A DNA stretch of 64,000 nucleotides. Origin: Cyclobacteriaceae bacterium. Its GTDB lineage: Bacteria; Bacteroidota; Bacteroidia; Cytophagales; Cyclobacteriaceae. The notes under the pieces were generated by a model that was not told the DNA's origin, ran no database searches, and saw nothing but the letters and a program-made list of their open reading frames with translations. Below, piece by piece: positions 1-64,000 of this stretch (positions within the stretch are counted from its first letter, which is position 1; every line of letters begins with the position of its first letter). The DNA is taken from contig JAHBUC010000005.1 of NCBI GenBank assembly GCA_019638275.1, forward strand, positions 111,149-175,148. Reading direction: 5' to 3'. Both the position numbers and the translations under genes were made by a program.

Positions 1-615
1 ACCGAACATGATTCCGATTTTTTCGCGAAGCTGGTTGATGAAGATACAGGCGCAACCGGTTTTGCTGATGGTACCGGTAAGTTTACGCAACGCCTGCGAC
101 ATCAATCGGGCCTGCAAGCCCATCTTGCTGTCGCCCATCTCACCTTCCAATTCACCTTTAGGTACAAGTGCCGCTACTGAGTCGATTACAATAATATCAA
201 TCGCCCCGGAACGAATCAGGTGATCCGCAATCTCAAGTGCTTGCTCGCCATTGTCTGGTTGCGAGATCAACAGGTTCTCGGTATCAATACCCAGTTTTTC
301 AGCATAGCTTTTATCAAACGCGTGTTCCGCATCAATAAAAGCAGCCAGTCCACCTTTTTTTTGCGCTTCGGCAATCATGTGCATGGTAAGGGTTGTCTTA
401 CCCGATGATTCCGGTCCGTAAATTTCCGTTACCCGGCCACGTGGAATACCACCAATGCCGAGGGCAATATCAAGCCCCAGCGAGCCGGTTGAAATGGCGG
501 GTATATCAATAACCCGTTCATCGCTCAATTTCATTACGGTTCCTTTACCGTAGGTCTTTTCAAGTTTATCGAGGGTAAGCTGAAGCGCTTTTAATTTTTC
601 TTTTGCGTCACTCAT
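1..615 (-). CDS. recA: RecA recombinase, N-terminal ~205 codons (gene runs off the left window edge)
   Basis: Reverse-complement translation from the ATG at 615-613 reads [30 protein letters not shown]...[13 protein letters not shown] (Walker A)...[15 protein letters not shown]...[14 protein letters not shown]. It is absent from the ORF track because no stop codon lies inside the window. Confidence 0.95.
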
Positions 616-799
616 GAGTTCAATTGTTAAAGTTTGTAGCGGTTGTTAATCCGGGGTTGAAATTACTACTAACCCTTCCAAAAACAAACGCACACGGTTT
701 TTCGCGACAGTAGTTGTCAGTACTTATCAGGCCAGTTTATTCGTCAGATTGCTGTTCCGGTGGTTCAGTAAAAGTGAGTATACTGCGTGAAATTAAGCT

Positions 800-1843
800 A
801 TGCTAAGGCGGTTTTTCAGAGTAGTGAAGTGGATTGTTCTCAGCTTGTTGGCTGTGGTGGTAGTGTTGTGTGTAGTTTATCGCGACCTGGTAGGGTATGG
901 GCTTCGGCAGGCAAAGGGCCAATTTACTATTGTATGGAATGCACGGCCGGTAGCGGAGTATCTCGCTGATCCATCTTTTCCCGATTCCCTAAAACAGAAA
1001 CTGTTGTTAATCGCTGAAGCCCGTCAGTATGCCATCGATTCGCTGGGCTTGAATGACACAAAGAACTATTCCACCATGTACGATCAGCAGGGTAAGGAAA
1101 TTATGTGGGTAGTTACGGCCAGCGAACCGTTTCAGCTTCAGGCTAAAGAGTGGGAATTTCCAGTGCTGGGTGCTGTTCCCTACAAAGGCTTCTTTGAAAT
1201 GGAGCGGGCGCTGGCTGAAAAGCAAAATCTGGAAGCTGAAGGCTGGGATGTGAACGTTCGCAATCCGGGTGGTTGGTCAACCTTGGGCTGGTTTACCGAT
1301 CCTATTTTGAGCAACATGCTTTCGCGATCGGAAGGAGACCTGGTGAGCTTGATTATTCACGAGATGGCACACGCGACTATTTTTGTTAAGGACAGTGTTG
1401 ACTTTAATGAAAACCTGGCCTCGTTCATTGGTGATCGGGGCGCTGAACAATTTTTGATTTCAAAGTATGGCAAAAACAGCGAGCCTTATCGACAGTTTCT
1501 TCAGGAGGATAAAGAGTTTACTCACTATGTTGATCATATTCTGCGTGGTTGCGATTATCTCGACAGCGTTTATATGGCCATTATGGATAAAACTCATGAT
1601 GAAAAGCGCGCGATAAAAGAAACATCCATTCGTACGATCATGCAAGCTGTTGACACCTTATCGTTCGAGGCATTGGTTCGGCCTACCGATAAGCATACCG
1701 GTATACCCAACAATGCGTACTTCATGTCGTTCAGAAGGTACCAATCCAAGCAAGATGTTTTCTGGCATGAGTGGACGCATGATTTCAAGGGTGATTTGAA
1801 GGCGTATATCCGTGCTTTGGCCGATCGCCATCTTTTTCTATAG
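800..1843 (+). CDS. Putative zinc aminopeptidase/metallopeptidase (predicted-aminopeptidase family)
   Basis: 347-aa ORF with an N-terminal hydrophobic anchor and an HEMAHAT (HExxH) zinc motif. It resembles the bacterial 'predicted aminopeptidase' family from memory; not searched. Confidence 0.65.
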   Translation: MLRRFFRVVKWIVLSLLAVVVVLCVVYRDLVGYGLRQAKGQFTIVWNARPVAEYLADPSFPDSLKQKLLLIAEARQYAIDSLGLNDTKNYSTMYDQQGKEIMWVVTASEPFQLQAKEWEFPVLGAVPYKGFFEMERALAEKQNLEAEGWDVNVRNPGGWSTLGWFTDPILSNMLSRSEGDLVSLIIHEMAHATIFVKDSVDFNENLASFIGDRGAEQFLISKYGKNSEPYRQFLQEDKEFTHYVDHILRGCDYLDSVYMAIMDKTHDEKRAIKETSIRTIMQAVDTLSFEALVRPTDKHTGIPNNAYFMSFRRYQSKQDVFWHEWTHDFKGDLKAYIRALADRHLFL

Positions 1844-1938
1844 CCTGAATTTCAGGGATTAAGGAATTGTTAAGAATGGGCAGACGGTTTTTAAACCCCT
1901 GCTTTCTGTCTACTTTTGTGGCAAATTAGATTAAATCT

Positions 1939-2628
1939 ATGGGAAACAAGCCCGTGCATAAAGTGCTTGTTGTGGATGATGAAGAGCCGATTCAGGAGCT
2001 TCTGAGATACAACCTCGAAAAAGATGGATACGATGTTAAAACCGCTGGCGATGGAGCCAAGGCGGTGGAGATCGCGAAGAAGTTTCATCCCGATCTGGTA
2101 TTGCTCGACATCATGATGCCCAAAATGGATGGCGTTGAAACCTGCAGGTTGTTGCGCGAAATTCCTGAATTGCAAAAGACCTTTATCGTGTTTCTTACGG
2201 CACGTGCTGAAGAGTACTCTGAAGTTGCCGCTTTTGATGTAGGTGCCGATGACTACATCACGAAACCAATCAAGCCACGCGCCTTGCTAAGCCGGATCAG
2301 TGCCTTATTCAGAAGAGAAGTAAAAAAGACTGATCCTTCAAGTTCTATCTCCATTGGCGATTTAACCATTGACCGAACCAGCTATACCATTAAAGTTGAC
2401 GGCCGTGAAATCAACCTTCCTAAAAAGGAGTTTGAATTGTTGTATTTCCTGGCCAAGAACCCAAACAAGGTTTTTAGTCGCGAAGACCTGTTGCAAAACA
2501 TCTGGGGATCGGATGTGTATGTACTGGCCCGAACGGTAGATGTGCACATTCGGAAGGTGCGCGAGAAAATCGGGGAAGATTACATCACAACTGTTAAGGG
2601 CGTGGGCTACAAATTCAGCCTCAATTGA
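1939..2628 (+). CDS. OmpR/PhoB-family response regulator
   Basis: REC domain (VLVVDDEE, DLVLLDIMMPKMDG, phospho-acceptor Asp) plus a winged-helix output domain (RTVDVHIRKVREKI...VKGVGYKF). Confidence 0.9.
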   Translation: MGNKPVHKVLVVDDEEPIQELLRYNLEKDGYDVKTAGDGAKAVEIAKKFHPDLVLLDIMMPKMDGVETCRLLREIPELQKTFIVFLTARAEEYSEVAAFDVGADDYITKPIKPRALLSRISALFRREVKKTDPSSSISIGDLTIDRTSYTIKVDGREINLPKKEFELLYFLAKNPNKVFSREDLLQNIWGSDVYVLARTVDVHIRKVREKIGEDYITTVKGVGYKFSLN

Positions 2629-2736
2629 AGTTTCAAAATACCGGAGCCTGAATAAAGAAGGCTATACCAGACTGTGCCCGATCAGGATTCTCTATCGTTA
2701 TCTTGAATTTTGATTTTATAATCTTGAATTTCCCGC

Positions 2737-3786
2737 ATGGTTTATAACTCGAGGGTATTGGCCTTGTTACTGGCAATTTGCATTGCCTTAATTACAACCC
2801 TCTTTCTTACATTGTTCAAGGAAGCTTCAATTACCCTGTTGCTGGTGGCGTTTGGCATCAGCTTCTCAGTTTCATACCTGCTGGTCTTTATTGTACTTGA
2901 TTTTTTAATCTTCCGCGAGATCAACAAAATTTACCGCTTGATGGAAAAGTTGCGGAAGAAGGAGTTGAATAAATTGGATAAGCAGCGATCCGGAACGCTT
3001 AACCCACTCGAAAAAATCAACGAAGAAATTTTTTCCTTCGCTGAACTCAAACAAAAAGAAATTGACGAGTTGAGAAAACTCGAAGCCTTCCGGAAGGAGT
3101 TTATTGCCGATGTTTCGCACGAATTAAAAACGCCCATTTTTGCCGCCCAGGGTTTTGTGCACACGTTGCTTGACGGTGCCATGGAAGATAAGGCCGTGCG
3201 AACACGGTTTTTGAAGAAGGCTGCAAAGAGCCTTGATGGATTGGATGCCCTCGTACAGGATTTGCTAACCCTATCGCATATTGAAACCGGGCAAATCAAA
3301 ATGCATTTCGAGGCCATCGACATGTATAAGCTCACCCAGGAAGTTTTTGAGCAGTTTGAAAACAAAGCGGATAAACGCGACATCACGTTTCGTATGGAAG
3401 GCAACCCCGGCAAAGTAGTAGTGTATGCCGACTGGCAGCGGATTTTCCAGGTGATGACTAACCTCGTGTCGAATGCAGTGAAACACTCGTATGAAGGTGG
3501 TGAAGTGGTAGTCAGTTTTGACGTAACGAAGAAATCGGTAACCACGCATGTACGCGATTTTGGTGAGGGTATTCCTCCTGAACATATCAACCGTATATTT
3601 GAGCGCTTTTACCGGGTTGATAAAAGCCGAAGCCGGGAAAAGGGGGGTACAGGGCTGGGATTGGCAATTGTCAAGCACATTCTTGAAAACCACCACACCA
3701 AAACCGAGGTTCAAAGCACACCCGGTAAAGGTTCAGATTTCAGCTTCAAACTTCCGCGTGTGAAACCGCAGGAAAGCCACGCTTAA
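2737..3786 (+). CDS. Sensor histidine kinase (PhoR-like), cognate to the upstream regulator
   Basis: Two N-terminal TM helices, H-box FIADVSHELKTP, N box NLVSNAVKHS, G boxes DFGEGIP and GGTGLGLAIVKH. Confidence 0.9.
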   Translation: MVYNSRVLALLLAICIALITTLFLTLFKEASITLLLVAFGISFSVSYLLVFIVLDFLIFREINKIYRLMEKLRKKELNKLDKQRSGTLNPLEKINEEIFSFAELKQKEIDELRKLEAFRKEFIADVSHELKTPIFAAQGFVHTLLDGAMEDKAVRTRFLKKAAKSLDGLDALVQDLLTLSHIETGQIKMHFEAIDMYKLTQEVFEQFENKADKRDITFRMEGNPGKVVVYADWQRIFQVMTNLVSNAVKHSYEGGEVVVSFDVTKKSVTTHVRDFGEGIPPEHINRIFERFYRVDKSRSREKGGTGLGLAIVKHILENHHTKTEVQSTPGKGSDFSFKLPRVKPQESHA

Positions 3787-3796
3787 AAACCAGATT

Positions 3797-4510
3797 TTGA
3801 AAAAGTATTCGGTTACAGACTTAATCCTTTGGGAAGACAACGACTTTATCACGGTTAACAAACCGCCCTTTCTTTCTACGCTTGAAGACAGAACCGACCC
3901 GGTTAACCTGCTGGCATTGGTGCGTGGCTACTGCGAAACCGCCCAGGCCTGCCACCGGTTGGATAAGGATACCTCGGGTTTGATTGTTTTTGCCAAAAAC
4001 CCGGAAGCCTACCGGCACATGAGCATGCAGTTTGAGCATCGGAAGGTGGAAAAAATCTACCACGCCATCGTTGATGGGGTTCATGATTTCAAACAACACC
4101 TGGTGGATGCCCCCATATTGGCTGCGCCAGATGGCATAGTGAAAATCAGCAAACGCGATGGAAAACCTGCGCAAACCTACTTTACCACGCTGGTTGCTTA
4201 CCGGCAGCACTCTTTAATAGAATGCCGGCCCATTACGGGGCGGATGCACCAAATCCGCATTCACCTGTCGGTTTTAAACGCCTCCATTACCGGTGATGAG
4301 CAATATGGTGGAAAACCACTTTATTTATCAGCTATAAAAAGGGGCTTTAACCTGAAGAAAAACACCGAAGAAGAACCCCTGATGAAACGGATGGCGCTTC
4401 ATGCAAAGTCACTGATTTTCAAATCGATGAAAGACGAAGAGCTGACCTTGGATGCCCCGTATCCCAAGGATTTTCAGGCCTTGATACGCCAGCTGGAGGC
4501 AAATAAATAG
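3797..4510 (+). CDS. RluA-family pseudouridine synthase
   Basis: Catalytic motif HRLDKDTSGLIVFAK and GRMHQIRIHL. TTG start as given by the ORF track. Confidence 0.85.
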   Translation: MKKYSVTDLILWEDNDFITVNKPPFLSTLEDRTDPVNLLALVRGYCETAQACHRLDKDTSGLIVFAKNPEAYRHMSMQFEHRKVEKIYHAIVDGVHDFKQHLVDAPILAAPDGIVKISKRDGKPAQTYFTTLVAYRQHSLIECRPITGRMHQIRIHLSVLNASITGDEQYGGKPLYLSAIKRGFNLKKNTEEEPLMKRMALHAKSLIFKSMKDEELTLDAPYPKDFQALIRQLEANK

Positions 4511-4621
4511 GGAGGATTCCGGTAAAAAATCGGGTCTATTTGCTTTTCCAATCCCCTCCGCTTACCTTTGTGTCCCTTTTTAAAGGAAGGGTGTATTTTG
4601 TTGATTTTTAAATAGAAAAAC

Positions 4622-5065
4622 GTGGATCATCAGAGCTATAAAACCACTCACGCCAACAAGGCAACCGTTGAGAAAACGTGGGTTTTGGTGGATGCAAAAG
4701 ATAAGGTGTTAGGCCGTGTAGCCAGCCAAATTGCACACATCATCAAGGGTAAGCACAAAACCAGCTACACACCACATGTTGATTGTGGCGACCATGTAGT
4801 GGTTATCAATGCCGAAAAGGTAAAAATGACGGGTAAAAAATGGACTGACCGTGTGATTTACACGCACTCCGGTTATCCGGGCGGACAGCGTGAGCATACG
4901 CCTGCCAATATCCGTAACCAACATCCTGAGCGCCTGGTAGAGCATGCCGTACGCGGTATGTTGCCTAAGAATCGTTTGGGACGCGAGCTTTTCCGCAGCC
5001 TGCATGTTTATGCCGGTACGGAACATCCGCACACAGCACAGCAACCAAAAGAAATAAAACTATAA
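4622..5065 (+). CDS. rplM: 50S ribosomal protein L13
   Basis: WVLVDAKDKVLGRVASQIAHIIKGKHK...YTHSGYPGG is a typical L13 sequence. GTG start. Confidence 0.95.
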   Translation: MDHQSYKTTHANKATVEKTWVLVDAKDKVLGRVASQIAHIIKGKHKTSYTPHVDCGDHVVVINAEKVKMTGKKWTDRVIYTHSGYPGGQREHTPANIRNQHPERLVEHAVRGMLPKNRLGRELFRSLHVYAGTEHPHTAQQPKEIKL

Positions 5066-5068
5066 TAA

Positions 5069-5455
5069 ATGGAGATTTTCAACGCAACGGGTAGAAGGAA
5101 GACTTCTGTAGCCAGGGTTTATGTAAAGCCTGGCAAAGGTGACATACAAGTAAACGCCCGTGATCTCAAGGAATACTTCCTATCTGAGATTCACCAGACA
5201 CTGGTTAAGCAGCCTTTGGCAGCGCTTAAAGCCGAGAATCAGTACGATGTAACCATTAACGTTGAAGGCGGTGGCATTAAAGGCCAGGCTGAAGCCGTTC
5301 GATTGGGCATTTCGCGGGCTCTCGTAGCCGTAAATGCTGAAAACAAAACTGTACTGCGTAAGGAAGGGTTTATCACCCGCGACTCGCGTATGGTAGAACG
5401 TAAGAAGCCGGGAAGAAGAAAGGCCAGAAGGAGATTCCAGTTCAGCAAACGTTAA
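5069..5455 (+). CDS. rpsI: 30S ribosomal protein S9
   Basis: GRRKTSVARVYVKPGKG...GGGIKGQAEAVRLGISRAL...C-terminal KARRRFQFSKR. Confidence 0.95.
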   Translation: MEIFNATGRRKTSVARVYVKPGKGDIQVNARDLKEYFLSEIHQTLVKQPLAALKAENQYDVTINVEGGGIKGQAEAVRLGISRALVAVNAENKTVLRKEGFITRDSRMVERKKPGRRKARRRFQFSKR

Positions 5456-5471
5456 TCGTAAACATCAACAC

Positions 5472-6242
5472 ATGGGAAAGAAATTAACTTATCAGGATTT
5501 ATTGGAAGCCGGTGTTCATTTCGGACACTTAACCCGTAAATGGAACCCGAAGATGGCTGAGTACATCTTCATGGAAAACAACGGCATTCACATCATCGAC
5601 CTGCACAAATCATTGGCGAGTTTGGAAGAGGCAGCATTTGCTATGAAAAACATCGTACGTTCTGGTCGCAAGATCATGTTCGTAGCTACCAAGAAGCAGG
5701 CAAAAGATATCGTAACCGAAGAAGCAAAGCGCCTGAACATGCCGTACGTAACGGAACGTTGGTTGGGTGGTATGCTTACCAACTTTGCTACCATCCGCAA
5801 GTCGTTAAAGAAGCTGTCACAGATTGACAAGCTGATGAAAGATGAAGCATACCTGAACCTGCAAAAGAAGGAGCGCCTTACGTTAACCCGTGAGAAGGCA
5901 AAGCTTGAAAAGCAATTGGGTGGTATTGTTGATCTGAACAGATTGCCTGCAGCCCTTTTTGTGATCGATGTTAAGCGCGAGCACATTGCCGTTGCGGAAG
6001 CACAAAAGCTGAATATCCCGGTGTTTGCGATGGTGGATACAAACTCAGATCCTACAACGGTAGATTTCCCTATCCCCGCCAATGACGATGCGTTCAAATC
6101 CATTTCATTGATTACCGGATACATCGGCAGCGTAATTGAAGAAGCGTTGCAGGAACGTAAGAAGGAGAAGGAAGAAGCTTCGTTGAAGAAGGAAGAGGAC
6201 GAAAAGCGTAAAGTAGATACGGCCGTTGAAGAAGCCAAGTAA
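5472..6242 (+). CDS. rpsB: 30S ribosomal protein S2
   Basis: LLEAGVHFGHLTRKWNPKM...ERWLGGMLTNF...VIDVKREHIAVAEAQKLNIPVFAMVDTNSDP, with a Lys/Glu-rich tail. Confidence 0.95.
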   Translation: MGKKLTYQDLLEAGVHFGHLTRKWNPKMAEYIFMENNGIHIIDLHKSLASLEEAAFAMKNIVRSGRKIMFVATKKQAKDIVTEEAKRLNMPYVTERWLGGMLTNFATIRKSLKKLSQIDKLMKDEAYLNLQKKERLTLTREKAKLEKQLGGIVDLNRLPAALFVIDVKREHIAVAEAQKLNIPVFAMVDTNSDPTTVDFPIPANDDAFKSISLITGYIGSVIEEALQERKKEKEEASLKKEEDEKRKVDTAVEEAK

Positions 6243-6291
6243 GAGCAGCGACTGATCAATATTGGTTCAATCGCCCAGCGATATACAGAAT

Positions 6292-6325
6292 AAACATCGG
6301 CCTTCCAGTCGGTGTTTATTTTTTT
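6292..6325 (+). terminator. Rho-independent terminator after rpsB
   Basis: aaacatcgg / tcggtgttt stem (two G-U pairs) with an 8-nt loop, followed by attttttt. Confidence 0.6.
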
Positions 6326-6369
6326 AAACCCAGCACTAGTAAACTGTAACATTTAAAATTCATAAAGCG

Positions 6370-7200
6370 ATGTCAATTTCAGCACAAGATGTAAACAAAC
6401 TCAGGCAAATGACCGGAGCCGGTATGATGGATTGTAAGAAAGCCCTTACTGAAGCCAACGGTGATTTTGAAAAGGCCATTGAAATATTAAGAAAGAAAGG
6501 TCAGAAAGTTTCTGCTTCCCGTTCCGACAGAGAAGCAAAGGAAGGTTCTGTATTTGTAAAGGTTAGTGACGACAAGAAAGAAGCGGTGTTGATCGCTCTG
6601 AATTGCGAGACTGACTTTGTAGCGAAAAACGAAGAGTTCCAATCGCTAGGTAAAATGATTGCGGATGTAGCGTTTGCCAGCAAGCCAGCCGACAAAGAGG
6701 CGTTGTTGTCACAGAAAGCCGGTGACCTTACCTTGAACGACAAAATTGTAGAACTCGTAGGTAAGATCGGAGAGAAGATTGAAGTAAGCGAGTTTGTGCA
6801 CATGAAAGGTGAAGCGGTTGTACCGTACATTCACGCTGGTGCGAAACTGGGCGTATTGGTATCGTTAAAAGGTATTAACGGCAAAGACGTAACCGATGCA
6901 GGTAAAGATGTGGGTATGCAGATTGCTGCCATGAATCCGGTTGCTGTAGATGAAACTTCAGTGGATAAAACTGTGATTGAAAAGGAACTTGAAATTGCCA
7001 AAGCGCAAATCTTAGCCGAAGGCAAACCTGAAAACATGGTTGAGAAAATTGCACAAGGTAAATTGAACAAGTTCTTCAAAGACAACACATTGTTGCCCCA
7101 GGCATTTGTGAAAGACAACAGCAAAACGGTAGCGCAATACCTCGACAGTGTGTCGAAGGGATTGACGGTTGCTGAGTTCAAGCGTGTTTCAATCGGGTAA
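6370..7200 (+). CDS. tsf: Translation elongation factor Ts
   Basis: VNKLRQMTGAGMMDCKKALTEANGDFEKAIEILRKKG (UBA-like N-terminus) and LNCETDFVAKNEEF. Confidence 0.95.
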   Translation: MSISAQDVNKLRQMTGAGMMDCKKALTEANGDFEKAIEILRKKGQKVSASRSDREAKEGSVFVKVSDDKKEAVLIALNCETDFVAKNEEFQSLGKMIADVAFASKPADKEALLSQKAGDLTLNDKIVELVGKIGEKIEVSEFVHMKGEAVVPYIHAGAKLGVLVSLKGINGKDVTDAGKDVGMQIAAMNPVAVDETSVDKTVIEKELEIAKAQILAEGKPENMVEKIAQGKLNKFFKDNTLLPQAFVKDNSKTVAQYLDSVSKGLTVAEFKRVSIG

Positions 7201-7222
7201 TTTTAGAATGAATTGAATATTG

Positions 7223-7250
7223 AAAAAGGAGTCTGTCAGACTCCTTTTTT
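7223..7250 (+). terminator. Rho-independent terminator after tsf
   Basis: aaaaaggagtctg / cagactcc stem followed by tttttt. Confidence 0.8.
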
Positions 7251-7265
7251 GTTATCTTTCTGACC

Positions 7266-8255
7266 ATGGAAAAAGTTTTTGTTACGGGTGCAGATGGAAT
7301 GCTTGGCAGCAGCATTTGTAGAGAAGCGCTTAAGCAGGGTTACCAGGTAAAAGCCATGTGCATGCCCGGAAGAAATACCGGAACACTTGATGGGCTTCCA
7401 ATTGAAAAGATCTATGGCGATGTATTGGATAAGGATTTTCTGGAAGCCAACATGGCGGATTGTACTTATGTTATCCACGTGGCAGCGCTTACAAACGTCT
7501 GGCCCAGACGAATTGAACATGTTCGCCTGGTAAATGTTGAGGGAACGCGTAATGTGATGGAGCTCGTGGAGCGCCTCGGCCTGGTACGGATGGTGCACAT
7601 CGGGTCGGCCAGCTCGTTTGCTCCGGGTACGCTTGAAAATCCCGGTGATGAAACTTCCGATTATGTGGGGGCACGTTTTGGTATGGATTACATCGACAGC
7701 AAGTATGAGGCACAAGAGCTGTTGTTGAAAAAATTCAGGGAGACTGGTTTTCCGGTGATTGTGGTTTGTCCAACATTTATGATCGGTCCGTATGATGCAG
7801 GACCTTCAAGCGGACAAATGTTGTTGGGTTTGTATAACGGTGTAATTCCCGGGTATGGAAATGGCGGAAAGAATTTCGTATGCGCTACCGATGTAGCAGT
7901 TGCGGCTGTTCACGCCTTAAAGAAGGGCTCGTTGGGTGAGTGTTACATTGCCGGAGGTGAAAACCTTTCCTATAAACAATTTTTTGAACGTGCATGCCGG
8001 GTGATGGATAAACCGTTTCGGTTGCGCAAGATTCCACATTTCTTCATTCTGTCGGCAGGTTTTTTAAATTCAGTGACTGCCCGCATCTCCGGACGGATGC
8101 CGAAGTTGAGTTACGGCATGGCCGTTATTGCAGGAGTGAATCAATATTTTTCTCCACGCAAAGCGCAAGTTGAACTGGATATGCCGCAAACTAAAATTGA
8201 AACAGGTATTGAAGATTGTGTAGCGTGGTTTAGACAACATGGTTATTTGAAATGA
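7266..8255 (+). CDS. NAD-dependent epimerase/dehydratase family (extended SDR) protein
   Basis: Rossmann motif VTGADGMLGSSI and YxxxK motif (YIDSKYEAQ). Confidence 0.8.
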   Translation: MEKVFVTGADGMLGSSICREALKQGYQVKAMCMPGRNTGTLDGLPIEKIYGDVLDKDFLEANMADCTYVIHVAALTNVWPRRIEHVRLVNVEGTRNVMELVERLGLVRMVHIGSASSFAPGTLENPGDETSDYVGARFGMDYIDSKYEAQELLLKKFRETGFPVIVVCPTFMIGPYDAGPSSGQMLLGLYNGVIPGYGNGGKNFVCATDVAVAAVHALKKGSLGECYIAGGENLSYKQFFERACRVMDKPFRLRKIPHFFILSAGFLNSVTARISGRMPKLSYGMAVIAGVNQYFSPRKAQVELDMPQTKIETGIEDCVAWFRQHGYLK

Positions 8256-9058
8256 GTCTGCAGTCGTTTTATTCGGATAAAGTGGTATTGATTACCGGTG
8301 CATCAATGGGTATCGGTAAGGAGTTAGCCCGGCAAGTGTTGGTGGCTGGAGGGAAGGCTGTGATTACCGGTCGCAATGTTTCCCGTCTTCAGGCGGTACA
8401 ACGCGAATTTGAATCCTATGCCGATCACCTGATCATTCACGCAGGTGATGTTGCTGATTATAAAGACAATCAGGTGTTGGTTGAGAAAATTATAGCGCAA
8501 TTTGGTAAACTGGATGTGCTCATCAACAATGCTGGCATTTCTTGCTTTGGTGAAGTGGAGGTTTTACAGGAAGATGTGGTTCGTCAGGTTGTAGATACGA
8601 ATATCTATGGTTCAGTTTTTCCGGTGATGGCTGCCTTACCTGAACTTAAAAAAACGAAAGGATCAATTCTGTTTGTCTCCAGTGTGGCGGGTTTTCATGG
8701 GTTGCCGGGTCATTCAACCTATTCACTATCCAAAATGTCGCTGAAAGCATTGGCGCAAAGCCTGCGAACGGAATTACTCCAACATGGTGTGTTTGCCGGT
8801 ATTGCTTATGTTGGGTTTACCGAAAACGAAACAGACAAAAGAACGATTTCTCCTAATGGAAACCCCGAGCCTGTTCCACAGCGCCCAAAAAGATTGGTGG
8901 CTTCTCGCGAAGAGACGGCAGTAAAAATTTTAAATCAGATCAGAAATCGAAAGGCTGAGGAAATACACGGGTGGTTAGGCAAATTTACGGGCGTGATGAG
9001 CCGGCTTTTTCCATCACTGCTTCACCTGTTGATTCGTAAAAACTACAAGAAGCGATAG
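8252..9058 (+). CDS. Short-chain dehydrogenase/reductase (classical SDR)
   Basis: TGASMGIGKE, NNAG, and S...YSLSK catalytic motifs. 4-nt overlap with the upstream gene. Confidence 0.85.
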   Translation: MSLQSFYSDKVVLITGASMGIGKELARQVLVAGGKAVITGRNVSRLQAVQREFESYADHLIIHAGDVADYKDNQVLVEKIIAQFGKLDVLINNAGISCFGEVEVLQEDVVRQVVDTNIYGSVFPVMAALPELKKTKGSILFVSSVAGFHGLPGHSTYSLSKMSLKALAQSLRTELLQHGVFAGIAYVGFTENETDKRTISPNGNPEPVPQRPKRLVASREETAVKILNQIRNRKAEEIHGWLGKFTGVMSRLFPSLLHLLIRKNYKKR

Positions 9059-9121
9059 CCTTGCGCGTTGTAACTTGTTGTACATTGTACTACCTTAATC
9101 ACTCAACATAACCCCGGTACC

Positions 9122-9475
9122 ATGTCACCTGCTGCAAAATCCATTTACTATTTTGGTTTTTACCTGCTCTTGCTGGGCATTGCACTAATCACATACCCGA
9201 ATGTATTGCTTGCCCTGTTTAACCAACCGGAGACAAGTGAGGTTTGGATTCGCGTAGTCGGGGTGATTGTTTTTAATATTGGGTTGTATTACATCTTTAT
9301 GGCGCCTGCCAACAGCGCACTCTTTGGTACGCTTACGGTGTATACACGGTTAGCCGTACTGGTATGGTTTGTAGTATTTGTTGTGCTGGAGTGGGCGCAA
9401 CCTTCTTTGATTTTATTTGGATTGGCTGATGCAGCCGGAGCTATCTGGACGTTTACGGCCCTTCGCAAAGGGTAG
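9122..9475 (+). CDS. Small integral membrane protein (about 4 TM), unknown function
   Basis: 117-aa ORF that is almost entirely hydrophobic helices. Confidence 0.5.
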   Translation: MSPAAKSIYYFGFYLLLLGIALITYPNVLLALFNQPETSEVWIRVVGVIVFNIGLYYIFMAPANSALFGTLTVYTRLAVLVWFVVFVVLEWAQPSLILFGLADAAGAIWTFTALRKG

Positions 9476-9480
9476 CCTTC

Positions 9481-9636
9481 ATGAAGAAGAAAGAATGTCC
9501 ATCGTGTGCGATGGAAGTTGATCAGAAAAGCAAAGCATGTCCGATTTGTGGGTATGAATTTACACAACCCAATCCCGCGTGGATTTGGCTGGCCATTGTT
9601 CTGATTATCATCTTTTTGCTCTACAGTATACTGTAG
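9481..9636 (+). CDS. Zinc-ribbon plus C-terminal TM small protein (51 aa)
   Basis: Hand translation: MKKKECPSCAMEVDQKSKACPICGYEFTQPNPAWIWLAIVLIIIFLLYSIL*. It has a CxxC...CxxC pair and a TM helix. It falls below the ORF-track length cut-off. Confidence 0.45.
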   Translation: MKKKECPSCAMEVDQKSKACPICGYEFTQPNPAWIWLAIVLIIIFLLYSIL

Positions 9637-9715
9637 CTTGCCTGCCTACATGTTAATGGGGGTGTATTGCTCAGGCTATTGCAAAGCGATAACTTGAGGA
9701 ATAAACCTAAACCTG

Positions 9716-10627
9716 ATGAAAAAGCCTGATTTGCTCAGAATCACGTCAATATTGATTCTGTTATTACTCGCTGGTGTTTCCACCGCACAGGAAGCAGCGC
9801 ATTATTTTGAGCAAGGAAAATCGAAAGTAAAAGCGGGAGATTTACAAGGTGCGATACAAGATTTTACCCGGTGTATTGAACTGAAGCCAGACTTTGCCGA
9901 TGCCTATCTGGGGAGAGGCGATGCCCGACTTGATGTCAACGATTTCAAAAATGCAATTGCTGATTTTTCGAAGGCTTTGGAGCTTGCGCCAGCAACACAG
10001 CAGGCATATTTACTAAGAGGACTTGCTAAGTATCATATGGAAGATATGGAGGGAGCCATTAAGGACTACAATGAAGCGATAAAATTAAATGCAGATTTTG
10101 AGGTGGCATACTATAATCGTGGATCAGCAAAAATGGATATGGCAGATTTTGACGGAGCCATTGCGGATTATTCAAAAGCCATTGAGCTACAACCACAATG
10201 GGCACAACCATACTATCATCGGGCCCGATGCCTGGAGCAGGGGAACGGAAAGAAAGAAGCAGTTAATGATTATAACAAAGCCATTGAGCTTGAACCCGAA
10301 TTTATTGAGGCTTACTTGCAACGTGGTTTAATGCTGGCTTATGAATTCGGTAAACGAACCGAGGGGTTAGCCGATCTGAACAAAGTGATTGAGCTCGCTC
10401 CTGATTATTTTGCGGGGTATTTTTATAGAGGTACACTTACTTTTACACAGTCGGATTTTGATAAAGCAATAGCGTTGGAGCCCGGGTTTGCCGAAGCTTA
10501 CCATATGCGAGGGCTAGGAAAAATTATGTTATCCGATAAAAAGGGTGGATGTGATGATCTGCTTATGGCCGTAAAGCTTGGATCTGAAGATGCGATTGAC
10601 TCTGTTAAGAAGAATAAATGCAAATAA
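9716..10627 (+). CDS. TPR-repeat protein with signal peptide
   Basis: Signal peptide followed by at least 7 tandem 34-aa repeats (A..Y..RG.....D...AI.D..KAIEL.P). Confidence 0.85.
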   Translation: MKKPDLLRITSILILLLLAGVSTAQEAAHYFEQGKSKVKAGDLQGAIQDFTRCIELKPDFADAYLGRGDARLDVNDFKNAIADFSKALELAPATQQAYLLRGLAKYHMEDMEGAIKDYNEAIKLNADFEVAYYNRGSAKMDMADFDGAIADYSKAIELQPQWAQPYYHRARCLEQGNGKKEAVNDYNKAIELEPEFIEAYLQRGLMLAYEFGKRTEGLADLNKVIELAPDYFAGYFYRGTLTFTQSDFDKAIALEPGFAEAYHMRGLGKIMLSDKKGGCDDLLMAVKLGSEDAIDSVKKNKCK

Positions 10628-10644
10628 GCTAAATCAACTACGCG

Positions 10645-11106
10645 ATGCAGGCAATTAATTGGTTACGCGAAAACAAATTTACAGTAGAATTACTTTTAGC
10701 TGCGCTTTTACTAACCGCGGCAATACTCCATTACTACCAGATTCAGGGAGGCAGAGAAGCCATTATATTGTTTGCCTACGCATTGGCCGGCTTTTATTTT
10801 TTGAGCGCTTTTTTTGTGCCCGATCAAACTATGCCTTTGCTTTTTGCTACTGTGGGAATCAAAGTGATTAACATAAGTTCAGCAGTAAGTATTGTGGGAA
10901 TTACATTCGTGCTGATCGGAGGCGAAGGCGCTTTGGAAATGCTGATGATTGGTTTGCTTTCATTAAGTGCTGCAGGTTTGTTGGTGCTGTACTTTGCTGT
11001 CACTACACGCAACAGCAGTTTGTTCATGTATTTGATTCGGGTTGTTATTTTAGGTGGTATTACCGGATATATGTTCTTAAGTTTGTACAAGCCTGAATTA
11101 CTGTGA
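10645..11106 (+). CDS. Integral membrane protein, unknown function
   Basis: 153-aa hydrophobic ORF with about 5 TM helices. Confidence 0.5.
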   Translation: MQAINWLRENKFTVELLLAALLLTAAILHYYQIQGGREAIILFAYALAGFYFLSAFFVPDQTMPLLFATVGIKVINISSAVSIVGITFVLIGGEGALEMLMIGLLSLSAAGLLVLYFAVTTRNSSLFMYLIRVVILGGITGYMFLSLYKPELL

Positions 11107-11510
11107 ACCCGGCACCGGCATTACCCGAGATACTCCACGAATTTGTTTTCACTACCTCCCGCAGCAGTGGCCCGGGCGGGCAAAATGTAAACAAGGTAAA
11201 CACAAAAGTTACCTTGAAGTGGGATGTCCTTCAATCAGCATCCATTACCGATGAACAACGCATTCTCATTCGCGAAAAACTGAAATCGTATTTTACGAAG
11301 GAGGGAGTGTTGATTTTGATGGCGCAAGACAAGCGCTCGCAACTGGCTAACAAAGAGGCCGTGATGAATAAACTTGATCGGCTGCTGAAGCAGGCCTTTG
11401 TGCGCAAGAAAGTACGGAAGGCCACCAAGCCCTCAAAAACTGCAGTGAAGAAACGACTGGAGTCAAAGAAGCAGCACGCAGAGAAAAAGCAGTGGCGGAA
11501 AAAACTTTAG
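11103..11510 (+). CDS. arfB: Alternative ribosome-rescue factor / peptidyl-tRNA hydrolase ArfB
   Basis: GGQ motif (SSGPGGQNVNKVNTKV) plus a basic C-terminal tail (KKRLESKKQHAEKKQWRKK). GTG start overlaps the upstream stop. Confidence 0.85.
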   Translation: MNPAPALPEILHEFVFTTSRSSGPGGQNVNKVNTKVTLKWDVLQSASITDEQRILIREKLKSYFTKEGVLILMAQDKRSQLANKEAVMNKLDRLLKQAFVRKKVRKATKPSKTAVKKRLESKKQHAEKKQWRKKL

Positions 11511-11511
11511 C

Positions 11512-12048
11512 CTACCAATCTCCGTTGTCTTTTCCAACAAACTGAAGCTTATCGGTAAAGGCCTGGTCGAGTAACCCGAGCATGTTGGGCTTGCACCAAT
11601 CGGGATGAAGAAGGGTACCGCTGTTTTTGGTTGAATAACTGGTAACGCTTTCCTTCTCGGTGATGATTTTGTACCCGATGTTTCCGGTCATTTGCAGACC
11701 GCGAACCGTTACCCGGTAGCGCCCATCCCGAACATCTACGGTAACCTTACCGCTATATTTACCAGTTTGAATGATGGGCGGAGTTCCCACCTGGCTGAAC
11801 TGAAATTTCTTATAGTCTACAACAACATCATTCATATCGAATGAGATGCCTGTTTCCGTAGGCTTTATGTTGGAGATGTAATCCTGCTTCTGGTAGTATT
11901 CCGAAAGCTTCAGCGCGGTAATGCCTTCTTCGGTGAATACTTTTTGGTAGATGATTTCCTGATCTTCCACCTTAAAATTCCCAAACGTGGTTGGTTGTGC
12001 ATGCGCGAAAGTGGCAGTCAGAATAAGAATTGCGATAAGTGTTCTCAT
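11512..12048 (-). CDS. Secreted hypothetical protein
   Basis: Signal peptide MRTLIAILILTATFAHAQ; 178 aa; no catalytic motif recognised. Confidence 0.6.
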   Translation of the reverse strand: MRTLIAILILTATFAHAQPTTFGNFKVEDQEIIYQKVFTEEGITALKLSEYYQKQDYISNIKPTETGISFDMNDVVVDYKKFQFSQVGTPPIIQTGKYSGKVTVDVRDGRYRVTVRGLQMTGNIGYKIITEKESVTSYSTKNSGTLLHPDWCKPNMLGLLDQAFTDKLQFVGKDNGDW

Positions 12049-12262
12049 GGTCTAAAAGTACAAAGGGATGCCCGCCAATCAAAAAGTGGCATTTAAGGCG
12101 ATTTGCGTTTATTTTATCTCATCCAACGCAATAAATGGTAAATGCTATATACCTGTTAACGAACCTATTAACGCTTCATCGCCATTAGGGGGCATTGGCT
12201 GGTATTTCGGGTCGTTTATCCGTGTTTTTGGGTAAGTATGTAACCTGGAAAAACGGCCCCTT

Positions 12263-14017
12263 ATGAAAATACACCTAACCCGTTCGGTCGACTTCAATAT
12301 TCTTTTGGTCGCCCTGTTTTACTATTTGTCAGCCGAAGTTGGCTTTTTGCTCTCATTTGAGAGTATTCAGGCATTACCCTTTTGGCCCCCTGCAGGTATA
12401 GCGTTGGCTATGGTTATTCTGCTGGGCAGAAAAGTGTGGCCCGGTATTGCCATTGGTTCGCTGGTTATTATTGTAAAGAGCTATTGGTTTGGGGCAATAT
12501 ACTCTGTGCAGGTATTGATGGCCGTATCGGTATTGATCGCCACAACGGCAGTGGTTGAAGCGTTGGCCGGAGAGTTTTTATTTAAACGCCTGGTGAAGAG
12601 TGTTTATCCGTTTGCGAAAGCGGTTCATGCATTTCAGTTTCTACTTATCGCCTTGTTAATTTCGTGGATCAGTACAGGCGGAACTGTACTGGCTCTTGGA
12701 TTATCCAATGTACTGGCTTCACAGGATTGGGTGAACGCATTGTTTGCCTTGTGGATGCGCAATGTGGTGGGCATTTTACTTTTTAGCCCTGTGCTGCTGG
12801 CCATACCGGGCATTCAATTCAAACCTACATTAATCAAAACAGGAGAGATTGCTTTGTTTGTATTGTGTTGTGCGGGCGTATTCTTTTTGTTCCAACTCAA
12901 AGCATTACAGTACGTGGCACCGTTTGCCCTGGCTTTCGTGGCGATTCCGTTTCTGTTATGGCTATCATTTCGGTTTAAAGGGTTGGTGGCCATCAGTGGT
13001 TATGTGATTGCTTCACTTGTGGCTATATATGCGACAAGTAAGCAAGCCGGACCGTTCTACCTGACTGACCTGGCTGGTGACTCCATCATTCTGTTACAGG
13101 TTTATGTTGTCGTGATTTCTGTTTCGGCATTGGTGCTTTCTGCTGCAGTGCATGAGCGAAAGCAGGCACAGCAAGCGCTGAAAAAGTTAAGTGAAAATTT
13201 GGAGGCGATGGTGCAGCACCGAACAAAAGAACTGGAAGAAGAAATTCAACACCGCAAAGAAGCTCAAAACAAACTACAGGTTACCAACGATGAACTTGTG
13301 AAGCGTAATACGGAACTGGATAATTTTGTGTACAGTGTTTCGCATGATCTACGCGCACCCATTGCCTCTATTCTGGGGTTAATCAACCTGGCCAAGAGTG
13401 ATCGCAGTTCAAACCTGAAGGACATCTACCTCGACATGATGGAGAAGAGCGCACGCCAGCAGGATTATTTTATTCGCGAAATTTTGGATCAATCGCGTAA
13501 CGCGCGATTAGAAGTGAAACGTGAACCTGTTCAATTCCAAACGTTGATTGAAGAAGCATTTGAACAAGTGGACTATTCTAACCTGAACGGAAAACGGGTT
13601 GAGAAAGTGATTAAAGTAGATCAGGATGAGCCTTTCTATTGCGACAAATGGCGGTTGAAAGTTATTCTGAACAATGTAATCTCAAATGCCATCCGATATA
13701 AGAACGGTAAAGATCCGGTGGTGCAGGTGAATGCCCGTATTGATCGCAATCGCGTAAAGCTGAGTGTTCAGGATAATGGCAAAGGCATTGAGAAGAAGCA
13801 TCTTTCACATTTAGGAAAAATGTTTTACCGTGCTACTGATGAAGGAGCCGGTAGTGGCCTTGGCCTTTACATAGTAAAAGAAACGCTGGAAAAACTTCAG
13901 GGTTCCATGGCCATTGAATCGGAAGAAGGCCACGGCACCACAGTAAAGTTTGAAATTCCTGAAGTTGGAAATCAGGTTGAGAGTTTGGCAAAGACCGTTC
14001 CGGCAATGAACGCCTGA
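12263..14017 (+). CDS. Sensor histidine kinase with a large polytopic membrane N-terminal domain (MASE1-like)
   Basis: About 300 aa of TM helices, a coiled coil, H-box VYSVSHDLRAPI, N box NNVISNAIRY, G boxes QDNGKGI and GSGLGLYIV. Confidence 0.8.
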   Translation: MKIHLTRSVDFNILLVALFYYLSAEVGFLLSFESIQALPFWPPAGIALAMVILLGRKVWPGIAIGSLVIIVKSYWFGAIYSVQVLMAVSVLIATTAVVEALAGEFLFKRLVKSVYPFAKAVHAFQFLLIALLISWISTGGTVLALGLSNVLASQDWVNALFALWMRNVVGILLFSPVLLAIPGIQFKPTLIKTGEIALFVLCCAGVFFLFQLKALQYVAPFALAFVAIPFLLWLSFRFKGLVAISGYVIASLVAIYATSKQAGPFYLTDLAGDSIILLQVYVVVISVSALVLSAAVHERKQAQQALKKLSENLEAMVQHRTKELEEEIQHRKEAQNKLQVTNDELVKRNTELDNFVYSVSHDLRAPIASILGLINLAKSDRSSNLKDIYLDMMEKSARQQDYFIREILDQSRNARLEVKREPVQFQTLIEEAFEQVDYSNLNGKRVEKVIKVDQDEPFYCDKWRLKVILNNVISNAIRYKNGKDPVVQVNARIDRNRVKLSVQDNGKGIEKKHLSHLGKMFYRATDEGAGSGLGLYIVKETLEKLQGSMAIESEEGHGTTVKFEIPEVGNQVESLAKTVPAMNA

Positions 14018-14403
14018 ATGATACCATACACCAACCAGGTAGAAATCATAAACAGGGAAATATCGATGGCGCTGAAGGTAAGCCAGAGCACGGGCAACAT
14101 GGCCACTACGCCATACACAATAGCTACTTCAAGTGCGCGAAGCCATGCGCTCCCGGTGAATAAATCTTTATAGCGTTCCCAAAACCATTTCAACGCTGCA
14201 CTCAGCACAAAGGGGTGTGCATAAAATAACCAATCGGTTTCAAACGAGGAAGCGCGGAACACCGCGTTGTAGTACTCTTCCATCAGGTTGGGAAAAAAGA
14301 AAATGGCGATGTACAGCATACCCATGCTCACAATCAGCACCAGGAAGCCAGCCAACAGAATGGCGGTGATATTTTTTTTCATGGCCGTATTTGTTTGTTG
14401 CAC
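13972..14403 (-). CDS. Integral membrane protein, unknown function
   Basis: 143-aa ORF with about 4 TM helices. Its 3' end overlaps the convergent kinase gene by 46 nt. Confidence 0.5.
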   Translation of the reverse strand: MQQTNTAMKKNITAILLAGFLVLIVSMGMLYIAIFFFPNLMEEYYNAVFRASSFETDWLFYAHPFVLSAALKWFWERYKDLFTGSAWLRALEVAIVYGVVAMLPVLWLTFSAIDISLFMISTWLVYGIIQAFIAGTVFAKLST

Positions 14404-14597
14404 TAAACTAATACGATTATCCCAACGGTTAGCTGACGATTGTCAGGCAACCGGGTTGAGGTTGGTCAATTAGGATGTTGGCCAGTTGTACGATTTTTTT
14501 GTACATTCATTAACGCAAGGAATTCGCCCAGTGCTGAAAAGTTCATTTTTGGGCTGTATTCCAAATAAAACGAACCTAAACCAAAACTGTTGAGTCT

Positions 14598-15065
14598 ATG
14601 AATTTTAAGCCGGTAATGAAATCAAAAGAAGAACTTGAGGCTGGTCAGCCAAAATATGAGTCGGTAACGAAGTATATGGTAGGCGCTGGCAACCTGATTA
14701 CATTCAGCCCCGACCAAACCATTCAGGAAGTAATCGATATCATCATCAATAAAGGAATATCCGGGGCGCCCGTATTGGATAAAGACCGCAAACTGGTAGG
14801 CATTATTTCAGAAAAAGACTGCCTGCGTATTATTGTTGATCAGGCGTATCACAACCTGCCTGCATCCGACCGTAAGGTTTCGGATTATATGACCGCCAAA
14901 GTAAAGACTCTTTCTTCTAACAGCGATGTGGTGGAAGCAGCCAATGAATTTTTAAATAGTCCGGTAAGGCGGTTGCCCATTTTGGAAAACGGAGTGTTGA
15001 TTGGCCAGGTGAGTAGAAGGGATATTTTAAAGGCAGCTAAGAATATTAATCAGACGACCTGGTAG
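14598..15065 (+). CDS. CBS-domain pair protein
   Basis: Two CBS repeats (ISGAPVLDKDRKLVGIISEKD; RRLPILENGVLIGQVSRRD). Confidence 0.85.
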   Translation: MNFKPVMKSKEELEAGQPKYESVTKYMVGAGNLITFSPDQTIQEVIDIIINKGISGAPVLDKDRKLVGIISEKDCLRIIVDQAYHNLPASDRKVSDYMTAKVKTLSSNSDVVEAANEFLNSPVRRLPILENGVLIGQVSRRDILKAAKNINQTTW

Positions 15066-15432
15066 GACTAATATTTTTCATCATTGCCCCGAAGGTCCAA
15101 AGGATTCCTGTGGAGGATGCCTTTGGCACGAGGAGCGATAACCAAATTTTATCGATTATACGAATCTATAGCGTGACGCCCGCCTGACCGGCAGCAATCC
15201 CATACTATATTATTTAGACTAAATGTGAAGTTTGGGATTGCTTCACGCTTTACACACATGTCCGCGCTTCCGTTCGTAATGACGAAATAAAAATTCGCGT
15301 CATTGCGAGGAACATTGATGATACTTAATCATTCACACGAAATTGTTTTGTGACGAAGCAATCCCAAATTAGACAGCAGAAACTAAACATAAAGTTTGAG
15401 ATTGCATGCCGACAGTCGGGTTAAAGGATGTG
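15066..15432. repeat. REP-like intergenic hairpin cluster
   Basis: Two copies of GCAATCCCA-N30-AAGTTTG(G/A)GATTGC at 15194-15241 and 15358-15405, plus the inverted pair cgtaatgacg / cgtcattgcg. Confidence 0.6.
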
Positions 15433-16260
15433 TTACTGAATCCTCCCAATCGCTTGCATATACTTCTCCTTTACCATTTTTCTCAGCCGTGTGGGCATGA
15501 GGCGTTTGAAGAGCCAGAGTTTGCGGGCCATCTTGGGTAGAACAATATAGAGTTCGCGTTTTCCGGTACGCTCCAGAATTTCTTTCGCTACGGCATCGGC
15601 TTGCAGGTTTGACTTTTTGATAAAGACCTGTGTGATCTTTTTTATACGATCACCGCCCCGTACGCTTTCAGCAATGTTGGTTTGAAAGTAGGAGGGCATC
15701 GCACAGGAAACTCCAATGTTATCATCCATCAGTTCGCCATACAAGGTTTCACTGATGGCCACGACCGCAGCTTTGGTCATGTTATAAGCGCCCATTTGCG
15801 GAGCACAACTTACTGCTGCGAGGCTTGCAATGTTTAAAATGTGCCCCGACTGTTGCTTTTTAAATGTGGGTATAAACAAATGACATCCGTACACCACACT
15901 CATCTGGTTAATGCGCACCATCCACTCCCAATTCTCCAGGGGATATTCTTCAAAGTTTCCGCCATCGCCCACACCTGCATTGTTCACGAGTAAATCAATT
16001 CCATCGGTTTGCTTCAGAAATTCAGCTGCTACTTGTTTGTATGCTTCTTTATCGGAAACATCCAGTTGAAATGAAATTGGTTTTCCGCCTGCTTGTTCAA
16101 CTTCATTATATGTATGTTGTAAGGCTTCAGTATTCACATCACTGATTCCGATGGTCCAGCCATCTTTCGCTAAGTGCAGACTCAATGCTTTGCCAAGTCC
16201 GGAAGCGGCCCCGGTGATGAAGGCGCGTTTGTGGGGGAAGTGTTGGGTTAGTGCAAACAT
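15433..16260 (-). CDS. Short-chain dehydrogenase/reductase
   Basis: TGAASGLGKA, NNAG, YNMTK motifs. The start is set at MFALTQ (ATG 16260-16258) because the 16 extra codons in the ORF track run into a repeat (PVTGNRKPETGN). Confidence 0.85.
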   Translation of the reverse strand: MFALTQHFPHKRAFITGAASGLGKALSLHLAKDGWTIGISDVNTEALQHTYNEVEQAGGKPISFQLDVSDKEAYKQVAAEFLKQTDGIDLLVNNAGVGDGGNFEEYPLENWEWMVRINQMSVVYGCHLFIPTFKKQQSGHILNIASLAAVSCAPQMGAYNMTKAAVVAISETLYGELMDDNIGVSCAMPSYFQTNIAESVRGGDRIKKITQVFIKKSNLQADAVAKEILERTGKRELYIVLPKMARKLWLFKRLMPTRLRKMVKEKYMQAIGRIQ

Positions 16261-16326
16261 AATTCTTTTGTTTCCGGTCTCCGGTTTCCTGTTGCCGGTG
16301 ACTGGCAACTAGTAACCGGCAACGAT

Positions 16327-17391
16327 TTATAATTTCTGAGTATCCAACGACTCCACACCTTGTTTCGCCAGTGCCTTGATCACGTGTATCAATCCGCCAA
16401 AGCGTGGGTCTTTAGAGAAGCCTTGTTTCCAACGCGCGTAAATTTGTTGGGCGATCACTGCATTCTTGAACAACCCGAATAAATAATAAAAATGAATGCC
16501 CGATACATCACGCCCGCTTTTTTCTGAATAACGATTTGCTATTTGCTGTCGGGTTAAATTTCCAGGCAGAGCTGTGAGGTTAAAACTTTGCAACACCGGG
16601 TTGTCGCCTGCTTCACTCCAGTATGCCAGGCTTGCGCCAAGGTCCATTAATGGATCGCCCACGGTTGCCATCTCCCAATCGAGTACACCAATGATGTTGC
16701 CCAGGTTATCCGGGTCAAGGATAACATTATCATATTTGAAATCATTGTGCAGGAATGTCGGCTGTTGTGGTGCGGGTTGTTGCTGCTTCAGCCACTCAGC
16801 CAATTGATTCATCTGTTCAAGTGAATCGGTTTCTGCTGCGTAGTAACGCTTGATCCAACCCTCCACCTGGCGTTGCACATAACCTTCCGGTTTGCCGAGT
16901 TGATCCAACCCGGTTTTAACAATATCGATGCTGTGCAACTCAACCAATGTATCCACCAACGCTTCCGAAATGGATTTGAAAAGTTCAGGCGATAGTTTCA
17001 GTTGCTGTGCATGACTCGCCCGCAGGATTACGCCCTGCAACCGCTGCATGATGTAGAACGGTGCGCCAATCACGGTTTCATCTTCACCATAAATGATGGG
17101 CGATGGAATTTTATTGAAATGTGGTTTCAATCGCGTGAGCACCATGAACTCACGACCCATGTCGTGGGCGGATTTGATGTTAGCCCCAATGGGCGGCCTG
17201 CGCAAAATGTATTCCTGATTTGCTGTTTTTAAACAGAACGTAAGGTTCGAATAGCCACTCGGAAATTGTTCAATGGACAGCACCTCACCGAAATGCGGTG
17301 CAACTGATTGCAACCACGCATTGAGTTTTTGAACATCCGGAACTTCATGCTGACGGGCTTCAACGGGTTGATCGGGCTTCACGTGTTCCAT
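16327..17391 (-). CDS. APH-family phosphotransferase (kinase-fold)
   Basis: Catalytic loop LHNDFKYDNVIL and DWEMATVGDP, typical of aminoglycoside/choline-kinase-fold enzymes. Confidence 0.85.
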   Translation of the reverse strand: MEHVKPDQPVEARQHEVPDVQKLNAWLQSVAPHFGEVLSIEQFPSGYSNLTFCLKTANQEYILRRPPIGANIKSAHDMGREFMVLTRLKPHFNKIPSPIIYGEDETVIGAPFYIMQRLQGVILRASHAQQLKLSPELFKSISEALVDTLVELHSIDIVKTGLDQLGKPEGYVQRQVEGWIKRYYAAETDSLEQMNQLAEWLKQQQPAPQQPTFLHNDFKYDNVILDPDNLGNIIGVLDWEMATVGDPLMDLGASLAYWSEAGDNPVLQSFNLTALPGNLTRQQIANRYSEKSGRDVSGIHFYYLFGLFKNAVIAQQIYARWKQGFSKDPRFGGLIHVIKALAKQGVESLDTQKL

Positions 17392-18593
17392 CAGAATTTC
17401 AATCCGTATTGTTTTAAGATATGTTTTGCGAGTGCCGATTTGTGCACTTCATCGGGGCCATCGTAAATGCGGGCAGCACGCTCGTGCCGGTACCAGAAAG
17501 ACAGTAGCGTATCATCGGTGATGCCCAGTGCACCGTGCACTTGTATGGCTTTGTCGAGTACGTTCATCAATACATTCGCGACAAAAAATTTGATGGTGGA
17601 AATTTCTTCTTTCACCGCTTTGGCACCCTGTGCTTCCATGGCGTGTGCGGTGTGCAAAACCATCAATCGTGCTGCGGTTATGTTGGCGCGGCATTCGGCA
17701 ATCCAGTGTTGAATGACCTGTTGATGGCCGAGCATGTTGTGTTCGGTAAGTTCACGTGTGGCGGCACGCTTGCATAGTAAATCGAATGCACGTTCGCAGA
17801 TGCCGATCCACCGCATGCAGTGGTGAATGCGACCTGGCCCCAGACGCGCCTGCGCCAAGGCAAAGCCTTTTCCTTCTTCACCCACACGGTTAGTGATGGG
17901 CACAATGCAGTTGGTGAATTTCAACTCCGCATGACTGAAGTAATCTTCTCCGACATCACCCATGACCGGAATGTTGCGCACGAGTTCAACGCCTTCATGT
18001 GGCAGCGGCACGATGATCATGCTGGCTCGTTCGTAAGGATTTTTGGATGATGCATCGGTTACCGCCATCACTACAGTAAACGCAGCACCATCGGCACTGG
18101 AGGTAAACCACTTGTGCCCGTTGATGACATAGTTGTTGCCTTGCTTTACAGCAGTGGTTCCTAAATGCACCGGGTTTGATCCAGCAAATTCAGGCTCCGT
18201 CATGGCAAAGCACGAACGGATGTCGCCTTGCATCAAGGGTTTCAAATATTTTTCTTTTAGTTCTAGCGAAGCAAATTCATGCAGCAACTCCATGTTGCCA
18301 ATGTCGGGAGCCTGGCAGTTGAAGGTGTAATGCCCAAGTGGCGAAGTGCCCAGCAGTTCACTCACTTGTGCAAACTCTACCAACGTGAGGCCAACGCCTC
18401 CATCAGCTTTAGTCAAATGCGGATTGAGCAACCCGTTTGCTTTAGCTTTCGCGCGTAGTGCCTGCAACTTCGGCAACGACTGCCGGAACGGTTTGTTCAA
18501 CACATCCAGTTCGATGGGGTAGAGGTGTTCTTCCAGAAACTGTTTGTATTGTGGTAAAAGTTGAGTGGTTTTATCGGTTTGGAAAAAGTGCAT
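17391..18593 (-). CDS. Acyl-CoA dehydrogenase
   Basis: ACAD-like sequence throughout (CFAMTEPEFAGSNP, GHKWFTS, IYDGPDEVH). The start is set at MHFFQTDK (ATG 18593-18591). The 119-codon N-terminal extension in the track runs through REP sequence. Confidence 0.9.
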   Translation of the reverse strand: MHFFQTDKTTQLLPQYKQFLEEHLYPIELDVLNKPFRQSLPKLQALRAKAKANGLLNPHLTKADGGVGLTLVEFAQVSELLGTSPLGHYTFNCQAPDIGNMELLHEFASLELKEKYLKPLMQGDIRSCFAMTEPEFAGSNPVHLGTTAVKQGNNYVINGHKWFTSSADGAAFTVVMAVTDASSKNPYERASMIIVPLPHEGVELVRNIPVMGDVGEDYFSHAELKFTNCIVPITNRVGEEGKGFALAQARLGPGRIHHCMRWIGICERAFDLLCKRAATRELTEHNMLGHQQVIQHWIAECRANITAARLMVLHTAHAMEAQGAKAVKEEISTIKFFVANVLMNVLDKAIQVHGALGITDDTLLSFWYRHERAARIYDGPDEVHKSALAKHILKQYGLKF

Positions 18594-18865
18594 GTGTTTG
18601 TATTGAGATGGAAAAGATAGTGATTTTGTGGGTAACCCCCGCGCACGCCCCCTTACCCCCGAAGGGGGGACTGCCCTCGCGCTGTATTTTGTAAAAACAG
18701 ACGCTGTGAAAACCTTTGTGTGTTCTGTGGTTAAAAATGTAAACTGCGGAGCACACAGAGAAAGCGCAGCGATTATGAAAAGGATCGTCATGCTACGTTT
18801 CTCCGAGCAAGCGTAGCATGACGAGTAAATTTTGCTCCTACTCCTAAAATCCCGATCTTCATCCC
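18594..18865. repeat. REP-like intergenic hairpins
   Basis: ccccttacccccgaagggggga hairpin and the inverted pair gtcatgctacg...cgtagcatgac. Confidence 0.6.
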
Positions 18866-19255
18866 ATGAACCGTAAAACCTTTCTGACCACTGCCTCGCT
18901 GCTTGGCGTAAGTGCTGTAGCTGCGCCATTAACACTTGTGCAAAAATCAAAACTGTTGCACCAGGTGTACTTCTGGCTCAAGAACCCGGAATCGAAAGCC
19001 GATCGGGAAAAACTTATTGCCGGCATTCGTTCCTTGCGTGCCATTGAAACTGTGCGCGACCTGCACATTGGTGTTCCGGCATCCACTGAAAAGCGTGAGG
19101 TAGTCGATAATAGTTTCAGTGTTTCTGAACTCATTCTCTTTGATGATGTAGAAGGACAGAATATCTACCAGGACCACCCCATCCACCAGAAGTTCGTGGC
19201 CGAGTGTTCATCCTTATGGACAAAAGTAGTGGTGTACGATTCCACGGTAGTGTAA
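18866..19255 (+). CDS. Dabb (stress-responsive alpha/beta-barrel) domain protein with a Tat-like signal
   Basis: MNRKTFLTTASLLGVSAVAAP leader followed by a Dabb-like body (HQVYFWLK...DHPIHQKF). Confidence 0.75.
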   Translation: MNRKTFLTTASLLGVSAVAAPLTLVQKSKLLHQVYFWLKNPESKADREKLIAGIRSLRAIETVRDLHIGVPASTEKREVVDNSFSVSELILFDDVEGQNIYQDHPIHQKFVAECSSLWTKVVVYDSTVV

Positions 19256-19356
19256 CCATCCATCAATTCGCCTGTTTCGTCCAGTCATATAATTTCAGCA
19301 GCACAAAAAAAATACTTTTTCATTATTTTGTAGCTTAGGAATTATACGGGTAAGAC

Positions 19357-20202
19357 GTGAACGAAGAAGAAATAAAAAGGCTTAATGAACTTTTAAACGA
19401 ACGCACCATGAAACTCATGGAGCGCGAAAGTGAACTAGCTGACCGTTTTGAAGAACTGGAAGCGCAAAAGGAAGAACTGACAGCCGCGGTAGAGGAATTG
19501 ATTGAAAAAAATAAACTCCTGGCCGAACGAAACCAGGAACTCGACCAGATTTTATACCGCGCCTCGCACGACCTCGGTTCGCCTGTGGCATCCATGGTAG
19601 GCGTGCTGAGCCTGTTGCAACTGGAAACTATTCCTGAAAACTTTAAACCCTATTGCCAGCATTTTGAAAAGGCCATCACCCAGATGCAAGCGGTAGTAAA
19701 AACACTCATCTTGCTCGGTCAGGCTACAGATGAATCATTTAATCCTGTTGTGTTTACTATACAGGATGTAGTGGAAGATGAGATCAGCCAGTTGAATTAC
19801 CTCGGCAACTTCAGCCAGATCGAATTCAAAAAATCATTCTCAGGCGATGGACAACTCTACGCGGATGAATCCCAGTTGCGTATTATTCTGAAATGCGTAA
19901 TGGCGAATGCTGTTATTTTCCGCAATCCCGGTAAGGGCGTGGTAACGGTTGACGTGCACGCACAGCCCGATCAACTTAATTTGCGCATAGCGGATGATGG
20001 GGAGGGCATTTCTGCCGAAACAGGTAAGAAGATTTTTGACATGTTTTACCGCGGCTCTGAAAAATCGGTGGGCCTGGGCATGGGCTTATACATGGTGCGT
20101 AAAATTGTGGATCGCCTGCGCGGCTCGCTCATGTGGCAGAGCGGTAATGGACAAACCGTATTTACGATTTCAATTCCTGTAGCTGCTGCTCCAGTTTCTT
20201 AA
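19357..20202 (+). CDS. Cytoplasmic histidine kinase with N-terminal coiled coil
   Basis: Coiled coil, H-box YRASHDLGSPV, N box ANAVIF, G boxes ADDGEGI and GLGMGLYMV. GTG start. Confidence 0.75.
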   Translation: MNEEEIKRLNELLNERTMKLMERESELADRFEELEAQKEELTAAVEELIEKNKLLAERNQELDQILYRASHDLGSPVASMVGVLSLLQLETIPENFKPYCQHFEKAITQMQAVVKTLILLGQATDESFNPVVFTIQDVVEDEISQLNYLGNFSQIEFKKSFSGDGQLYADESQLRIILKCVMANAVIFRNPGKGVVTVDVHAQPDQLNLRIADDGEGISAETGKKIFDMFYRGSEKSVGLGMGLYMVRKIVDRLRGSLMWQSGNGQTVFTISIPVAAAPVS

Positions 20203-20452
20203 CGTGTGCAATGGAGTCTGCAAGCATAATTTTACGGCACATATTGATTTCCATGACGTACCGGGTTTCGCTTTCCAGCACGCTGAGTTGATGAGATAGT
20301 AAATCAAGTGACCCGGAAATTTTCCGGGCCACTTCGTTATCCCATGCTGCAGGTTTAATTAATTCCGATACACTTCTTAGTTCAGCTTTTGCGGCTTCAA
20401 TGCACTGCAGAATTTTTTCTGGATTATCGCCTACATCCGGAAGGCTGTTCAT
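20162..20452 (-). CDS. Hypothetical helical protein
   Basis: 96-aa ORF immediately downstream of the 20457-20891 gene on the same strand. No motif recognised. Confidence 0.4.
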   Translation of the reverse strand: MNSLPDVGDNPEKILQCIEAAKAELRSVSELIKPAAWDNEVARKISGSLDLLSHQLSVLESETRYVMEINMCRKIMLADSIAHVKKLEQQLQELKS

Positions 20453-20456
20453 GCAT

Positions 20457-20891
20457 TTAGTTTAAGATGGCTGCTTCCAGCGTTTCGGCATATTGAATAT
20501 CCATGTGCTGGTACTTTCCATTGGGATGATTGGCTTTGATTTTTTCACGCCCGATTTTCACACTCTGACGAAACACTTCATCCTGTGGTAAAATTTTACG
20601 GTGTGTTTTCAAGCCGTGTTCAAACATTTGTTCCTTCCACTCCACAAAATACCACTCCATAGAGGGTTGATGAAACACCGTTAGTTTTCTTTTGTCGAAT
20701 ACGAGTTTGGTAATCTTTTTCTCCTTCACCAGCTCACCAATGGCAGCAAAAATTTCCTTGAATTGCTCAATGGGAATATAGGTAGCTGTAGCTTCCACTA
20801 CGGCAACTTCGCGGTTTCCTTCCACGGTTTTGATTACAGCGTGCTTGAAGGTGCGTGCCACAGTCATTTCCAGCTTTTCTGTCAGATTCAT
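20457..20891 (-). CDS. Hypothetical protein
   Basis: 144-aa ORF with normal-looking composition. No motif recognised. Confidence 0.5.
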   Translation of the reverse strand: MNLTEKLEMTVARTFKHAVIKTVEGNREVAVVEATATYIPIEQFKEIFAAIGELVKEKKITKLVFDKRKLTVFHQPSMEWYFVEWKEQMFEHGLKTHRKILPQDEVFRQSVKIGREKIKANHPNGKYQHMDIQYAETLEAAILN

Positions 20892-20989
20892 AATGTCCTT
20901 TTAAGTTTTAGTACAGGAATAACATGACCAAAACGGTATTGTTTAATGATGCCGAAAATAAAACCTGAAAGCTGCGGTTATGGCTGTAG

Positions 20990-21500
20990 CGCACTCCGCA
21001 TCAACGTCACTCGATAGGTGGTACTAAAGTTTTCTACTCGCTTCGTTGCTGAAGTGCGTCTTTTTTTGTTTTAGCCTCACCCCATCCTTTTTCATCAGGT
21101 TGCGAAAACCTGAATCGCCCCTCTCCCGTGGAGAGGGGCAACGCGACCCTTACTCATGGCAAGCCCTTGGGTGGGGTGAGGCTAACCCTCAGCAAAATAA
21201 GTTGGAAAAAGTTTACACTCTGTGAAACCTTTTCCCGCGTTTTTTCGTGATCTTTGCCATCGGCCTCACAAGCCCCAATCGTTAATGCCTATGATTCTCA
21301 CATTCTAAATTATCCAGTGTCCACATCCCGTTCGGGGATTGACATGGGATTTTTTGTTGGTTACGCACCGACCGGCCGCACGTCCGGCCAATTCGTAAAT
21401 CATTTTTAACCTAAGGTCATCTCTAAAAACCTTCTTTTTTGTTGGCCTCAACCCTTCCCTTCTCCGGTGGAGAAGGATAGCGGAATGTTTTTAGAGATTC
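20990..21500. repeat. Cluster of REP/MITE-like nested palindromes
   Basis: tagcctcacccca (21072-21084) pairs with tggggtgaggcta (21172-21184) and encloses the hairpin cccctctcc-cgt-ggagagggg (21118-21138). A second, related copy, ttgttggcctcaaccc...ccttctcc-ggt-ggagaagg, ends at 21457-21475. Confidence 0.65.
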
Positions 21501-21522
21501 CCTTTCTTAACTCATCATAGGT

Positions 21523-22926
21523 ATGTCTGTTTTTACCAAAGCAGGTTCGTTATTTCGTTTATTCAAACAAGCCCTCAAAGGCGAGGAGCACAGCTACACC
21601 TCGGGCAGTATCGACAAAGCCATTTTTATGCTGTCGATACCGATGATCCTCGAGATGTCGATGGAGTCGCTGTTTGCCATTGTAGATGCATTTTATGTTA
21701 GCCGCCTGGGCGTTGATGCCCTCGCCACCGTTAGCCTTACCGAATCGGTGCTCACGTTGGTGTATTCCATCGCCATCGGGTTGAGCATGGGCGCTACCGC
21801 GATGGTGGCGCGCAGGGTAGGTGAGGGCAACGTGCCCGAAGCCGCCCGCTCCGGTGTGCAGGCCATTTATTTAGCCACCGGCATTTCGTTACTCATTTCG
21901 GTGGTGGGGTTGTTCTTTGCCGAGAACATTCTCGCGCTCATGGGTGCCTCACAGTCGGTGATCGACACCGGTGCGGGTTACACGCGCTGGATGCTTGGCG
22001 GCAACATCACCATTATGCTCATCTTTTTGATCAACGCCATCTTTCGCGGAGCAGGCGATGCCTCGCTGGCCATGCGCGTGTTGATTCTTTCAAACGGACT
22101 CAACATCGTGCTCGACCCGATTTTTATTTTTGGCTTTGGCCCCATACCTGCGTTTGGTGTGGAAGGTGCCGCCATTGCCACCACCATTGGGCGTGGTGTG
22201 GGTGTGGTGTACCAGCTTGCGCATTTGCTGTATGGCAAAGGACTGATTAAAGTTCACCGGCAAAACCTGCCGATTGATGTTGGATTGATCGGGCGACTGA
22301 TCAAAGTTTCTGCCGGTGGAACGGGGCAGTTCATCATTGCATCTGCGAGTTGGATTTTTCTCGTGCGCATTGTGTCAACCTTTGGCAGCGAAGCGCTGGC
22401 GGGTTACACGATAGCGATACGCGTAATTGTGTTTGCCATATTACCTGCGTGGGGCATGGCCAATGCTTCGGCCACGTTGGTGGGGCAAAACCTGGGTGCA
22501 GGTCATCCCGACCGGGCCGAGCGCTCGGTGTGGCGCACAGGTTTCTTCAACATGGTGTTTATGGTATTTGTAACCATTACGTTTTTAACACTGGCGCGAC
22601 CCATCGTTGAATTTTTTACCACCGATGCGGCCGTGCTACACAACGCCATACAGTGTTTGCAGATTGTAGCGCTGGGCTACGTGTTTTATGCGTACGGCAT
22701 GGTGGTGGCGCAATCGTTTAATGGTGCGGGCGATACGCGCACGCCCACGTTGCTGAATTTTGTTGCCTTCTGGATGTTTCAGATCCCGCTGGCGTATGCG
22801 TTGGCCATTGGGTTTAACCTGGGGCCGATGGGCGTGTACGTGGCCATTGTAGTGGCTGAGTCATTGTTGGCGGTGGCGGGTATTCTCATTTTCCGCAGGG
22901 GTAAGTGGAAGACGGTGAAGATTTAG
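21523..22926 (+). CDS. MATE-family multidrug efflux transporter
   Basis: 467 aa, about 12 TM helices, typical MATE N-terminus (PMILEMSMESLFAIVDAFYVSRLG). Confidence 0.9.
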   Translation: MSVFTKAGSLFRLFKQALKGEEHSYTSGSIDKAIFMLSIPMILEMSMESLFAIVDAFYVSRLGVDALATVSLTESVLTLVYSIAIGLSMGATAMVARRVGEGNVPEAARSGVQAIYLATGISLLISVVGLFFAENILALMGASQSVIDTGAGYTRWMLGGNITIMLIFLINAIFRGAGDASLAMRVLILSNGLNIVLDPIFIFGFGPIPAFGVEGAAIATTIGRGVGVVYQLAHLLYGKGLIKVHRQNLPIDVGLIGRLIKVSAGGTGQFIIASASWIFLVRIVSTFGSEALAGYTIAIRVIVFAILPAWGMANASATLVGQNLGAGHPDRAERSVWRTGFFNMVFMVFVTITFLTLARPIVEFFTTDAAVLHNAIQCLQIVALGYVFYAYGMVVAQSFNGAGDTRTPTLLNFVAFWMFQIPLAYALAIGFNLGPMGVYVAIVVAESLLAVAGILIFRRGKWKTVKI

Positions 22927-22949
22927 CATAGACCACGCGAGTTAAATAC

Positions 22950-23007
22950 ATGAGGAGCTGGGCGCAAGCAGTAAGGCCGCTGGTGCTGCCGGCTCCTCAT
23001 TTTTTTG
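22950..23007 (+). terminator. Probable terminator of the MATE gene, at the left edge of island 1
   Basis: atgaggagc (22950-22958) pairs with gctcctcat (22992-23000), followed by ttttttt. The loop is large. Confidence 0.5.
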
Positions 23008-23166
23008 GTACATACCGTAGGAGTTACTCCTATGCTGATTCAGTAAACAGAAGCGGTTTTTTGTCTTTGAGTTTTGAAAAAGCTGGGATTGGGGTAAATT
23101 CAATAGTTCGAATTGGAATATACTCATTGAGTACATTCACCAGCCAGCCATTTAATCAAGAGAATT

Positions 23167-24045
23167 ATGTACGTTAAAGCAATTGAAGATGCAGACAGAT
23201 ATACAAGGCCCATTCATACAATTGTCAGGACCTATGGTGGGTTAATTAGCCCTGTGACATCAACGTTATTTTTTGTAAATGAAAGTGGCGTGGCCATTAC
23301 GTGTAAGCATGTTTTATAGTTAATAATCCAAGCTGATAAAATCAATCTTGACTTTAGTAATTTTAGAACAGAAAGGAACAAGTTGCCAAGAGATGGGAAA
23401 TTCAAAAGAAAGCTAATAGAGCTTGAAGAAAAGTATAAATACAAAAAGGAAACTGTTGTTCAAATTAAAAACAATTTTGTTAACTGTTTTGACAAGATCA
23501 CTAACTTCCAATGGCACCAACATTCAACACTTGATTTAGCAATAATTGAGTTTAAAGGCCAATCTCAAAATTTATATAGTTCATATGCTACATTCGTAAA
23601 TGATCCAGATAAAGTAAAACAAGGGCGTAGCTTATGTAGACTTGGATATCCATTTCCAGAGTTTAATAATTTTAAACACAATACCATTACTGACGACATT
23701 GAGTGGACAACCGAGGGAAACCTAATAAGCCCTAAATTTCCAATAGATGGAATGATTTCGAGATTTGGAGTTAATAATGGTCTCCTTTCGACTATCGAGT
23801 TAAGCACCCCTGGGCTTCGCGGACAAAGCGGTGGGCCTTTATTCGACTCTGATGCCCTTGTTTATGGAATGCAGTTCATGACAAGTCATTTGCATTTAGG
23901 GTTTGATATAAGAGATAAAGAAGTGATAAGTGATGGAAAAAGAACAAGGGTGTCAAACTACCCATTTTTGCACGTTGGACATTGTATACATGTCGATAGA
24001 ATAAAAGAGTTTCTTAGACAACATAGTATTAAATTCTACGAGTAA
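23167..24045 (+). pseudogene. Cytoplasmic trypsin-fold serine peptidase interrupted by one in-frame TAG (23317-23319)
   Basis: The frame from ATG 23167 reads MYVKAIEDADRYTRPIHTIV...GVAITCKHVL* and continues in the same frame into the 23383-24045 ORF. His (TCKHV), Asp (LDLAIIEF) and Ser (GLRGQSGGPLFD) are all present. No signal peptide. Confidence 0.7.
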
Positions 24046-24113
24046 TAACTGACTGGAGTTTGTTTTTCTTCTGATGTTTCGAATTTAATTGATGCGCAAT
24101 TTTAAATTCTAAT

Positions 24114-25943
24114 ATGTTTGATAAAGCATACAAGACAGTACAAGAATTCACTTTTCCACTCATAATAATCGCGAGATTTTATGATAAACGGGTGGTGGCA
24201 GAAGTAGGAAATTTTATCTTATTAAATAAAGATGGCTGGTTAATGACGACAGCTTATCACTTTCGTTATATAAGCTTGTATAAAAAACACAAAAGTGAGA
24301 TTGAAGAATATCAAATTAAGTCAAAATCTCTCTATTCGCGAAAGAGAAAATCTAAAAGGCAACAAAAGAAATTGTTGAAGTTGCAAATCAGTAAAGACTG
24401 GATAACTCATTACGATATTTTATTTGGCGGGATTAATATGGGAATAAAAGAGTATTATGTGTTTAGTGAGCATGATCTCGCATTAGTTAGGGTTGATCCA
24501 AAATATTTTGATAGAGTTGAAATTTACCCCAGTATAAGAGGTTCATCATCTCTCAAGCCTGGAATTAAACTATGTAGAATTGGGTACGTGTGTACTGAAC
24601 TAAATATTTCATTTGACGAATCAACAAATAAGTTCAGTATTAATGAGCTACCCCGACTATCGAGGTTGCCAATTGATGGAATATATACACGGAATGTCAT
24701 CGCTGGAAAATCGAGAGATGGAAACGAAATAGTTTATATAGAGACTTCAACATCTGGTTTGGCGGGACATGAGGGTTGCGCAATTGTTGATGAGGATGGT
24801 AATATTTGCGCAATTCATTCAAGTAACTTAGAAGTGTCTGTTGGACTTATTGGTATTCATGATAAAAAGCAGAAATTAGGTAATTCTCATTTGACAGGGA
24901 TTGGAGTTCATTCGAAAACAATAACAAAGCTATTAAGTAGTTGTGGAATAGACTTTAAGCTGACGGGTGAAACAGAACCATTGGAAAGTGAGATATTCAC
25001 TCCTGATGAAAGCGGAAAAGTGAAAATGACTTTAAAGGTTGATAATGAAGACCCGAAAGAGAGTAGCGAGAATAAATTTCTTATAGGCTCATTTAAAAGT
25101 GTTTTTATTGACTTTGGATTGTGCTTGTGCGCCTTTAAGAATTCAGAGTATATTCCTTCCGGAACAGCTGTAATGGTAGGTCCATGTTTAGCAATGACTG
25201 CGCGTCATGTTGTTGAGGATTTTCTGCGCGTTTTTGATGGTAAGAAATATTTTGAAGGCAATCCCAAAAAAGACACTGGGACATTTAGCACGATGGTCAT
25301 AAATCCTAAATCTGAAGCGAAGTGGGCCGTTCAACAATTTTATTTTTTAGTAGAAGGGGTAGATGTAGCATTCTTAAAGCTTGCTCCTCAAAATCAAATG
25401 GCGAAAGATAGGGTTAATATATTTGCAACAATTGATTTAAGCATGCCAAAGATTGGGGATAAGATTTTTGCTTTCGGTTTCGTTGATACACAGACTATTG
25501 CAGAAAAAAAGTCCGAGGATCATATATCATTTGGTAATGGAATGTCAAGATCTTTGGCTTACTCTGAGGGTGTTGTTAAAGAGGTTCATCAACAGTATCG
25601 TGATCTGAGCAGACTTAAGTTTCCTTGCTTTCAAACTAATGCCAGATTTGATGGTGGTATGAGCGGGGGGCCTGTTCTTAACGAAAACGGAATCGTTATT
25701 GGGCTAGTTTGCTCGAACCTTCCCCCATCATCAATTGAAGAAGAACATGTTTCGTACGTGTCACTCCTATGGTCATCAATGTTGATTTCTATTTCTTTGC
25801 CGTTCCCTGAATTTGAGCTTGATAAGGATTATCCAGTTTTATTTTTGGCAAAGCACAAGATTATTAATGTAATTGGTTGGGAGAAGTGCTTTTTGGAGAA
25901 GAATGACTCAGGAAAGTTTGTTATTGGTTTTAGATTGGACTGA
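24114..25943 (+). CDS. Two-domain trypsin-fold protein: N-terminal pseudo-protease (Ser to Glu) plus an intact C-terminal serine protease domain
   Basis: The N-terminal domain is paralogous to the upstream gene (TTAYHF / HDLALVRV / GLAGHEGCAIVD, Glu codon at 24771-24773 where Ser is expected). The C-terminal domain has MTARHV, DVAFLKL and DGGMSGGPVL. No signal peptide. Confidence 0.75.
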   Translation: MFDKAYKTVQEFTFPLIIIARFYDKRVVAEVGNFILLNKDGWLMTTAYHFRYISLYKKHKSEIEEYQIKSKSLYSRKRKSKRQQKKLLKLQISKDWITHYDILFGGINMGIKEYYVFSEHDLALVRVDPKYFDRVEIYPSIRGSSSLKPGIKLCRIGYVCTELNISFDESTNKFSINELPRLSRLPIDGIYTRNVIAGKSRDGNEIVYIETSTSGLAGHEGCAIVDEDGNICAIHSSNLEVSVGLIGIHDKKQKLGNSHLTGIGVHSKTITKLLSSCGIDFKLTGETEPLESEIFTPDESGKVKMTLKVDNEDPKESSENKFLIGSFKSVFIDFGLCLCAFKNSEYIPSGTAVMVGPCLAMTARHVVEDFLRVFDGKKYFEGNPKKDTGTFSTMVINPKSEAKWAVQQFYFLVEGVDVAFLKLAPQNQMAKDRVNIFATIDLSMPKIGDKIFAFGFVDTQTIAEKKSEDHISFGNGMSRSLAYSEGVVKEVHQQYRDLSRLKFPCFQTNARFDGGMSGGPVLNENGIVIGLVCSNLPPSSIEEEHVSYVSLLWSSMLISISLPFPEFELDKDYPVLFLAKHKIINVIGWEKCFLEKNDSGKFVIGFRLD

Positions 25944-25951
25944 ATTACACC

Positions 25952-26045
25952 CATCAACGTCACTCGCTGGAGGGCGTTGATGTTTTGAATTTTTATGTGT
26001 TCGTTGCCTCAACGTCCCCTTCGGGTGACATTGAGGTGGTTGAAG
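25952..26045. repeat. Hairpin repeat element, copy 1 (full length)
   Basis: catcaacg...cgttgatg palindrome followed by cctcaacgtccccttcgggtgacattgagg (26007-26036). Confidence 0.8.
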
Positions 26046-26087
26046 TAAATGTAAAGTGAAAAGCCTGCCATTACCCACATTTTAAAA

Positions 26088-26363
26088 ATGACAAAAATTG
26101 AACAAATATTATTCGGACTCGCTGTTAGTGGTGGAATTGGAGTAGCGTTGAGTGCCCTTATTTATTGGGATACGATAATGATTTTCTTTTGGCTGACAAA
26201 CATGTCATTGATAACTTTAATGATTTACTACATAGCTACCATAGATAAGTCATTGTGGACAGTAGTAATTGCTTTAATGATTTTGCGGACAATTGGATAC
26301 ATGTTTGGTGTTTTGCAATCTTCGTACAAGGACTTTTGTACTTGCATCCTGATCATAATATGA
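26088..26363 (+). CDS. Small membrane protein (91 aa, about 3 TM)
   Basis: Hydrophobic ORF. Its stop overlaps the start of the next small ORF (ATATGA). Confidence 0.45.
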   Translation: MTKIEQILFGLAVSGGIGVALSALIYWDTIMIFFWLTNMSLITLMIYYIATIDKSLWTVVIALMILRTIGYMFGVLQSSYKDFCTCILIII

Positions 26364-26524
26364 CATTTGCCGGTAGACTGATGAATATTCTAATTGTGGG
26401 TATTATCGGGACAATAAAGCTTAAGAATATAAGGAGTACTTTAGGACTTGATAAAATATTAAATCTATTTCTTGCACAAGGATTAATAACAGTATCCTTT
26501 GACACAATAGGGCTATTGAAGTGA
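26360..26524 (+). CDS. Small membrane protein (54 aa), translationally coupled to the upstream ORF
   Basis: MTFAGRLMNILIVGIIGTIKL... begins at the ATG 26360-26362, which overlaps the TGA at 26361-26363. The longer 26255 start in the track overlaps the upstream ORF and is less likely. Confidence 0.35.
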   Translation: MTFAGRLMNILIVGIIGTIKLKNIRSTLGLDKILNLFLAQGLITVSFDTIGLLK

Positions 26525-26550
26525 ATTTTGAGTGCTGTATTAAGTTAGCA

Positions 26551-26598
26551 ATTCGTTTCCTCAACGTCCTCTTCGAGTGACATTGAGGGGGTTGAAAG
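26551..26598. repeat. Hairpin repeat element, copy 2 (3' half only)
   Basis: attcgtttcctcaacgtcctcttcgagtgacattgagggggttgaaag. Confidence 0.8.
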
Positions 26599-26808
26599 AG
26601 TTGTCCTGAAAATGTGGAGCTTACAGTTTGGGTTACATAGTATACAACGTTAAAGACACACAGCACTGTATAATTCAAGTAACAGATTAAACGGTCGCAG
26701 ATAATTCACAAGTTTTTTCTATCTTCGTTTGTGGTGGGTAGTTTTTCGATTTTAGATCCGTTACTGGATTTATGCAAACCGTTGTTGTAATTCATTAAGA
26801 ACCAAATT

Positions 26809-27705
26809 ATGAGAAACAGAATTTTATTGTTTTTGTTATTTCCAATAGGTTTAATTAATGCTCAAGGTCGCCTTAATTCTCAACCTGGATATAATCCAAT
26901 CTACCCAAAATTGATTAGTATGATGCATTCATACGATGCGTCAACTCAATTAGGTAAAAAGAACAAGTTTACTTTGGAGCAGTTTAATTCTAAAGAGAAT
27001 TATCAACAAATAGAAATCTACTTCTGCTATGAACTGGATTCTACACTTGAGAAAATGGGAGAAACCATTTATTTCCATCCTCCCAAACAATTAATGGATT
27101 TTTACGTCATTCATCATTATAATTACCGGTTGAATTTAAATTCAGCTCCATTTTTCTCTGATGATGAAATAAAAATCCCGGAAATAACTGTTCCGACTCA
27201 TACTTTCATTAAAGACATTCAAGCTCAATATTACTATTTAAAAAACGGGAAACTTCGCTTACAAAAAATTAAAAAAAATGAAATTCTTCCCAAAATTTCA
27301 CAAGAGAAATTAGTTATCAGGATTAATACCATTAAACCTGCTGTTTCATATATTGAAATTGACATTAAACTGAAATCAAGAAATTTTGAAGACATCAATC
27401 CAATGATTGTCCAGGACATTGAAAATATTGATTGCTCGATTAGAATACCTAAAATATTTGAATATGAAATTACATCATCTGAAAATGTAGTAATTGAAGA
27501 TGAGAAATTTAAAATGTTAAAATTTTATAGAAACACTACTAACTGGGATAAAATGATTGAGGCTTTTGATATTGGCCTTAAATCTTATTCTTGGAATGTA
27601 TCAAAAGGCACTTTTTTAACTCCTAAGTTAAAACTGAAAAAGATAATGTATCCAATTGGCTCTGACATCGGGTTTCCTATTGAATATTTAGTGCAATCAG
27701 AATAA
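26809..27705 (+). CDS. Secreted hypothetical protein
   Basis: Signal peptide MRNRILLFLLFPIGLINAQ; 298 aa; Asn/Lys/Ile-rich; no motif recognised. Confidence 0.6.
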   Translation: MRNRILLFLLFPIGLINAQGRLNSQPGYNPIYPKLISMMHSYDASTQLGKKNKFTLEQFNSKENYQQIEIYFCYELDSTLEKMGETIYFHPPKQLMDFYVIHHYNYRLNLNSAPFFSDDEIKIPEITVPTHTFIKDIQAQYYYLKNGKLRLQKIKKNEILPKISQEKLVIRINTIKPAVSYIEIDIKLKSRNFEDINPMIVQDIENIDCSIRIPKIFEYEITSSENVVIEDEKFKMLKFYRNTTNWDKMIEAFDIGLKSYSWNVSKGTFLTPKLKLKKIMYPIGSDIGFPIEYLVQSE

Positions 27706-27844
27706 ATATAGCGAATTGCAACATAATGCATAAAGGCACAGTTGGTAGGTAGTTTTTCAATGCTTTGTACGCATGAGTTCCTCCGCCAATCCTTGGATTG
27801 CCTTGAATCGTTTGAAAAGCAAAAATTAAAATGACGACTTGACT

Positions 27845-27918
27845 AGAGGGCGTTGATGTTTTGAGTTTTTATGTAATTCGTTTCCTCAACGTCCCCTTCG
27901 GGTGACATTGAGGGGGTT
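27845..27918. repeat. Hairpin repeat element, copy 3
   Basis: agagggcgttgatgttttgagtttttatgtaattcgtttcctcaacgtccccttcgggtgacattgagggggtt is near-identical to copy 1. Confidence 0.8.
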
Positions 27919-27983
27919 AGGATAAATTTTGCTTTCATTTTTACCTTTTGGCCAACGGATGTGTCTAAAGGAAAAAGAAAATT

Positions 27984-28634
27984 ATGAAACGACTCATTCA
28001 ATTTCCGGCATGGATACTCACAGGGCTGACATTATTGGTTTCCTGTGAGCGGCAGGAAGGGTTGCCAAAGCTACAAGTATGCAGTAGCAAGTATGTTTAC
28101 TATAACACAGGCGACTCAAAGGTATATTTAAGGCAATCGTTAACTGAAATATGGATTGTGTTTGCGCAAGAGGAAATCACGAAAGAGGAAGCTGAGTTGA
28201 TTCTGAGCAAATACACCTTTTTAGGAATGACTGGGTTGGCGAGTAGCTACAAGCAGGTTGGTGTGAGAATAAATGAAAATGTTACGGATTGTACAATTGT
28301 TAATAATTACCTGAGCGTGCTGAATGAGGATGAAGCAATTTTTTCGGCCACACCCGTGTTTTACTATTCCGCCACCGACCCGAACTCCTATTTTATCCTG
28401 TTAAGTGAAGTGCTCACAAAGAATAACGAGAGCCTTATCTCGGAATCTGATTTTATAGATTATGCGGAGTCGATGAATCTGGAGTTGGTTGAAGCAAAAT
28501 ATGCGACACAATATTTTAGAGTAAAAGAAGTAAAAACAGGGTTTGAAGCTTTGGAGATTGCCAACCAGATTTATGAAAGCGGAAAAGTTGAATATGCCCA
28601 ACCTAATGGCATAGTGAAAGTTGAGCCTCATTGA
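27984..28634 (+). CDS. Lipoprotein, unknown function
   Basis: Lipobox LTLLVSC; 216 aa. Confidence 0.6.
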   Translation: MKRLIQFPAWILTGLTLLVSCERQEGLPKLQVCSSKYVYYNTGDSKVYLRQSLTEIWIVFAQEEITKEEAELILSKYTFLGMTGLASSYKQVGVRINENVTDCTIVNNYLSVLNEDEAIFSATPVFYYSATDPNSYFILLSEVLTKNNESLISESDFIDYAESMNLELVEAKYATQYFRVKEVKTGFEALEIANQIYESGKVEYAQPNGIVKVEPH

Positions 28635-28708
28635 AATTTGTGGACTTCTAGATTGGTGAATATGTGAGGCTTGAGTGGTTGATATGAAACTACATAACCA
28701 AAAATACC

Positions 28709-29455
28709 ATGCCCTCATCCAACACCTACGTTATTTCCTACCACGCGTTAAGGCGGCTCATTGGTATACTGGGTATATTACTTCCGTTCTTATGCTTGGG
28801 TATTAATGCGTTTGTCAACCATTATGATTTGTTGAACAACCCCGCCTTTGTAAATGCTAAGTACAGTTGTCCTTATACAGCAGGGGTGAATTTGAAATCG
28901 TCCATCAGTCATTTTTACTACACCGCAGCCGGGCCGTTGTTTACCGGGGTGCTCATTACGCTGGCCATCTTTTTGTTTTGTTACAAAGGCCACGCTAAGA
29001 AAGAGAGCAAAGATAAGGTTGCCTGGTTAACGGATAGTTTACTTTCAAAATTAGCCGCCAGTTGCGCGCTGCTGATTGTGATTTTACCCACCGGCTCCGA
29101 TAAGCCCATTATCGATAACATTCACATCTACGTCTCCTCCGATGTAGCCGGTTTGATGCACCTGGTTTTTGCTGCGTTGTTTTTTGTGATCATGTCGGTG
29201 TTTTGCATCATCAATTTCAGAAGGAATGGGAGCAACGGGTTTATCAAAAATGCAGAGGGAAATATTTATTTGTTTTGCGGCATCGGCATATTGGTGTTGT
29301 TGCTTATTCTGTTTATCGATATGCTCACCGGCTCAACAAATTCAGGCAGCAGTTTTGTTTTCTGGATGGAGGCGGGCATGCTGTTTTTATTTGGCCTGGC
29401 GTGGCTGGTAAAAGGCAAGTCGGTGGTGACGGAGTATGTGATCGATAAGTTATAG
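28709..29455 (+). CDS. Polytopic membrane protein, unknown function
   Basis: 248 aa with about 6-7 TM helices. Confidence 0.6.
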   Translation: MPSSNTYVISYHALRRLIGILGILLPFLCLGINAFVNHYDLLNNPAFVNAKYSCPYTAGVNLKSSISHFYYTAAGPLFTGVLITLAIFLFCYKGHAKKESKDKVAWLTDSLLSKLAASCALLIVILPTGSDKPIIDNIHIYVSSDVAGLMHLVFAALFFVIMSVFCIINFRRNGSNGFIKNAEGNIYLFCGIGILVLLLILFIDMLTGSTNSGSSFVFWMEAGMLFLFGLAWLVKGKSVVTEYVIDKL

Positions 29456-29472
29456 TATAACGTTGATTGATT

Positions 29473-29535
29473 TTACCGCAAAGGCGGAGAGGCGCAAAGC
29501 TTCCGCGATTTCTTCTTAGCGTCTCCGTGGTTTCC
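29473..29535. repeat. REP-like element (accgcaaag..cggaga..gcaaag family)
   Basis: taccgcaaaggcggagaggcgcaaag... A related copy lies in inverted orientation at about 42921-42950. Confidence 0.55.
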
Positions 29536-29705
29536 GAATTGTAACGGGTAAAGAGAAGTTGACGTTGACCGTGTATGTGCTGGAGAAGTTGTAAAAAAAT
29601 TAGGAGAGATCAGGATATTGACAGAATTTGTCAGTATTAAGTTGTTGTGAAGCCTTATCCAATGAATTTAAAGCCGTAACTTTTGATTGAATAAGGCGAT
29701 AAACT

Positions 29706-30542
29706 ATGAGTGATATAAAACTATTTGAAGCCAAAAAAGTAAGAACGCAGTGGGATGACGAAAAGGAACTTTGGTATTTCTCCATTATTGATGTTATCCA
29801 GATACTGACTGGAAGCAATAATCCGAGAAGATATTGGAGTGATTTGAAAAGAAAACTTGAACAAGAGGGCTTTAGTCAGTTGTACGATATTATCGTACAA
29901 CTGAAATTAGAGTCTAATGATGGTAAAAAGTATCTGACGGATTGCACTGACACCCAAGGGCTTTTGCGCATAATTCAATCAATCCCCTCGCCAAAGGCTG
30001 AACCCTTTAAACAATGGTTGGCTCAAGTGGGCTATGAAAAAATCGAAGAAACCGAAAATCCCGAACTGAGTTTTGACCGCGCCATGGAAACCTACCTGGC
30101 AAAGGGATATTCCAAGGAATGGATTAACCAGCGGCTTAAAAGTATTGAAGTCAGAAAAGAGTTGACCGATGAATGGGAAAAGCGGGGTGTAAAAAGAGGA
30201 CTGGATTTTGCGGTGCTCACCGACATCATTACCAAAGCATGGAGTGGCAAAACCGTTAAAGAATACAAAAAGCACAAGAGCCTGAAAAAGGAAAACCTTC
30301 GGGATCACATGACCAACCTGGAGTTGGTATTAAACATGTTGGCCGAGGCCACTACAACTGAAATCTCGAAAGAGAAAAAGCCCAATACGTTTGACGAAAG
30401 TAAAGTGGTAGCCAAACAAGGCGGAACCATAGCCGGGAACACCCGAAAGGAAATTGAAGCCAAGACCGGAAAGAAGATTGTGAGCAAGCTCAATGCGAAA
30501 AAAATTATTGCCGGTAAACCGAAGCGGAAAAGGTTGAAGTAA
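29706..30542 (+). CDS. Bro-N domain protein (phage antirepressor-like) with a Lys-rich C-terminus
   Basis: N-terminus FEAKKVRTQWDDEKELWYFSIIDVIQILTGSNNPRRYWSDLKRKL...GLLRIIQSIPSPKAEPFKQWL is typical Bro-N. Confidence 0.75.
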   Translation: MSDIKLFEAKKVRTQWDDEKELWYFSIIDVIQILTGSNNPRRYWSDLKRKLEQEGFSQLYDIIVQLKLESNDGKKYLTDCTDTQGLLRIIQSIPSPKAEPFKQWLAQVGYEKIEETENPELSFDRAMETYLAKGYSKEWINQRLKSIEVRKELTDEWEKRGVKRGLDFAVLTDIITKAWSGKTVKEYKKHKSLKKENLRDHMTNLELVLNMLAEATTTEISKEKKPNTFDESKVVAKQGGTIAGNTRKEIEAKTGKKIVSKLNAKKIIAGKPKRKRLK

Positions 30543-30555
30543 CATCTTCACCATC

Positions 30556-31020
30556 ATGTGTCAACCCAACGGAAATTTCAAACTCTGCAGTTGTGGCAGA
30601 AAAGCAACCCCCCCGGGCAAGTTGAAAATTGCCTTGCGGAGTGTGCAGGCATTTGCACGCTTTATTAAACCACATAATGTGGGGTTGATATTAGAATCGG
30701 AAGCCTGCACGTGGTACCTGTACCAGCGCAGCAACCACCATTACCTGATTGGTGATTTGGTGATGGACCCGGAATACCTGGCCCGTGAAAAGGAAAAGCA
30801 CAAAACCTATCAATTTCTGGTGGATGCACTCAACACCCGCACCGATTGTTTCGACTTTGCCTACAAGCCCTCGCCAAACGACTGGCTTTGCCTGAAACTG
30901 AACGATAATGTATTGCTGTATGTAACCTATGATCAGGGCAGTTGGCGCATGGAGCAACAAGCCGATGTGATGGACGATTGGGATCATTGGTTGCTGAATA
31001 ACGGGCAGCTAAAAATGTAA
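30556..31020 (+). CDS. Hypothetical protein
   Basis: 154-aa ORF 13 nt downstream of the Bro-N gene. No motif recognised. Confidence 0.5.
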   Translation: MCQPNGNFKLCSCGRKATPPGKLKIALRSVQAFARFIKPHNVGLILESEACTWYLYQRSNHHYLIGDLVMDPEYLAREKEKHKTYQFLVDALNTRTDCFDFAYKPSPNDWLCLKLNDNVLLYVTYDQGSWRMEQQADVMDDWDHWLLNNGQLKM

Positions 31021-31056
31021 AAATATTGATAAATAATCTGCAAAATGTAGATTATC

Positions 31057-31722
31057 ATGTTAAAATTTTACAATTTTGCATTGATGAACTCCGTTGAGCA
31101 AATCCGACAGTACGCGCATCAGCCCCTTACACACCAACTTTTGGTTTCGCTGCTTAAATCGTTCAAACAGCCAAACGATAAGATTTATAAGTTGATGCGC
31201 GATGGATTAATTATACCCATAAAAAAGGGACTCTACATCGCGGGCAACATCCTAAATGCGGGGAGGCCAGATCCTTTTCTGTTGGCCAATCACATGCTTG
31301 GTCCAAGCTATGTTTCGATGGAAACAGCCTTGGCCTATTATGGTTTCATACCTGAGCGTGTGCACGAAATTGCATCTGTTACCACCAAAGCATCAAGAAC
31401 GTTTGATACAAGGGTTGGAAAATTCACCTACACGCGTGCTCCTTTACCGTATTACACGTTTGGTATTCAGCGCATCATGTTGTCTGATGATCAATATGCT
31501 CTGGTAGCATCACCGGAAAAAGCTATTTGTGATAAGATAATCACAACATCGGGGTTGTTGTTTCGTAGTAGAAATTCGGCAACCGAATTTCTGATTGAGA
31601 ATATGCGTATGGATGAGGAGAAGCTGAAGGAACTCGACCTGGATGAAATGGAAACCTGGGTGGCACAATCTCCTAAAGCAGAAAGTCTGCAAATGGTTAT
31701 TCATGCAATTAAGGAATTATGA
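31057..31722 (+). CDS. AbiEi-family antitoxin / transcriptional regulator (type IV TA)
   Basis: AbiEi-like N-terminus (LLVSLLKSF..PNDKIYKLMRDGLIIPIKKGLYIAG). 4-nt overlap with the AbiEii gene. Confidence 0.75.
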   Translation: MLKFYNFALMNSVEQIRQYAHQPLTHQLLVSLLKSFKQPNDKIYKLMRDGLIIPIKKGLYIAGNILNAGRPDPFLLANHMLGPSYVSMETALAYYGFIPERVHEIASVTTKASRTFDTRVGKFTYTRAPLPYYTFGIQRIMLSDDQYALVASPEKAICDKIITTSGLLFRSRNSATEFLIENMRMDEEKLKELDLDEMETWVAQSPKAESLQMVIHAIKEL

Positions 31723-32573
31723 TTAAAGAATGGCTTGCTGAATACAACCCCGCCAATAAAAATGAGGCGCACACTGCCCTACGTGAAATTATGCAGGAAG
31801 TAGCCCTGGCAGGATTATACAGATCGGGGTTTTTCGAAAAGGCAGCTTTCTATGGAGGAACTGCGCTTCGTATTTTCTACAAGCTTGATCGTTTTTCTGA
31901 AGACCTTGACTTTTCTTTATTAGAGCCCAATCCTAATTTCTCGCTTGATCGGTACATGGTAGCAATTCATGACGAGTTTGAGTCACTGGGGATGGAGGTT
32001 TCCATCAAGGACAAAAAGAAAACTAAAGAAAGCCAGGTTGAATCTGCTTTTCTGAAATCGGAAACGCTTTGGAAAGAATTGATACTGGAGAGCATGTTAC
32101 CACAGACTGGATTGAACCAACCGGTAAACATTACGATTAAGATTGAAGTTGATACCCTTCCTCCTGGGGGATTTGAAACGGAGGAGAAATTGTTACTGAA
32201 ACCTTTCTCGTTCTACGTAAAGTGCTTTTCACTTCCATTTCTTTTTGCCGGAAAAATGCATGCTTTACTTTTTCGAAAGTGGAAGAACAACGTAAAAGGT
32301 CGTGACTGGTATGATTTGGAGTGGTACATTAAGAACAAAGTGTCCATGAGCCTCGCTCATTTTATAGAACGCGCTAAATCAAGTGGTGATTTGCTTACGC
32401 GTTCTTGTTCAGAAGAAACAGTAAGGGAGTTGTTGTCAGAAAAAATAGAAACCATAGACTTTGAGAGGATGAAGGCTGATGTTATCCGATTCATACCAGA
32501 TAGTCACAGGCTGGATTTATGGTCTCCAAAATATTTTCATGACCTGGCTTCACATTTACTGATAACACCGTAG
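31719..32573 (+). CDS. AbiEii/AbiGii-family nucleotidyltransferase toxin
   Basis: FYGGTALRIFYKLDRFSEDLDFSL nucleotidyltransferase motif and K..ALL.R....GRDWYDL motif. Confidence 0.85.
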   Translation: MIKEWLAEYNPANKNEAHTALREIMQEVALAGLYRSGFFEKAAFYGGTALRIFYKLDRFSEDLDFSLLEPNPNFSLDRYMVAIHDEFESLGMEVSIKDKKKTKESQVESAFLKSETLWKELILESMLPQTGLNQPVNITIKIEVDTLPPGGFETEEKLLLKPFSFYVKCFSLPFLFAGKMHALLFRKWKNNVKGRDWYDLEWYIKNKVSMSLAHFIERAKSSGDLLTRSCSEETVRELLSEKIETIDFERMKADVIRFIPDSHRLDLWSPKYFHDLASHLLITP

Positions 32574-32602
32574 TGACGCGTAGTAAAACATATTTAGTAA
32601 AT

Positions 32603-32875
32603 TCAATCCTGCTTCTTCTTAAACGCAGCCTTCACCGCGTTCTCTAATTCCTTGCCGGCACGCTTCAGACTGCTTTCTACTTCTTTCCAGCGGTCTTTGT
32701 TTTCGGCCTGGGCTTTTAGTTTTTCTGCGGCCTGTTTCAGGTCTTCGTATTTATCTTCAAACTCTTTATTGAGTTTGCCTCCAGCCTCGTTCAGTTCTTC
32801 CATGAACTTATCTACTTTTTTGCCAAAGTTTTGAAAGAGTGTTTCGGCTTTGCCTTCTTTTGTTTCGTCTGCCAT
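32603..32875 (-). CDS. Small Lys/Glu-rich helical protein
   Basis: 90-aa charged helical ORF. The antisense ORF in the track is low-complexity. Confidence 0.5.
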   Translation of the reverse strand: MADETKEGKAETLFQNFGKKVDKFMEELNEAGGKLNKEFEDKYEDLKQAAEKLKAQAENKDRWKEVESSLKRAGKELENAVKAAFKKKQD

Positions 32876-33007
32876 ACTTCAGGTGTTAATAAGTGATTAA
32901 GTTAAAACGGATACTGCTGTAACGCAAAATCAGACGCCCGCGTTCACTTAAAATTACGCTATCGGGTGCGTTAATTTCCTTATTTTGCATAGCTCAAATC
33001 CCTAATC

Positions 33008-33685
33008 ATGGAAAACGATCAGGATCACATCGAATACATCACCCAACTGCTGGAGAGTAAGTCCACCGCCAAGCAAAAAACCTACAAGCACCTGCTGGAA
33101 GCATTCACTATGTTAAAGGAGGAGGCCGCGCGTATTGTGCAGGAGTTGCAAAAAAAGGCGCATCCCGGTGATGACGATGTTACCATCTCCTTTGATGTAA
33201 TCAACGAGCATGAATTTCATGCAAAGGTAGCGGGCGATCTGTTGATTTTTGTGCTGCACACCAACGTGGTTACGTTTGATGAAGAGCACTTTGTAATGAA
33301 AGACACCTATACCCGGCAAAATGAATATAACCGTTACTATGGGCAAATCATGATTTATAACTTCATGGCCGATTCGTTGAAATTCAACCGCATCAACGAT
33401 CCGGGTTATTTGCTCGCGCGATTGATGGTAAATCACGAGAACCGGTTTTTTGTAGAAGGCGAGGGGCAACTTTCATTTTTATTCAACAAAGTTTCGGAAG
33501 GGCCACTGCAGCGCGAAAACCTGAACGCGCTGGTAAAACTGGCGCTGGCCATAGCCATTGAAAACGATTTGATGGCCATGCCGTATCCGCAAGTGCGGTT
33601 TATTACCCTGCACCAAAAACTGGAGCATACCCCCGATTTGGGTGGCGGGCAGAAGATTGGATTCCGGATGAGTTACCAAAAATAG
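33008..33685 (+). CDS. Hypothetical protein
   Basis: 225-aa ORF with normal-looking composition. No motif recognised. Confidence 0.6.
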   Translation: MENDQDHIEYITQLLESKSTAKQKTYKHLLEAFTMLKEEAARIVQELQKKAHPGDDDVTISFDVINEHEFHAKVAGDLLIFVLHTNVVTFDEEHFVMKDTYTRQNEYNRYYGQIMIYNFMADSLKFNRINDPGYLLARLMVNHENRFFVEGEGQLSFLFNKVSEGPLQRENLNALVKLALAIAIENDLMAMPYPQVRFITLHQKLEHTPDLGGGQKIGFRMSYQK

Positions 33686-33779
33686 ATACACCCCCTCCCT
33701 GCCTCCCCCTCAAGGGGGAGGTGTCCGCAGGACAGAGGGGGTGTTTCCAAAATCCCCTTTTCAATCCTAACTTGCCAAC

Positions 33780-33923
33780 ATGAAAAGTGCCGTGTTGCTT
33801 AAGCGAATTTCCATTGTTTTGATCATGCTGGCCGCCATGCTGTTTACAGATTGCGCCTCACAAAAAAAGCATAAGCGCCTGAAGCCCGGCAAGCCCATTC
33901 CTTGTCCGCAAAAAGACTGCTGA
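33780..33923 (+). CDS. Small lipoprotein (47 aa)
   Basis: Hand translation: MKSAVLLKRISIVLIMLAAMLFTDCASQKKHKRLKPGKPIPCPQKDC*. Its TGA overlaps the cmk ATG (ATGA-type coupling). Confidence 0.4.
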   Translation: MKSAVLLKRISIVLIMLAAMLFTDCASQKKHKRLKPGKPIPCPQKDC

Positions 33924-34624
33924 TGAACCTGAGTAAGATTGTTATTGCGATAGACGGATACTCCGCCTGTGGTAAAAGCACCACGGCCAAGGAGGTAGCG
34001 AAAATATTGGGTTACCGCTACATCGATTCGGGCGCCATGTACCGGGCAGTTACGTTGTATTTTCTCGATCACCACGTAGCGCTCACCAACCCGAAAGAAA
34101 TTCATCGTGCGCTGCAGCAGATCAACATCTCTTTTAAAATAAATGCTAAAGGCATAACCGAAACGTTCCTGAACGGACTGAGTGTGGAGGAAGAGATCCG
34201 CCAGATGCGTGTGTCAGAACAGGTGAGCCCGGTGAGCGCCATTAAAGAAGTGCGTGAAGCTATGGTGGCGCAACAGCGCAAACTGGGTAAAGAAAGAGGC
34301 ATTGTGATGGATGGCCGCGACATCGGCACCGTGGTATTTCCGCAAGCCGAGCTAAAACTGTTTATGACAGCCGATATGATGGTGCGGGCCTTCCGCAGGC
34401 AGCGCGAGTGGTTGGATCAGGACAGGCTGGTTGACCTGGATGATGTGGTTGAGAACATCAAAAAACGTGATCTTATTGACACCACACGGGCAGAAAGTCC
34501 GCTACGCCAGGCCGAGGATGCCGTGGTAATCGACACCACGCACATCACCATCGATGAGCAGGTGGATGAGGTGGTTCGGATGGCCTTTTCGAAGATTGTT
34601 TCGATGCGAAAAACCACCCGCTAA
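33923..34624 (+). CDS. cmk: Cytidylate kinase
   Basis: P-loop IAIDGYSACGKSTTAKEVA, YIDSGAMYR, GIVMDGRDIGTVVFP. Start taken at MNLSKIV. Confidence 0.9.
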   Translation: MNLSKIVIAIDGYSACGKSTTAKEVAKILGYRYIDSGAMYRAVTLYFLDHHVALTNPKEIHRALQQINISFKINAKGITETFLNGLSVEEEIRQMRVSEQVSPVSAIKEVREAMVAQQRKLGKERGIVMDGRDIGTVVFPQAELKLFMTADMMVRAFRRQREWLDQDRLVDLDDVVENIKKRDLIDTTRAESPLRQAEDAVVIDTTHITIDEQVDEVVRMAFSKIVSMRKTTR

Positions 34625-34749
34625 CGGGGGCAGGTTAAACACAATTTTAACTGCCGAAAATCAGGTGCCAACCAGCACCAAAAAGCCTTTTTAATATCGT
34701 TTTAATCACTAATTTTGCCCCCGATCAAATCAAAATTACCCCGCAGCGC

Positions 34750-36114
34750 ATGGGCAAATTCATCCGGTTAAAGAAGGGCTTTGACATCAATCTTGCAGGT
34801 AAAGCCGCACCTAAAATTGCCAGTATTGAACAACCTGAAACATTTGCCGTAAAACCCACTGATTTTCATGGCATTTACATGCCAAAAGTGGTCGTTCAGG
34901 AAGGCGATAATGTGAAGGCTGGTACCGTACTGTTTCACGATAAAAAACACACAGACATCGTATTCACCGCTCCTGTAAGTGGTGAAGTGGTGGAAATCAA
35001 GCGTGGCGAAAAGCGCAAACTGCTGGAAGTGAAAATTCTGGCCGATAAAAGCATTGAATACGTTCAATTCACCAAACATTCAGTATCTGATATTGCCAAC
35101 CTGAATCGCGAAAAGGCGCAGGAGCAAATGTTGAAGAGTGGGGTTTGGGTAAACCTGGTGCAACGTCCGTTTGGTATTGTTGCTGACCCGGCCGAAAAAC
35201 CGAAGGCAATTTTTATTTCAGCATTTGATTCCAATCCGCTTGGCGCAGATTACAATGTAATCTTTAAAGGGCAGGAGCAGTTCTTCCAGGTGGGTGTAGA
35301 TATTTTAAAGAAGTTCACTTCGGGTCTTGTACATGTAAATGTTCACTCCGAGCGTGAAATCTCCCCTGTTTTCTCGCAAGTAAAAGGTGTGGAGTTAAAC
35401 AAATTTTCTGGTCCGCATCCGTCAGGATGTGTGGGCGTGCAGATTCACCACCTTGATCCTATAAATAAAGGAGATGTAATCTGGACAATTTCACCAGCCG
35501 GTGTAATCCAGATCGGTAAACTTTTCCTCAACGGAATTTACGATGCTTCCAAAGTGGTAGCTGTGGCCGGATCGGAAGTGAAGGAGCCGCAGTACTACCA
35601 GACACATTCAGGTGCTTGTGTAAACAGGTTCCTCAATAATAATTTGAAGCAAGATCATGTACGGGTAGTATCCGGTAATGTGCTTACTGGTACCAGTATC
35701 GGCAAAGAGGGTTACCTCGGTCATTTCGATCATGTTATTACTGTTATTCCGGAAGGAGATTATTATGAATTCCTGGGTTGGATAAAACCCACAGCGAATA
35801 AACTCAGTGTTCACCGGGCTTTCGGGTTGTTTTCCTTCCTGAATCCGAAGAAAGAGTTTGTATTGGATAGCAACATGCGTGGCGAACCGCGTGCGTTTGT
35901 TCAAACCGGTGTGTTTGAACAGGTTACCCCGATGGACATTTTACCAACGTATTTGATAAAGTCGATCATTGCCGAGGATTACGATGAGATGGAAGCGCTG
36001 GGTATTTATGAAGTAATTGAAGAAGACCTGGCCCTGTGTGAGTTTGTGGATGTCTCCAAGCACAATGTGCAGTCTATATTGAGAGAAGGAATTGATTTAA
36101 TGCTGAACAGTTGA
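34750..36114 (+). CDS. nqrA: Na+-translocating NADH:quinone oxidoreductase subunit A
   Basis: 454 aa with an NqrA-like N-terminus (IRLKKGFDINLAGKA) and the first position in an nqr gene order. Confidence 0.9.
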   Translation: MGKFIRLKKGFDINLAGKAAPKIASIEQPETFAVKPTDFHGIYMPKVVVQEGDNVKAGTVLFHDKKHTDIVFTAPVSGEVVEIKRGEKRKLLEVKILADKSIEYVQFTKHSVSDIANLNREKAQEQMLKSGVWVNLVQRPFGIVADPAEKPKAIFISAFDSNPLGADYNVIFKGQEQFFQVGVDILKKFTSGLVHVNVHSEREISPVFSQVKGVELNKFSGPHPSGCVGVQIHHLDPINKGDVIWTISPAGVIQIGKLFLNGIYDASKVVAVAGSEVKEPQYYQTHSGACVNRFLNNNLKQDHVRVVSGNVLTGTSIGKEGYLGHFDHVITVIPEGDYYEFLGWIKPTANKLSVHRAFGLFSFLNPKKEFVLDSNMRGEPRAFVQTGVFEQVTPMDILPTYLIKSIIAEDYDEMEALGIYEVIEEDLALCEFVDVSKHNVQSILREGIDLMLNS

Positions 36115-36115
36115 T

Positions 36116-37318
36116 ATGAAGTTTTTACGCGATACACTGGACAAAGTAAAGCATGACTTCGAGAAGGGGGGCAAGTACCACAAATACTTCTACCTCTACG
36201 AAGCGTTCGACACGTTTAATTATGCTCCAAACACGGTAACCCCTGCTTCAGGCGCACAGATACGCGATGCAGTGGATTTGAAACGTTTGATGATGACCGT
36301 GGTGATCGCCATGATCCCATGTCTGGCCTTCGGTATTTATAACGTAGGCTATCAACATGCGCTTGCAACCGGCCAGCAACTGGCTATGGGCGACATGATC
36401 GTTACCGGATTGATCAAGGTTCTTCCTATTGTTATTGTAGCCTATGTAGCAGGCGGACTTGTTGAAGTTGTTTTTGTGGTGCTACGCAAACACCCGCTCA
36501 ACGAAGGGTACCTGGTTACCGGTATGCTTATTCCGTTGGTGATGCCTCCGGATATTCCGTTGTGGCAGGTTGCCGTGGCCAGCATTTTTTCCGTGGTCAT
36601 TGCCAAAGAAGCTTTCGGTGGAACGGGAATGAATATTTTAAACGTGGCGCTCACTGCGCGTGCGTTCTTGTACTTTGCGTATCCGCTCCAGATCTCCGGT
36701 GAAGTGTGGACCTATCTGCCGGAAGGCGCAACAACAGTTGCCGGTTATTCCGGTGCAACTCCGTTGGCGGTTGCCGCACAGGCTTCCACGGATGGCGAAA
36801 GTGTAGTTCAGGCATTTAATTCTTTCGGCTCAGGTTGGGCCAATGATTTGTACAGTTTCTCGAATATGTTCTTTGGCTTTATGCCGGGAAGTATCGGTGA
36901 AACATCAGCGCTCATGTGTTTGATCGGTGCATTTATTCTGGTGGTAACTGGTGTGGGTAGCTGGAAGATTATTGCAAGTGTTTTTGTTGGTGCGTATGGA
37001 ATGGCTTCATTCCTGAACCTGGTTGCTGTAAATGAATTCATGGCCATGCCTGCTCACTATCATTTGGTAATTGGTGGGTTGGCGTTCGGTGCCGTGTTTA
37101 TGGCTACCGATCCTGTTACGGCAGCACAGACCGAAGCCGGTAAATGGGTTTACGGTTTACTGATTGGAATTTTAACGGTGTTGATCCGCGTGTTCAACCC
37201 GGCTTACCCGGAAGGTATCATGTTGGCCATTCTGTTCATGAACGTGATGGCTCCTTTGATAGATTACGTAGTTGTGAATGCAAACAAAAAACGGAGATTA
37301 AGACGTGCGACAATCTAA
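36116..37318 (+). CDS. nqrB: Na+-NQR subunit B
   Basis: 400-aa polytopic protein with the GYSGATPL flavin-attachment-type motif. Position in the operon fits. Confidence 0.9.
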   Translation: MKFLRDTLDKVKHDFEKGGKYHKYFYLYEAFDTFNYAPNTVTPASGAQIRDAVDLKRLMMTVVIAMIPCLAFGIYNVGYQHALATGQQLAMGDMIVTGLIKVLPIVIVAYVAGGLVEVVFVVLRKHPLNEGYLVTGMLIPLVMPPDIPLWQVAVASIFSVVIAKEAFGGTGMNILNVALTARAFLYFAYPLQISGEVWTYLPEGATTVAGYSGATPLAVAAQASTDGESVVQAFNSFGSGWANDLYSFSNMFFGFMPGSIGETSALMCLIGAFILVVTGVGSWKIIASVFVGAYGMASFLNLVAVNEFMAMPAHYHLVIGGLAFGAVFMATDPVTAAQTEAGKWVYGLLIGILTVLIRVFNPAYPEGIMLAILFMNVMAPLIDYVVVNANKKRRLRRATI

Positions 37319-38099
37319 TTTATACATCGTATTATATGCCGCTGCACTCACGGTAGTGTGTGGTGGTTTGTTGGCGCTTGCTTCCGAAGGATTGAAAGAT
37401 CGCCAACAGGCAAACATTGCCCTCGAACAGAAGAAAAATATTCTGGGCACCGTAATGGTGGTGGATAAGAACACCAACGTGGAAGAAGAGTATGCCAAAA
37501 AGGTTAAATCCTTTGTGATTGACTCGAAAGGCAACGTAATAGAAGGTGTAAATGCTGCTGATGTAGTGGTTTTGGCCGAATACAAGAAGCCTGCCGATCA
37601 GCGCATGCTGCCGGTATATGAGATCCGCAGTGAATCCAATCCCGATAAAATTGATTTCGTGGTGTTGCCGGTGTTTGGTTTCGGCTTGTGGGATAACATC
37701 TGGGGATTTGTGGCCTTGCAGGAAGACATGAATACCATTCAGGGGGTGTCATTTCAGCATAAAGCAGAAACTCCTGGCCTTGGTGCGCGCATCGACTCAA
37801 AAGACATTCAGGATCGGTACAAAGGAAAATCCATTTATGATGGCGCCACATTGGTTGCCGTTACCATGATGAAGGGAGAAGGCGTTGACTATTCCGATGA
37901 TCTGCACAAGGTTGACGGTATGTCAGGCGCAACACTAACAGCAAAAGGTGTTAACACCATGTTGTCGGGTTACCTTTCTTTGTATGAAAATTACCTGAAG
38001 AAAGTGAAAGCAGGCAGTGCTTCTGCGAAAGCAGAAGAAGCGGTTGAAGAACCGGTGGCTGAAGAAACAGAAACAGAATCATCAGACGAAACGAAGTAA
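37305..38099 (+). CDS. nqrC: Na+-NQR subunit C
   Basis: Single N-terminal TM helix and FMN-attachment motif DGMSGATLT, with an acidic C-terminal tail. Confidence 0.9.
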   Translation: MRQSNLYIVLYAAALTVVCGGLLALASEGLKDRQQANIALEQKKNILGTVMVVDKNTNVEEEYAKKVKSFVIDSKGNVIEGVNAADVVVLAEYKKPADQRMLPVYEIRSESNPDKIDFVVLPVFGFGLWDNIWGFVALQEDMNTIQGVSFQHKAETPGLGARIDSKDIQDRYKGKSIYDGATLVAVTMMKGEGVDYSDDLHKVDGMSGATLTAKGVNTMLSGYLSLYENYLKKVKAGSASAKAEEAVEEPVAEETETESSDETK

Positions 38100-38101
38100 C
38101 T

Positions 38102-38764
38102 ATGAGTACGGAAGTAGCTGAAGTAAAGGAAGTAAAAAAGAGCGAACCGCTGTTCTCGAAAAAGAACCGCAAGCTTGTTTCCAACCCGTTGGACATTGAC
38201 AACCCGATTACCGTTCAGGTGTTGGGTATCTGTTCGGCCCTGGCGGTAACCACACAGATGAAGCCTGCTTTTACCATGGCGGTGAGTTTGGTTGTGGTAT
38301 TGATTGCATCAAGCATGGTAATTTCTGCGTTGCGCAACACGATACCTTCTCGTATCCGTATTGTGGTGCAGTTGGCGGTAATTGCAACGTTTGTGATTTT
38401 GGTTGACCAGGTGTTGAAAGCGTTTGTGTATGATATATCCAAGCAGCTTTCGGTGTTCGTGGGATTGATCATCACCAACTGTATTGTGATGGGTCGTTTG
38501 GAAGCATTTTCAATGGGTAATAAAATCGGGCCGTCCTTTATGGATGCCCTCGGTAACGGGTTGGGCTACGGTATCATCCTGATGATTGTAGCATTCTTCC
38601 GTGAGTTACTCGGTTCAGGTGCACTGTTCGGATTCAAAATATTTGATGCGGTAGGCTTAACGTATCCCGGAAACGGTTTGATGCTGCTGCCTGCCGGTGC
38701 TTGTATTGTGGTGGGGGTAATTATTTGGGTTCAACGTTCACTTAACGGTTATCGCGAAGGTTAA
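38102..38764 (+). CDS. nqrD: Na+-NQR subunit D
   Basis: 220-aa polytopic protein, NqrD/RnfE-like (LGICSALAVT). Confidence 0.9.
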   Translation: MSTEVAEVKEVKKSEPLFSKKNRKLVSNPLDIDNPITVQVLGICSALAVTTQMKPAFTMAVSLVVVLIASSMVISALRNTIPSRIRIVVQLAVIATFVILVDQVLKAFVYDISKQLSVFVGLIITNCIVMGRLEAFSMGNKIGPSFMDALGNGLGYGIILMIVAFFRELLGSGALFGFKIFDAVGLTYPGNGLMLLPAGACIVVGVIIWVQRSLNGYREG

Positions 38765-38776
38765 TCAAGAGGAATT

Positions 38777-39391
38777 ATGGAAAATCTTATCAGCATAGGC
38801 GTACGCTCCATTTTTATTGACAACATGATCTTTGCCTACTTCTTAGGCATGTGTTCATACCTGGCCGTATCGAAAAAGGTAAAAACTGCTTTTGGTTTGG
38901 GTGTGGCCGTAATTTTCGTGTTGGGCTTTACGGTTCCCATCAACTGGTTAATTCAAAACCATATTTTGAATCAGGGTTCACTGGCGTGGATAAGTCCTGA
39001 ACTGGCTACGATTGACCTGACCTTTTTGCAATTCATTGTATTCATTGCCGTAATTGCTTCGATGGTACAGTTAACCGAAATGGCGATTGAGAAATTTTCA
39101 CCGGCCTTGTACGGTTCACTCGGTATATTCCTTCCGTTGATTGCAGTAAACTGCGCTATCCTGGGTGGAGCACTGTTCATGATTGGTCGTTCCTATACCT
39201 TGCCAGAGGCAACCGTGTTTGGATTAGGTTCAGGTATTGGCTGGCTACTCGCGATTGTTGCGTTGGCAGGTATCCGAGAGAAAATGAAATACTCTAACGT
39301 TCCAGGGCCGCTTCGTGGGTTGGGCATCACCTTCATTTTGGTAGGATTGATGTCGTTGGGCTTCCTGAGTTTCCTGGGCTTTTCGTTGTAA
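38777..39391 (+). CDS. nqrE: Na+-NQR subunit E
   Basis: 204-aa polytopic protein, NqrE/RnfA-like ([12 protein letters not shown]...AVNCAILGG). Confidence 0.9.
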
Positions 39392-39411
39392 AAAATATTC
39401 TTTTAGGTAAT

Positions 39412-39447
39412 AAAGGCTTCTGAGTAACCGGAAGCCTTTCGTTTTTT
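39412..39447 (+). terminator. Rho-independent terminator directly after nqrE
   Basis: aaaggcttc (39412-39420) pairs with gaagccttt (39431-39439), followed by cgtttttt. Confidence 0.75.
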
Positions 39448-39482
39448 CAGGGAGTTCAAAACTTACCCGTACCTTTACCGGT

Positions 39483-40529
39483 ATGCAAACGGTTGGTGCA
39501 GCGTTGCTTTCATTCGGTATGTCAGGGCGGGTATTTCACGCTCCGTTTATCGATGCGCATCCGGGATTCTCCCTGGTAGGCTCATGGGAGCGTTCAACCA
39601 AAACCATACAACAATCTTATCCGCAGGCAAAAAGTTATGCTTCGCTCGATTCACTGGTAAATGATGAAGATGTTGACCTCGTTATTATAAATACACCCAC
39701 ATACACGCATTATGAGCTGACAAAAAAGGTGTTAGAAGCTGGCAAGCATGCCGTTGTAGAAAAAGCATTCACCGCAACAGCAGCCGAAGCCATGGAACTG
39801 GAAGCGCTCGCGGAAAAAATGAATGGTAAGCTTTCTGTTTTTCAGAACCGCAGGTGGGATAGTGATTATAAAACCGTTAAGCACATCATTGACAAAGGTA
39901 TTCTGGGTGATCTGGTAGAAGTTTCGTTTTCGTACGATCGTTTTAATCCGAATCTTAGTCCGAAGTTGCACAAGGAAATACCTCGCCCCGGTGCAGGTGT
40001 GGTACACGACCTTGGCCCGCACCTGATTGACCAGGCTTTGTATTTATTCGGAATACCGGAAGCTGTATTTGCAGACATTTCGATTACGCGCCCCACCTCA
40101 CAAGTGTGTGATTATTTTGAAATGCTACTTTACTATCCATCGTGGAGGGTTCGGTTGAGAGCCGGATATTTTGTTCGCGAACCAGCGCCTTCCTACATCG
40201 TGCACGGCACGAAGGGATCGTTCTTGAAAACGCGAGCCGATGTGCAGGAGACAGATTTACAGGCTGGCAAAAAACCATCAGCTCCTGATTGGGGAATGGA
40301 GCCGCAACAGGAACAAGGACTGCTTCATACTGAAGTTGATGGAAAAATTATTCGCGAACGGATTGAAAGTTGGCCCGGTAATTACATGGAGTATTACGAA
40401 GGTATCTATCAGTCGCTGGTGCATGATAAGCGCTTGCCTGTAACTGCAAATGAAGGTGTACAGGTGATGCGCGTGATAGATGCTGCCTTTACAAGCAGTG
40501 AAGAAAAGCGAGTGGTTGAACTCATTTAA
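39483..40529 (+). CDS. Gfo/Idh/MocA-family oxidoreductase
   Basis: N-terminal Rossmann fold (GAALLSFGMSGRVFHAP), the EKAF motif, and a typical length of 348 aa. Confidence 0.85.
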   Translation: MQTVGAALLSFGMSGRVFHAPFIDAHPGFSLVGSWERSTKTIQQSYPQAKSYASLDSLVNDEDVDLVIINTPTYTHYELTKKVLEAGKHAVVEKAFTATAAEAMELEALAEKMNGKLSVFQNRRWDSDYKTVKHIIDKGILGDLVEVSFSYDRFNPNLSPKLHKEIPRPGAGVVHDLGPHLIDQALYLFGIPEAVFADISITRPTSQVCDYFEMLLYYPSWRVRLRAGYFVREPAPSYIVHGTKGSFLKTRADVQETDLQAGKKPSAPDWGMEPQQEQGLLHTEVDGKIIRERIESWPGNYMEYYEGIYQSLVHDKRLPVTANEGVQVMRVIDAAFTSSEEKRVVELI

Positions 40530-40540
40530 ATTTAGTTGAT

Positions 40541-40954
40541 ATGAAATATGTAACCTTGCTGGTGATGGTGTGCGCCTCATTCACATTGTGTGCCCAGCAG
40601 TACACCATCGAAAATTGTGTGAATGAATTTTCAAATGACCAAGCCGAAGAGACACGGGCAGGGTACCAATATTGGTTTGCTGATAAAAATTTTCTGGGAG
40701 ATGGCCGCACGTTGAAGCTGAGTGTGGTTGAACCTGGTAAAGCTACCCATGCTCCACACCGCCATCCGGAAGATGAATTTTTCTTTGTTCTCGAAGGTGA
40801 GGCTGAATTTTTCTTAGATGGAAAAACGAAAGTGGTTGGCCCGTATACAAGTTTATACTGCCCTTCCAACAGTGAGCACGGCATACGAAATGTGGGCACT
40901 ACACAGTTAAAGTACCTGGTTATTAAACGATATGAAAAAACAAACGAAAAGTGA
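40541..40954 (+). CDS. Secreted cupin-domain protein
   Basis: Signal peptide plus cupin motifs HRHPEDEFFFVLEGE and SEHGIRN. Confidence 0.8.
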   Translation: MKYVTLLVMVCASFTLCAQQYTIENCVNEFSNDQAEETRAGYQYWFADKNFLGDGRTLKLSVVEPGKATHAPHRHPEDEFFFVLEGEAEFFLDGKTKVVGPYTSLYCPSNSEHGIRNVGTTQLKYLVIKRYEKTNEK

Positions 40955-40973
40955 TGCGTTAACTTATATCATT

Positions 40974-41540
40974 ATGGAATCGAACTTTCGAAGAATACTC
41001 CGCTACTTCTTCAGTGGCATGCTGTTTATTGTACCCGTTGCAGTTACTGTGTATGTAATCTATTTTTCATTTTCCTGGTTGGATAACCTGCTCGGCCTTC
41101 CGTACCCCGGTGTGGGCTTTGCAATTATCATCGCGGCCATTACCGTGTTTGGATATCTGACATCCAACATTGTTTTTCAAACTTTTTCAAATTGGTTTGA
41201 CCATGTCATAAACCGGATACCCATGGTGAAATTGATTTATTCTTCTATTAAAGATTTGATTGGCGCCTTTGTGGGCGATAAAAAGAAATTCAGCAAACCG
41301 GTGCTGGTATTAATAAATAAAGAGAACAACCTGCACCAAATTGGTTTTGTTACACAAAACGATTTAAGTGAATTAGGTTTGAAGGATATGATTTCAGTTT
41401 ACCTGCCACATGCGTACAATTTCTCTGGCGATCATTTTGTGATTTCGAAAGATCGCGTTATGCCTTTGAATATTTCAGGACCAACAGCAATGAAGTATGT
41501 GGTGTCGGGTGGTGTTTCGGGGTTCGCGAAGGAGCAGTAG
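40974..41540 (+). CDS. DUF502-like membrane protein
   Basis: Two N-terminal TM helices and a cytoplasmic domain. The start is placed at MESNFRR; the track start at 40932 overlaps the cupin gene. Confidence 0.55.
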   Translation: MESNFRRILRYFFSGMLFIVPVAVTVYVIYFSFSWLDNLLGLPYPGVGFAIIIAAITVFGYLTSNIVFQTFSNWFDHVINRIPMVKLIYSSIKDLIGAFVGDKKKFSKPVLVLINKENNLHQIGFVTQNDLSELGLKDMISVYLPHAYNFSGDHFVISKDRVMPLNISGPTAMKYVVSGGVSGFAKEQ

Positions 41541-41692
41541 ACTTCATCTTGAGCCAAGCATAAAATTTTGGTAGTGAAGATGCCGCCCCCTACGGGGCTC
41601 GGTATTTCATAATCTTAGTAAAAAATACAAGCGAAAAATAAAGAGCCACCCTCGGCCCCTCCTTGTCAGATGGGGAGTTATTATTTCAAATG

Positions 41693-42769
41693 TCACTCCG
41701 TCACAGTCACCGCAATTTTAGAATCGGCTGTGCCGTAATACAGGAACCAACGGTTCTTGAAATGAACCAATCCCTCCACAAAACAAACGTTGTTCACCTG
41801 CCCGGTGATTTCATAGTCTTTATCGGGTGTGATGAAATACGTTGATGATCGCTTCAATACTTCTGCTGGATTTTCTTTGTTAAATAGAATTTGTCCTGCT
41901 GCATAATTGCCATCAGGTAAAAGCTGATCGCCTTTGTCTCGCTTATTCCGGCTGTTGTAGATCAATAAAATTCCATCCTCCTGTATCATGGCATGCGGGC
42001 CAGGTTCTACCAGGTCGCTGTCGAATTTACCGAGTCGTGGACTAAATACTTTAAACAACTCATCTCCATCATATTCCGGACTCCAATCCACCAGGTTATC
42101 GGATGTGGCCAGGAAAATATCCGTATCACCCCAATACATGTAATAGCGGTTATTGATTTTTGTAGCTACAAATTGATCTTGCTGTTGTGTGGTAATAATC
42201 GCTCCCGACTTCGACCACAGTTCCGGATGATCTTTAAACGCAAGCCCGTGTTTTGTCCAATGAATTAAATCTGGTGAGCTGGCCACACAAAGGCGCGCCA
42301 GGTTTCCATCATACGAGGTATAGGTTAGAATATACCTTCCATTTTCATCTTCTATCAATCGCGGGTCTTCCACGCCACCTTCCCATTCATAAATTTTCAT
42401 ACTATCCTCGTCCGGATAAAATACCGGTTCTGCCATGCGTTCGAAATGCAAACCATCTTCACTAACGGCAAGCCCGAGGCGGGAGGTGCCGGCATGTTTT
42501 CCAACCGTATCTTCGGCACGGTAGAGGAGGTATACTTTCCCATCGCGCACTACCGCACTGGGGTTAAACACATCTTTCTCCTCCCAACGCACGGTGTCTT
42601 TTCTTACCGGACAATAAAAAGTTGTCCGTGCCAAAGGCTCCAGTACCGGATTGAGCGAATCGGTTTTTACAAATGGACCGAGTTGCCAGGATGTGTTTTC
42701 TTCGTGATCAGCTTTTGGTGTACAGGTTGCGAATAGGAGCAATGCAAAGAATGGTACCAGATGTTTCAT
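41693..42769 (-). CDS. GH130-family glycosidase/phosphorylase-like lipoprotein
   Basis: Lipobox at MKHLVPFFALLLFATC (start ATG 42769-42767). Five-bladed-propeller-type sequence resembling GH130 (FNPSAVV, EDPRL, YYGTADS). Confidence 0.7.
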   Translation of the reverse strand: MKHLVPFFALLLFATCTPKADHEENTSWQLGPFVKTDSLNPVLEPLARTTFYCPVRKDTVRWEEKDVFNPSAVVRDGKVYLLYRAEDTVGKHAGTSRLGLAVSEDGLHFERMAEPVFYPDEDSMKIYEWEGGVEDPRLIEDENGRYILTYTSYDGNLARLCVASSPDLIHWTKHGLAFKDHPELWSKSGAIITTQQQDQFVATKINNRYYMYWGDTDIFLATSDNLVDWSPEYDGDELFKVFSPRLGKFDSDLVEPGPHAMIQEDGILLIYNSRNKRDKGDQLLPDGNYAAGQILFNKENPAEVLKRSSTYFITPDKDYEITGQVNNVCFVEGLVHFKNRWFLYYGTADSKIAVTVTE

Positions 42770-42844
42770 GAAATCTAAGATAAGACAAAATGAGTACTCT
42801 TTGTGTCTCAATAATTTTCTATAATAAAATTTCGGTTATACAAA

Positions 42845-42952
42845 TTTACCGCAGAGGCCTGCCTGTGCGAAGCCGCTTCGGCAAGACAGGCGCTAAGACG
42901 TTAAGTCTTGAACATTAATTCCTCTTTGCGTCTCCGCGTCTTTGCGGTAAAG
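42845..42952. repeat. REP-like hairpin elements
   Basis: gcctgcctgtgcgaagccgcttcggcaagacaggcg hairpin and cctctttgcgtctccgcgtctttgcggta, which is the inverse of the 29473 element. Confidence 0.55.
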
Positions 42953-42984
42953 ATTGGCAACTATAAAATATAGCAGTATGCTAA

Positions 42985-44160
42985 TCAGCTGATCACCCCT
43001 GAGCCAATCAACTCATCACCCTCATACCACGCAGCAAACTGGCCGGGGGTAATGGCTTTTTGTGGTCGATCAAAAATAATGTACAACCCTTCTTCTTTTT
43101 TATAGAGGGTGCACGACTCAAGCGGCTGGCGGTAACGAATGCGTGCAAGGTATTTCTTCGATTCACCAACCATGAGTTTAAAATCTTCACGAATCCAATG
43201 TTCATCTTCATTGGGTACAAACAACCCTTTGCGATACAACCCGGGATGGTCTTCACCCATGCCCATGTACAATATGTTGTGCTCGGTATCGGTACCGATT
43301 ACAAATAATGGTTTGGGCTGGCCGCCAATATTCAGTCCCTTACGTTGCCCGATCGTATAGAAATGCGCTCCGTTGTGTTCACCCACCACTTCACCTTCGC
43401 TTTGTTGATAGATAAATGGTTTTGTCAACGAAATCAAATCGTCCATCGACTGGCCGTTGCTGTACATGGTAGCGGTTTCCGGAATAACAATCGCTTTACC
43501 TTTTTTAGGTTGTAAGCGTTGCTGCAGAAAATCGGGGAGGTGCACTTTACCTACAAAGCACAATCCTTGTGAATCTTTTTTATTCGCAGTAGCCAGTCCG
43601 GCTTTCGTGGCGATTTCGCGGACTTCCGGTTTTAGTAATTCGCCTACCGGAAATAACGCTTTCGATAATTGCTCCTGCGTAAGCTGACACAAAAAATAAC
43701 TTTGGTCTTTGTTCGGATCTTTTCCCGCCAGCAGCTGGTAAACTTTTTTGCCGTTTACCTCAATTTCATTTCTGCGGGCATAATGTCCGGTGGCGACATA
43801 ATCAGCGCCAAGCTTAAGGGCAGCTTTTAAAAAAATATCGAATTTGATTTCGCGATTGCAGAGTACATCCGGATTCGGTGTTCGTCCGGCCTGGTATTCG
43901 GCAAACATGTAATCGACAATGCGCTCTTTATATTCTTTGCTGAGATCAATGGCTTGAAAGGGAATACCGAGATGCTGAGCCACAATCATGGCATCGTTGC
44001 TGTCGTCTAGCCAGGGACATTCGTTGGAAATGGTTACGGAGTCGTCATGCCAGTTTTTCATGAACATGCCGATAACCTCATAGCCCTGCTCTTTTAATAA
44101 GTAAGCCGCTACGCTGGAATCAACGCCCCCTGATAAACCGACTACAACTCTTTTTTTCAT
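42985..44160 (-). CDS. mnmA: tRNA 2-thiouridine(34) synthase
   Basis: PP-loop [30 protein letters not shown]. Confidence 0.95.
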
Positions 44161-44243
44161 ACTAGGCTTTAGGCTGCAAGCTACTAGCCTCTAGCTGCTA
44201 GCCTATACGTTGTTGGCTTAGGCTTTCAGCTAGAAGCTAGCGA
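44161..44243. repeat. Low-complexity agct/aggc repeat tract
   Basis: aggctttaggctgcaagctactagcctctagctgctagcct...aggctttcagctagaagctagc. Confidence 0.5.
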
Positions 44244-45449
44244 CTAATAGCTATTTAATAACTGATTCACGATTTCATTAAACCGTTCCTGTTGTTGTTC
44301 GTAGTAAACACCCGTTCCTGGCCCTGAAAAACCGGTGTGGATGTGTTTCACTTGTCCATCTTTCCCCACAAAGATAGTGGTTGGAAAAGCAATTACCCGA
44401 TTAAGAGAAGGAAGCGTTTCGCTGGCATTGGCGTTGGTTCCTGCGATCAGAATGTCATATGGAACGTTTAGTTTCTCTTTCATTTTCTTAACCCTTCCGC
44501 TGGCGTAATCAAATTCAGCTTTTTGTTCGTAGGCCAAGCCGATGATTTCAATACCACGATCCTTGTTTTTCGGATACCATTCAGTTAGAAACCGGGTTTC
44601 GTCCATACAGTTCGGGCACCATGATCCCAGTATCTGTACAACCACAACCTTGTTTTTGAAGCGCTCATCCTGAAGGGAAACGGGTTTTCCATTCACATCC
44701 GGAAAGGTGAATTCCAGGGTTGTGTGCCCATCTTTTAAATACGTAAGCGATTCGGAAACAGGTGGTTTGGCCTGATCATCTTTAATTCCTGACCATTTAC
44801 GGTTGCGTGATTTCCCCAGCCAGTGTATCCCCGAAAGGGTATCACCCGATTTGATTGCGTTGAAAATATAGAGGTGGTTACCGTCAAACCCGCTGAGCCA
44901 AAGCGTATCGTTCACCACATTGCCTTCCAGGTAGCGGTAATCTCCGGTAGGGGTCAAAAATGTGCCTTCCGCGTAATTGCCTTTTTGGGTGATAATGCCC
45001 AGTGCATCAACGGTATTGCTTTCATTGAAAAACTGAACGGCATATTTTCCTGAGAAATCTGCTACTGAAGCCGTGGTGTCGGTTGGTGCAAACCGGTAGT
45101 CCTTTCCGTGCGTGGCCCTGAACGGAACGCGGTAATTATCAGCGTATTGGATGATAAAAAGCCCTTCCATTTCCCCACCCTTGATAGCGGCTTTGAATAC
45201 GGCATCAAAAATATGGACGTTCATGGTAATGGAATCGGCAGTTACTTCAACCTCATCTAAATGGAGTCGTTCCTGCCCGTTTCTGATCCAGGCCACATAT
45301 TGATCCTCTTTTTTCTCAAGGTCGAATGTAAAAGGCAACTCCTGGCCCTGTAATTCAAGTACCGCCCGCCAGGTGCCGGTAGGAATCCATGTTTTTTCTG
45401 AGCCAGAACAAGCCATAAGCAGCAATAAAATAGCCGGTAAAAACCGCAT
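44244..45449 (-). CDS. TlpA-like thiol-disulfide oxidoreductase lipoprotein (thioredoxin fold)
   Basis: Lipobox LLLMACS and a C-terminal thioredoxin domain with WCPNC. Confidence 0.85.
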   Translation of the reverse strand: MRFLPAILLLLMACSGSEKTWIPTGTWRAVLELQGQELPFTFDLEKKEDQYVAWIRNGQERLHLDEVEVTADSITMNVHIFDAVFKAAIKGGEMEGLFIIQYADNYRVPFRATHGKDYRFAPTDTTASVADFSGKYAVQFFNESNTVDALGIITQKGNYAEGTFLTPTGDYRYLEGNVVNDTLWLSGFDGNHLYIFNAIKSGDTLSGIHWLGKSRNRKWSGIKDDQAKPPVSESLTYLKDGHTTLEFTFPDVNGKPVSLQDERFKNKVVVVQILGSWCPNCMDETRFLTEWYPKNKDRGIEIIGLAYEQKAEFDYASGRVKKMKEKLNVPYDILIAGTNANASETLPSLNRVIAFPTTIFVGKDGQVKHIHTGFSGPGTGVYYEQQQERFNEIVNQLLNSY

Positions 45450-45753
45450 AGAACGTAAGGTTAAAGGTTGAAAACAGGCTTTAGCCTGAAAATGTTCGCG
45501 TGCAAAGAACCCAAAATCCTTTGGATTTTGTCATTTCTCTTTCCATTTAGGACTAATTAGGTGATTTGGCCGCCTTTTTTTCTAGTTTTTGCGACTTTTA
45601 CCTAAGTATCTGCGACTGAGTCTTAAAAATTCACAACTAAATAAGACTGCGCAAAACATTCGATTTTAGCTATTTACTCATGATTTTTTTCGAATTACTC
45701 GAAACTTGGCATCACTATATATCTTTGGTAATCAACTTAAAAATGGATATCGA

Positions 45754-46161
45754 ATGAAGTCATTACTTTATGAGCACCTAGTAAAGGCAGCTTATAATAC
45801 GGAAAGGTATGGAGCGCGTGGGAAAGCGGATGCCAATGTGTATAGAGATATGGAGCATGCTTTACGTGAAGTTGAGCTCCAAAAGGAAGCAATCAAAAAA
45901 GGTCAGATGCCTATATCGACAAAGTCGATTGAAGACCTTGAGTACGAAGCCAGAGTTTATATTGCTAAGGTTCGGGGTAATGTATCTGCGGCAATAAGTG
46001 AAGCTTTACGAAATACAAATCTCAAATATTCATCCGAGGAGATAAAGCAGAATTTAAAAGGTCTTCAATCCAAACTTAACATCAATGAATATAACAAGGA
46101 TGTGATAGATAATGTAATTTCTGAAGTTTGGGACATATTTAGGGAGAACAAATTGGCTTAG
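45754..46161 (+). CDS. Hypothetical helical protein
   Basis: 135-aa ORF from the ATG at 45754 (the track gives a TTG start at 45706). No motif recognised. Confidence 0.45.
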   Translation: MKSLLYEHLVKAAYNTERYGARGKADANVYRDMEHALREVELQKEAIKKGQMPISTKSIEDLEYEARVYIAKVRGNVSAAISEALRNTNLKYSSEEIKQNLKGLQSKLNINEYNKDVIDNVISEVWDIFRENKLA

Positions 46162-46258
46162 GTCGAGTTGCATTAAGCCTTCTCACTTTATCCTGATAGC
46201 GAAACAATTTTTCTTGAAGGAATTTGCACCATATAAATTCTTATTAATAGAATTGAGC

Positions 46259-47068
46259 TCAATCCTCCCAAACCACACTCAAACCAAAGTCATAATCACG
46301 GATGTAGTTGCAGTATTCAAGCATTACAGGATTGTCCTGCGGGTGGGTTAAGAACCAGGTAGATTTGTCAATCTCCTGAAGAGTTTCTAATGACTTATTT
46401 GATTTGAAAAATTGACCCATCACCGAATCTGGTGGTGGTGGTAAGTTAGAAGTTATCCGGAGTTTATACTTTGTCCATCCGGGAATAAACTCGTGGTCAG
46501 CAGACTCCATACTCTGCGATAATTTCCACCATTTTATTTTGTTTTTTTTCGTTGCGATAACACACACAGGATGGACATTAGCCTTCAGTATTTTTAGGAT
46601 AATGGCTGTATGTGTAACCTGAAAGGTTTCCGCTAATTGCTTGATAAGCTGTGGCCCAAACTTTTTCCCCTTGCACTCCTGAATGAATAAATGTGTTGGC
46701 ATCAACAGCTCGGAAGCAAAGTCGTTAGCTTCCTTTTCGTGGCTACCGGATTGATACCAATTGCAAAGCTCATATTGGGTATCCGCAGGTGGTTGGATGT
46801 TTTTATGTAATTCAAAATGCCCAAGTTCATGGGCTGCAGTGAACCGCTTTTTTCCCGTCCCGACAATATTCTTATTAATGGAGATGACTGATTTCCCATT
46901 GAAGGTAACAATTCTCCCATCCATGCTGTCGAGCTCTACCTCTTCATAATAAGCTCCCCTTGCCTGAATAATAGTTTGCAATTCTGTAGACGTAATAATC
47001 CCGATTTCGTTGAGCCCAAACTCGGAAAGTATTTTTTTTGCTGTGGCTTCAGCTTTCGAGAGAAGCAT
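46259..47068 (-). CDS. ImmA/IrrE-family zinc metallopeptidase with a C-terminal domain of about 150 aa and unknown function
   Basis: FTAAHELGHFELH (HExxH) followed by EKEANDFASELLMP, the usual ImmA/IrrE (DUF955) signature. Confidence 0.8.
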   Translation of the reverse strand: MLLSKAEATAKKILSEFGLNEIGIITSTELQTIIQARGAYYEEVELDSMDGRIVTFNGKSVISINKNIVGTGKKRFTAAHELGHFELHKNIQPPADTQYELCNWYQSGSHEKEANDFASELLMPTHLFIQECKGKKFGPQLIKQLAETFQVTHTAIILKILKANVHPVCVIATKKNKIKWWKLSQSMESADHEFIPGWTKYKLRITSNLPPPPDSVMGQFFKSNKSLETLQEIDKSTWFLTHPQDNPVMLEYCNYIRDYDFGLSVVWED

Positions 47069-47076
47069 AACGTGTA

Positions 47077-47472
47077 TTACCCTTCATTTTGTTCATTTTG
47101 ATATTTAAGAAGAAAATAACGCTCCAGAAATTCCCGTATTTCAGTTTCATTCATTGTTTCAAAATTTCGGTAGGCAAGGTTGATGTTATTGGTTTTAAGA
47201 AATTGGCCAAAGTCAAACTCGCTGCTCAATAGTTTGTCAACTTCTGATTTCGCACGTTGAAGGAGATTTTTTCGAAGTTCAAGGAAATTCTTCTGGGTTG
47301 ACTCAGCCTCAAGCTTCATCCTGATTCTTTTAATCTGCAGTAAGGTTTCATTAACCACTTGATCCGGGTCAAGTCCGGCCTCACGAAGTGTATTTTCGGA
47401 TTCCTGATCTGATGAATGATACAGGCAGTATTCATCAATTAATTTAATCAGTTTTTCATCAGCGCTTTTCAT
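47077..47472 (-). CDS. Hypothetical helical protein (middle gene of the ImmA operon)
   Basis: 131-aa ORF with 8-nt and 15-nt gaps to its neighbours on the same strand. Confidence 0.5.
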   Translation of the reverse strand: MKSADEKLIKLIDEYCLYHSSDQESENTLREAGLDPDQVVNETLLQIKRIRMKLEAESTQKNFLELRKNLLQRAKSEVDKLLSSEFDFGQFLKTNNINLAYRNFETMNETEIREFLERYFLLKYQNEQNEG

Positions 47473-47487
47473 ATCTTTTCTTGATTA

Positions 47488-48099
47488 CTATTTATTAAGT
47501 ATTTTCTTGACTATTCTCATGAACCTACGACTGCCATTGTTAAAATCATCAATACTGATGCCGAATTCCTTGCAGATACCCATTCGATTTGAAAGACTGA
47601 AATCATGAATGCAGACAGCGGTATAAATCTTTTTTACTACCTCGTCATCCTTTAGCGCATTTTCAATACTCTTAAGCATGATATCTCTATCGATTTTGGA
47701 AGAATCATTGACCGGAAAATTTCGTAATACTTCTTCCGGATGCTGGTGTGGAGTACTAATTAGGTGATTCTCTTCTAAAGACTCAAGGAAGGTTTTCCTT
47801 TCCTTTCTTTGGTATGGAAGTAAGTCATTATAGATTGATCTTCTAACCAGGCTCCTTAGAAACATCTCGTGTTCTAATGTAGTAATATAAAGCTGATCTT
47901 TTACACGGAGATATCGCTCAATAGCATCGTATACATAGTCCTTATAGCTTTTTCCCCGTTCATTTATTTCCCGCTTGTACAGAATTTTATATTGACTGTA
48001 TGCAAAGGCATATAAATTTCGAAGTATTCTGGCTCCATCTGTAGTGTCAAATTGAATTCGATCCATCTTACAATAGTATAATGCTAACGAACAGGTCAA
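47488..48099 (-). CDS. Hypothetical protein with a C-terminal HTH-like segment (possible sigma-like/regulatory)
   Basis: The C-terminus GICKEFGISIDDFNNGSRRFMRIVKKIL looks like a helix-turn-helix. The likely true start is MDRIQF (ATG 48066-48064). The sigma-like call is inference only. Confidence 0.45.
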   Translation of the reverse strand: MTCSLALYYCKMDRIQFDTTDGARILRNLYAFAYSQYKILYKREINERGKSYKDYVYDAIERYLRVKDQLYITTLEHEMFLRSLVRRSIYNDLLPYQRKERKTFLESLEENHLISTPHQHPEEVLRNFPVNDSSKIDRDIMLKSIENALKDDEVVKKIYTAVCIHDFSLSNRMGICKEFGISIDDFNNGSRRFMRIVKKILNK

Positions 48100-48282
48100 A
48101 TATTACCATCTGGATTGAAAAATATTTGAAAATTTCCTTATTCAAACCATAAAGCTCAGATTTTTTAAATTTTTTAGGGCAGTATGGTAACATTCATGGG
48201 TCTTGTTAGCAATAAGCATGTGTAGGCATAAAATCAAACATGCCTAATTACCTAGTTCCTATTGTTTAACAAAATCTATTCT

Positions 48283-56902: not shown

Positions 56903-57511
56903 TTAAACTTTTCCTTTTACGATCTTACTAAAAATGAACTCAAAGTATAGTTCCAGGTATTCTTGATCATCAATCTTCTTGGAATCCTTACCTAATGTGT
57001 GTTCAAATACTTTTTTAAACTCATTTAAGAATTTAATAGTTGAGCTTGTTGCTGTGGTGTTCAATCGCTTAATGCTATTAGTTTCTAGATTTCTCCTATA
57101 CTCTGGATCTCGGATAATAAATTCATAAATTTTACCTTCACCGTAGAGGCCAAGAATATAGATAATCGTTTTTATCCACTCAGCCTTTTTTGTGATATCA
57201 TCCTTCATGGATTTTGGTGGTATATTTTTACCCAAAGTGATATATCCTTCTGGGTTTTTGTTTAAGTACTCATTTGATTGTAGAAATAATAAGGAATAAG
57301 AGATCAGTGGAAAATAGGGTCCAGTGTAGTCGATACTAAAGGAGTACATGTGAAATGGGTTTTTGTTTCTTTCATGCCTGAATGAGTACAATACACTAGA
57401 AAAATAGAGGATTCTTGAAATTGTTTGTTCTTTAATTCTTCGCCACCCCATTTCACTTGCTGATGACAACACCGATAGGATATCAAAATTAATATCGTAT
57501 ATATCAATCAT
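56903..57511 (-). CDS. 202-aa helical protein (middle component of the ATPase operon)
   Basis: Its start overlaps the ATPase stop by 4 nt, and its stop lies 3 nt before the next start. No catalytic motif. Confidence 0.55.
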   Translation of the reverse strand: MIDIYDINFDILSVLSSASEMGWRRIKEQTISRILYFSSVLYSFRHERNKNPFHMYSFSIDYTGPYFPLISYSLLFLQSNEYLNKNPEGYITLGKNIPPKSMKDDITKKAEWIKTIIYILGLYGEGKIYEFIIRDPEYRRNLETNSIKRLNTTATSSTIKFLNEFKKVFEHTLGKDSKKIDDQEYLELYFEFIFSKIVKGKV

Positions 57512-59535
57512 TGGCGTGAAATCTTTGATTTTAATTTTCTAGTCAACTGTTGCAACAAATCATTCATTCGTTTATTATCCATTTGAATTTGCGATCGCTT
57601 CCCTATTTGCAATAAATTTACGTAGTTGATACTTTCTGCCTTATCAATAATATATTGTAAAAACTCACTGTTGTTAAGATTGGAAGTAATAATAAGCGCG
57701 TTGGGTTTTTTTAAGTAATTCAAGAATACATTAGCAGCGTTTCGTTCGTAAGACATATCCAAACTACTGTCTGGGGTCTCACATATATAAAAGGATGGAG
57801 ATCTGTAAAAGAAATCGAGCAGGCTCATTCTATATGAATGATCAATGAAGAATCTCTGCGATTCTGATAATTGCATTTGATTTAGTCTTTCCTTTCCATT
57901 TATAATCGGGACAAATCGTTTCCCTAGACCATCTTTGAAATCATCATAAGTGAGTTTACAAGGAATGCCAAGAAATTTCTCAGCATATTCAGAAAATTTC
58001 TGCGATAGCTGCGTGGCAATTCTGATGTTTTCATTTTCAATTTTCTGTGAAATTCTCTCAACCTTTTCTTTTTCCTTTTTGCTGCGGGCAAGCAAGGCCG
58101 TTTTTTCACTTTCTAACTTATTAATCTCGGCTCGCATAGCATTAAACTCCACTGATCCTTTATCTTTTGTTTGCTTCTTATTCTGCGTGTGCTCAAGCGC
58201 CCACAATTCAGATTTTTTGGTAAACAAATCATTACTCAATTCTCTATATTTTTCTTCAAAAAGATCAATCCTCTCATCAATTTTACTTATTTCGGATTGT
58301 TGTTGTTGTATTTGTATACTCAGTGGCCTTAATTCTTTTTGAAGTTCTCCAAGATCAAATGATGGATTTCTTCTATAATTCAATGGTTGTTCACATACAA
58401 AACAGTGATCATCGTGAGTAGTTAATTGTTTGTGCTTTTTCTCTGGAAGCACTTTGTTACACATTGGGCAGTGACGACTAATCCTGATAAGGTCATGATG
58501 AATTTTATAAGATGGATTTACCTGTTCCCAGATCTGTTTATTTTCTTCAAACTCCGCTTTTGAAATTTTAGCTTCAATGATTTGTGCATCCTTAAGATTA
58601 CTGTTTAATTGATTGCTTAAGATGTTTCTTCTAGATGCGAGGGCTTCTTTCTGCTTATATATGGAATCCAACCCCGAGTTAAGACGTTGAATATCCTTGT
58701 TTAGTCTTGATACCTCTTTGGCTAAATCTTTGACTGATTTGCTAGCGTCATCATTAGTTTTTATTTTTTCAATAACATTCTCAATTGCACGAATGTCTTC
58801 CGATTTATGACGATATAAGCTGTCGAGATACTTTGCCTGATCCTTAGCCTTTTGACGTTCAATATCCAATTCTGGATCATTCCAATATTTACTTGATAGA
58901 TCTTCAACTATTCTTTGATCCTTATTATCATCCCAAAGAATAGTTTTATGACTTTCTTCAAATACTAATATTGTTGTAACGAAGAAAATTATATCATCAA
59001 AGCTTCCAAGATTTGCACATTTGGCGGCTTTGTCTTCAAATTTCTTTTGAAGAAATGCTTTCTTTTCTTCGTTGTCTTCTATCGCCTCATATTCTTCTTG
59101 AGTAATTATTTTCCCGGTTAAGTAGTCTGATTGGCCTTTCTCTGTAATCTTGACTTTCTCTAGAATGAAATCTTTAAGTTTTCGCGTTACTTCAAACGTA
59201 GTGTCACGAATTTTAAAAACAACAGTAATTTTAGCAGCATCATTTTTTTCATAACTAGCATCCATGCGATCTGCAAAAAAATCAGATGGATAAACTCGTC
59301 TCTTGATTATTTGACGCTCTAGATAAGTTCTGCGGTGTCCATATCGTTCAGCGTACCCACCAATTATACCGTATTTTAAGAGATTGATAAATGTTGTTTT
59401 ACCTAACCCATTTCCTCCGAAAATGATATTTACTCCATTGACAAATTTGTATTCGTAGTCAAGACCATTCGGGTAGAGGCTAAAGTCTTTAATTTTGATT
59501 GACTTCAACGTAGGTAAGAATATTTCGTTCATCAT
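57508..59535 (-). CDS. ABC/SMC-like ATPase with a long coiled-coil insert and a central four-Cys zinc ribbon
   Basis: Walker A GGNGLGKTT (K46), signature-like LSESQ, Walker B/D-loop SFYICETPDSSLD. About 300 aa of heptad-rich sequence separates the head halves. CPMC-N19-CFVC lies at aa 356-381. Confidence 0.8.
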   Translation of the reverse strand: MMNEIFLPTLKSIKIKDFSLYPNGLDYEYKFVNGVNIIFGGNGLGKTTFINLLKYGIIGGYAERYGHRRTYLERQIIKRRVYPSDFFADRMDASYEKNDAAKITVVFKIRDTTFEVTRKLKDFILEKVKITEKGQSDYLTGKIITQEEYEAIEDNEEKKAFLQKKFEDKAAKCANLGSFDDIIFFVTTILVFEESHKTILWDDNKDQRIVEDLSSKYWNDPELDIERQKAKDQAKYLDSLYRHKSEDIRAIENVIEKIKTNDDASKSVKDLAKEVSRLNKDIQRLNSGLDSIYKQKEALASRRNILSNQLNSNLKDAQIIEAKISKAEFEENKQIWEQVNPSYKIHHDLIRISRHCPMCNKVLPEKKHKQLTTHDDHCFVCEQPLNYRRNPSFDLGELQKELRPLSIQIQQQQSEISKIDERIDLFEEKYRELSNDLFTKKSELWALEHTQNKKQTKDKGSVEFNAMRAEINKLESEKTALLARSKKEKEKVERISQKIENENIRIATQLSQKFSEYAEKFLGIPCKLTYDDFKDGLGKRFVPIINGKERLNQMQLSESQRFFIDHSYRMSLLDFFYRSPSFYICETPDSSLDMSYERNAANVFLNYLKKPNALIITSNLNNSEFLQYIIDKAESINYVNLLQIGKRSQIQMDNKRMNDLLQQLTRKLKSKISRQ

Positions 59536-59734
59536 TTAAGAGAATTAGGCTTCAAGAAAGGCATTACTATCTCAATATAGTCAAGGTATGCTAATTAATA
59601 AATCAAATGCTGCATAAAAATATTTAGAGATACCAAGTCATAGCATATTTAATAGGAGTTTTTCCTACATAGGATAGAGAAATTTATATTTACCTCAGGT
59701 TGAGTAAATGTTTCTTGTAAAATATTCTTGATGA

Positions 59735-60379
59735 CTATTTTCCAGAGCTAACCTTCAACAACCCATTCCTATGAAAATACTCTACCAGCTCAATTGAATT
59801 TGAAACATTGAGCCTTTTGATTAGGCGGTGCCTGTAGGTTTCGGCAGTCCGGACAGAAATCGCAAGTTCTTCAGCGATAGATTCGCTGGAATACCCCTGA
59901 CTGAGCAGCTCGACCAGTCTTAACTCAGTCTCCGAAAAATCGAGGCCGAAAGACACTTCCTTTTTAGCATCGATATACTCGCGCATTTTTGGGCAGATAT
60001 AGCTTCTCCCCTTCATTACTGCCTGAATGGCCTTGACTAGTATCTCAGGATCGTCACCTTTAGTAACAAAGCCCTTCACACCAAGCTGAACAAGGCCATT
60101 CACCAGGGCATGACCATCAAACATGGTGTTTGCAATAATCCGGGTATTCTCATCTTGTTCTAAAAGAATTTTGGCTGTTTCATAGCCGTTAAGTTCTGGC
60201 ATTGAAATGTCAAGGAGAAACAAATCAATCGGGCACTTTTTTGCCAGGTTAATCACTTCGACACCATTCGATGCCTCGTAAACCTTGGAAGCAACCTTGG
60301 TGATTTTCAAAAAAGTAATGATGCCTTTTCTGACCAGCGCATGGTCATCGGCAACGAGAATAGTAATACGGGCAGGCAT
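59735..60379 (-). CDS. NarL/LuxR-family response regulator (no adjacent kinase)
   Basis: REC domain (ILVADDH, DLFLLDISMPELNG) plus a LuxR HTH (LSQGYSSESIAEELAISVRTAETYRHRL). Confidence 0.9.
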   Translation of the reverse strand: MPARITILVADDHALVRKGIITFLKITKVASKVYEASNGVEVINLAKKCPIDLFLLDISMPELNGYETAKILLEQDENTRIIANTMFDGHALVNGLVQLGVKGFVTKGDDPEILVKAIQAVMKGRSYICPKMREYIDAKKEVSFGLDFSETELRLVELLSQGYSSESIAEELAISVRTAETYRHRLIKRLNVSNSIELVEYFHRNGLLKVSSGK

Positions 60380-60588
60380 ATACGGGGGACGTTAAGTTTT
60401 GCCTTTATTTTTAATACCAAGGTAACAAAGATGTAAGATTTGTTCCAATTATTACAAAAGCCAAATTTAATTCTTCGAAATCAATTTGGAATCGAGGGTC
60501 ATGTCGTATTTCTACTACAAAAAATTGAGGCAATAAACTGTTTCATTTTGAAAAGCATGGTATTCGGAAAAAGCATGAAATTTTCACC

Positions 60589-61536
60589 ATGTTTTACTTA
60601 ATCCATCCCCCCATGAAATCTCGCTTCAAAAAGTATCCGCGATTAGCAGGCTCAACCCTTGTCATTCTTTTTAGCTGCATGGTAACATTCAGCGTTGCGC
60701 AAAATTATTCAGCTCCTTCTGGGGCTGGAAATTCAGGAACTGATAACGTGTCGTTAGGAACCTCAGCTGGTAGTAATGGGTCTTTCAATGTTTCTGTCGG
60801 GAAGCAAGCAGGTGATGTTGTGACGGGTAGTTACAATGCCTTCGTTGGAAATTTGGCAGGTAGAGTTAATAGTTCTGCAGGAAGCAATGCATTTTTCGGA
60901 GCCAGATCAGGGTATAGTACAACAACAGGTGGTAGTAATACATTTATTGGTGCATACGCTGGATACTCCAATGTTTCCGGAACCGGGAATATATTTATCG
61001 GTACAAATGCCGGATACTTTGAAACTGGCTCAAACAAGCTTTATATAGATAACACAAACACAGGTACCCCTTTAATTTTTGGAGATTTTAGTCTACGAAG
61101 AGTTGGGATAAATGCGCTACCAGGAAGTTATACACTCAATGTTGGGGGCAGCATTAATGCCTCAGGTACAATCAGTACAAGTGGAGCGCTGAACATTGGC
61201 GGATCGACATTACCAAGTGGTTATAAACTGGCAGTTGCAGGAAAGATCATTGCCGAAGAGGTTGTTGTAAAATTACAATCCAACTGGCCTGACTATGTTT
61301 TTGAGCCCGATTACAAACTGTTAAGCCTTGATGAACTTCGAGCTTTTATTAAACAACATAAGCATTTACCGGAAATACCATCTGCAAAGGAGGTTGAAGA
61401 AAATGGTATTGGAGTGGGTGAGATGAATGCCCTTCTACTTAAAAAAATTGAAGAGTTAACCTTGTATATTATTAAATTAAATGAGACAAATGAGTTGCTT
61501 AGACTGAGAATCGAGTTACTAGAAACTAAACAATGA
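60589..61536 (+). CDS. Secreted fibre-like repeat protein with a conserved Bacteroidetes C-terminal module
   Basis: Signal/anchor segment, then Gly/Asn/Ser-rich repeats of about 14 aa (N.F.G..AG....G). The C-terminus reads WPDYVFEPDYKLLSLDELRAFIKQHKHLPEIPSAKEVEENGIGVGEMNALLLKKIEELTLYI and ends in a coiled coil. Confidence 0.65.
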   Translation: MFYLIHPPMKSRFKKYPRLAGSTLVILFSCMVTFSVAQNYSAPSGAGNSGTDNVSLGTSAGSNGSFNVSVGKQAGDVVTGSYNAFVGNLAGRVNSSAGSNAFFGARSGYSTTTGGSNTFIGAYAGYSNVSGTGNIFIGTNAGYFETGSNKLYIDNTNTGTPLIFGDFSLRRVGINALPGSYTLNVGGSINASGTISTSGALNIGGSTLPSGYKLAVAGKIIAEEVVVKLQSNWPDYVFEPDYKLLSLDELRAFIKQHKHLPEIPSAKEVEENGIGVGEMNALLLKKIEELTLYIIKLNETNELLRLRIELLETKQ

Positions 61537-61544
61537 GTTTGAGC

Positions 61545-64000
61545 ATGAAAGCAACAACGAAATTTATTCTAATTACGCTATATCTGGTTTGTTTCCTAAA
61601 CTACACTGCTCAAGCTCAACTAGAACGATCCCACATATATCCTTCTCCAAACGTTTCGGGAGCCTTGTCGGCTGCTGCTCTCGATATGAATCATTATACA
61701 GGAACTGCCAATATTTCTATACCGCTTTACGCGGTTGCAGGAAGAGACATTTCCATCCCTGTATCATTTGATTACAGAACGACCGGGATAAAGGTACAGG
61801 ATATATCTTCTTCTGTTGGGTTAGGATGGAGTTTAAATGCCAATACCTTCGCAGTTACAAGGGTTGTAAGAGGTATTCCGGATGGCGCTAAGCCAAATTG
61901 CAGTGTTGATGGAACTGGAAAAATTACAAGGGAATCTATATGGTATAGTCACTTTGAGCATTGTGATTCAGAACGAGACATCTTTTATTTTAACCATCCC
62001 GCAGGGAATGGTAAACTGTTTATCGATGATGCAGGCCAACCTCAGACAATGCCTTACCAGGATATTGTGATTCAGCCTGGTGTTGGTAGCGCGAGCATTG
62101 GATATTGGAAAATAACGGATACTCAAGGTTTCACATACTTTTTTGGAGAGACTTCAGCGAGTCGTGAAGAAACTACTTATTCTGTGGGAAGTATATCCAC
62201 AAATACGTTCACTGACAAGTACACGTATATTTCCACCTGGTATCTAAACAAAATAGTCTCGCCAAGTGGTATTCAGATTGCTACATTTAATTATACTTCC
62301 GGAAGCAATACGACTAATTATTTACCAGGTGTAAGGGTTCTAGAGTGCCAGGCTTCTAACATACCTCACACCAGGGTAGATACCAGAATTACCTCGATCA
62401 ATCCTAAGTACATTTCTTCTATTTCGACTGAAATAGCTTCCTGTAACTTTTTTTATGACAACAATAGGCAAGACTTACAAGGTGCTTTACGCTTAACTTC
62501 GGTGTCATTTAGAGATCAATCATCCAGTATAAAGAAAAGATTTGAGCTTGAACATGGATGCTTTAATCAATATCTGGGTTTTGGGGTATGTAGGGGTCTG
62601 AAACTTATGGCACTTAAAGAAGGCATTACAAACAAAGTAACCACTAACTCCTTTTTGTATGAAGAAACTGTCGCTTTACCAGGCCCGAAGAGTTTTTATA
62701 CTGATCATTTCGGATATTTCAATGTTAATAGCACGTATGATGAAAATATTGGAGCAAGCGGTGGTTTTGGTTATTCTGATGATGCTGCTTCTATCGTTAG
62801 TGGTATTTGTACAAACGGGAGGAGTAAGGCCCCCAACTCGAATACACTAGCAGCAATACTAAAGGAAATTCAAACACATAGCGGTCAGCGAATTGTGCTG
62901 GCATATTCGGTTGATGCAGGAGCGATAATAACGAGCATTTCTTCCTTTATTGGATCATCACTTGTTTCAAGGTCAACATTTACCTATCAGGGTGAAACCT
63001 ACAGAACTCCTGTTTATCACTATTATGATGTTGAAAACTCAAATAAACTTATCAGATCCTCCAATTCATACAATGGTATTTTTGATTTAAATGGAGTAAA
63101 TCGTGCTTATAGCACTGTTACTGAAACTAAACTTGATGGATCAAAAGTCATAAGATCATTTTATAATTTTTCTGATTACCCTGATTCGATACCAACTGTA
63201 GGTAGGTATCGCGGAACGCCAGCATATGGGTTCACATATTATGGTGCTACAAATGTTGATAGCTCACCTTTTACACCCTATAGTTCAAATGCCTGGCTTA
63301 GGGGTTTACCTAAGTCTGTCACCATTAAAGACTCAGATGGTAATACTTTAAGTATACAAGAATTTACTTTTGAACCGGGCCCTATTATCTCAACAGTTTG
63401 GAACATGGCCGTTGAAGTTTATAGGACAGTACCCGGAGATTTTGGTTTTTATGTTGGTGACTATAAGGTAAAGTCTCAAATAGTTAAACTTACTGAAAGC
63501 ATCAGTTATTTATATGATCAAAATGGCTATACAACTTCGTTAGCGGACAAGACAACATACACATATCACCCAGTTCATAAAACATTCCCTTCTTCCATTA
63601 CCAGACAAGTCGGCAACGGACCAGAAGAGAAAGTAACATATAGGTATCCGACAGATGTTGCTGGAACAGGATCTCAAAATCCCGGCCCTCAGCCATTAGC
63701 TGACGGTATCAGAACATTGGTTCAACAAAAAATTATTACTCCGATTGAACAGGTCTCGTGGTTTAAGGATTATGGGGAATCTTCTTTTAAGATCACTGGC
63801 GCAAGCCTAAAGACGTTTCATAAAAATACCATACTTGGAACTCCAGCATTAAATTCTGTTTACTCCTTAGTTATCGATGCGCCCATTCAAAATCTAAATC
63901 CGGAAGCATCATTGACAAGCAATAAAACTGTTTTCTCTTTTGACGACCGGTACAGGCCATTGGAAAGTTACAATTACAATGAGTCAACTTCAACATTAAG
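61545..64000 (+). CDS. Large secreted Rhs/YD-repeat-family-like protein, N-terminal part (continues past the window)
   Basis: Hand translation: MKATTKFILITLYLVCFLNYTAQAQLERSHIYPSPNVSGALSAAALDMNHYTGTANISIPLYAVAGRDISIPVSFDYRTTGIKVQDISSSVGLGWSLNA...VVRGIPDG. This is typical of the N-terminus of Bacteroidetes Rhs/SpvB-like proteins. No ORF-track entry lies in this frame, and I checked the frame as open only over the stretches I translated (to about 62080). An alternative ATG lies at 61533. Confidence 0.65.
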   Translation, partial: MKATTKFILITLYLVCFLNYTAQAQLERSHIYPSPNVSGALSAAALDMNHYTGTANISIPLYAVAGRDISIPVSFDYRTTGIKVQDISSSVGLGWSLNANTFAVTRVVRGIPDGAKPNCSVDGTGKITRESIWYSHFEHCDSERDIFYFNHPAGNGKLFIDDAGQPQTMPYQDIVIQPGVGSASIGYWKITDTQGFTYFFGETSASREETTYSVGSISTNTFTDKYTYISTWYLNKIVSPSGIQIATFNYTSGSNTTNYLPGVRVLECQASNIPHTRVDTRITSINPKYISSISTEIASCNFFYDNNRQDLQGALRLTSVSFRDQSSSIKKRFELEHGCFNQYLGFGVCRGLKLMALKEGITNKVTTNSFLYEETVALPGPKSFYTDHFGYFNVNSTYDENIGASGGFGYSDDAASIVSGICTNGRSKAPNSNTLAAILKEIQTHSGQRIVLAYSVDAGAIITSISSFIGSSLVSRSTFTYQGETYRTPVYHYYDVENSNKLIRSSNSYNGIFDLNGVNRAYSTVTETKLDGSKVIRSFYNFSDYPDSIPTVGRYRGTPAYGFTYYGATNVDSSPFTPYSSNAWLRGLPKSVTIKDSDGNTLSIQEFTFEPGPIISTVWNMAVEVYRTVPGDFGFYVGDYKVKSQIVKLTESISYLYDQNGYTTSLADKTTYTYHPVHKTFPSSITRQVGNGPEEKVTYRYPTDVAGTGSQNPGPQPLADGIRTLVQQKIITPIEQVSWFKDYGESSFKITGASLKTFHKNTILGTPALNSVYSLVIDAPIQNLNPEASLTSNKTVFSFDDRYRPLESYNYNESTSTL

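Follow-up and report, generated by a model that had tools for sequence, protein, structure and literature searches.

A single open reading frame in the genome of a Cyclobacteriaceae bacterium (24114..25943 on the plus strand, stop codon included) encodes a 609-residue protein in which a predicted, catalytically dead protease domain precedes an intact serine protease domain of a different family. The frame lies in a window of 64,000 nucleotides, the whole stretch of DNA that was analysed (contig JAHBUC010000005.1, positions 111,149 to 175,148). The reading that we prefer, and hold with middling confidence, is that of a maintained cytoplasmic protease-pseudoprotease fusion, carried as an accessory cassette, in which the dead domain regulates the live one. 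Here, a dead HtrA-like domain is tethered by an acidic linker of ~32 residues to a live domain from another family. The live C-terminal domain would do the cutting, and the dead N-terminal domain, working in cis and without catalysis, would most likely serve for binding, scaffolding or gating, and so set what, or when, the live domain cleaves.

Architecture and occurrence of the fused protein

The ORF, which is defined by ORF calling, Pfam and phmmer, contains two trypsin-fold domains that each come from a different family of stand-alone proteases, called here the N family and the C family. The N-terminal pseudoprotease domain comprises residues 1-287 (24114..24974, +) and is delimited by the family alignment, an AlphaFold2 model (pLDDT 92.1, pTM 0.87) and structural matches. 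It is followed by the acidic linker, a sequence of ~32-33 residues (288-319; 24975..25070, +) that lies between the ends of the family alignments, and then by the intact C-terminal protease domain, residues 320-609 (25071..25940, +), which is supported by Pfam Trypsin_2, family columns and a model with a pLDDT of 91.6. From sequence alone, an internal ATG (Met305; 25026..25028, +) is a candidate start for a product comprising the C-domain only. This architecture agrees with a preliminary description of the locus, which had placed a fused protein at 24114-25943 and had proposed a pseudo-protease joined to an intact serine protease (both supported, by column analysis and Pfam), with an acidic linker leading to a second trypsin-fold domain with an H/D/S triad (Pfam and invariant columns), and no signal peptide.

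A hydrophobicity heuristic detects no signal peptide in the fused protein, and the family surveys agree. Of 40 N-family representatives one, with a lipobox, has a real N-terminal signal-like segment, compared to 0 of 109 in the C family, the other flags raised by the heuristic (three N-family, four C-family) being core beta-strands. A predicted cytoplasmic location is supported for the fused protein and for both of its domains. The two domains were folded separately; a joint alignment put N-family rows onto the C-domain (11-18% identity). The Atlas model of the whole protein has a pTM of 0.47, and therefore does not fix with confidence how the two domains are placed relative to each other.

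The fusion is a singleton, known from one genome. A phmmer search of 1.84 billion representative proteins gave 1799 matches at E<=1e-3, the best 150 of which were examined. Among the 149 non-self proteins in this set, 40 cover only residues 1 to ~290 and 109 cover only residues ~315-609, and nearly all are ~230-350 residues in length, with a few longer. No second fusion of the N and C domains was found in these best 150 of 1799 matches, among 7999 word-sharing candidates of 334-1066 residues, or in two metagenome scans. A metagenome scan with the protein as query found no relative, and one with a degenerate pattern for the altered nucleophile motif described below gave 0 matches. Because the fusion is a singleton, its conservation as such cannot be demonstrated. 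Promoter scans of the sigma-70 type were at chance level (23 sites compared to 21.2 expected), and a -33/-7 pattern of the Bacteroidota type gave 4 sites compared to 2.9 expected, none near the fused gene.

The dead and the live domain

Alignment and model both show the N-domain as an S1 core of the HtrA type into which a helical, Lys-rich segment (residues 47-89) is inserted. Its best structural matches are DegS, Deg1, Deg2 and HtrA3 (Z 20.3-20.7; Foldseek E ~1e-9). Against its own family it has a profile score of 329 bits over positions 1-290, that is, full-length homology and the same fold, and an Atlas structural match to a cluster of the family has a TM of 0.87. The tree places it in an eight-row clade with Bacteroidota members of the family (support 98), on a terminal branch of 1.15 (median 0.40), a length that only one of the 120 terminal branches exceeds. 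A search of shorter proteins for closer relatives gave at best 34-37% identity.

To judge by its alignment columns, the N-domain is catalytically dead: the His, the Ser and the oxyanion-loop motif are gone. The catalytic His column is occupied by Tyr48 (TAT; 24255..24257, +), with a His one residue later (His49), whereas the upstream gene and all 40 family representatives have His. The Ser column holds Glu220 (GAG; 24771..24773, +), where Ser is found in 39 of the 39 representatives that reach it. At the nucleophile motif GLRGQSGGPLFD has become GLAGHEGCAIVD, which bears out the Ser to Glu change reported earlier, and the flanking motif is GCA where ~98% of family members have GGP. Asp121 is retained, leaving a triad in which His and Ser are replaced. 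In the genetic code, no Ser codon can be reached from GAG by fewer than two base changes, and therefore the loss at residue 220 is not a fresh single hit. Overall, the domain retains 33 of the 51 columns that are at least 85% conserved, whereas 116 other full-length members retain a median of 49 and never fewer than 35, and its losses cluster around the active-site half and are not evenly spread. The former active site, with Tyr48/His49, Asp121 and His219-Glu220-x-Cys222, could be a putative ligand, metal or phage-protein site.

The dead domain looks preserved as a protein, and not decaying. Its reading frame has 0 stops in 290 codons, compared to a mean of 24, and never 0, in 2000 shuffles of the same DNA; for the 33 codons of the linker, 5.8% of shuffles contain no stop. 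A hint of purifying selection on the N-domain comes from a metagenome variant of nt 24153-24414 with 36 differences, the 30 listed ones giving 18 synonymous and 10 non-synonymous codon changes. With 48.7 synonymous and 209.3 non-synonymous sites, dN/dS is roughly 0.1-0.2, a value that derives from 262 nt of low-depth (~3x) contigs of one sample, with E220, the linker and the C-domain outside the region. In this variant the displaced His49 is replaced by Gln, and among the differences listed there is none at Tyr48. A second metagenome stretch (24395-24641) has two synonymous and three non-synonymous changes.

The C-domain is an ordinary, intact member of a widespread family of signal-less Trypsin_2 proteins of ~290 residues, and is a predicted protease. 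It matches Pfam Trypsin_2 (PF13365) over residues 350-531 (E 2.1e-20; 74.4 bits compared to a cut-off of 27.6), and its triad of H365 (25206-25208), D417 (25362-25364) and S517 (25662-25664) lies in columns that are invariant across 42 sequences. It retains 12 of 12 invariant family columns and 37 of 40 conserved columns (other members: median 38, minimum 35). The best structural matches are the staphylococcal V8/Esp glutamyl endopeptidases and Spl proteases, which we take to be S1B (Foldseek E 4e-11 to 1e-9; TM by target 0.70-0.75). These are secreted, have pro-peptides and are 12-18% identical to the C-domain, whereas the C family lacks a signal peptide and has an additional beta-strand region at the C-terminus. 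Searched against the NCBIfam and PHROGs profiles, the fused protein gave no family above cut-off.

Elsewhere, the two families occupy different surroundings. The N family has at least 533 confirmed matches in species-representative genomes, and its genes sit among housekeeping genes in all eight loci inspected, with chaperonin, carboxyltransferase, amidohydrolase and EPSP-synthase genes as neighbours; the only conserved neighbourhood is a lineage-level synteny in Methanomassiliicoccales. Genes of the C family often adjoin mobile or defence-type genes (CD-NTase, integrases, transposase, PIN and HSDR_N), with a CD-NTase next to the closest homologue of the C-domain (locus L004). Roughly half of the genes next to C-family members match no Pfam family, and housekeeping genes make up many of the others (81 scanned of 131 picked). 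No conserved partner gene emerged for the C family, the next largest cluster being antisense ORFs over the gene itself (5 loci), and the family is nearly absent from phage (1 weak match) and plasmid (8 weak matches) records. Genes of the two families were neighbours in 0 of 47 loci and, weakly, in 1 of 80. The preliminary description had argued from stand-alone, cytoplasmic trypsin-fold proteases to a conflict effector; this argument is weakened because the N family lies among housekeeping genes.

The upstream gene and the low-GC island

Upstream of the fusion is another member of the N family (23167..24045, +), identified from its read-through translation and from N-family profile matches to both of its pieces. 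It had been described simply as the upstream gene, but it is broken by an in-frame TAG (23317..23319, +), which aligns to a GAG (Glu) codon of the intact orthologue, and the genome search match to it also contains one TAG. The two pieces share one frame, the first having 50 codons with the His motif and the second 220 codons with the Asp motif and GQSGGP. The TAG follows TCKHVL, and the orthologue from another genome (L002:1462-2391, 309 residues) is intact with GAG at that point. The TAG is a reading of the assembly, and the only metagenome contig over it begins 5 nt before it. The source genome has no intact N-family member.

Residues 1-281 of the fused protein align to the whole upstream frame with 22% identity (BLASTP E 6e-10), a similarity that is far beyond chance. 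Of the motifs that the two were said to share, the Lys/Arg/Glu-rich insert that follows the His position, the Asp motif and LCR(L/I)GY are common to both, but the His motif is not, as the N-domain has Tyr48. In the tree, the upstream gene is joined (support 100) to an orthologue with 48% identity, from a genome of the same order but a different family. The upstream gene and the N-domain are thus on different family branches and therefore did not arise by on-the-spot duplication; if the earlier proposal of a paralogue fusion is taken to mean a local duplication, these separate clades and the low identity contradict it. The orthologue stands alone in its genome (G035), and searches of 24 congeneric genomes found no member of either family. 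Together with the rarity of the two families as neighbours elsewhere, this means that no co-occurrence of the two genes was seen beyond this genome. The preliminary description had named such an outcome as one that would refute its proposal, and it counts against a two-gene system.

The GC content is 0.32-0.38 over 23-28 kb, compared to 0.51-0.54 directly upstream, which agrees with the AT-rich island proposed before. MatE and cmk are separated by 0.7-1.4 kb in each of three congeners, compared to ~11 kb both here and in a sister genome (G001), which has the rest of the island in common and different genes in the protease slot. An AbiEi/AbiEii pair is located in the same island (31057..32573, +; PADLOC AbiEi E 6.9e-73, AbiEii E 1.8e-117; Pfam AbiEii), as is a Bro-N/PDC-S13 gene. 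The fused gene is read as a strain-specific cassette in a hypervariable, low-GC MatE-cmk hotspot near AbiE. A PADLOC run, which the preliminary description had suggested, found no known defence system that covers the protease pair, with weak RT-Protease_XI matches only.

The small membrane ORFs noted downstream proved to be the two halves of one broken gene (26088..26524, +), common to a relative without the proteases. Here, ORFs 26088-26363 and 26255-26524 match residues 1-77 and 105-188 of an intact, 188-residue protein of a close relative. With the upstream protease, this brings the broken genes of the island to at least two. Directly after the stop codon of the fusion is a two-hairpin repeat (25944..26050, +), the first hairpin of which is followed by a T-rich run, and further copies are present at 26552-26602 and 27843-27927. 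All three lie between co-oriented, low-GC genes, giving the combination of repetitive intergenic sequence and skewed GC that serves as criteria for integron/rAID-1-like arrays in one report (10.1101/471110). An exact search for the second hairpin across species genomes gave 0 matches, and Rfam gave one chance-level match on the island. A search for a tyrosine recombinase found 7 Phage_integrase matches in the genome, none of them on the contig of the window (C17).

Known systems and competing explanations

Regulation of live paralogues by pseudoenzymes is familiar from eukaryotes and from a few bacterial cases (CspBA and MamO). In CspBA of Clostridioides difficile, the pseudoprotease is required for the function of the system (10.1101/855569). 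Both CspBA and the present protein combine an active serine protease and a degenerate domain in one ORF. They differ in fold and in order: CspBA is subtilisin-like (S8, with prodomains) and has the active domain first and the dead one second, whereas both domains here are Trypsin_2, HtrA/V8-like (S1), and the dead one comes first. In addition, the CspBA arrangement is maintained throughout a bacterial family and is linked to the germination of spores, whereas the present fusion of two S1 families is predicted to be cytoplasmic and occurs in one genome. MamO is a degenerate trypsin-like protein of the HtrA type that non-catalytically activates proteolysis dependent on MamE, its live HtrA-type partner (PMC4794232). 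In the structural comparison of the N-domain, the protease domain of MamO comes up at rank 25 (Z 16.6, rmsd 3.6, 181 aligned residues); the NCBIfam MamO model matches the C-domain with 16.8 bits compared to a cut-off of 800. In the magnetosome island, MamO and MamE are two individual proteins that associate with membranes, whereas here there is one polypeptide, predicted to be cytoplasmic.

The N-domain also resembles HtrA, DegP and DegS, which we take to be MEROPS S1C. These provide its best structural matches, and the large insert of the N family follows the catalytic His, at the position of loop LA in HtrA proteins. Unlike these proteases, the fused protein has no PDZ family among its Pfam matches at E<=1 and no signal-like segment by the heuristic, its N-domain is dead by sequence, and NCBIfam HtrA-type models give 15-30 bits compared to cut-offs of 250-720 (for example, 20.4 versus 450). 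Cytoplasmic Trypsin_2 proteases act in phage defence as Trypsin-MBL and nuclease-protease modules, where the protease either works with an MBL or nuclease proenzyme encoded next to it or is part of a fusion with a sensor or a reverse transcriptase (10.1101/2025.09.03.673762). No MBL (Lactamase_B) or nuclease partner was found among the ORFs scanned at 12263-38764, and no gasdermin or sensor partner is next to the fused gene. The retron type XI model RT-Protease_XI of PADLOC matches the C-domain weakly (E 5.4e-9) over model positions 342-486 of 506, the protease part only, and Pfam detects no RT family.

As the island holds at least two broken genes, an accidental fusion during decay is plausible, and we regard it as a tentative but real possibility. 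Two unrelated protease genes, gained horizontally and adjacent in a decaying cassette, would have been joined by loss of the stop of the first, leaving the N-domain as a relic or passenger, or the whole as a dying ORF. The TAG of the upstream protease and the deletion in the nearby membrane gene fit such a history, as do the uniqueness of the fusion, the lack of an intact N-family member in the source genome, a 33-codon linker of about the size of an intergenic spacer, which chance can leave stop-free, and the loss of 18 of 51 conserved positions, exceeding that of each of the 116 relatives. A decaying domain is harder to reconcile with a frame free of stops despite its long branch, with the synonymous excess relative to a natural variant already without the catalytic His, with a confident fold prediction and with losses concentrated at the active-site half. 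The preferred reading, a maintained fusion with a regulatory dead domain, accommodates these last observations, and, given its place as a strain-specific cassette at a hypervariable hotspot near AbiE, the gene probably has an accessory, conflict-related role. What points to defence is this location. The housekeeping settings of the N family elsewhere argue against an inherent defence role, as does the outcome of the defence-family search, limited to weak similarity in the protease domain. The dead domain may possibly serve as a decoy, sensor or inhibitor. A single-protein abortive-infection or toxin-like effector, in which a dead decoy or sensor restrains the live protease until a phage or other trigger binds it or cuts the acidic linker, setting the protease free to degrade proteins of the host or the phage, seems rather doubtful. 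The hotspot with AbiEi/AbiEii and the PDC-S13/Bro-N gene, the other genes in the protease slot of the sister genome, the mobile or defence-type neighbours of many C-family genes and the known Trypsin_2 defence effectors or activators (10.1101/2025.09.03.673762) argue for it. It is opposed by the PADLOC result, by the lack of an adjacent MBL, nuclease, gasdermin or sensor partner, by the unassigned or housekeeping neighbours of other C-family genes, and by the near absence of the family from phage and plasmid records. The more specific proposal of a self-contained immune or suicide switch, where the dead domain gates the tethered live protease and infection releases it via the acidic linker, is unlikely.

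We consider it distinctly unlikely that two proteins act in trans, a dead N-domain protein and a live protease started at Met305, with the former activating or targeting the latter by analogy to MamO and MamE. The internal ATG is ~15 residues ahead of the usual start of the C family, and MamO offers both a precedent (PMC4794232) and a structural match. However, there is no stop between the two parts, the promoter scans are at chance level, and the Z to MamO is below that to ordinary HtrA proteases. An ordinary cytoplasmic housekeeping or quality-control protease that is in the island by chance is very improbable. Such a role would suit the wide distribution of the N family, its housekeeping neighbours and the Methanomassiliicoccales synteny, but no member of either family was found in the 24 same-genus genomes, the gene is strain-specific in a variable hotspot, and the housekeeping-type domain is precisely the dead one.

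A dead S1 domain joined to a live S1 domain of a different family, in a predicted cytoplasmic protein, would be a compact natural experiment in the reuse of a protease scaffold as a regulator. We know of no cis-acting protease-pseudoprotease switch among S1 proteases in bacteria, and were the switch reading true, this logic would be new for them. As only a single genome is known to carry the fusion, the case for significance is weaker. In addition, two very large, unnamed families of Trypsin_2 proteases of ~290 residues without signal peptides have surfaced, with members in bacteria and archaea.

Architecture and state of the two domains

The 609 aa ORF at 24114–25943 (+) is divided into an N-domain (residues 1–287), an acidic linker (288–319) and a C-domain (320–609). 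Pfam places Trypsin_2 in it in two stretches (E 2.1e-20, best 350–531), and Trypsin was also matched. The two halves show a remote likeness (24% over 139 columns, E 0.001) and belong to separate families. A phmmer search of 1.84 billion representative proteins gave 1799 matches at E<=1e-3. Among the 149 non-self proteins in the best 150 of these, 40 match residues 1–~290 only (the N family), 109 match ~315–609 only (the C family) and none is a second N+C fusion; a two-domain relative would have entered this set once its summed score passed about 117 bits. Both families consist of single-domain proteins of ~290 aa. One C-family representative, P0012 (567 aa), has a further ~290-residue C-terminal region beyond its protease domain. 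When 5.8 billion proteins were searched by words for lengths of 334–1066 aa, the sole fusion among 7999 scored candidates was the query itself, and two metagenome scans found no others. Neither family has a curated name, with no NCBIfam or PHROGs match above cut-off, and in the Atlas both fall into anonymous clusters labelled 'Trypsin_2 domain'.

Judged by its family alignment, the N-domain is catalytically dead, and more thoroughly so than the preliminary description reported. The Ser-to-Glu replacement noted there stands: Glu220 occupies a column that is Ser in 39/39 N-family representatives (one is truncated), and its codon, GAG, is at least two base changes away from every Ser codon. The His motif said to be shared is lost, as the column that is His in 40/40 representatives holds Tyr48 and the next residue is a His; the codon of Tyr48, TAT, is a single change away from His. 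The GGP that follows the catalytic Ser in the family is GCA, and the catalytic Asp is retained as Asp121. Of 51 columns conserved at 85% or more in 121 relatives, the N-domain keeps 33, against a median of 49 and a minimum of 35 for the 116 full-length members. The losses are concentrated at residues 144–260, around the nucleophile loop, and residues 1–140 are almost untouched except for H48Y. In the FastTree phylogeny, the N-domain sits on a terminal branch of 1.15 substitutions per site (median 0.40), the second longest of 120.

The C-domain is, by its alignment, an ordinary C-family member and is probably active. Of the columns that do not vary in an alignment of 42 sequences it retains 12/12, with H365, D417 and S517 among them, which upholds the intact triad described earlier. 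In addition, it retains 37/40 columns conserved at 85% or more, where other members have a median of 38 and a minimum of 35.

The two domains were modeled separately, each with its own family alignment, and both are predicted with confidence (N-domain, pLDDT 92.1 and pTM 0.87; C-domain, pLDDT 91.6 and pTM 0.91). The N-domain model is nearest to the HtrA-type cores of DegS, Deg2, Deg1 and HtrA3 (Z 20.3–20.7, rmsd 2.6–3.4 over 183–194 aligned residues; Foldseek E about 1e-9), and the pseudoprotease domain of MamO ranks 25th with a Z of 16.6. In the structure search, the C-domain is nearest to the V8/Esp glutamyl endopeptidases and Spl proteases, followed by HtrA. The Lys-rich insert of the N-domain is modeled as helices 47–74 and 81–89. 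In the alignment consensus it is family-wide and immediately follows the catalytic His, where the regulatory LA loop lies in HtrA proteins.

Both proteases had been described as cytoplasmic and lacking signal peptides, and their homologues agree. By a hydrophobic 12-mer heuristic (not SignalP), 4/40 N-family and 4/109 C-family representatives were flagged, but the only genuine N-terminal signal is that of P0026, which has a lipobox; the remaining flagged segments are core beta-strands. The Met1-Phe2 start of the N family is 96–97% conserved.

Origin of the dead domain and its upstream neighbour

Residues 1–281 of the fused ORF align end to end with the upstream gene at 23167–24045 (+), with 22% identity and an E of 6e-10. 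The preliminary description treated this stretch as a gene, yet in the assembly it is interrupted by an in-frame TAG at 23317–23319, just after the His motif TCKHVL. An intact, 309 aa orthologue (L002:1462–2391, 48% identical) exists in G035, a genome from another family of the same order. There the aligned codon is GAG, so a single base change produced the stop. The dead N-domain and the broken upstream gene are the only N-family copies in the genome, which is thus left without a catalytically competent N-family protein.

The proposed origin of the fusion by local duplication is contradicted by the tree. The N-domain is placed in an 8-row clade with Bacteroidota members (support 98, best identity 38.8%), and the upstream gene pairs with its G035 orthologue on a separate long branch (support 100). 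Nor does the co-occurrence check set by the preliminary description support a conserved two-gene system. An N-family ORF was present within up to 6 kb of 0/47 C-family loci, several of which are short contigs. Among 80 N-family loci, none has a second N gene and one has a C-profile ORF (L124, E 7e-9), which encodes a collagen-repeat and Trypsin_2 protein. Both families are missing from 24 same-genus genomes (0/24 each), and of 16 genomes from other families of the order, one has the N family and none the C family.

Maintenance or accident

The best-supported reading, from sequence and predicted structure, is that the ORF is a maintained protease–pseudoprotease fusion, in which a live C-family protease would be tethered to a dead, still-folded, HtrA-like N-domain of another family. 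The dead N-domain would most likely serve as a module for binding, scaffolding or gating. The nearest precedent in architecture is CspBA of C. difficile, in which an active subtilase and a pseudoprotease share one ORF (10.1101/855569); in fold, MamO together with MamE comes nearest (PMC4794232).

The main rival is an accidental fusion within a decaying cassette, which would fit the singleton status of the N+C fusion and its two broken neighbours, the upstream protease gene and a membrane gene. The N-domain has nevertheless stayed open, with 0 stops in 290 codons of 34% GC DNA; in 2000 shuffles of this DNA the stops averaged 24 and were never absent, and the remaining two frames of the fused ORF contain 42 and 78. 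Also against an accident is the synonymous excess relative to a metagenome variant of nt 24153–24414, found in public contigs from two runs of one sample, which has 36 differences. Thirty of these are listed and fall in 28 codons, 18 changed synonymously and 10 non-synonymously. With 48.7 synonymous and 209.3 non-synonymous sites, pS is about 0.37 and pN about 0.05–0.06, a ratio of about 0.1; counting all six unlisted differences as non-synonymous would raise it to about 0.2. This estimate applies to contigs about 3x deep from a single sample and to 262 nt that leave out E220, the linker and the C-domain. In a further stretch, 24395–24641, 2 changes are synonymous and 3 non-synonymous. Maintenance of the N-domain is further favoured by its confident fold prediction.

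The non-synonymous changes of the variant are concentrated in the helical insert, at residues 71–75 and 83. None of the listed changes is at Tyr48, so the catalytic His was probably lost before the alleles diverged; His49 is Gln in the variant, and the displaced His is thus not needed.

The preliminary description favoured a conflict or abortive-infection effector. For a defence role, location is the sole pointer. The known defence uses of Trypsin_2 proteases (10.1101/2025.09.03.673762) require partners, and these are absent here.

Genomic setting

GC falls from 0.51–0.54 at 21–23 kb to 0.32–0.38 at 23–28 kb. The island is flanked by a MatE transporter (21523–22926) and cytidylate kinase (33902–34624), which are 0.7–1.4 kb apart in three congeners and ~11 kb apart in the window and in G001, a sister genome whose MatE is 97% identical. 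Common to both islands, at 78–90% DNA identity, are the membrane gene, a DUF998 gene, part of a Bro-N gene (29706–30542, conserved only in part in G001) and everything from 30555 onward, AbiEi/AbiEii included. The protease slot (23033–25943) is one variable cassette within this mosaic accessory island, because the G001 island is alike but its slot holds other genes (L131 1718–6699): a 656-aa GHKL-like protein, weakly similar to GHKL ATPases, and an unknown protein of 254 aa. The genes that follow encode a WapI-like immunity protein and an Nmad2-domain protein, bracketed by unknowns of 142 aa (before) and 168 aa (after). PADLOC matched none of these six genes. Two products encoded at 26809–28634, a secreted protein of 298 aa and a lipoprotein of 216 aa, are present in the window and not in G001. 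The small membrane ORFs downstream, which the preliminary description proposed for a co-occurrence check, are two overlapping halves (26088–26524, about 130 nt absent between them) of a single 188-aa protein that is intact in protease-free G001. This membrane gene and the proteases do not travel together.

The Bro-N protein is a full-length match to PDC-S13, a PADLOC candidate (E 8.4e-133), and also matched phrog_15286. An exact 16-nt repeat encodes ESGKV in both copies, one in the fused ORF's linker (25006–25021) and one near the end of the lipoprotein gene (28573–28588); roughly 0.01 chance occurrences are expected in 11 kb, and it may be a recombination scar.

Elsewhere, N-family neighbours at the eight loci viewed are largely housekeeping (chaperonin, carboxyltransferase, amidohydrolase, EPSP synthase, DEAD helicase, radical-SAM enzyme). 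There is lineage synteny in Methanomassiliicoccales and some Cytophagales, and no partner conserved across lineages was found. In Methanomassiliicoccales (L073–L129) the family is syntenic across many genomes, downstream of a radical-SAM enzyme, a YgjP-like metallopeptidase and a 168-aa unknown, and this synteny suggests a core role there.

For the C family, 81 ORFs were scanned of 131 picked at 40 loci, and no conserved neighbour was found. Roughly half of the 81 have no Pfam family, and the rest mix housekeeping, mobile (ISL3 transposase, two integrases, serine recombinase) and conflict-type genes (SMODS/DncV-like CD-NTase, ImmA/IrrE, DUF2726, DUF2971, HSDR_N, PIN, LexA). The closest homologue (53% identity, Aquaticitalea MAG, L004 5036–7575) faces, in convergent orientation, the genes of a 222-aa unknown and of the CD-NTase, a CBASS-like setting. 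Across the 81 neighbours, viewed without a control set, there is only a leaning to 'accessory'. Almost no C-family members occur in phage (1 weak match) and plasmid (8 weak matches) collections.

A ~100-nt two-hairpin element follows successive co-oriented low-GC genes at 25944–26050, 26552–26602 and 27843–27927. TCAACGTC is present in both hairpins, and a T-rich run follows the first. The element resembles integron or rAID-1 intergenic repeats but has no recombinase nearby. In this genome it is confined to the island, apart from a single partial copy on a different contig. It occurs at low copy number in 6/32 other congeners (L133, L134, L135), where copies are often paired, 0.6–1.3 kb apart, and the pairs flank low-GC ORFs mostly without a Pfam family, including at the MatE hotspot of the congener G041. 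At that hotspot a serpin (serine protease inhibitor) gene adjoins MatE (L133 5391–6500). The window has a second low-GC stretch (0.33–0.41) at 46000–60000.
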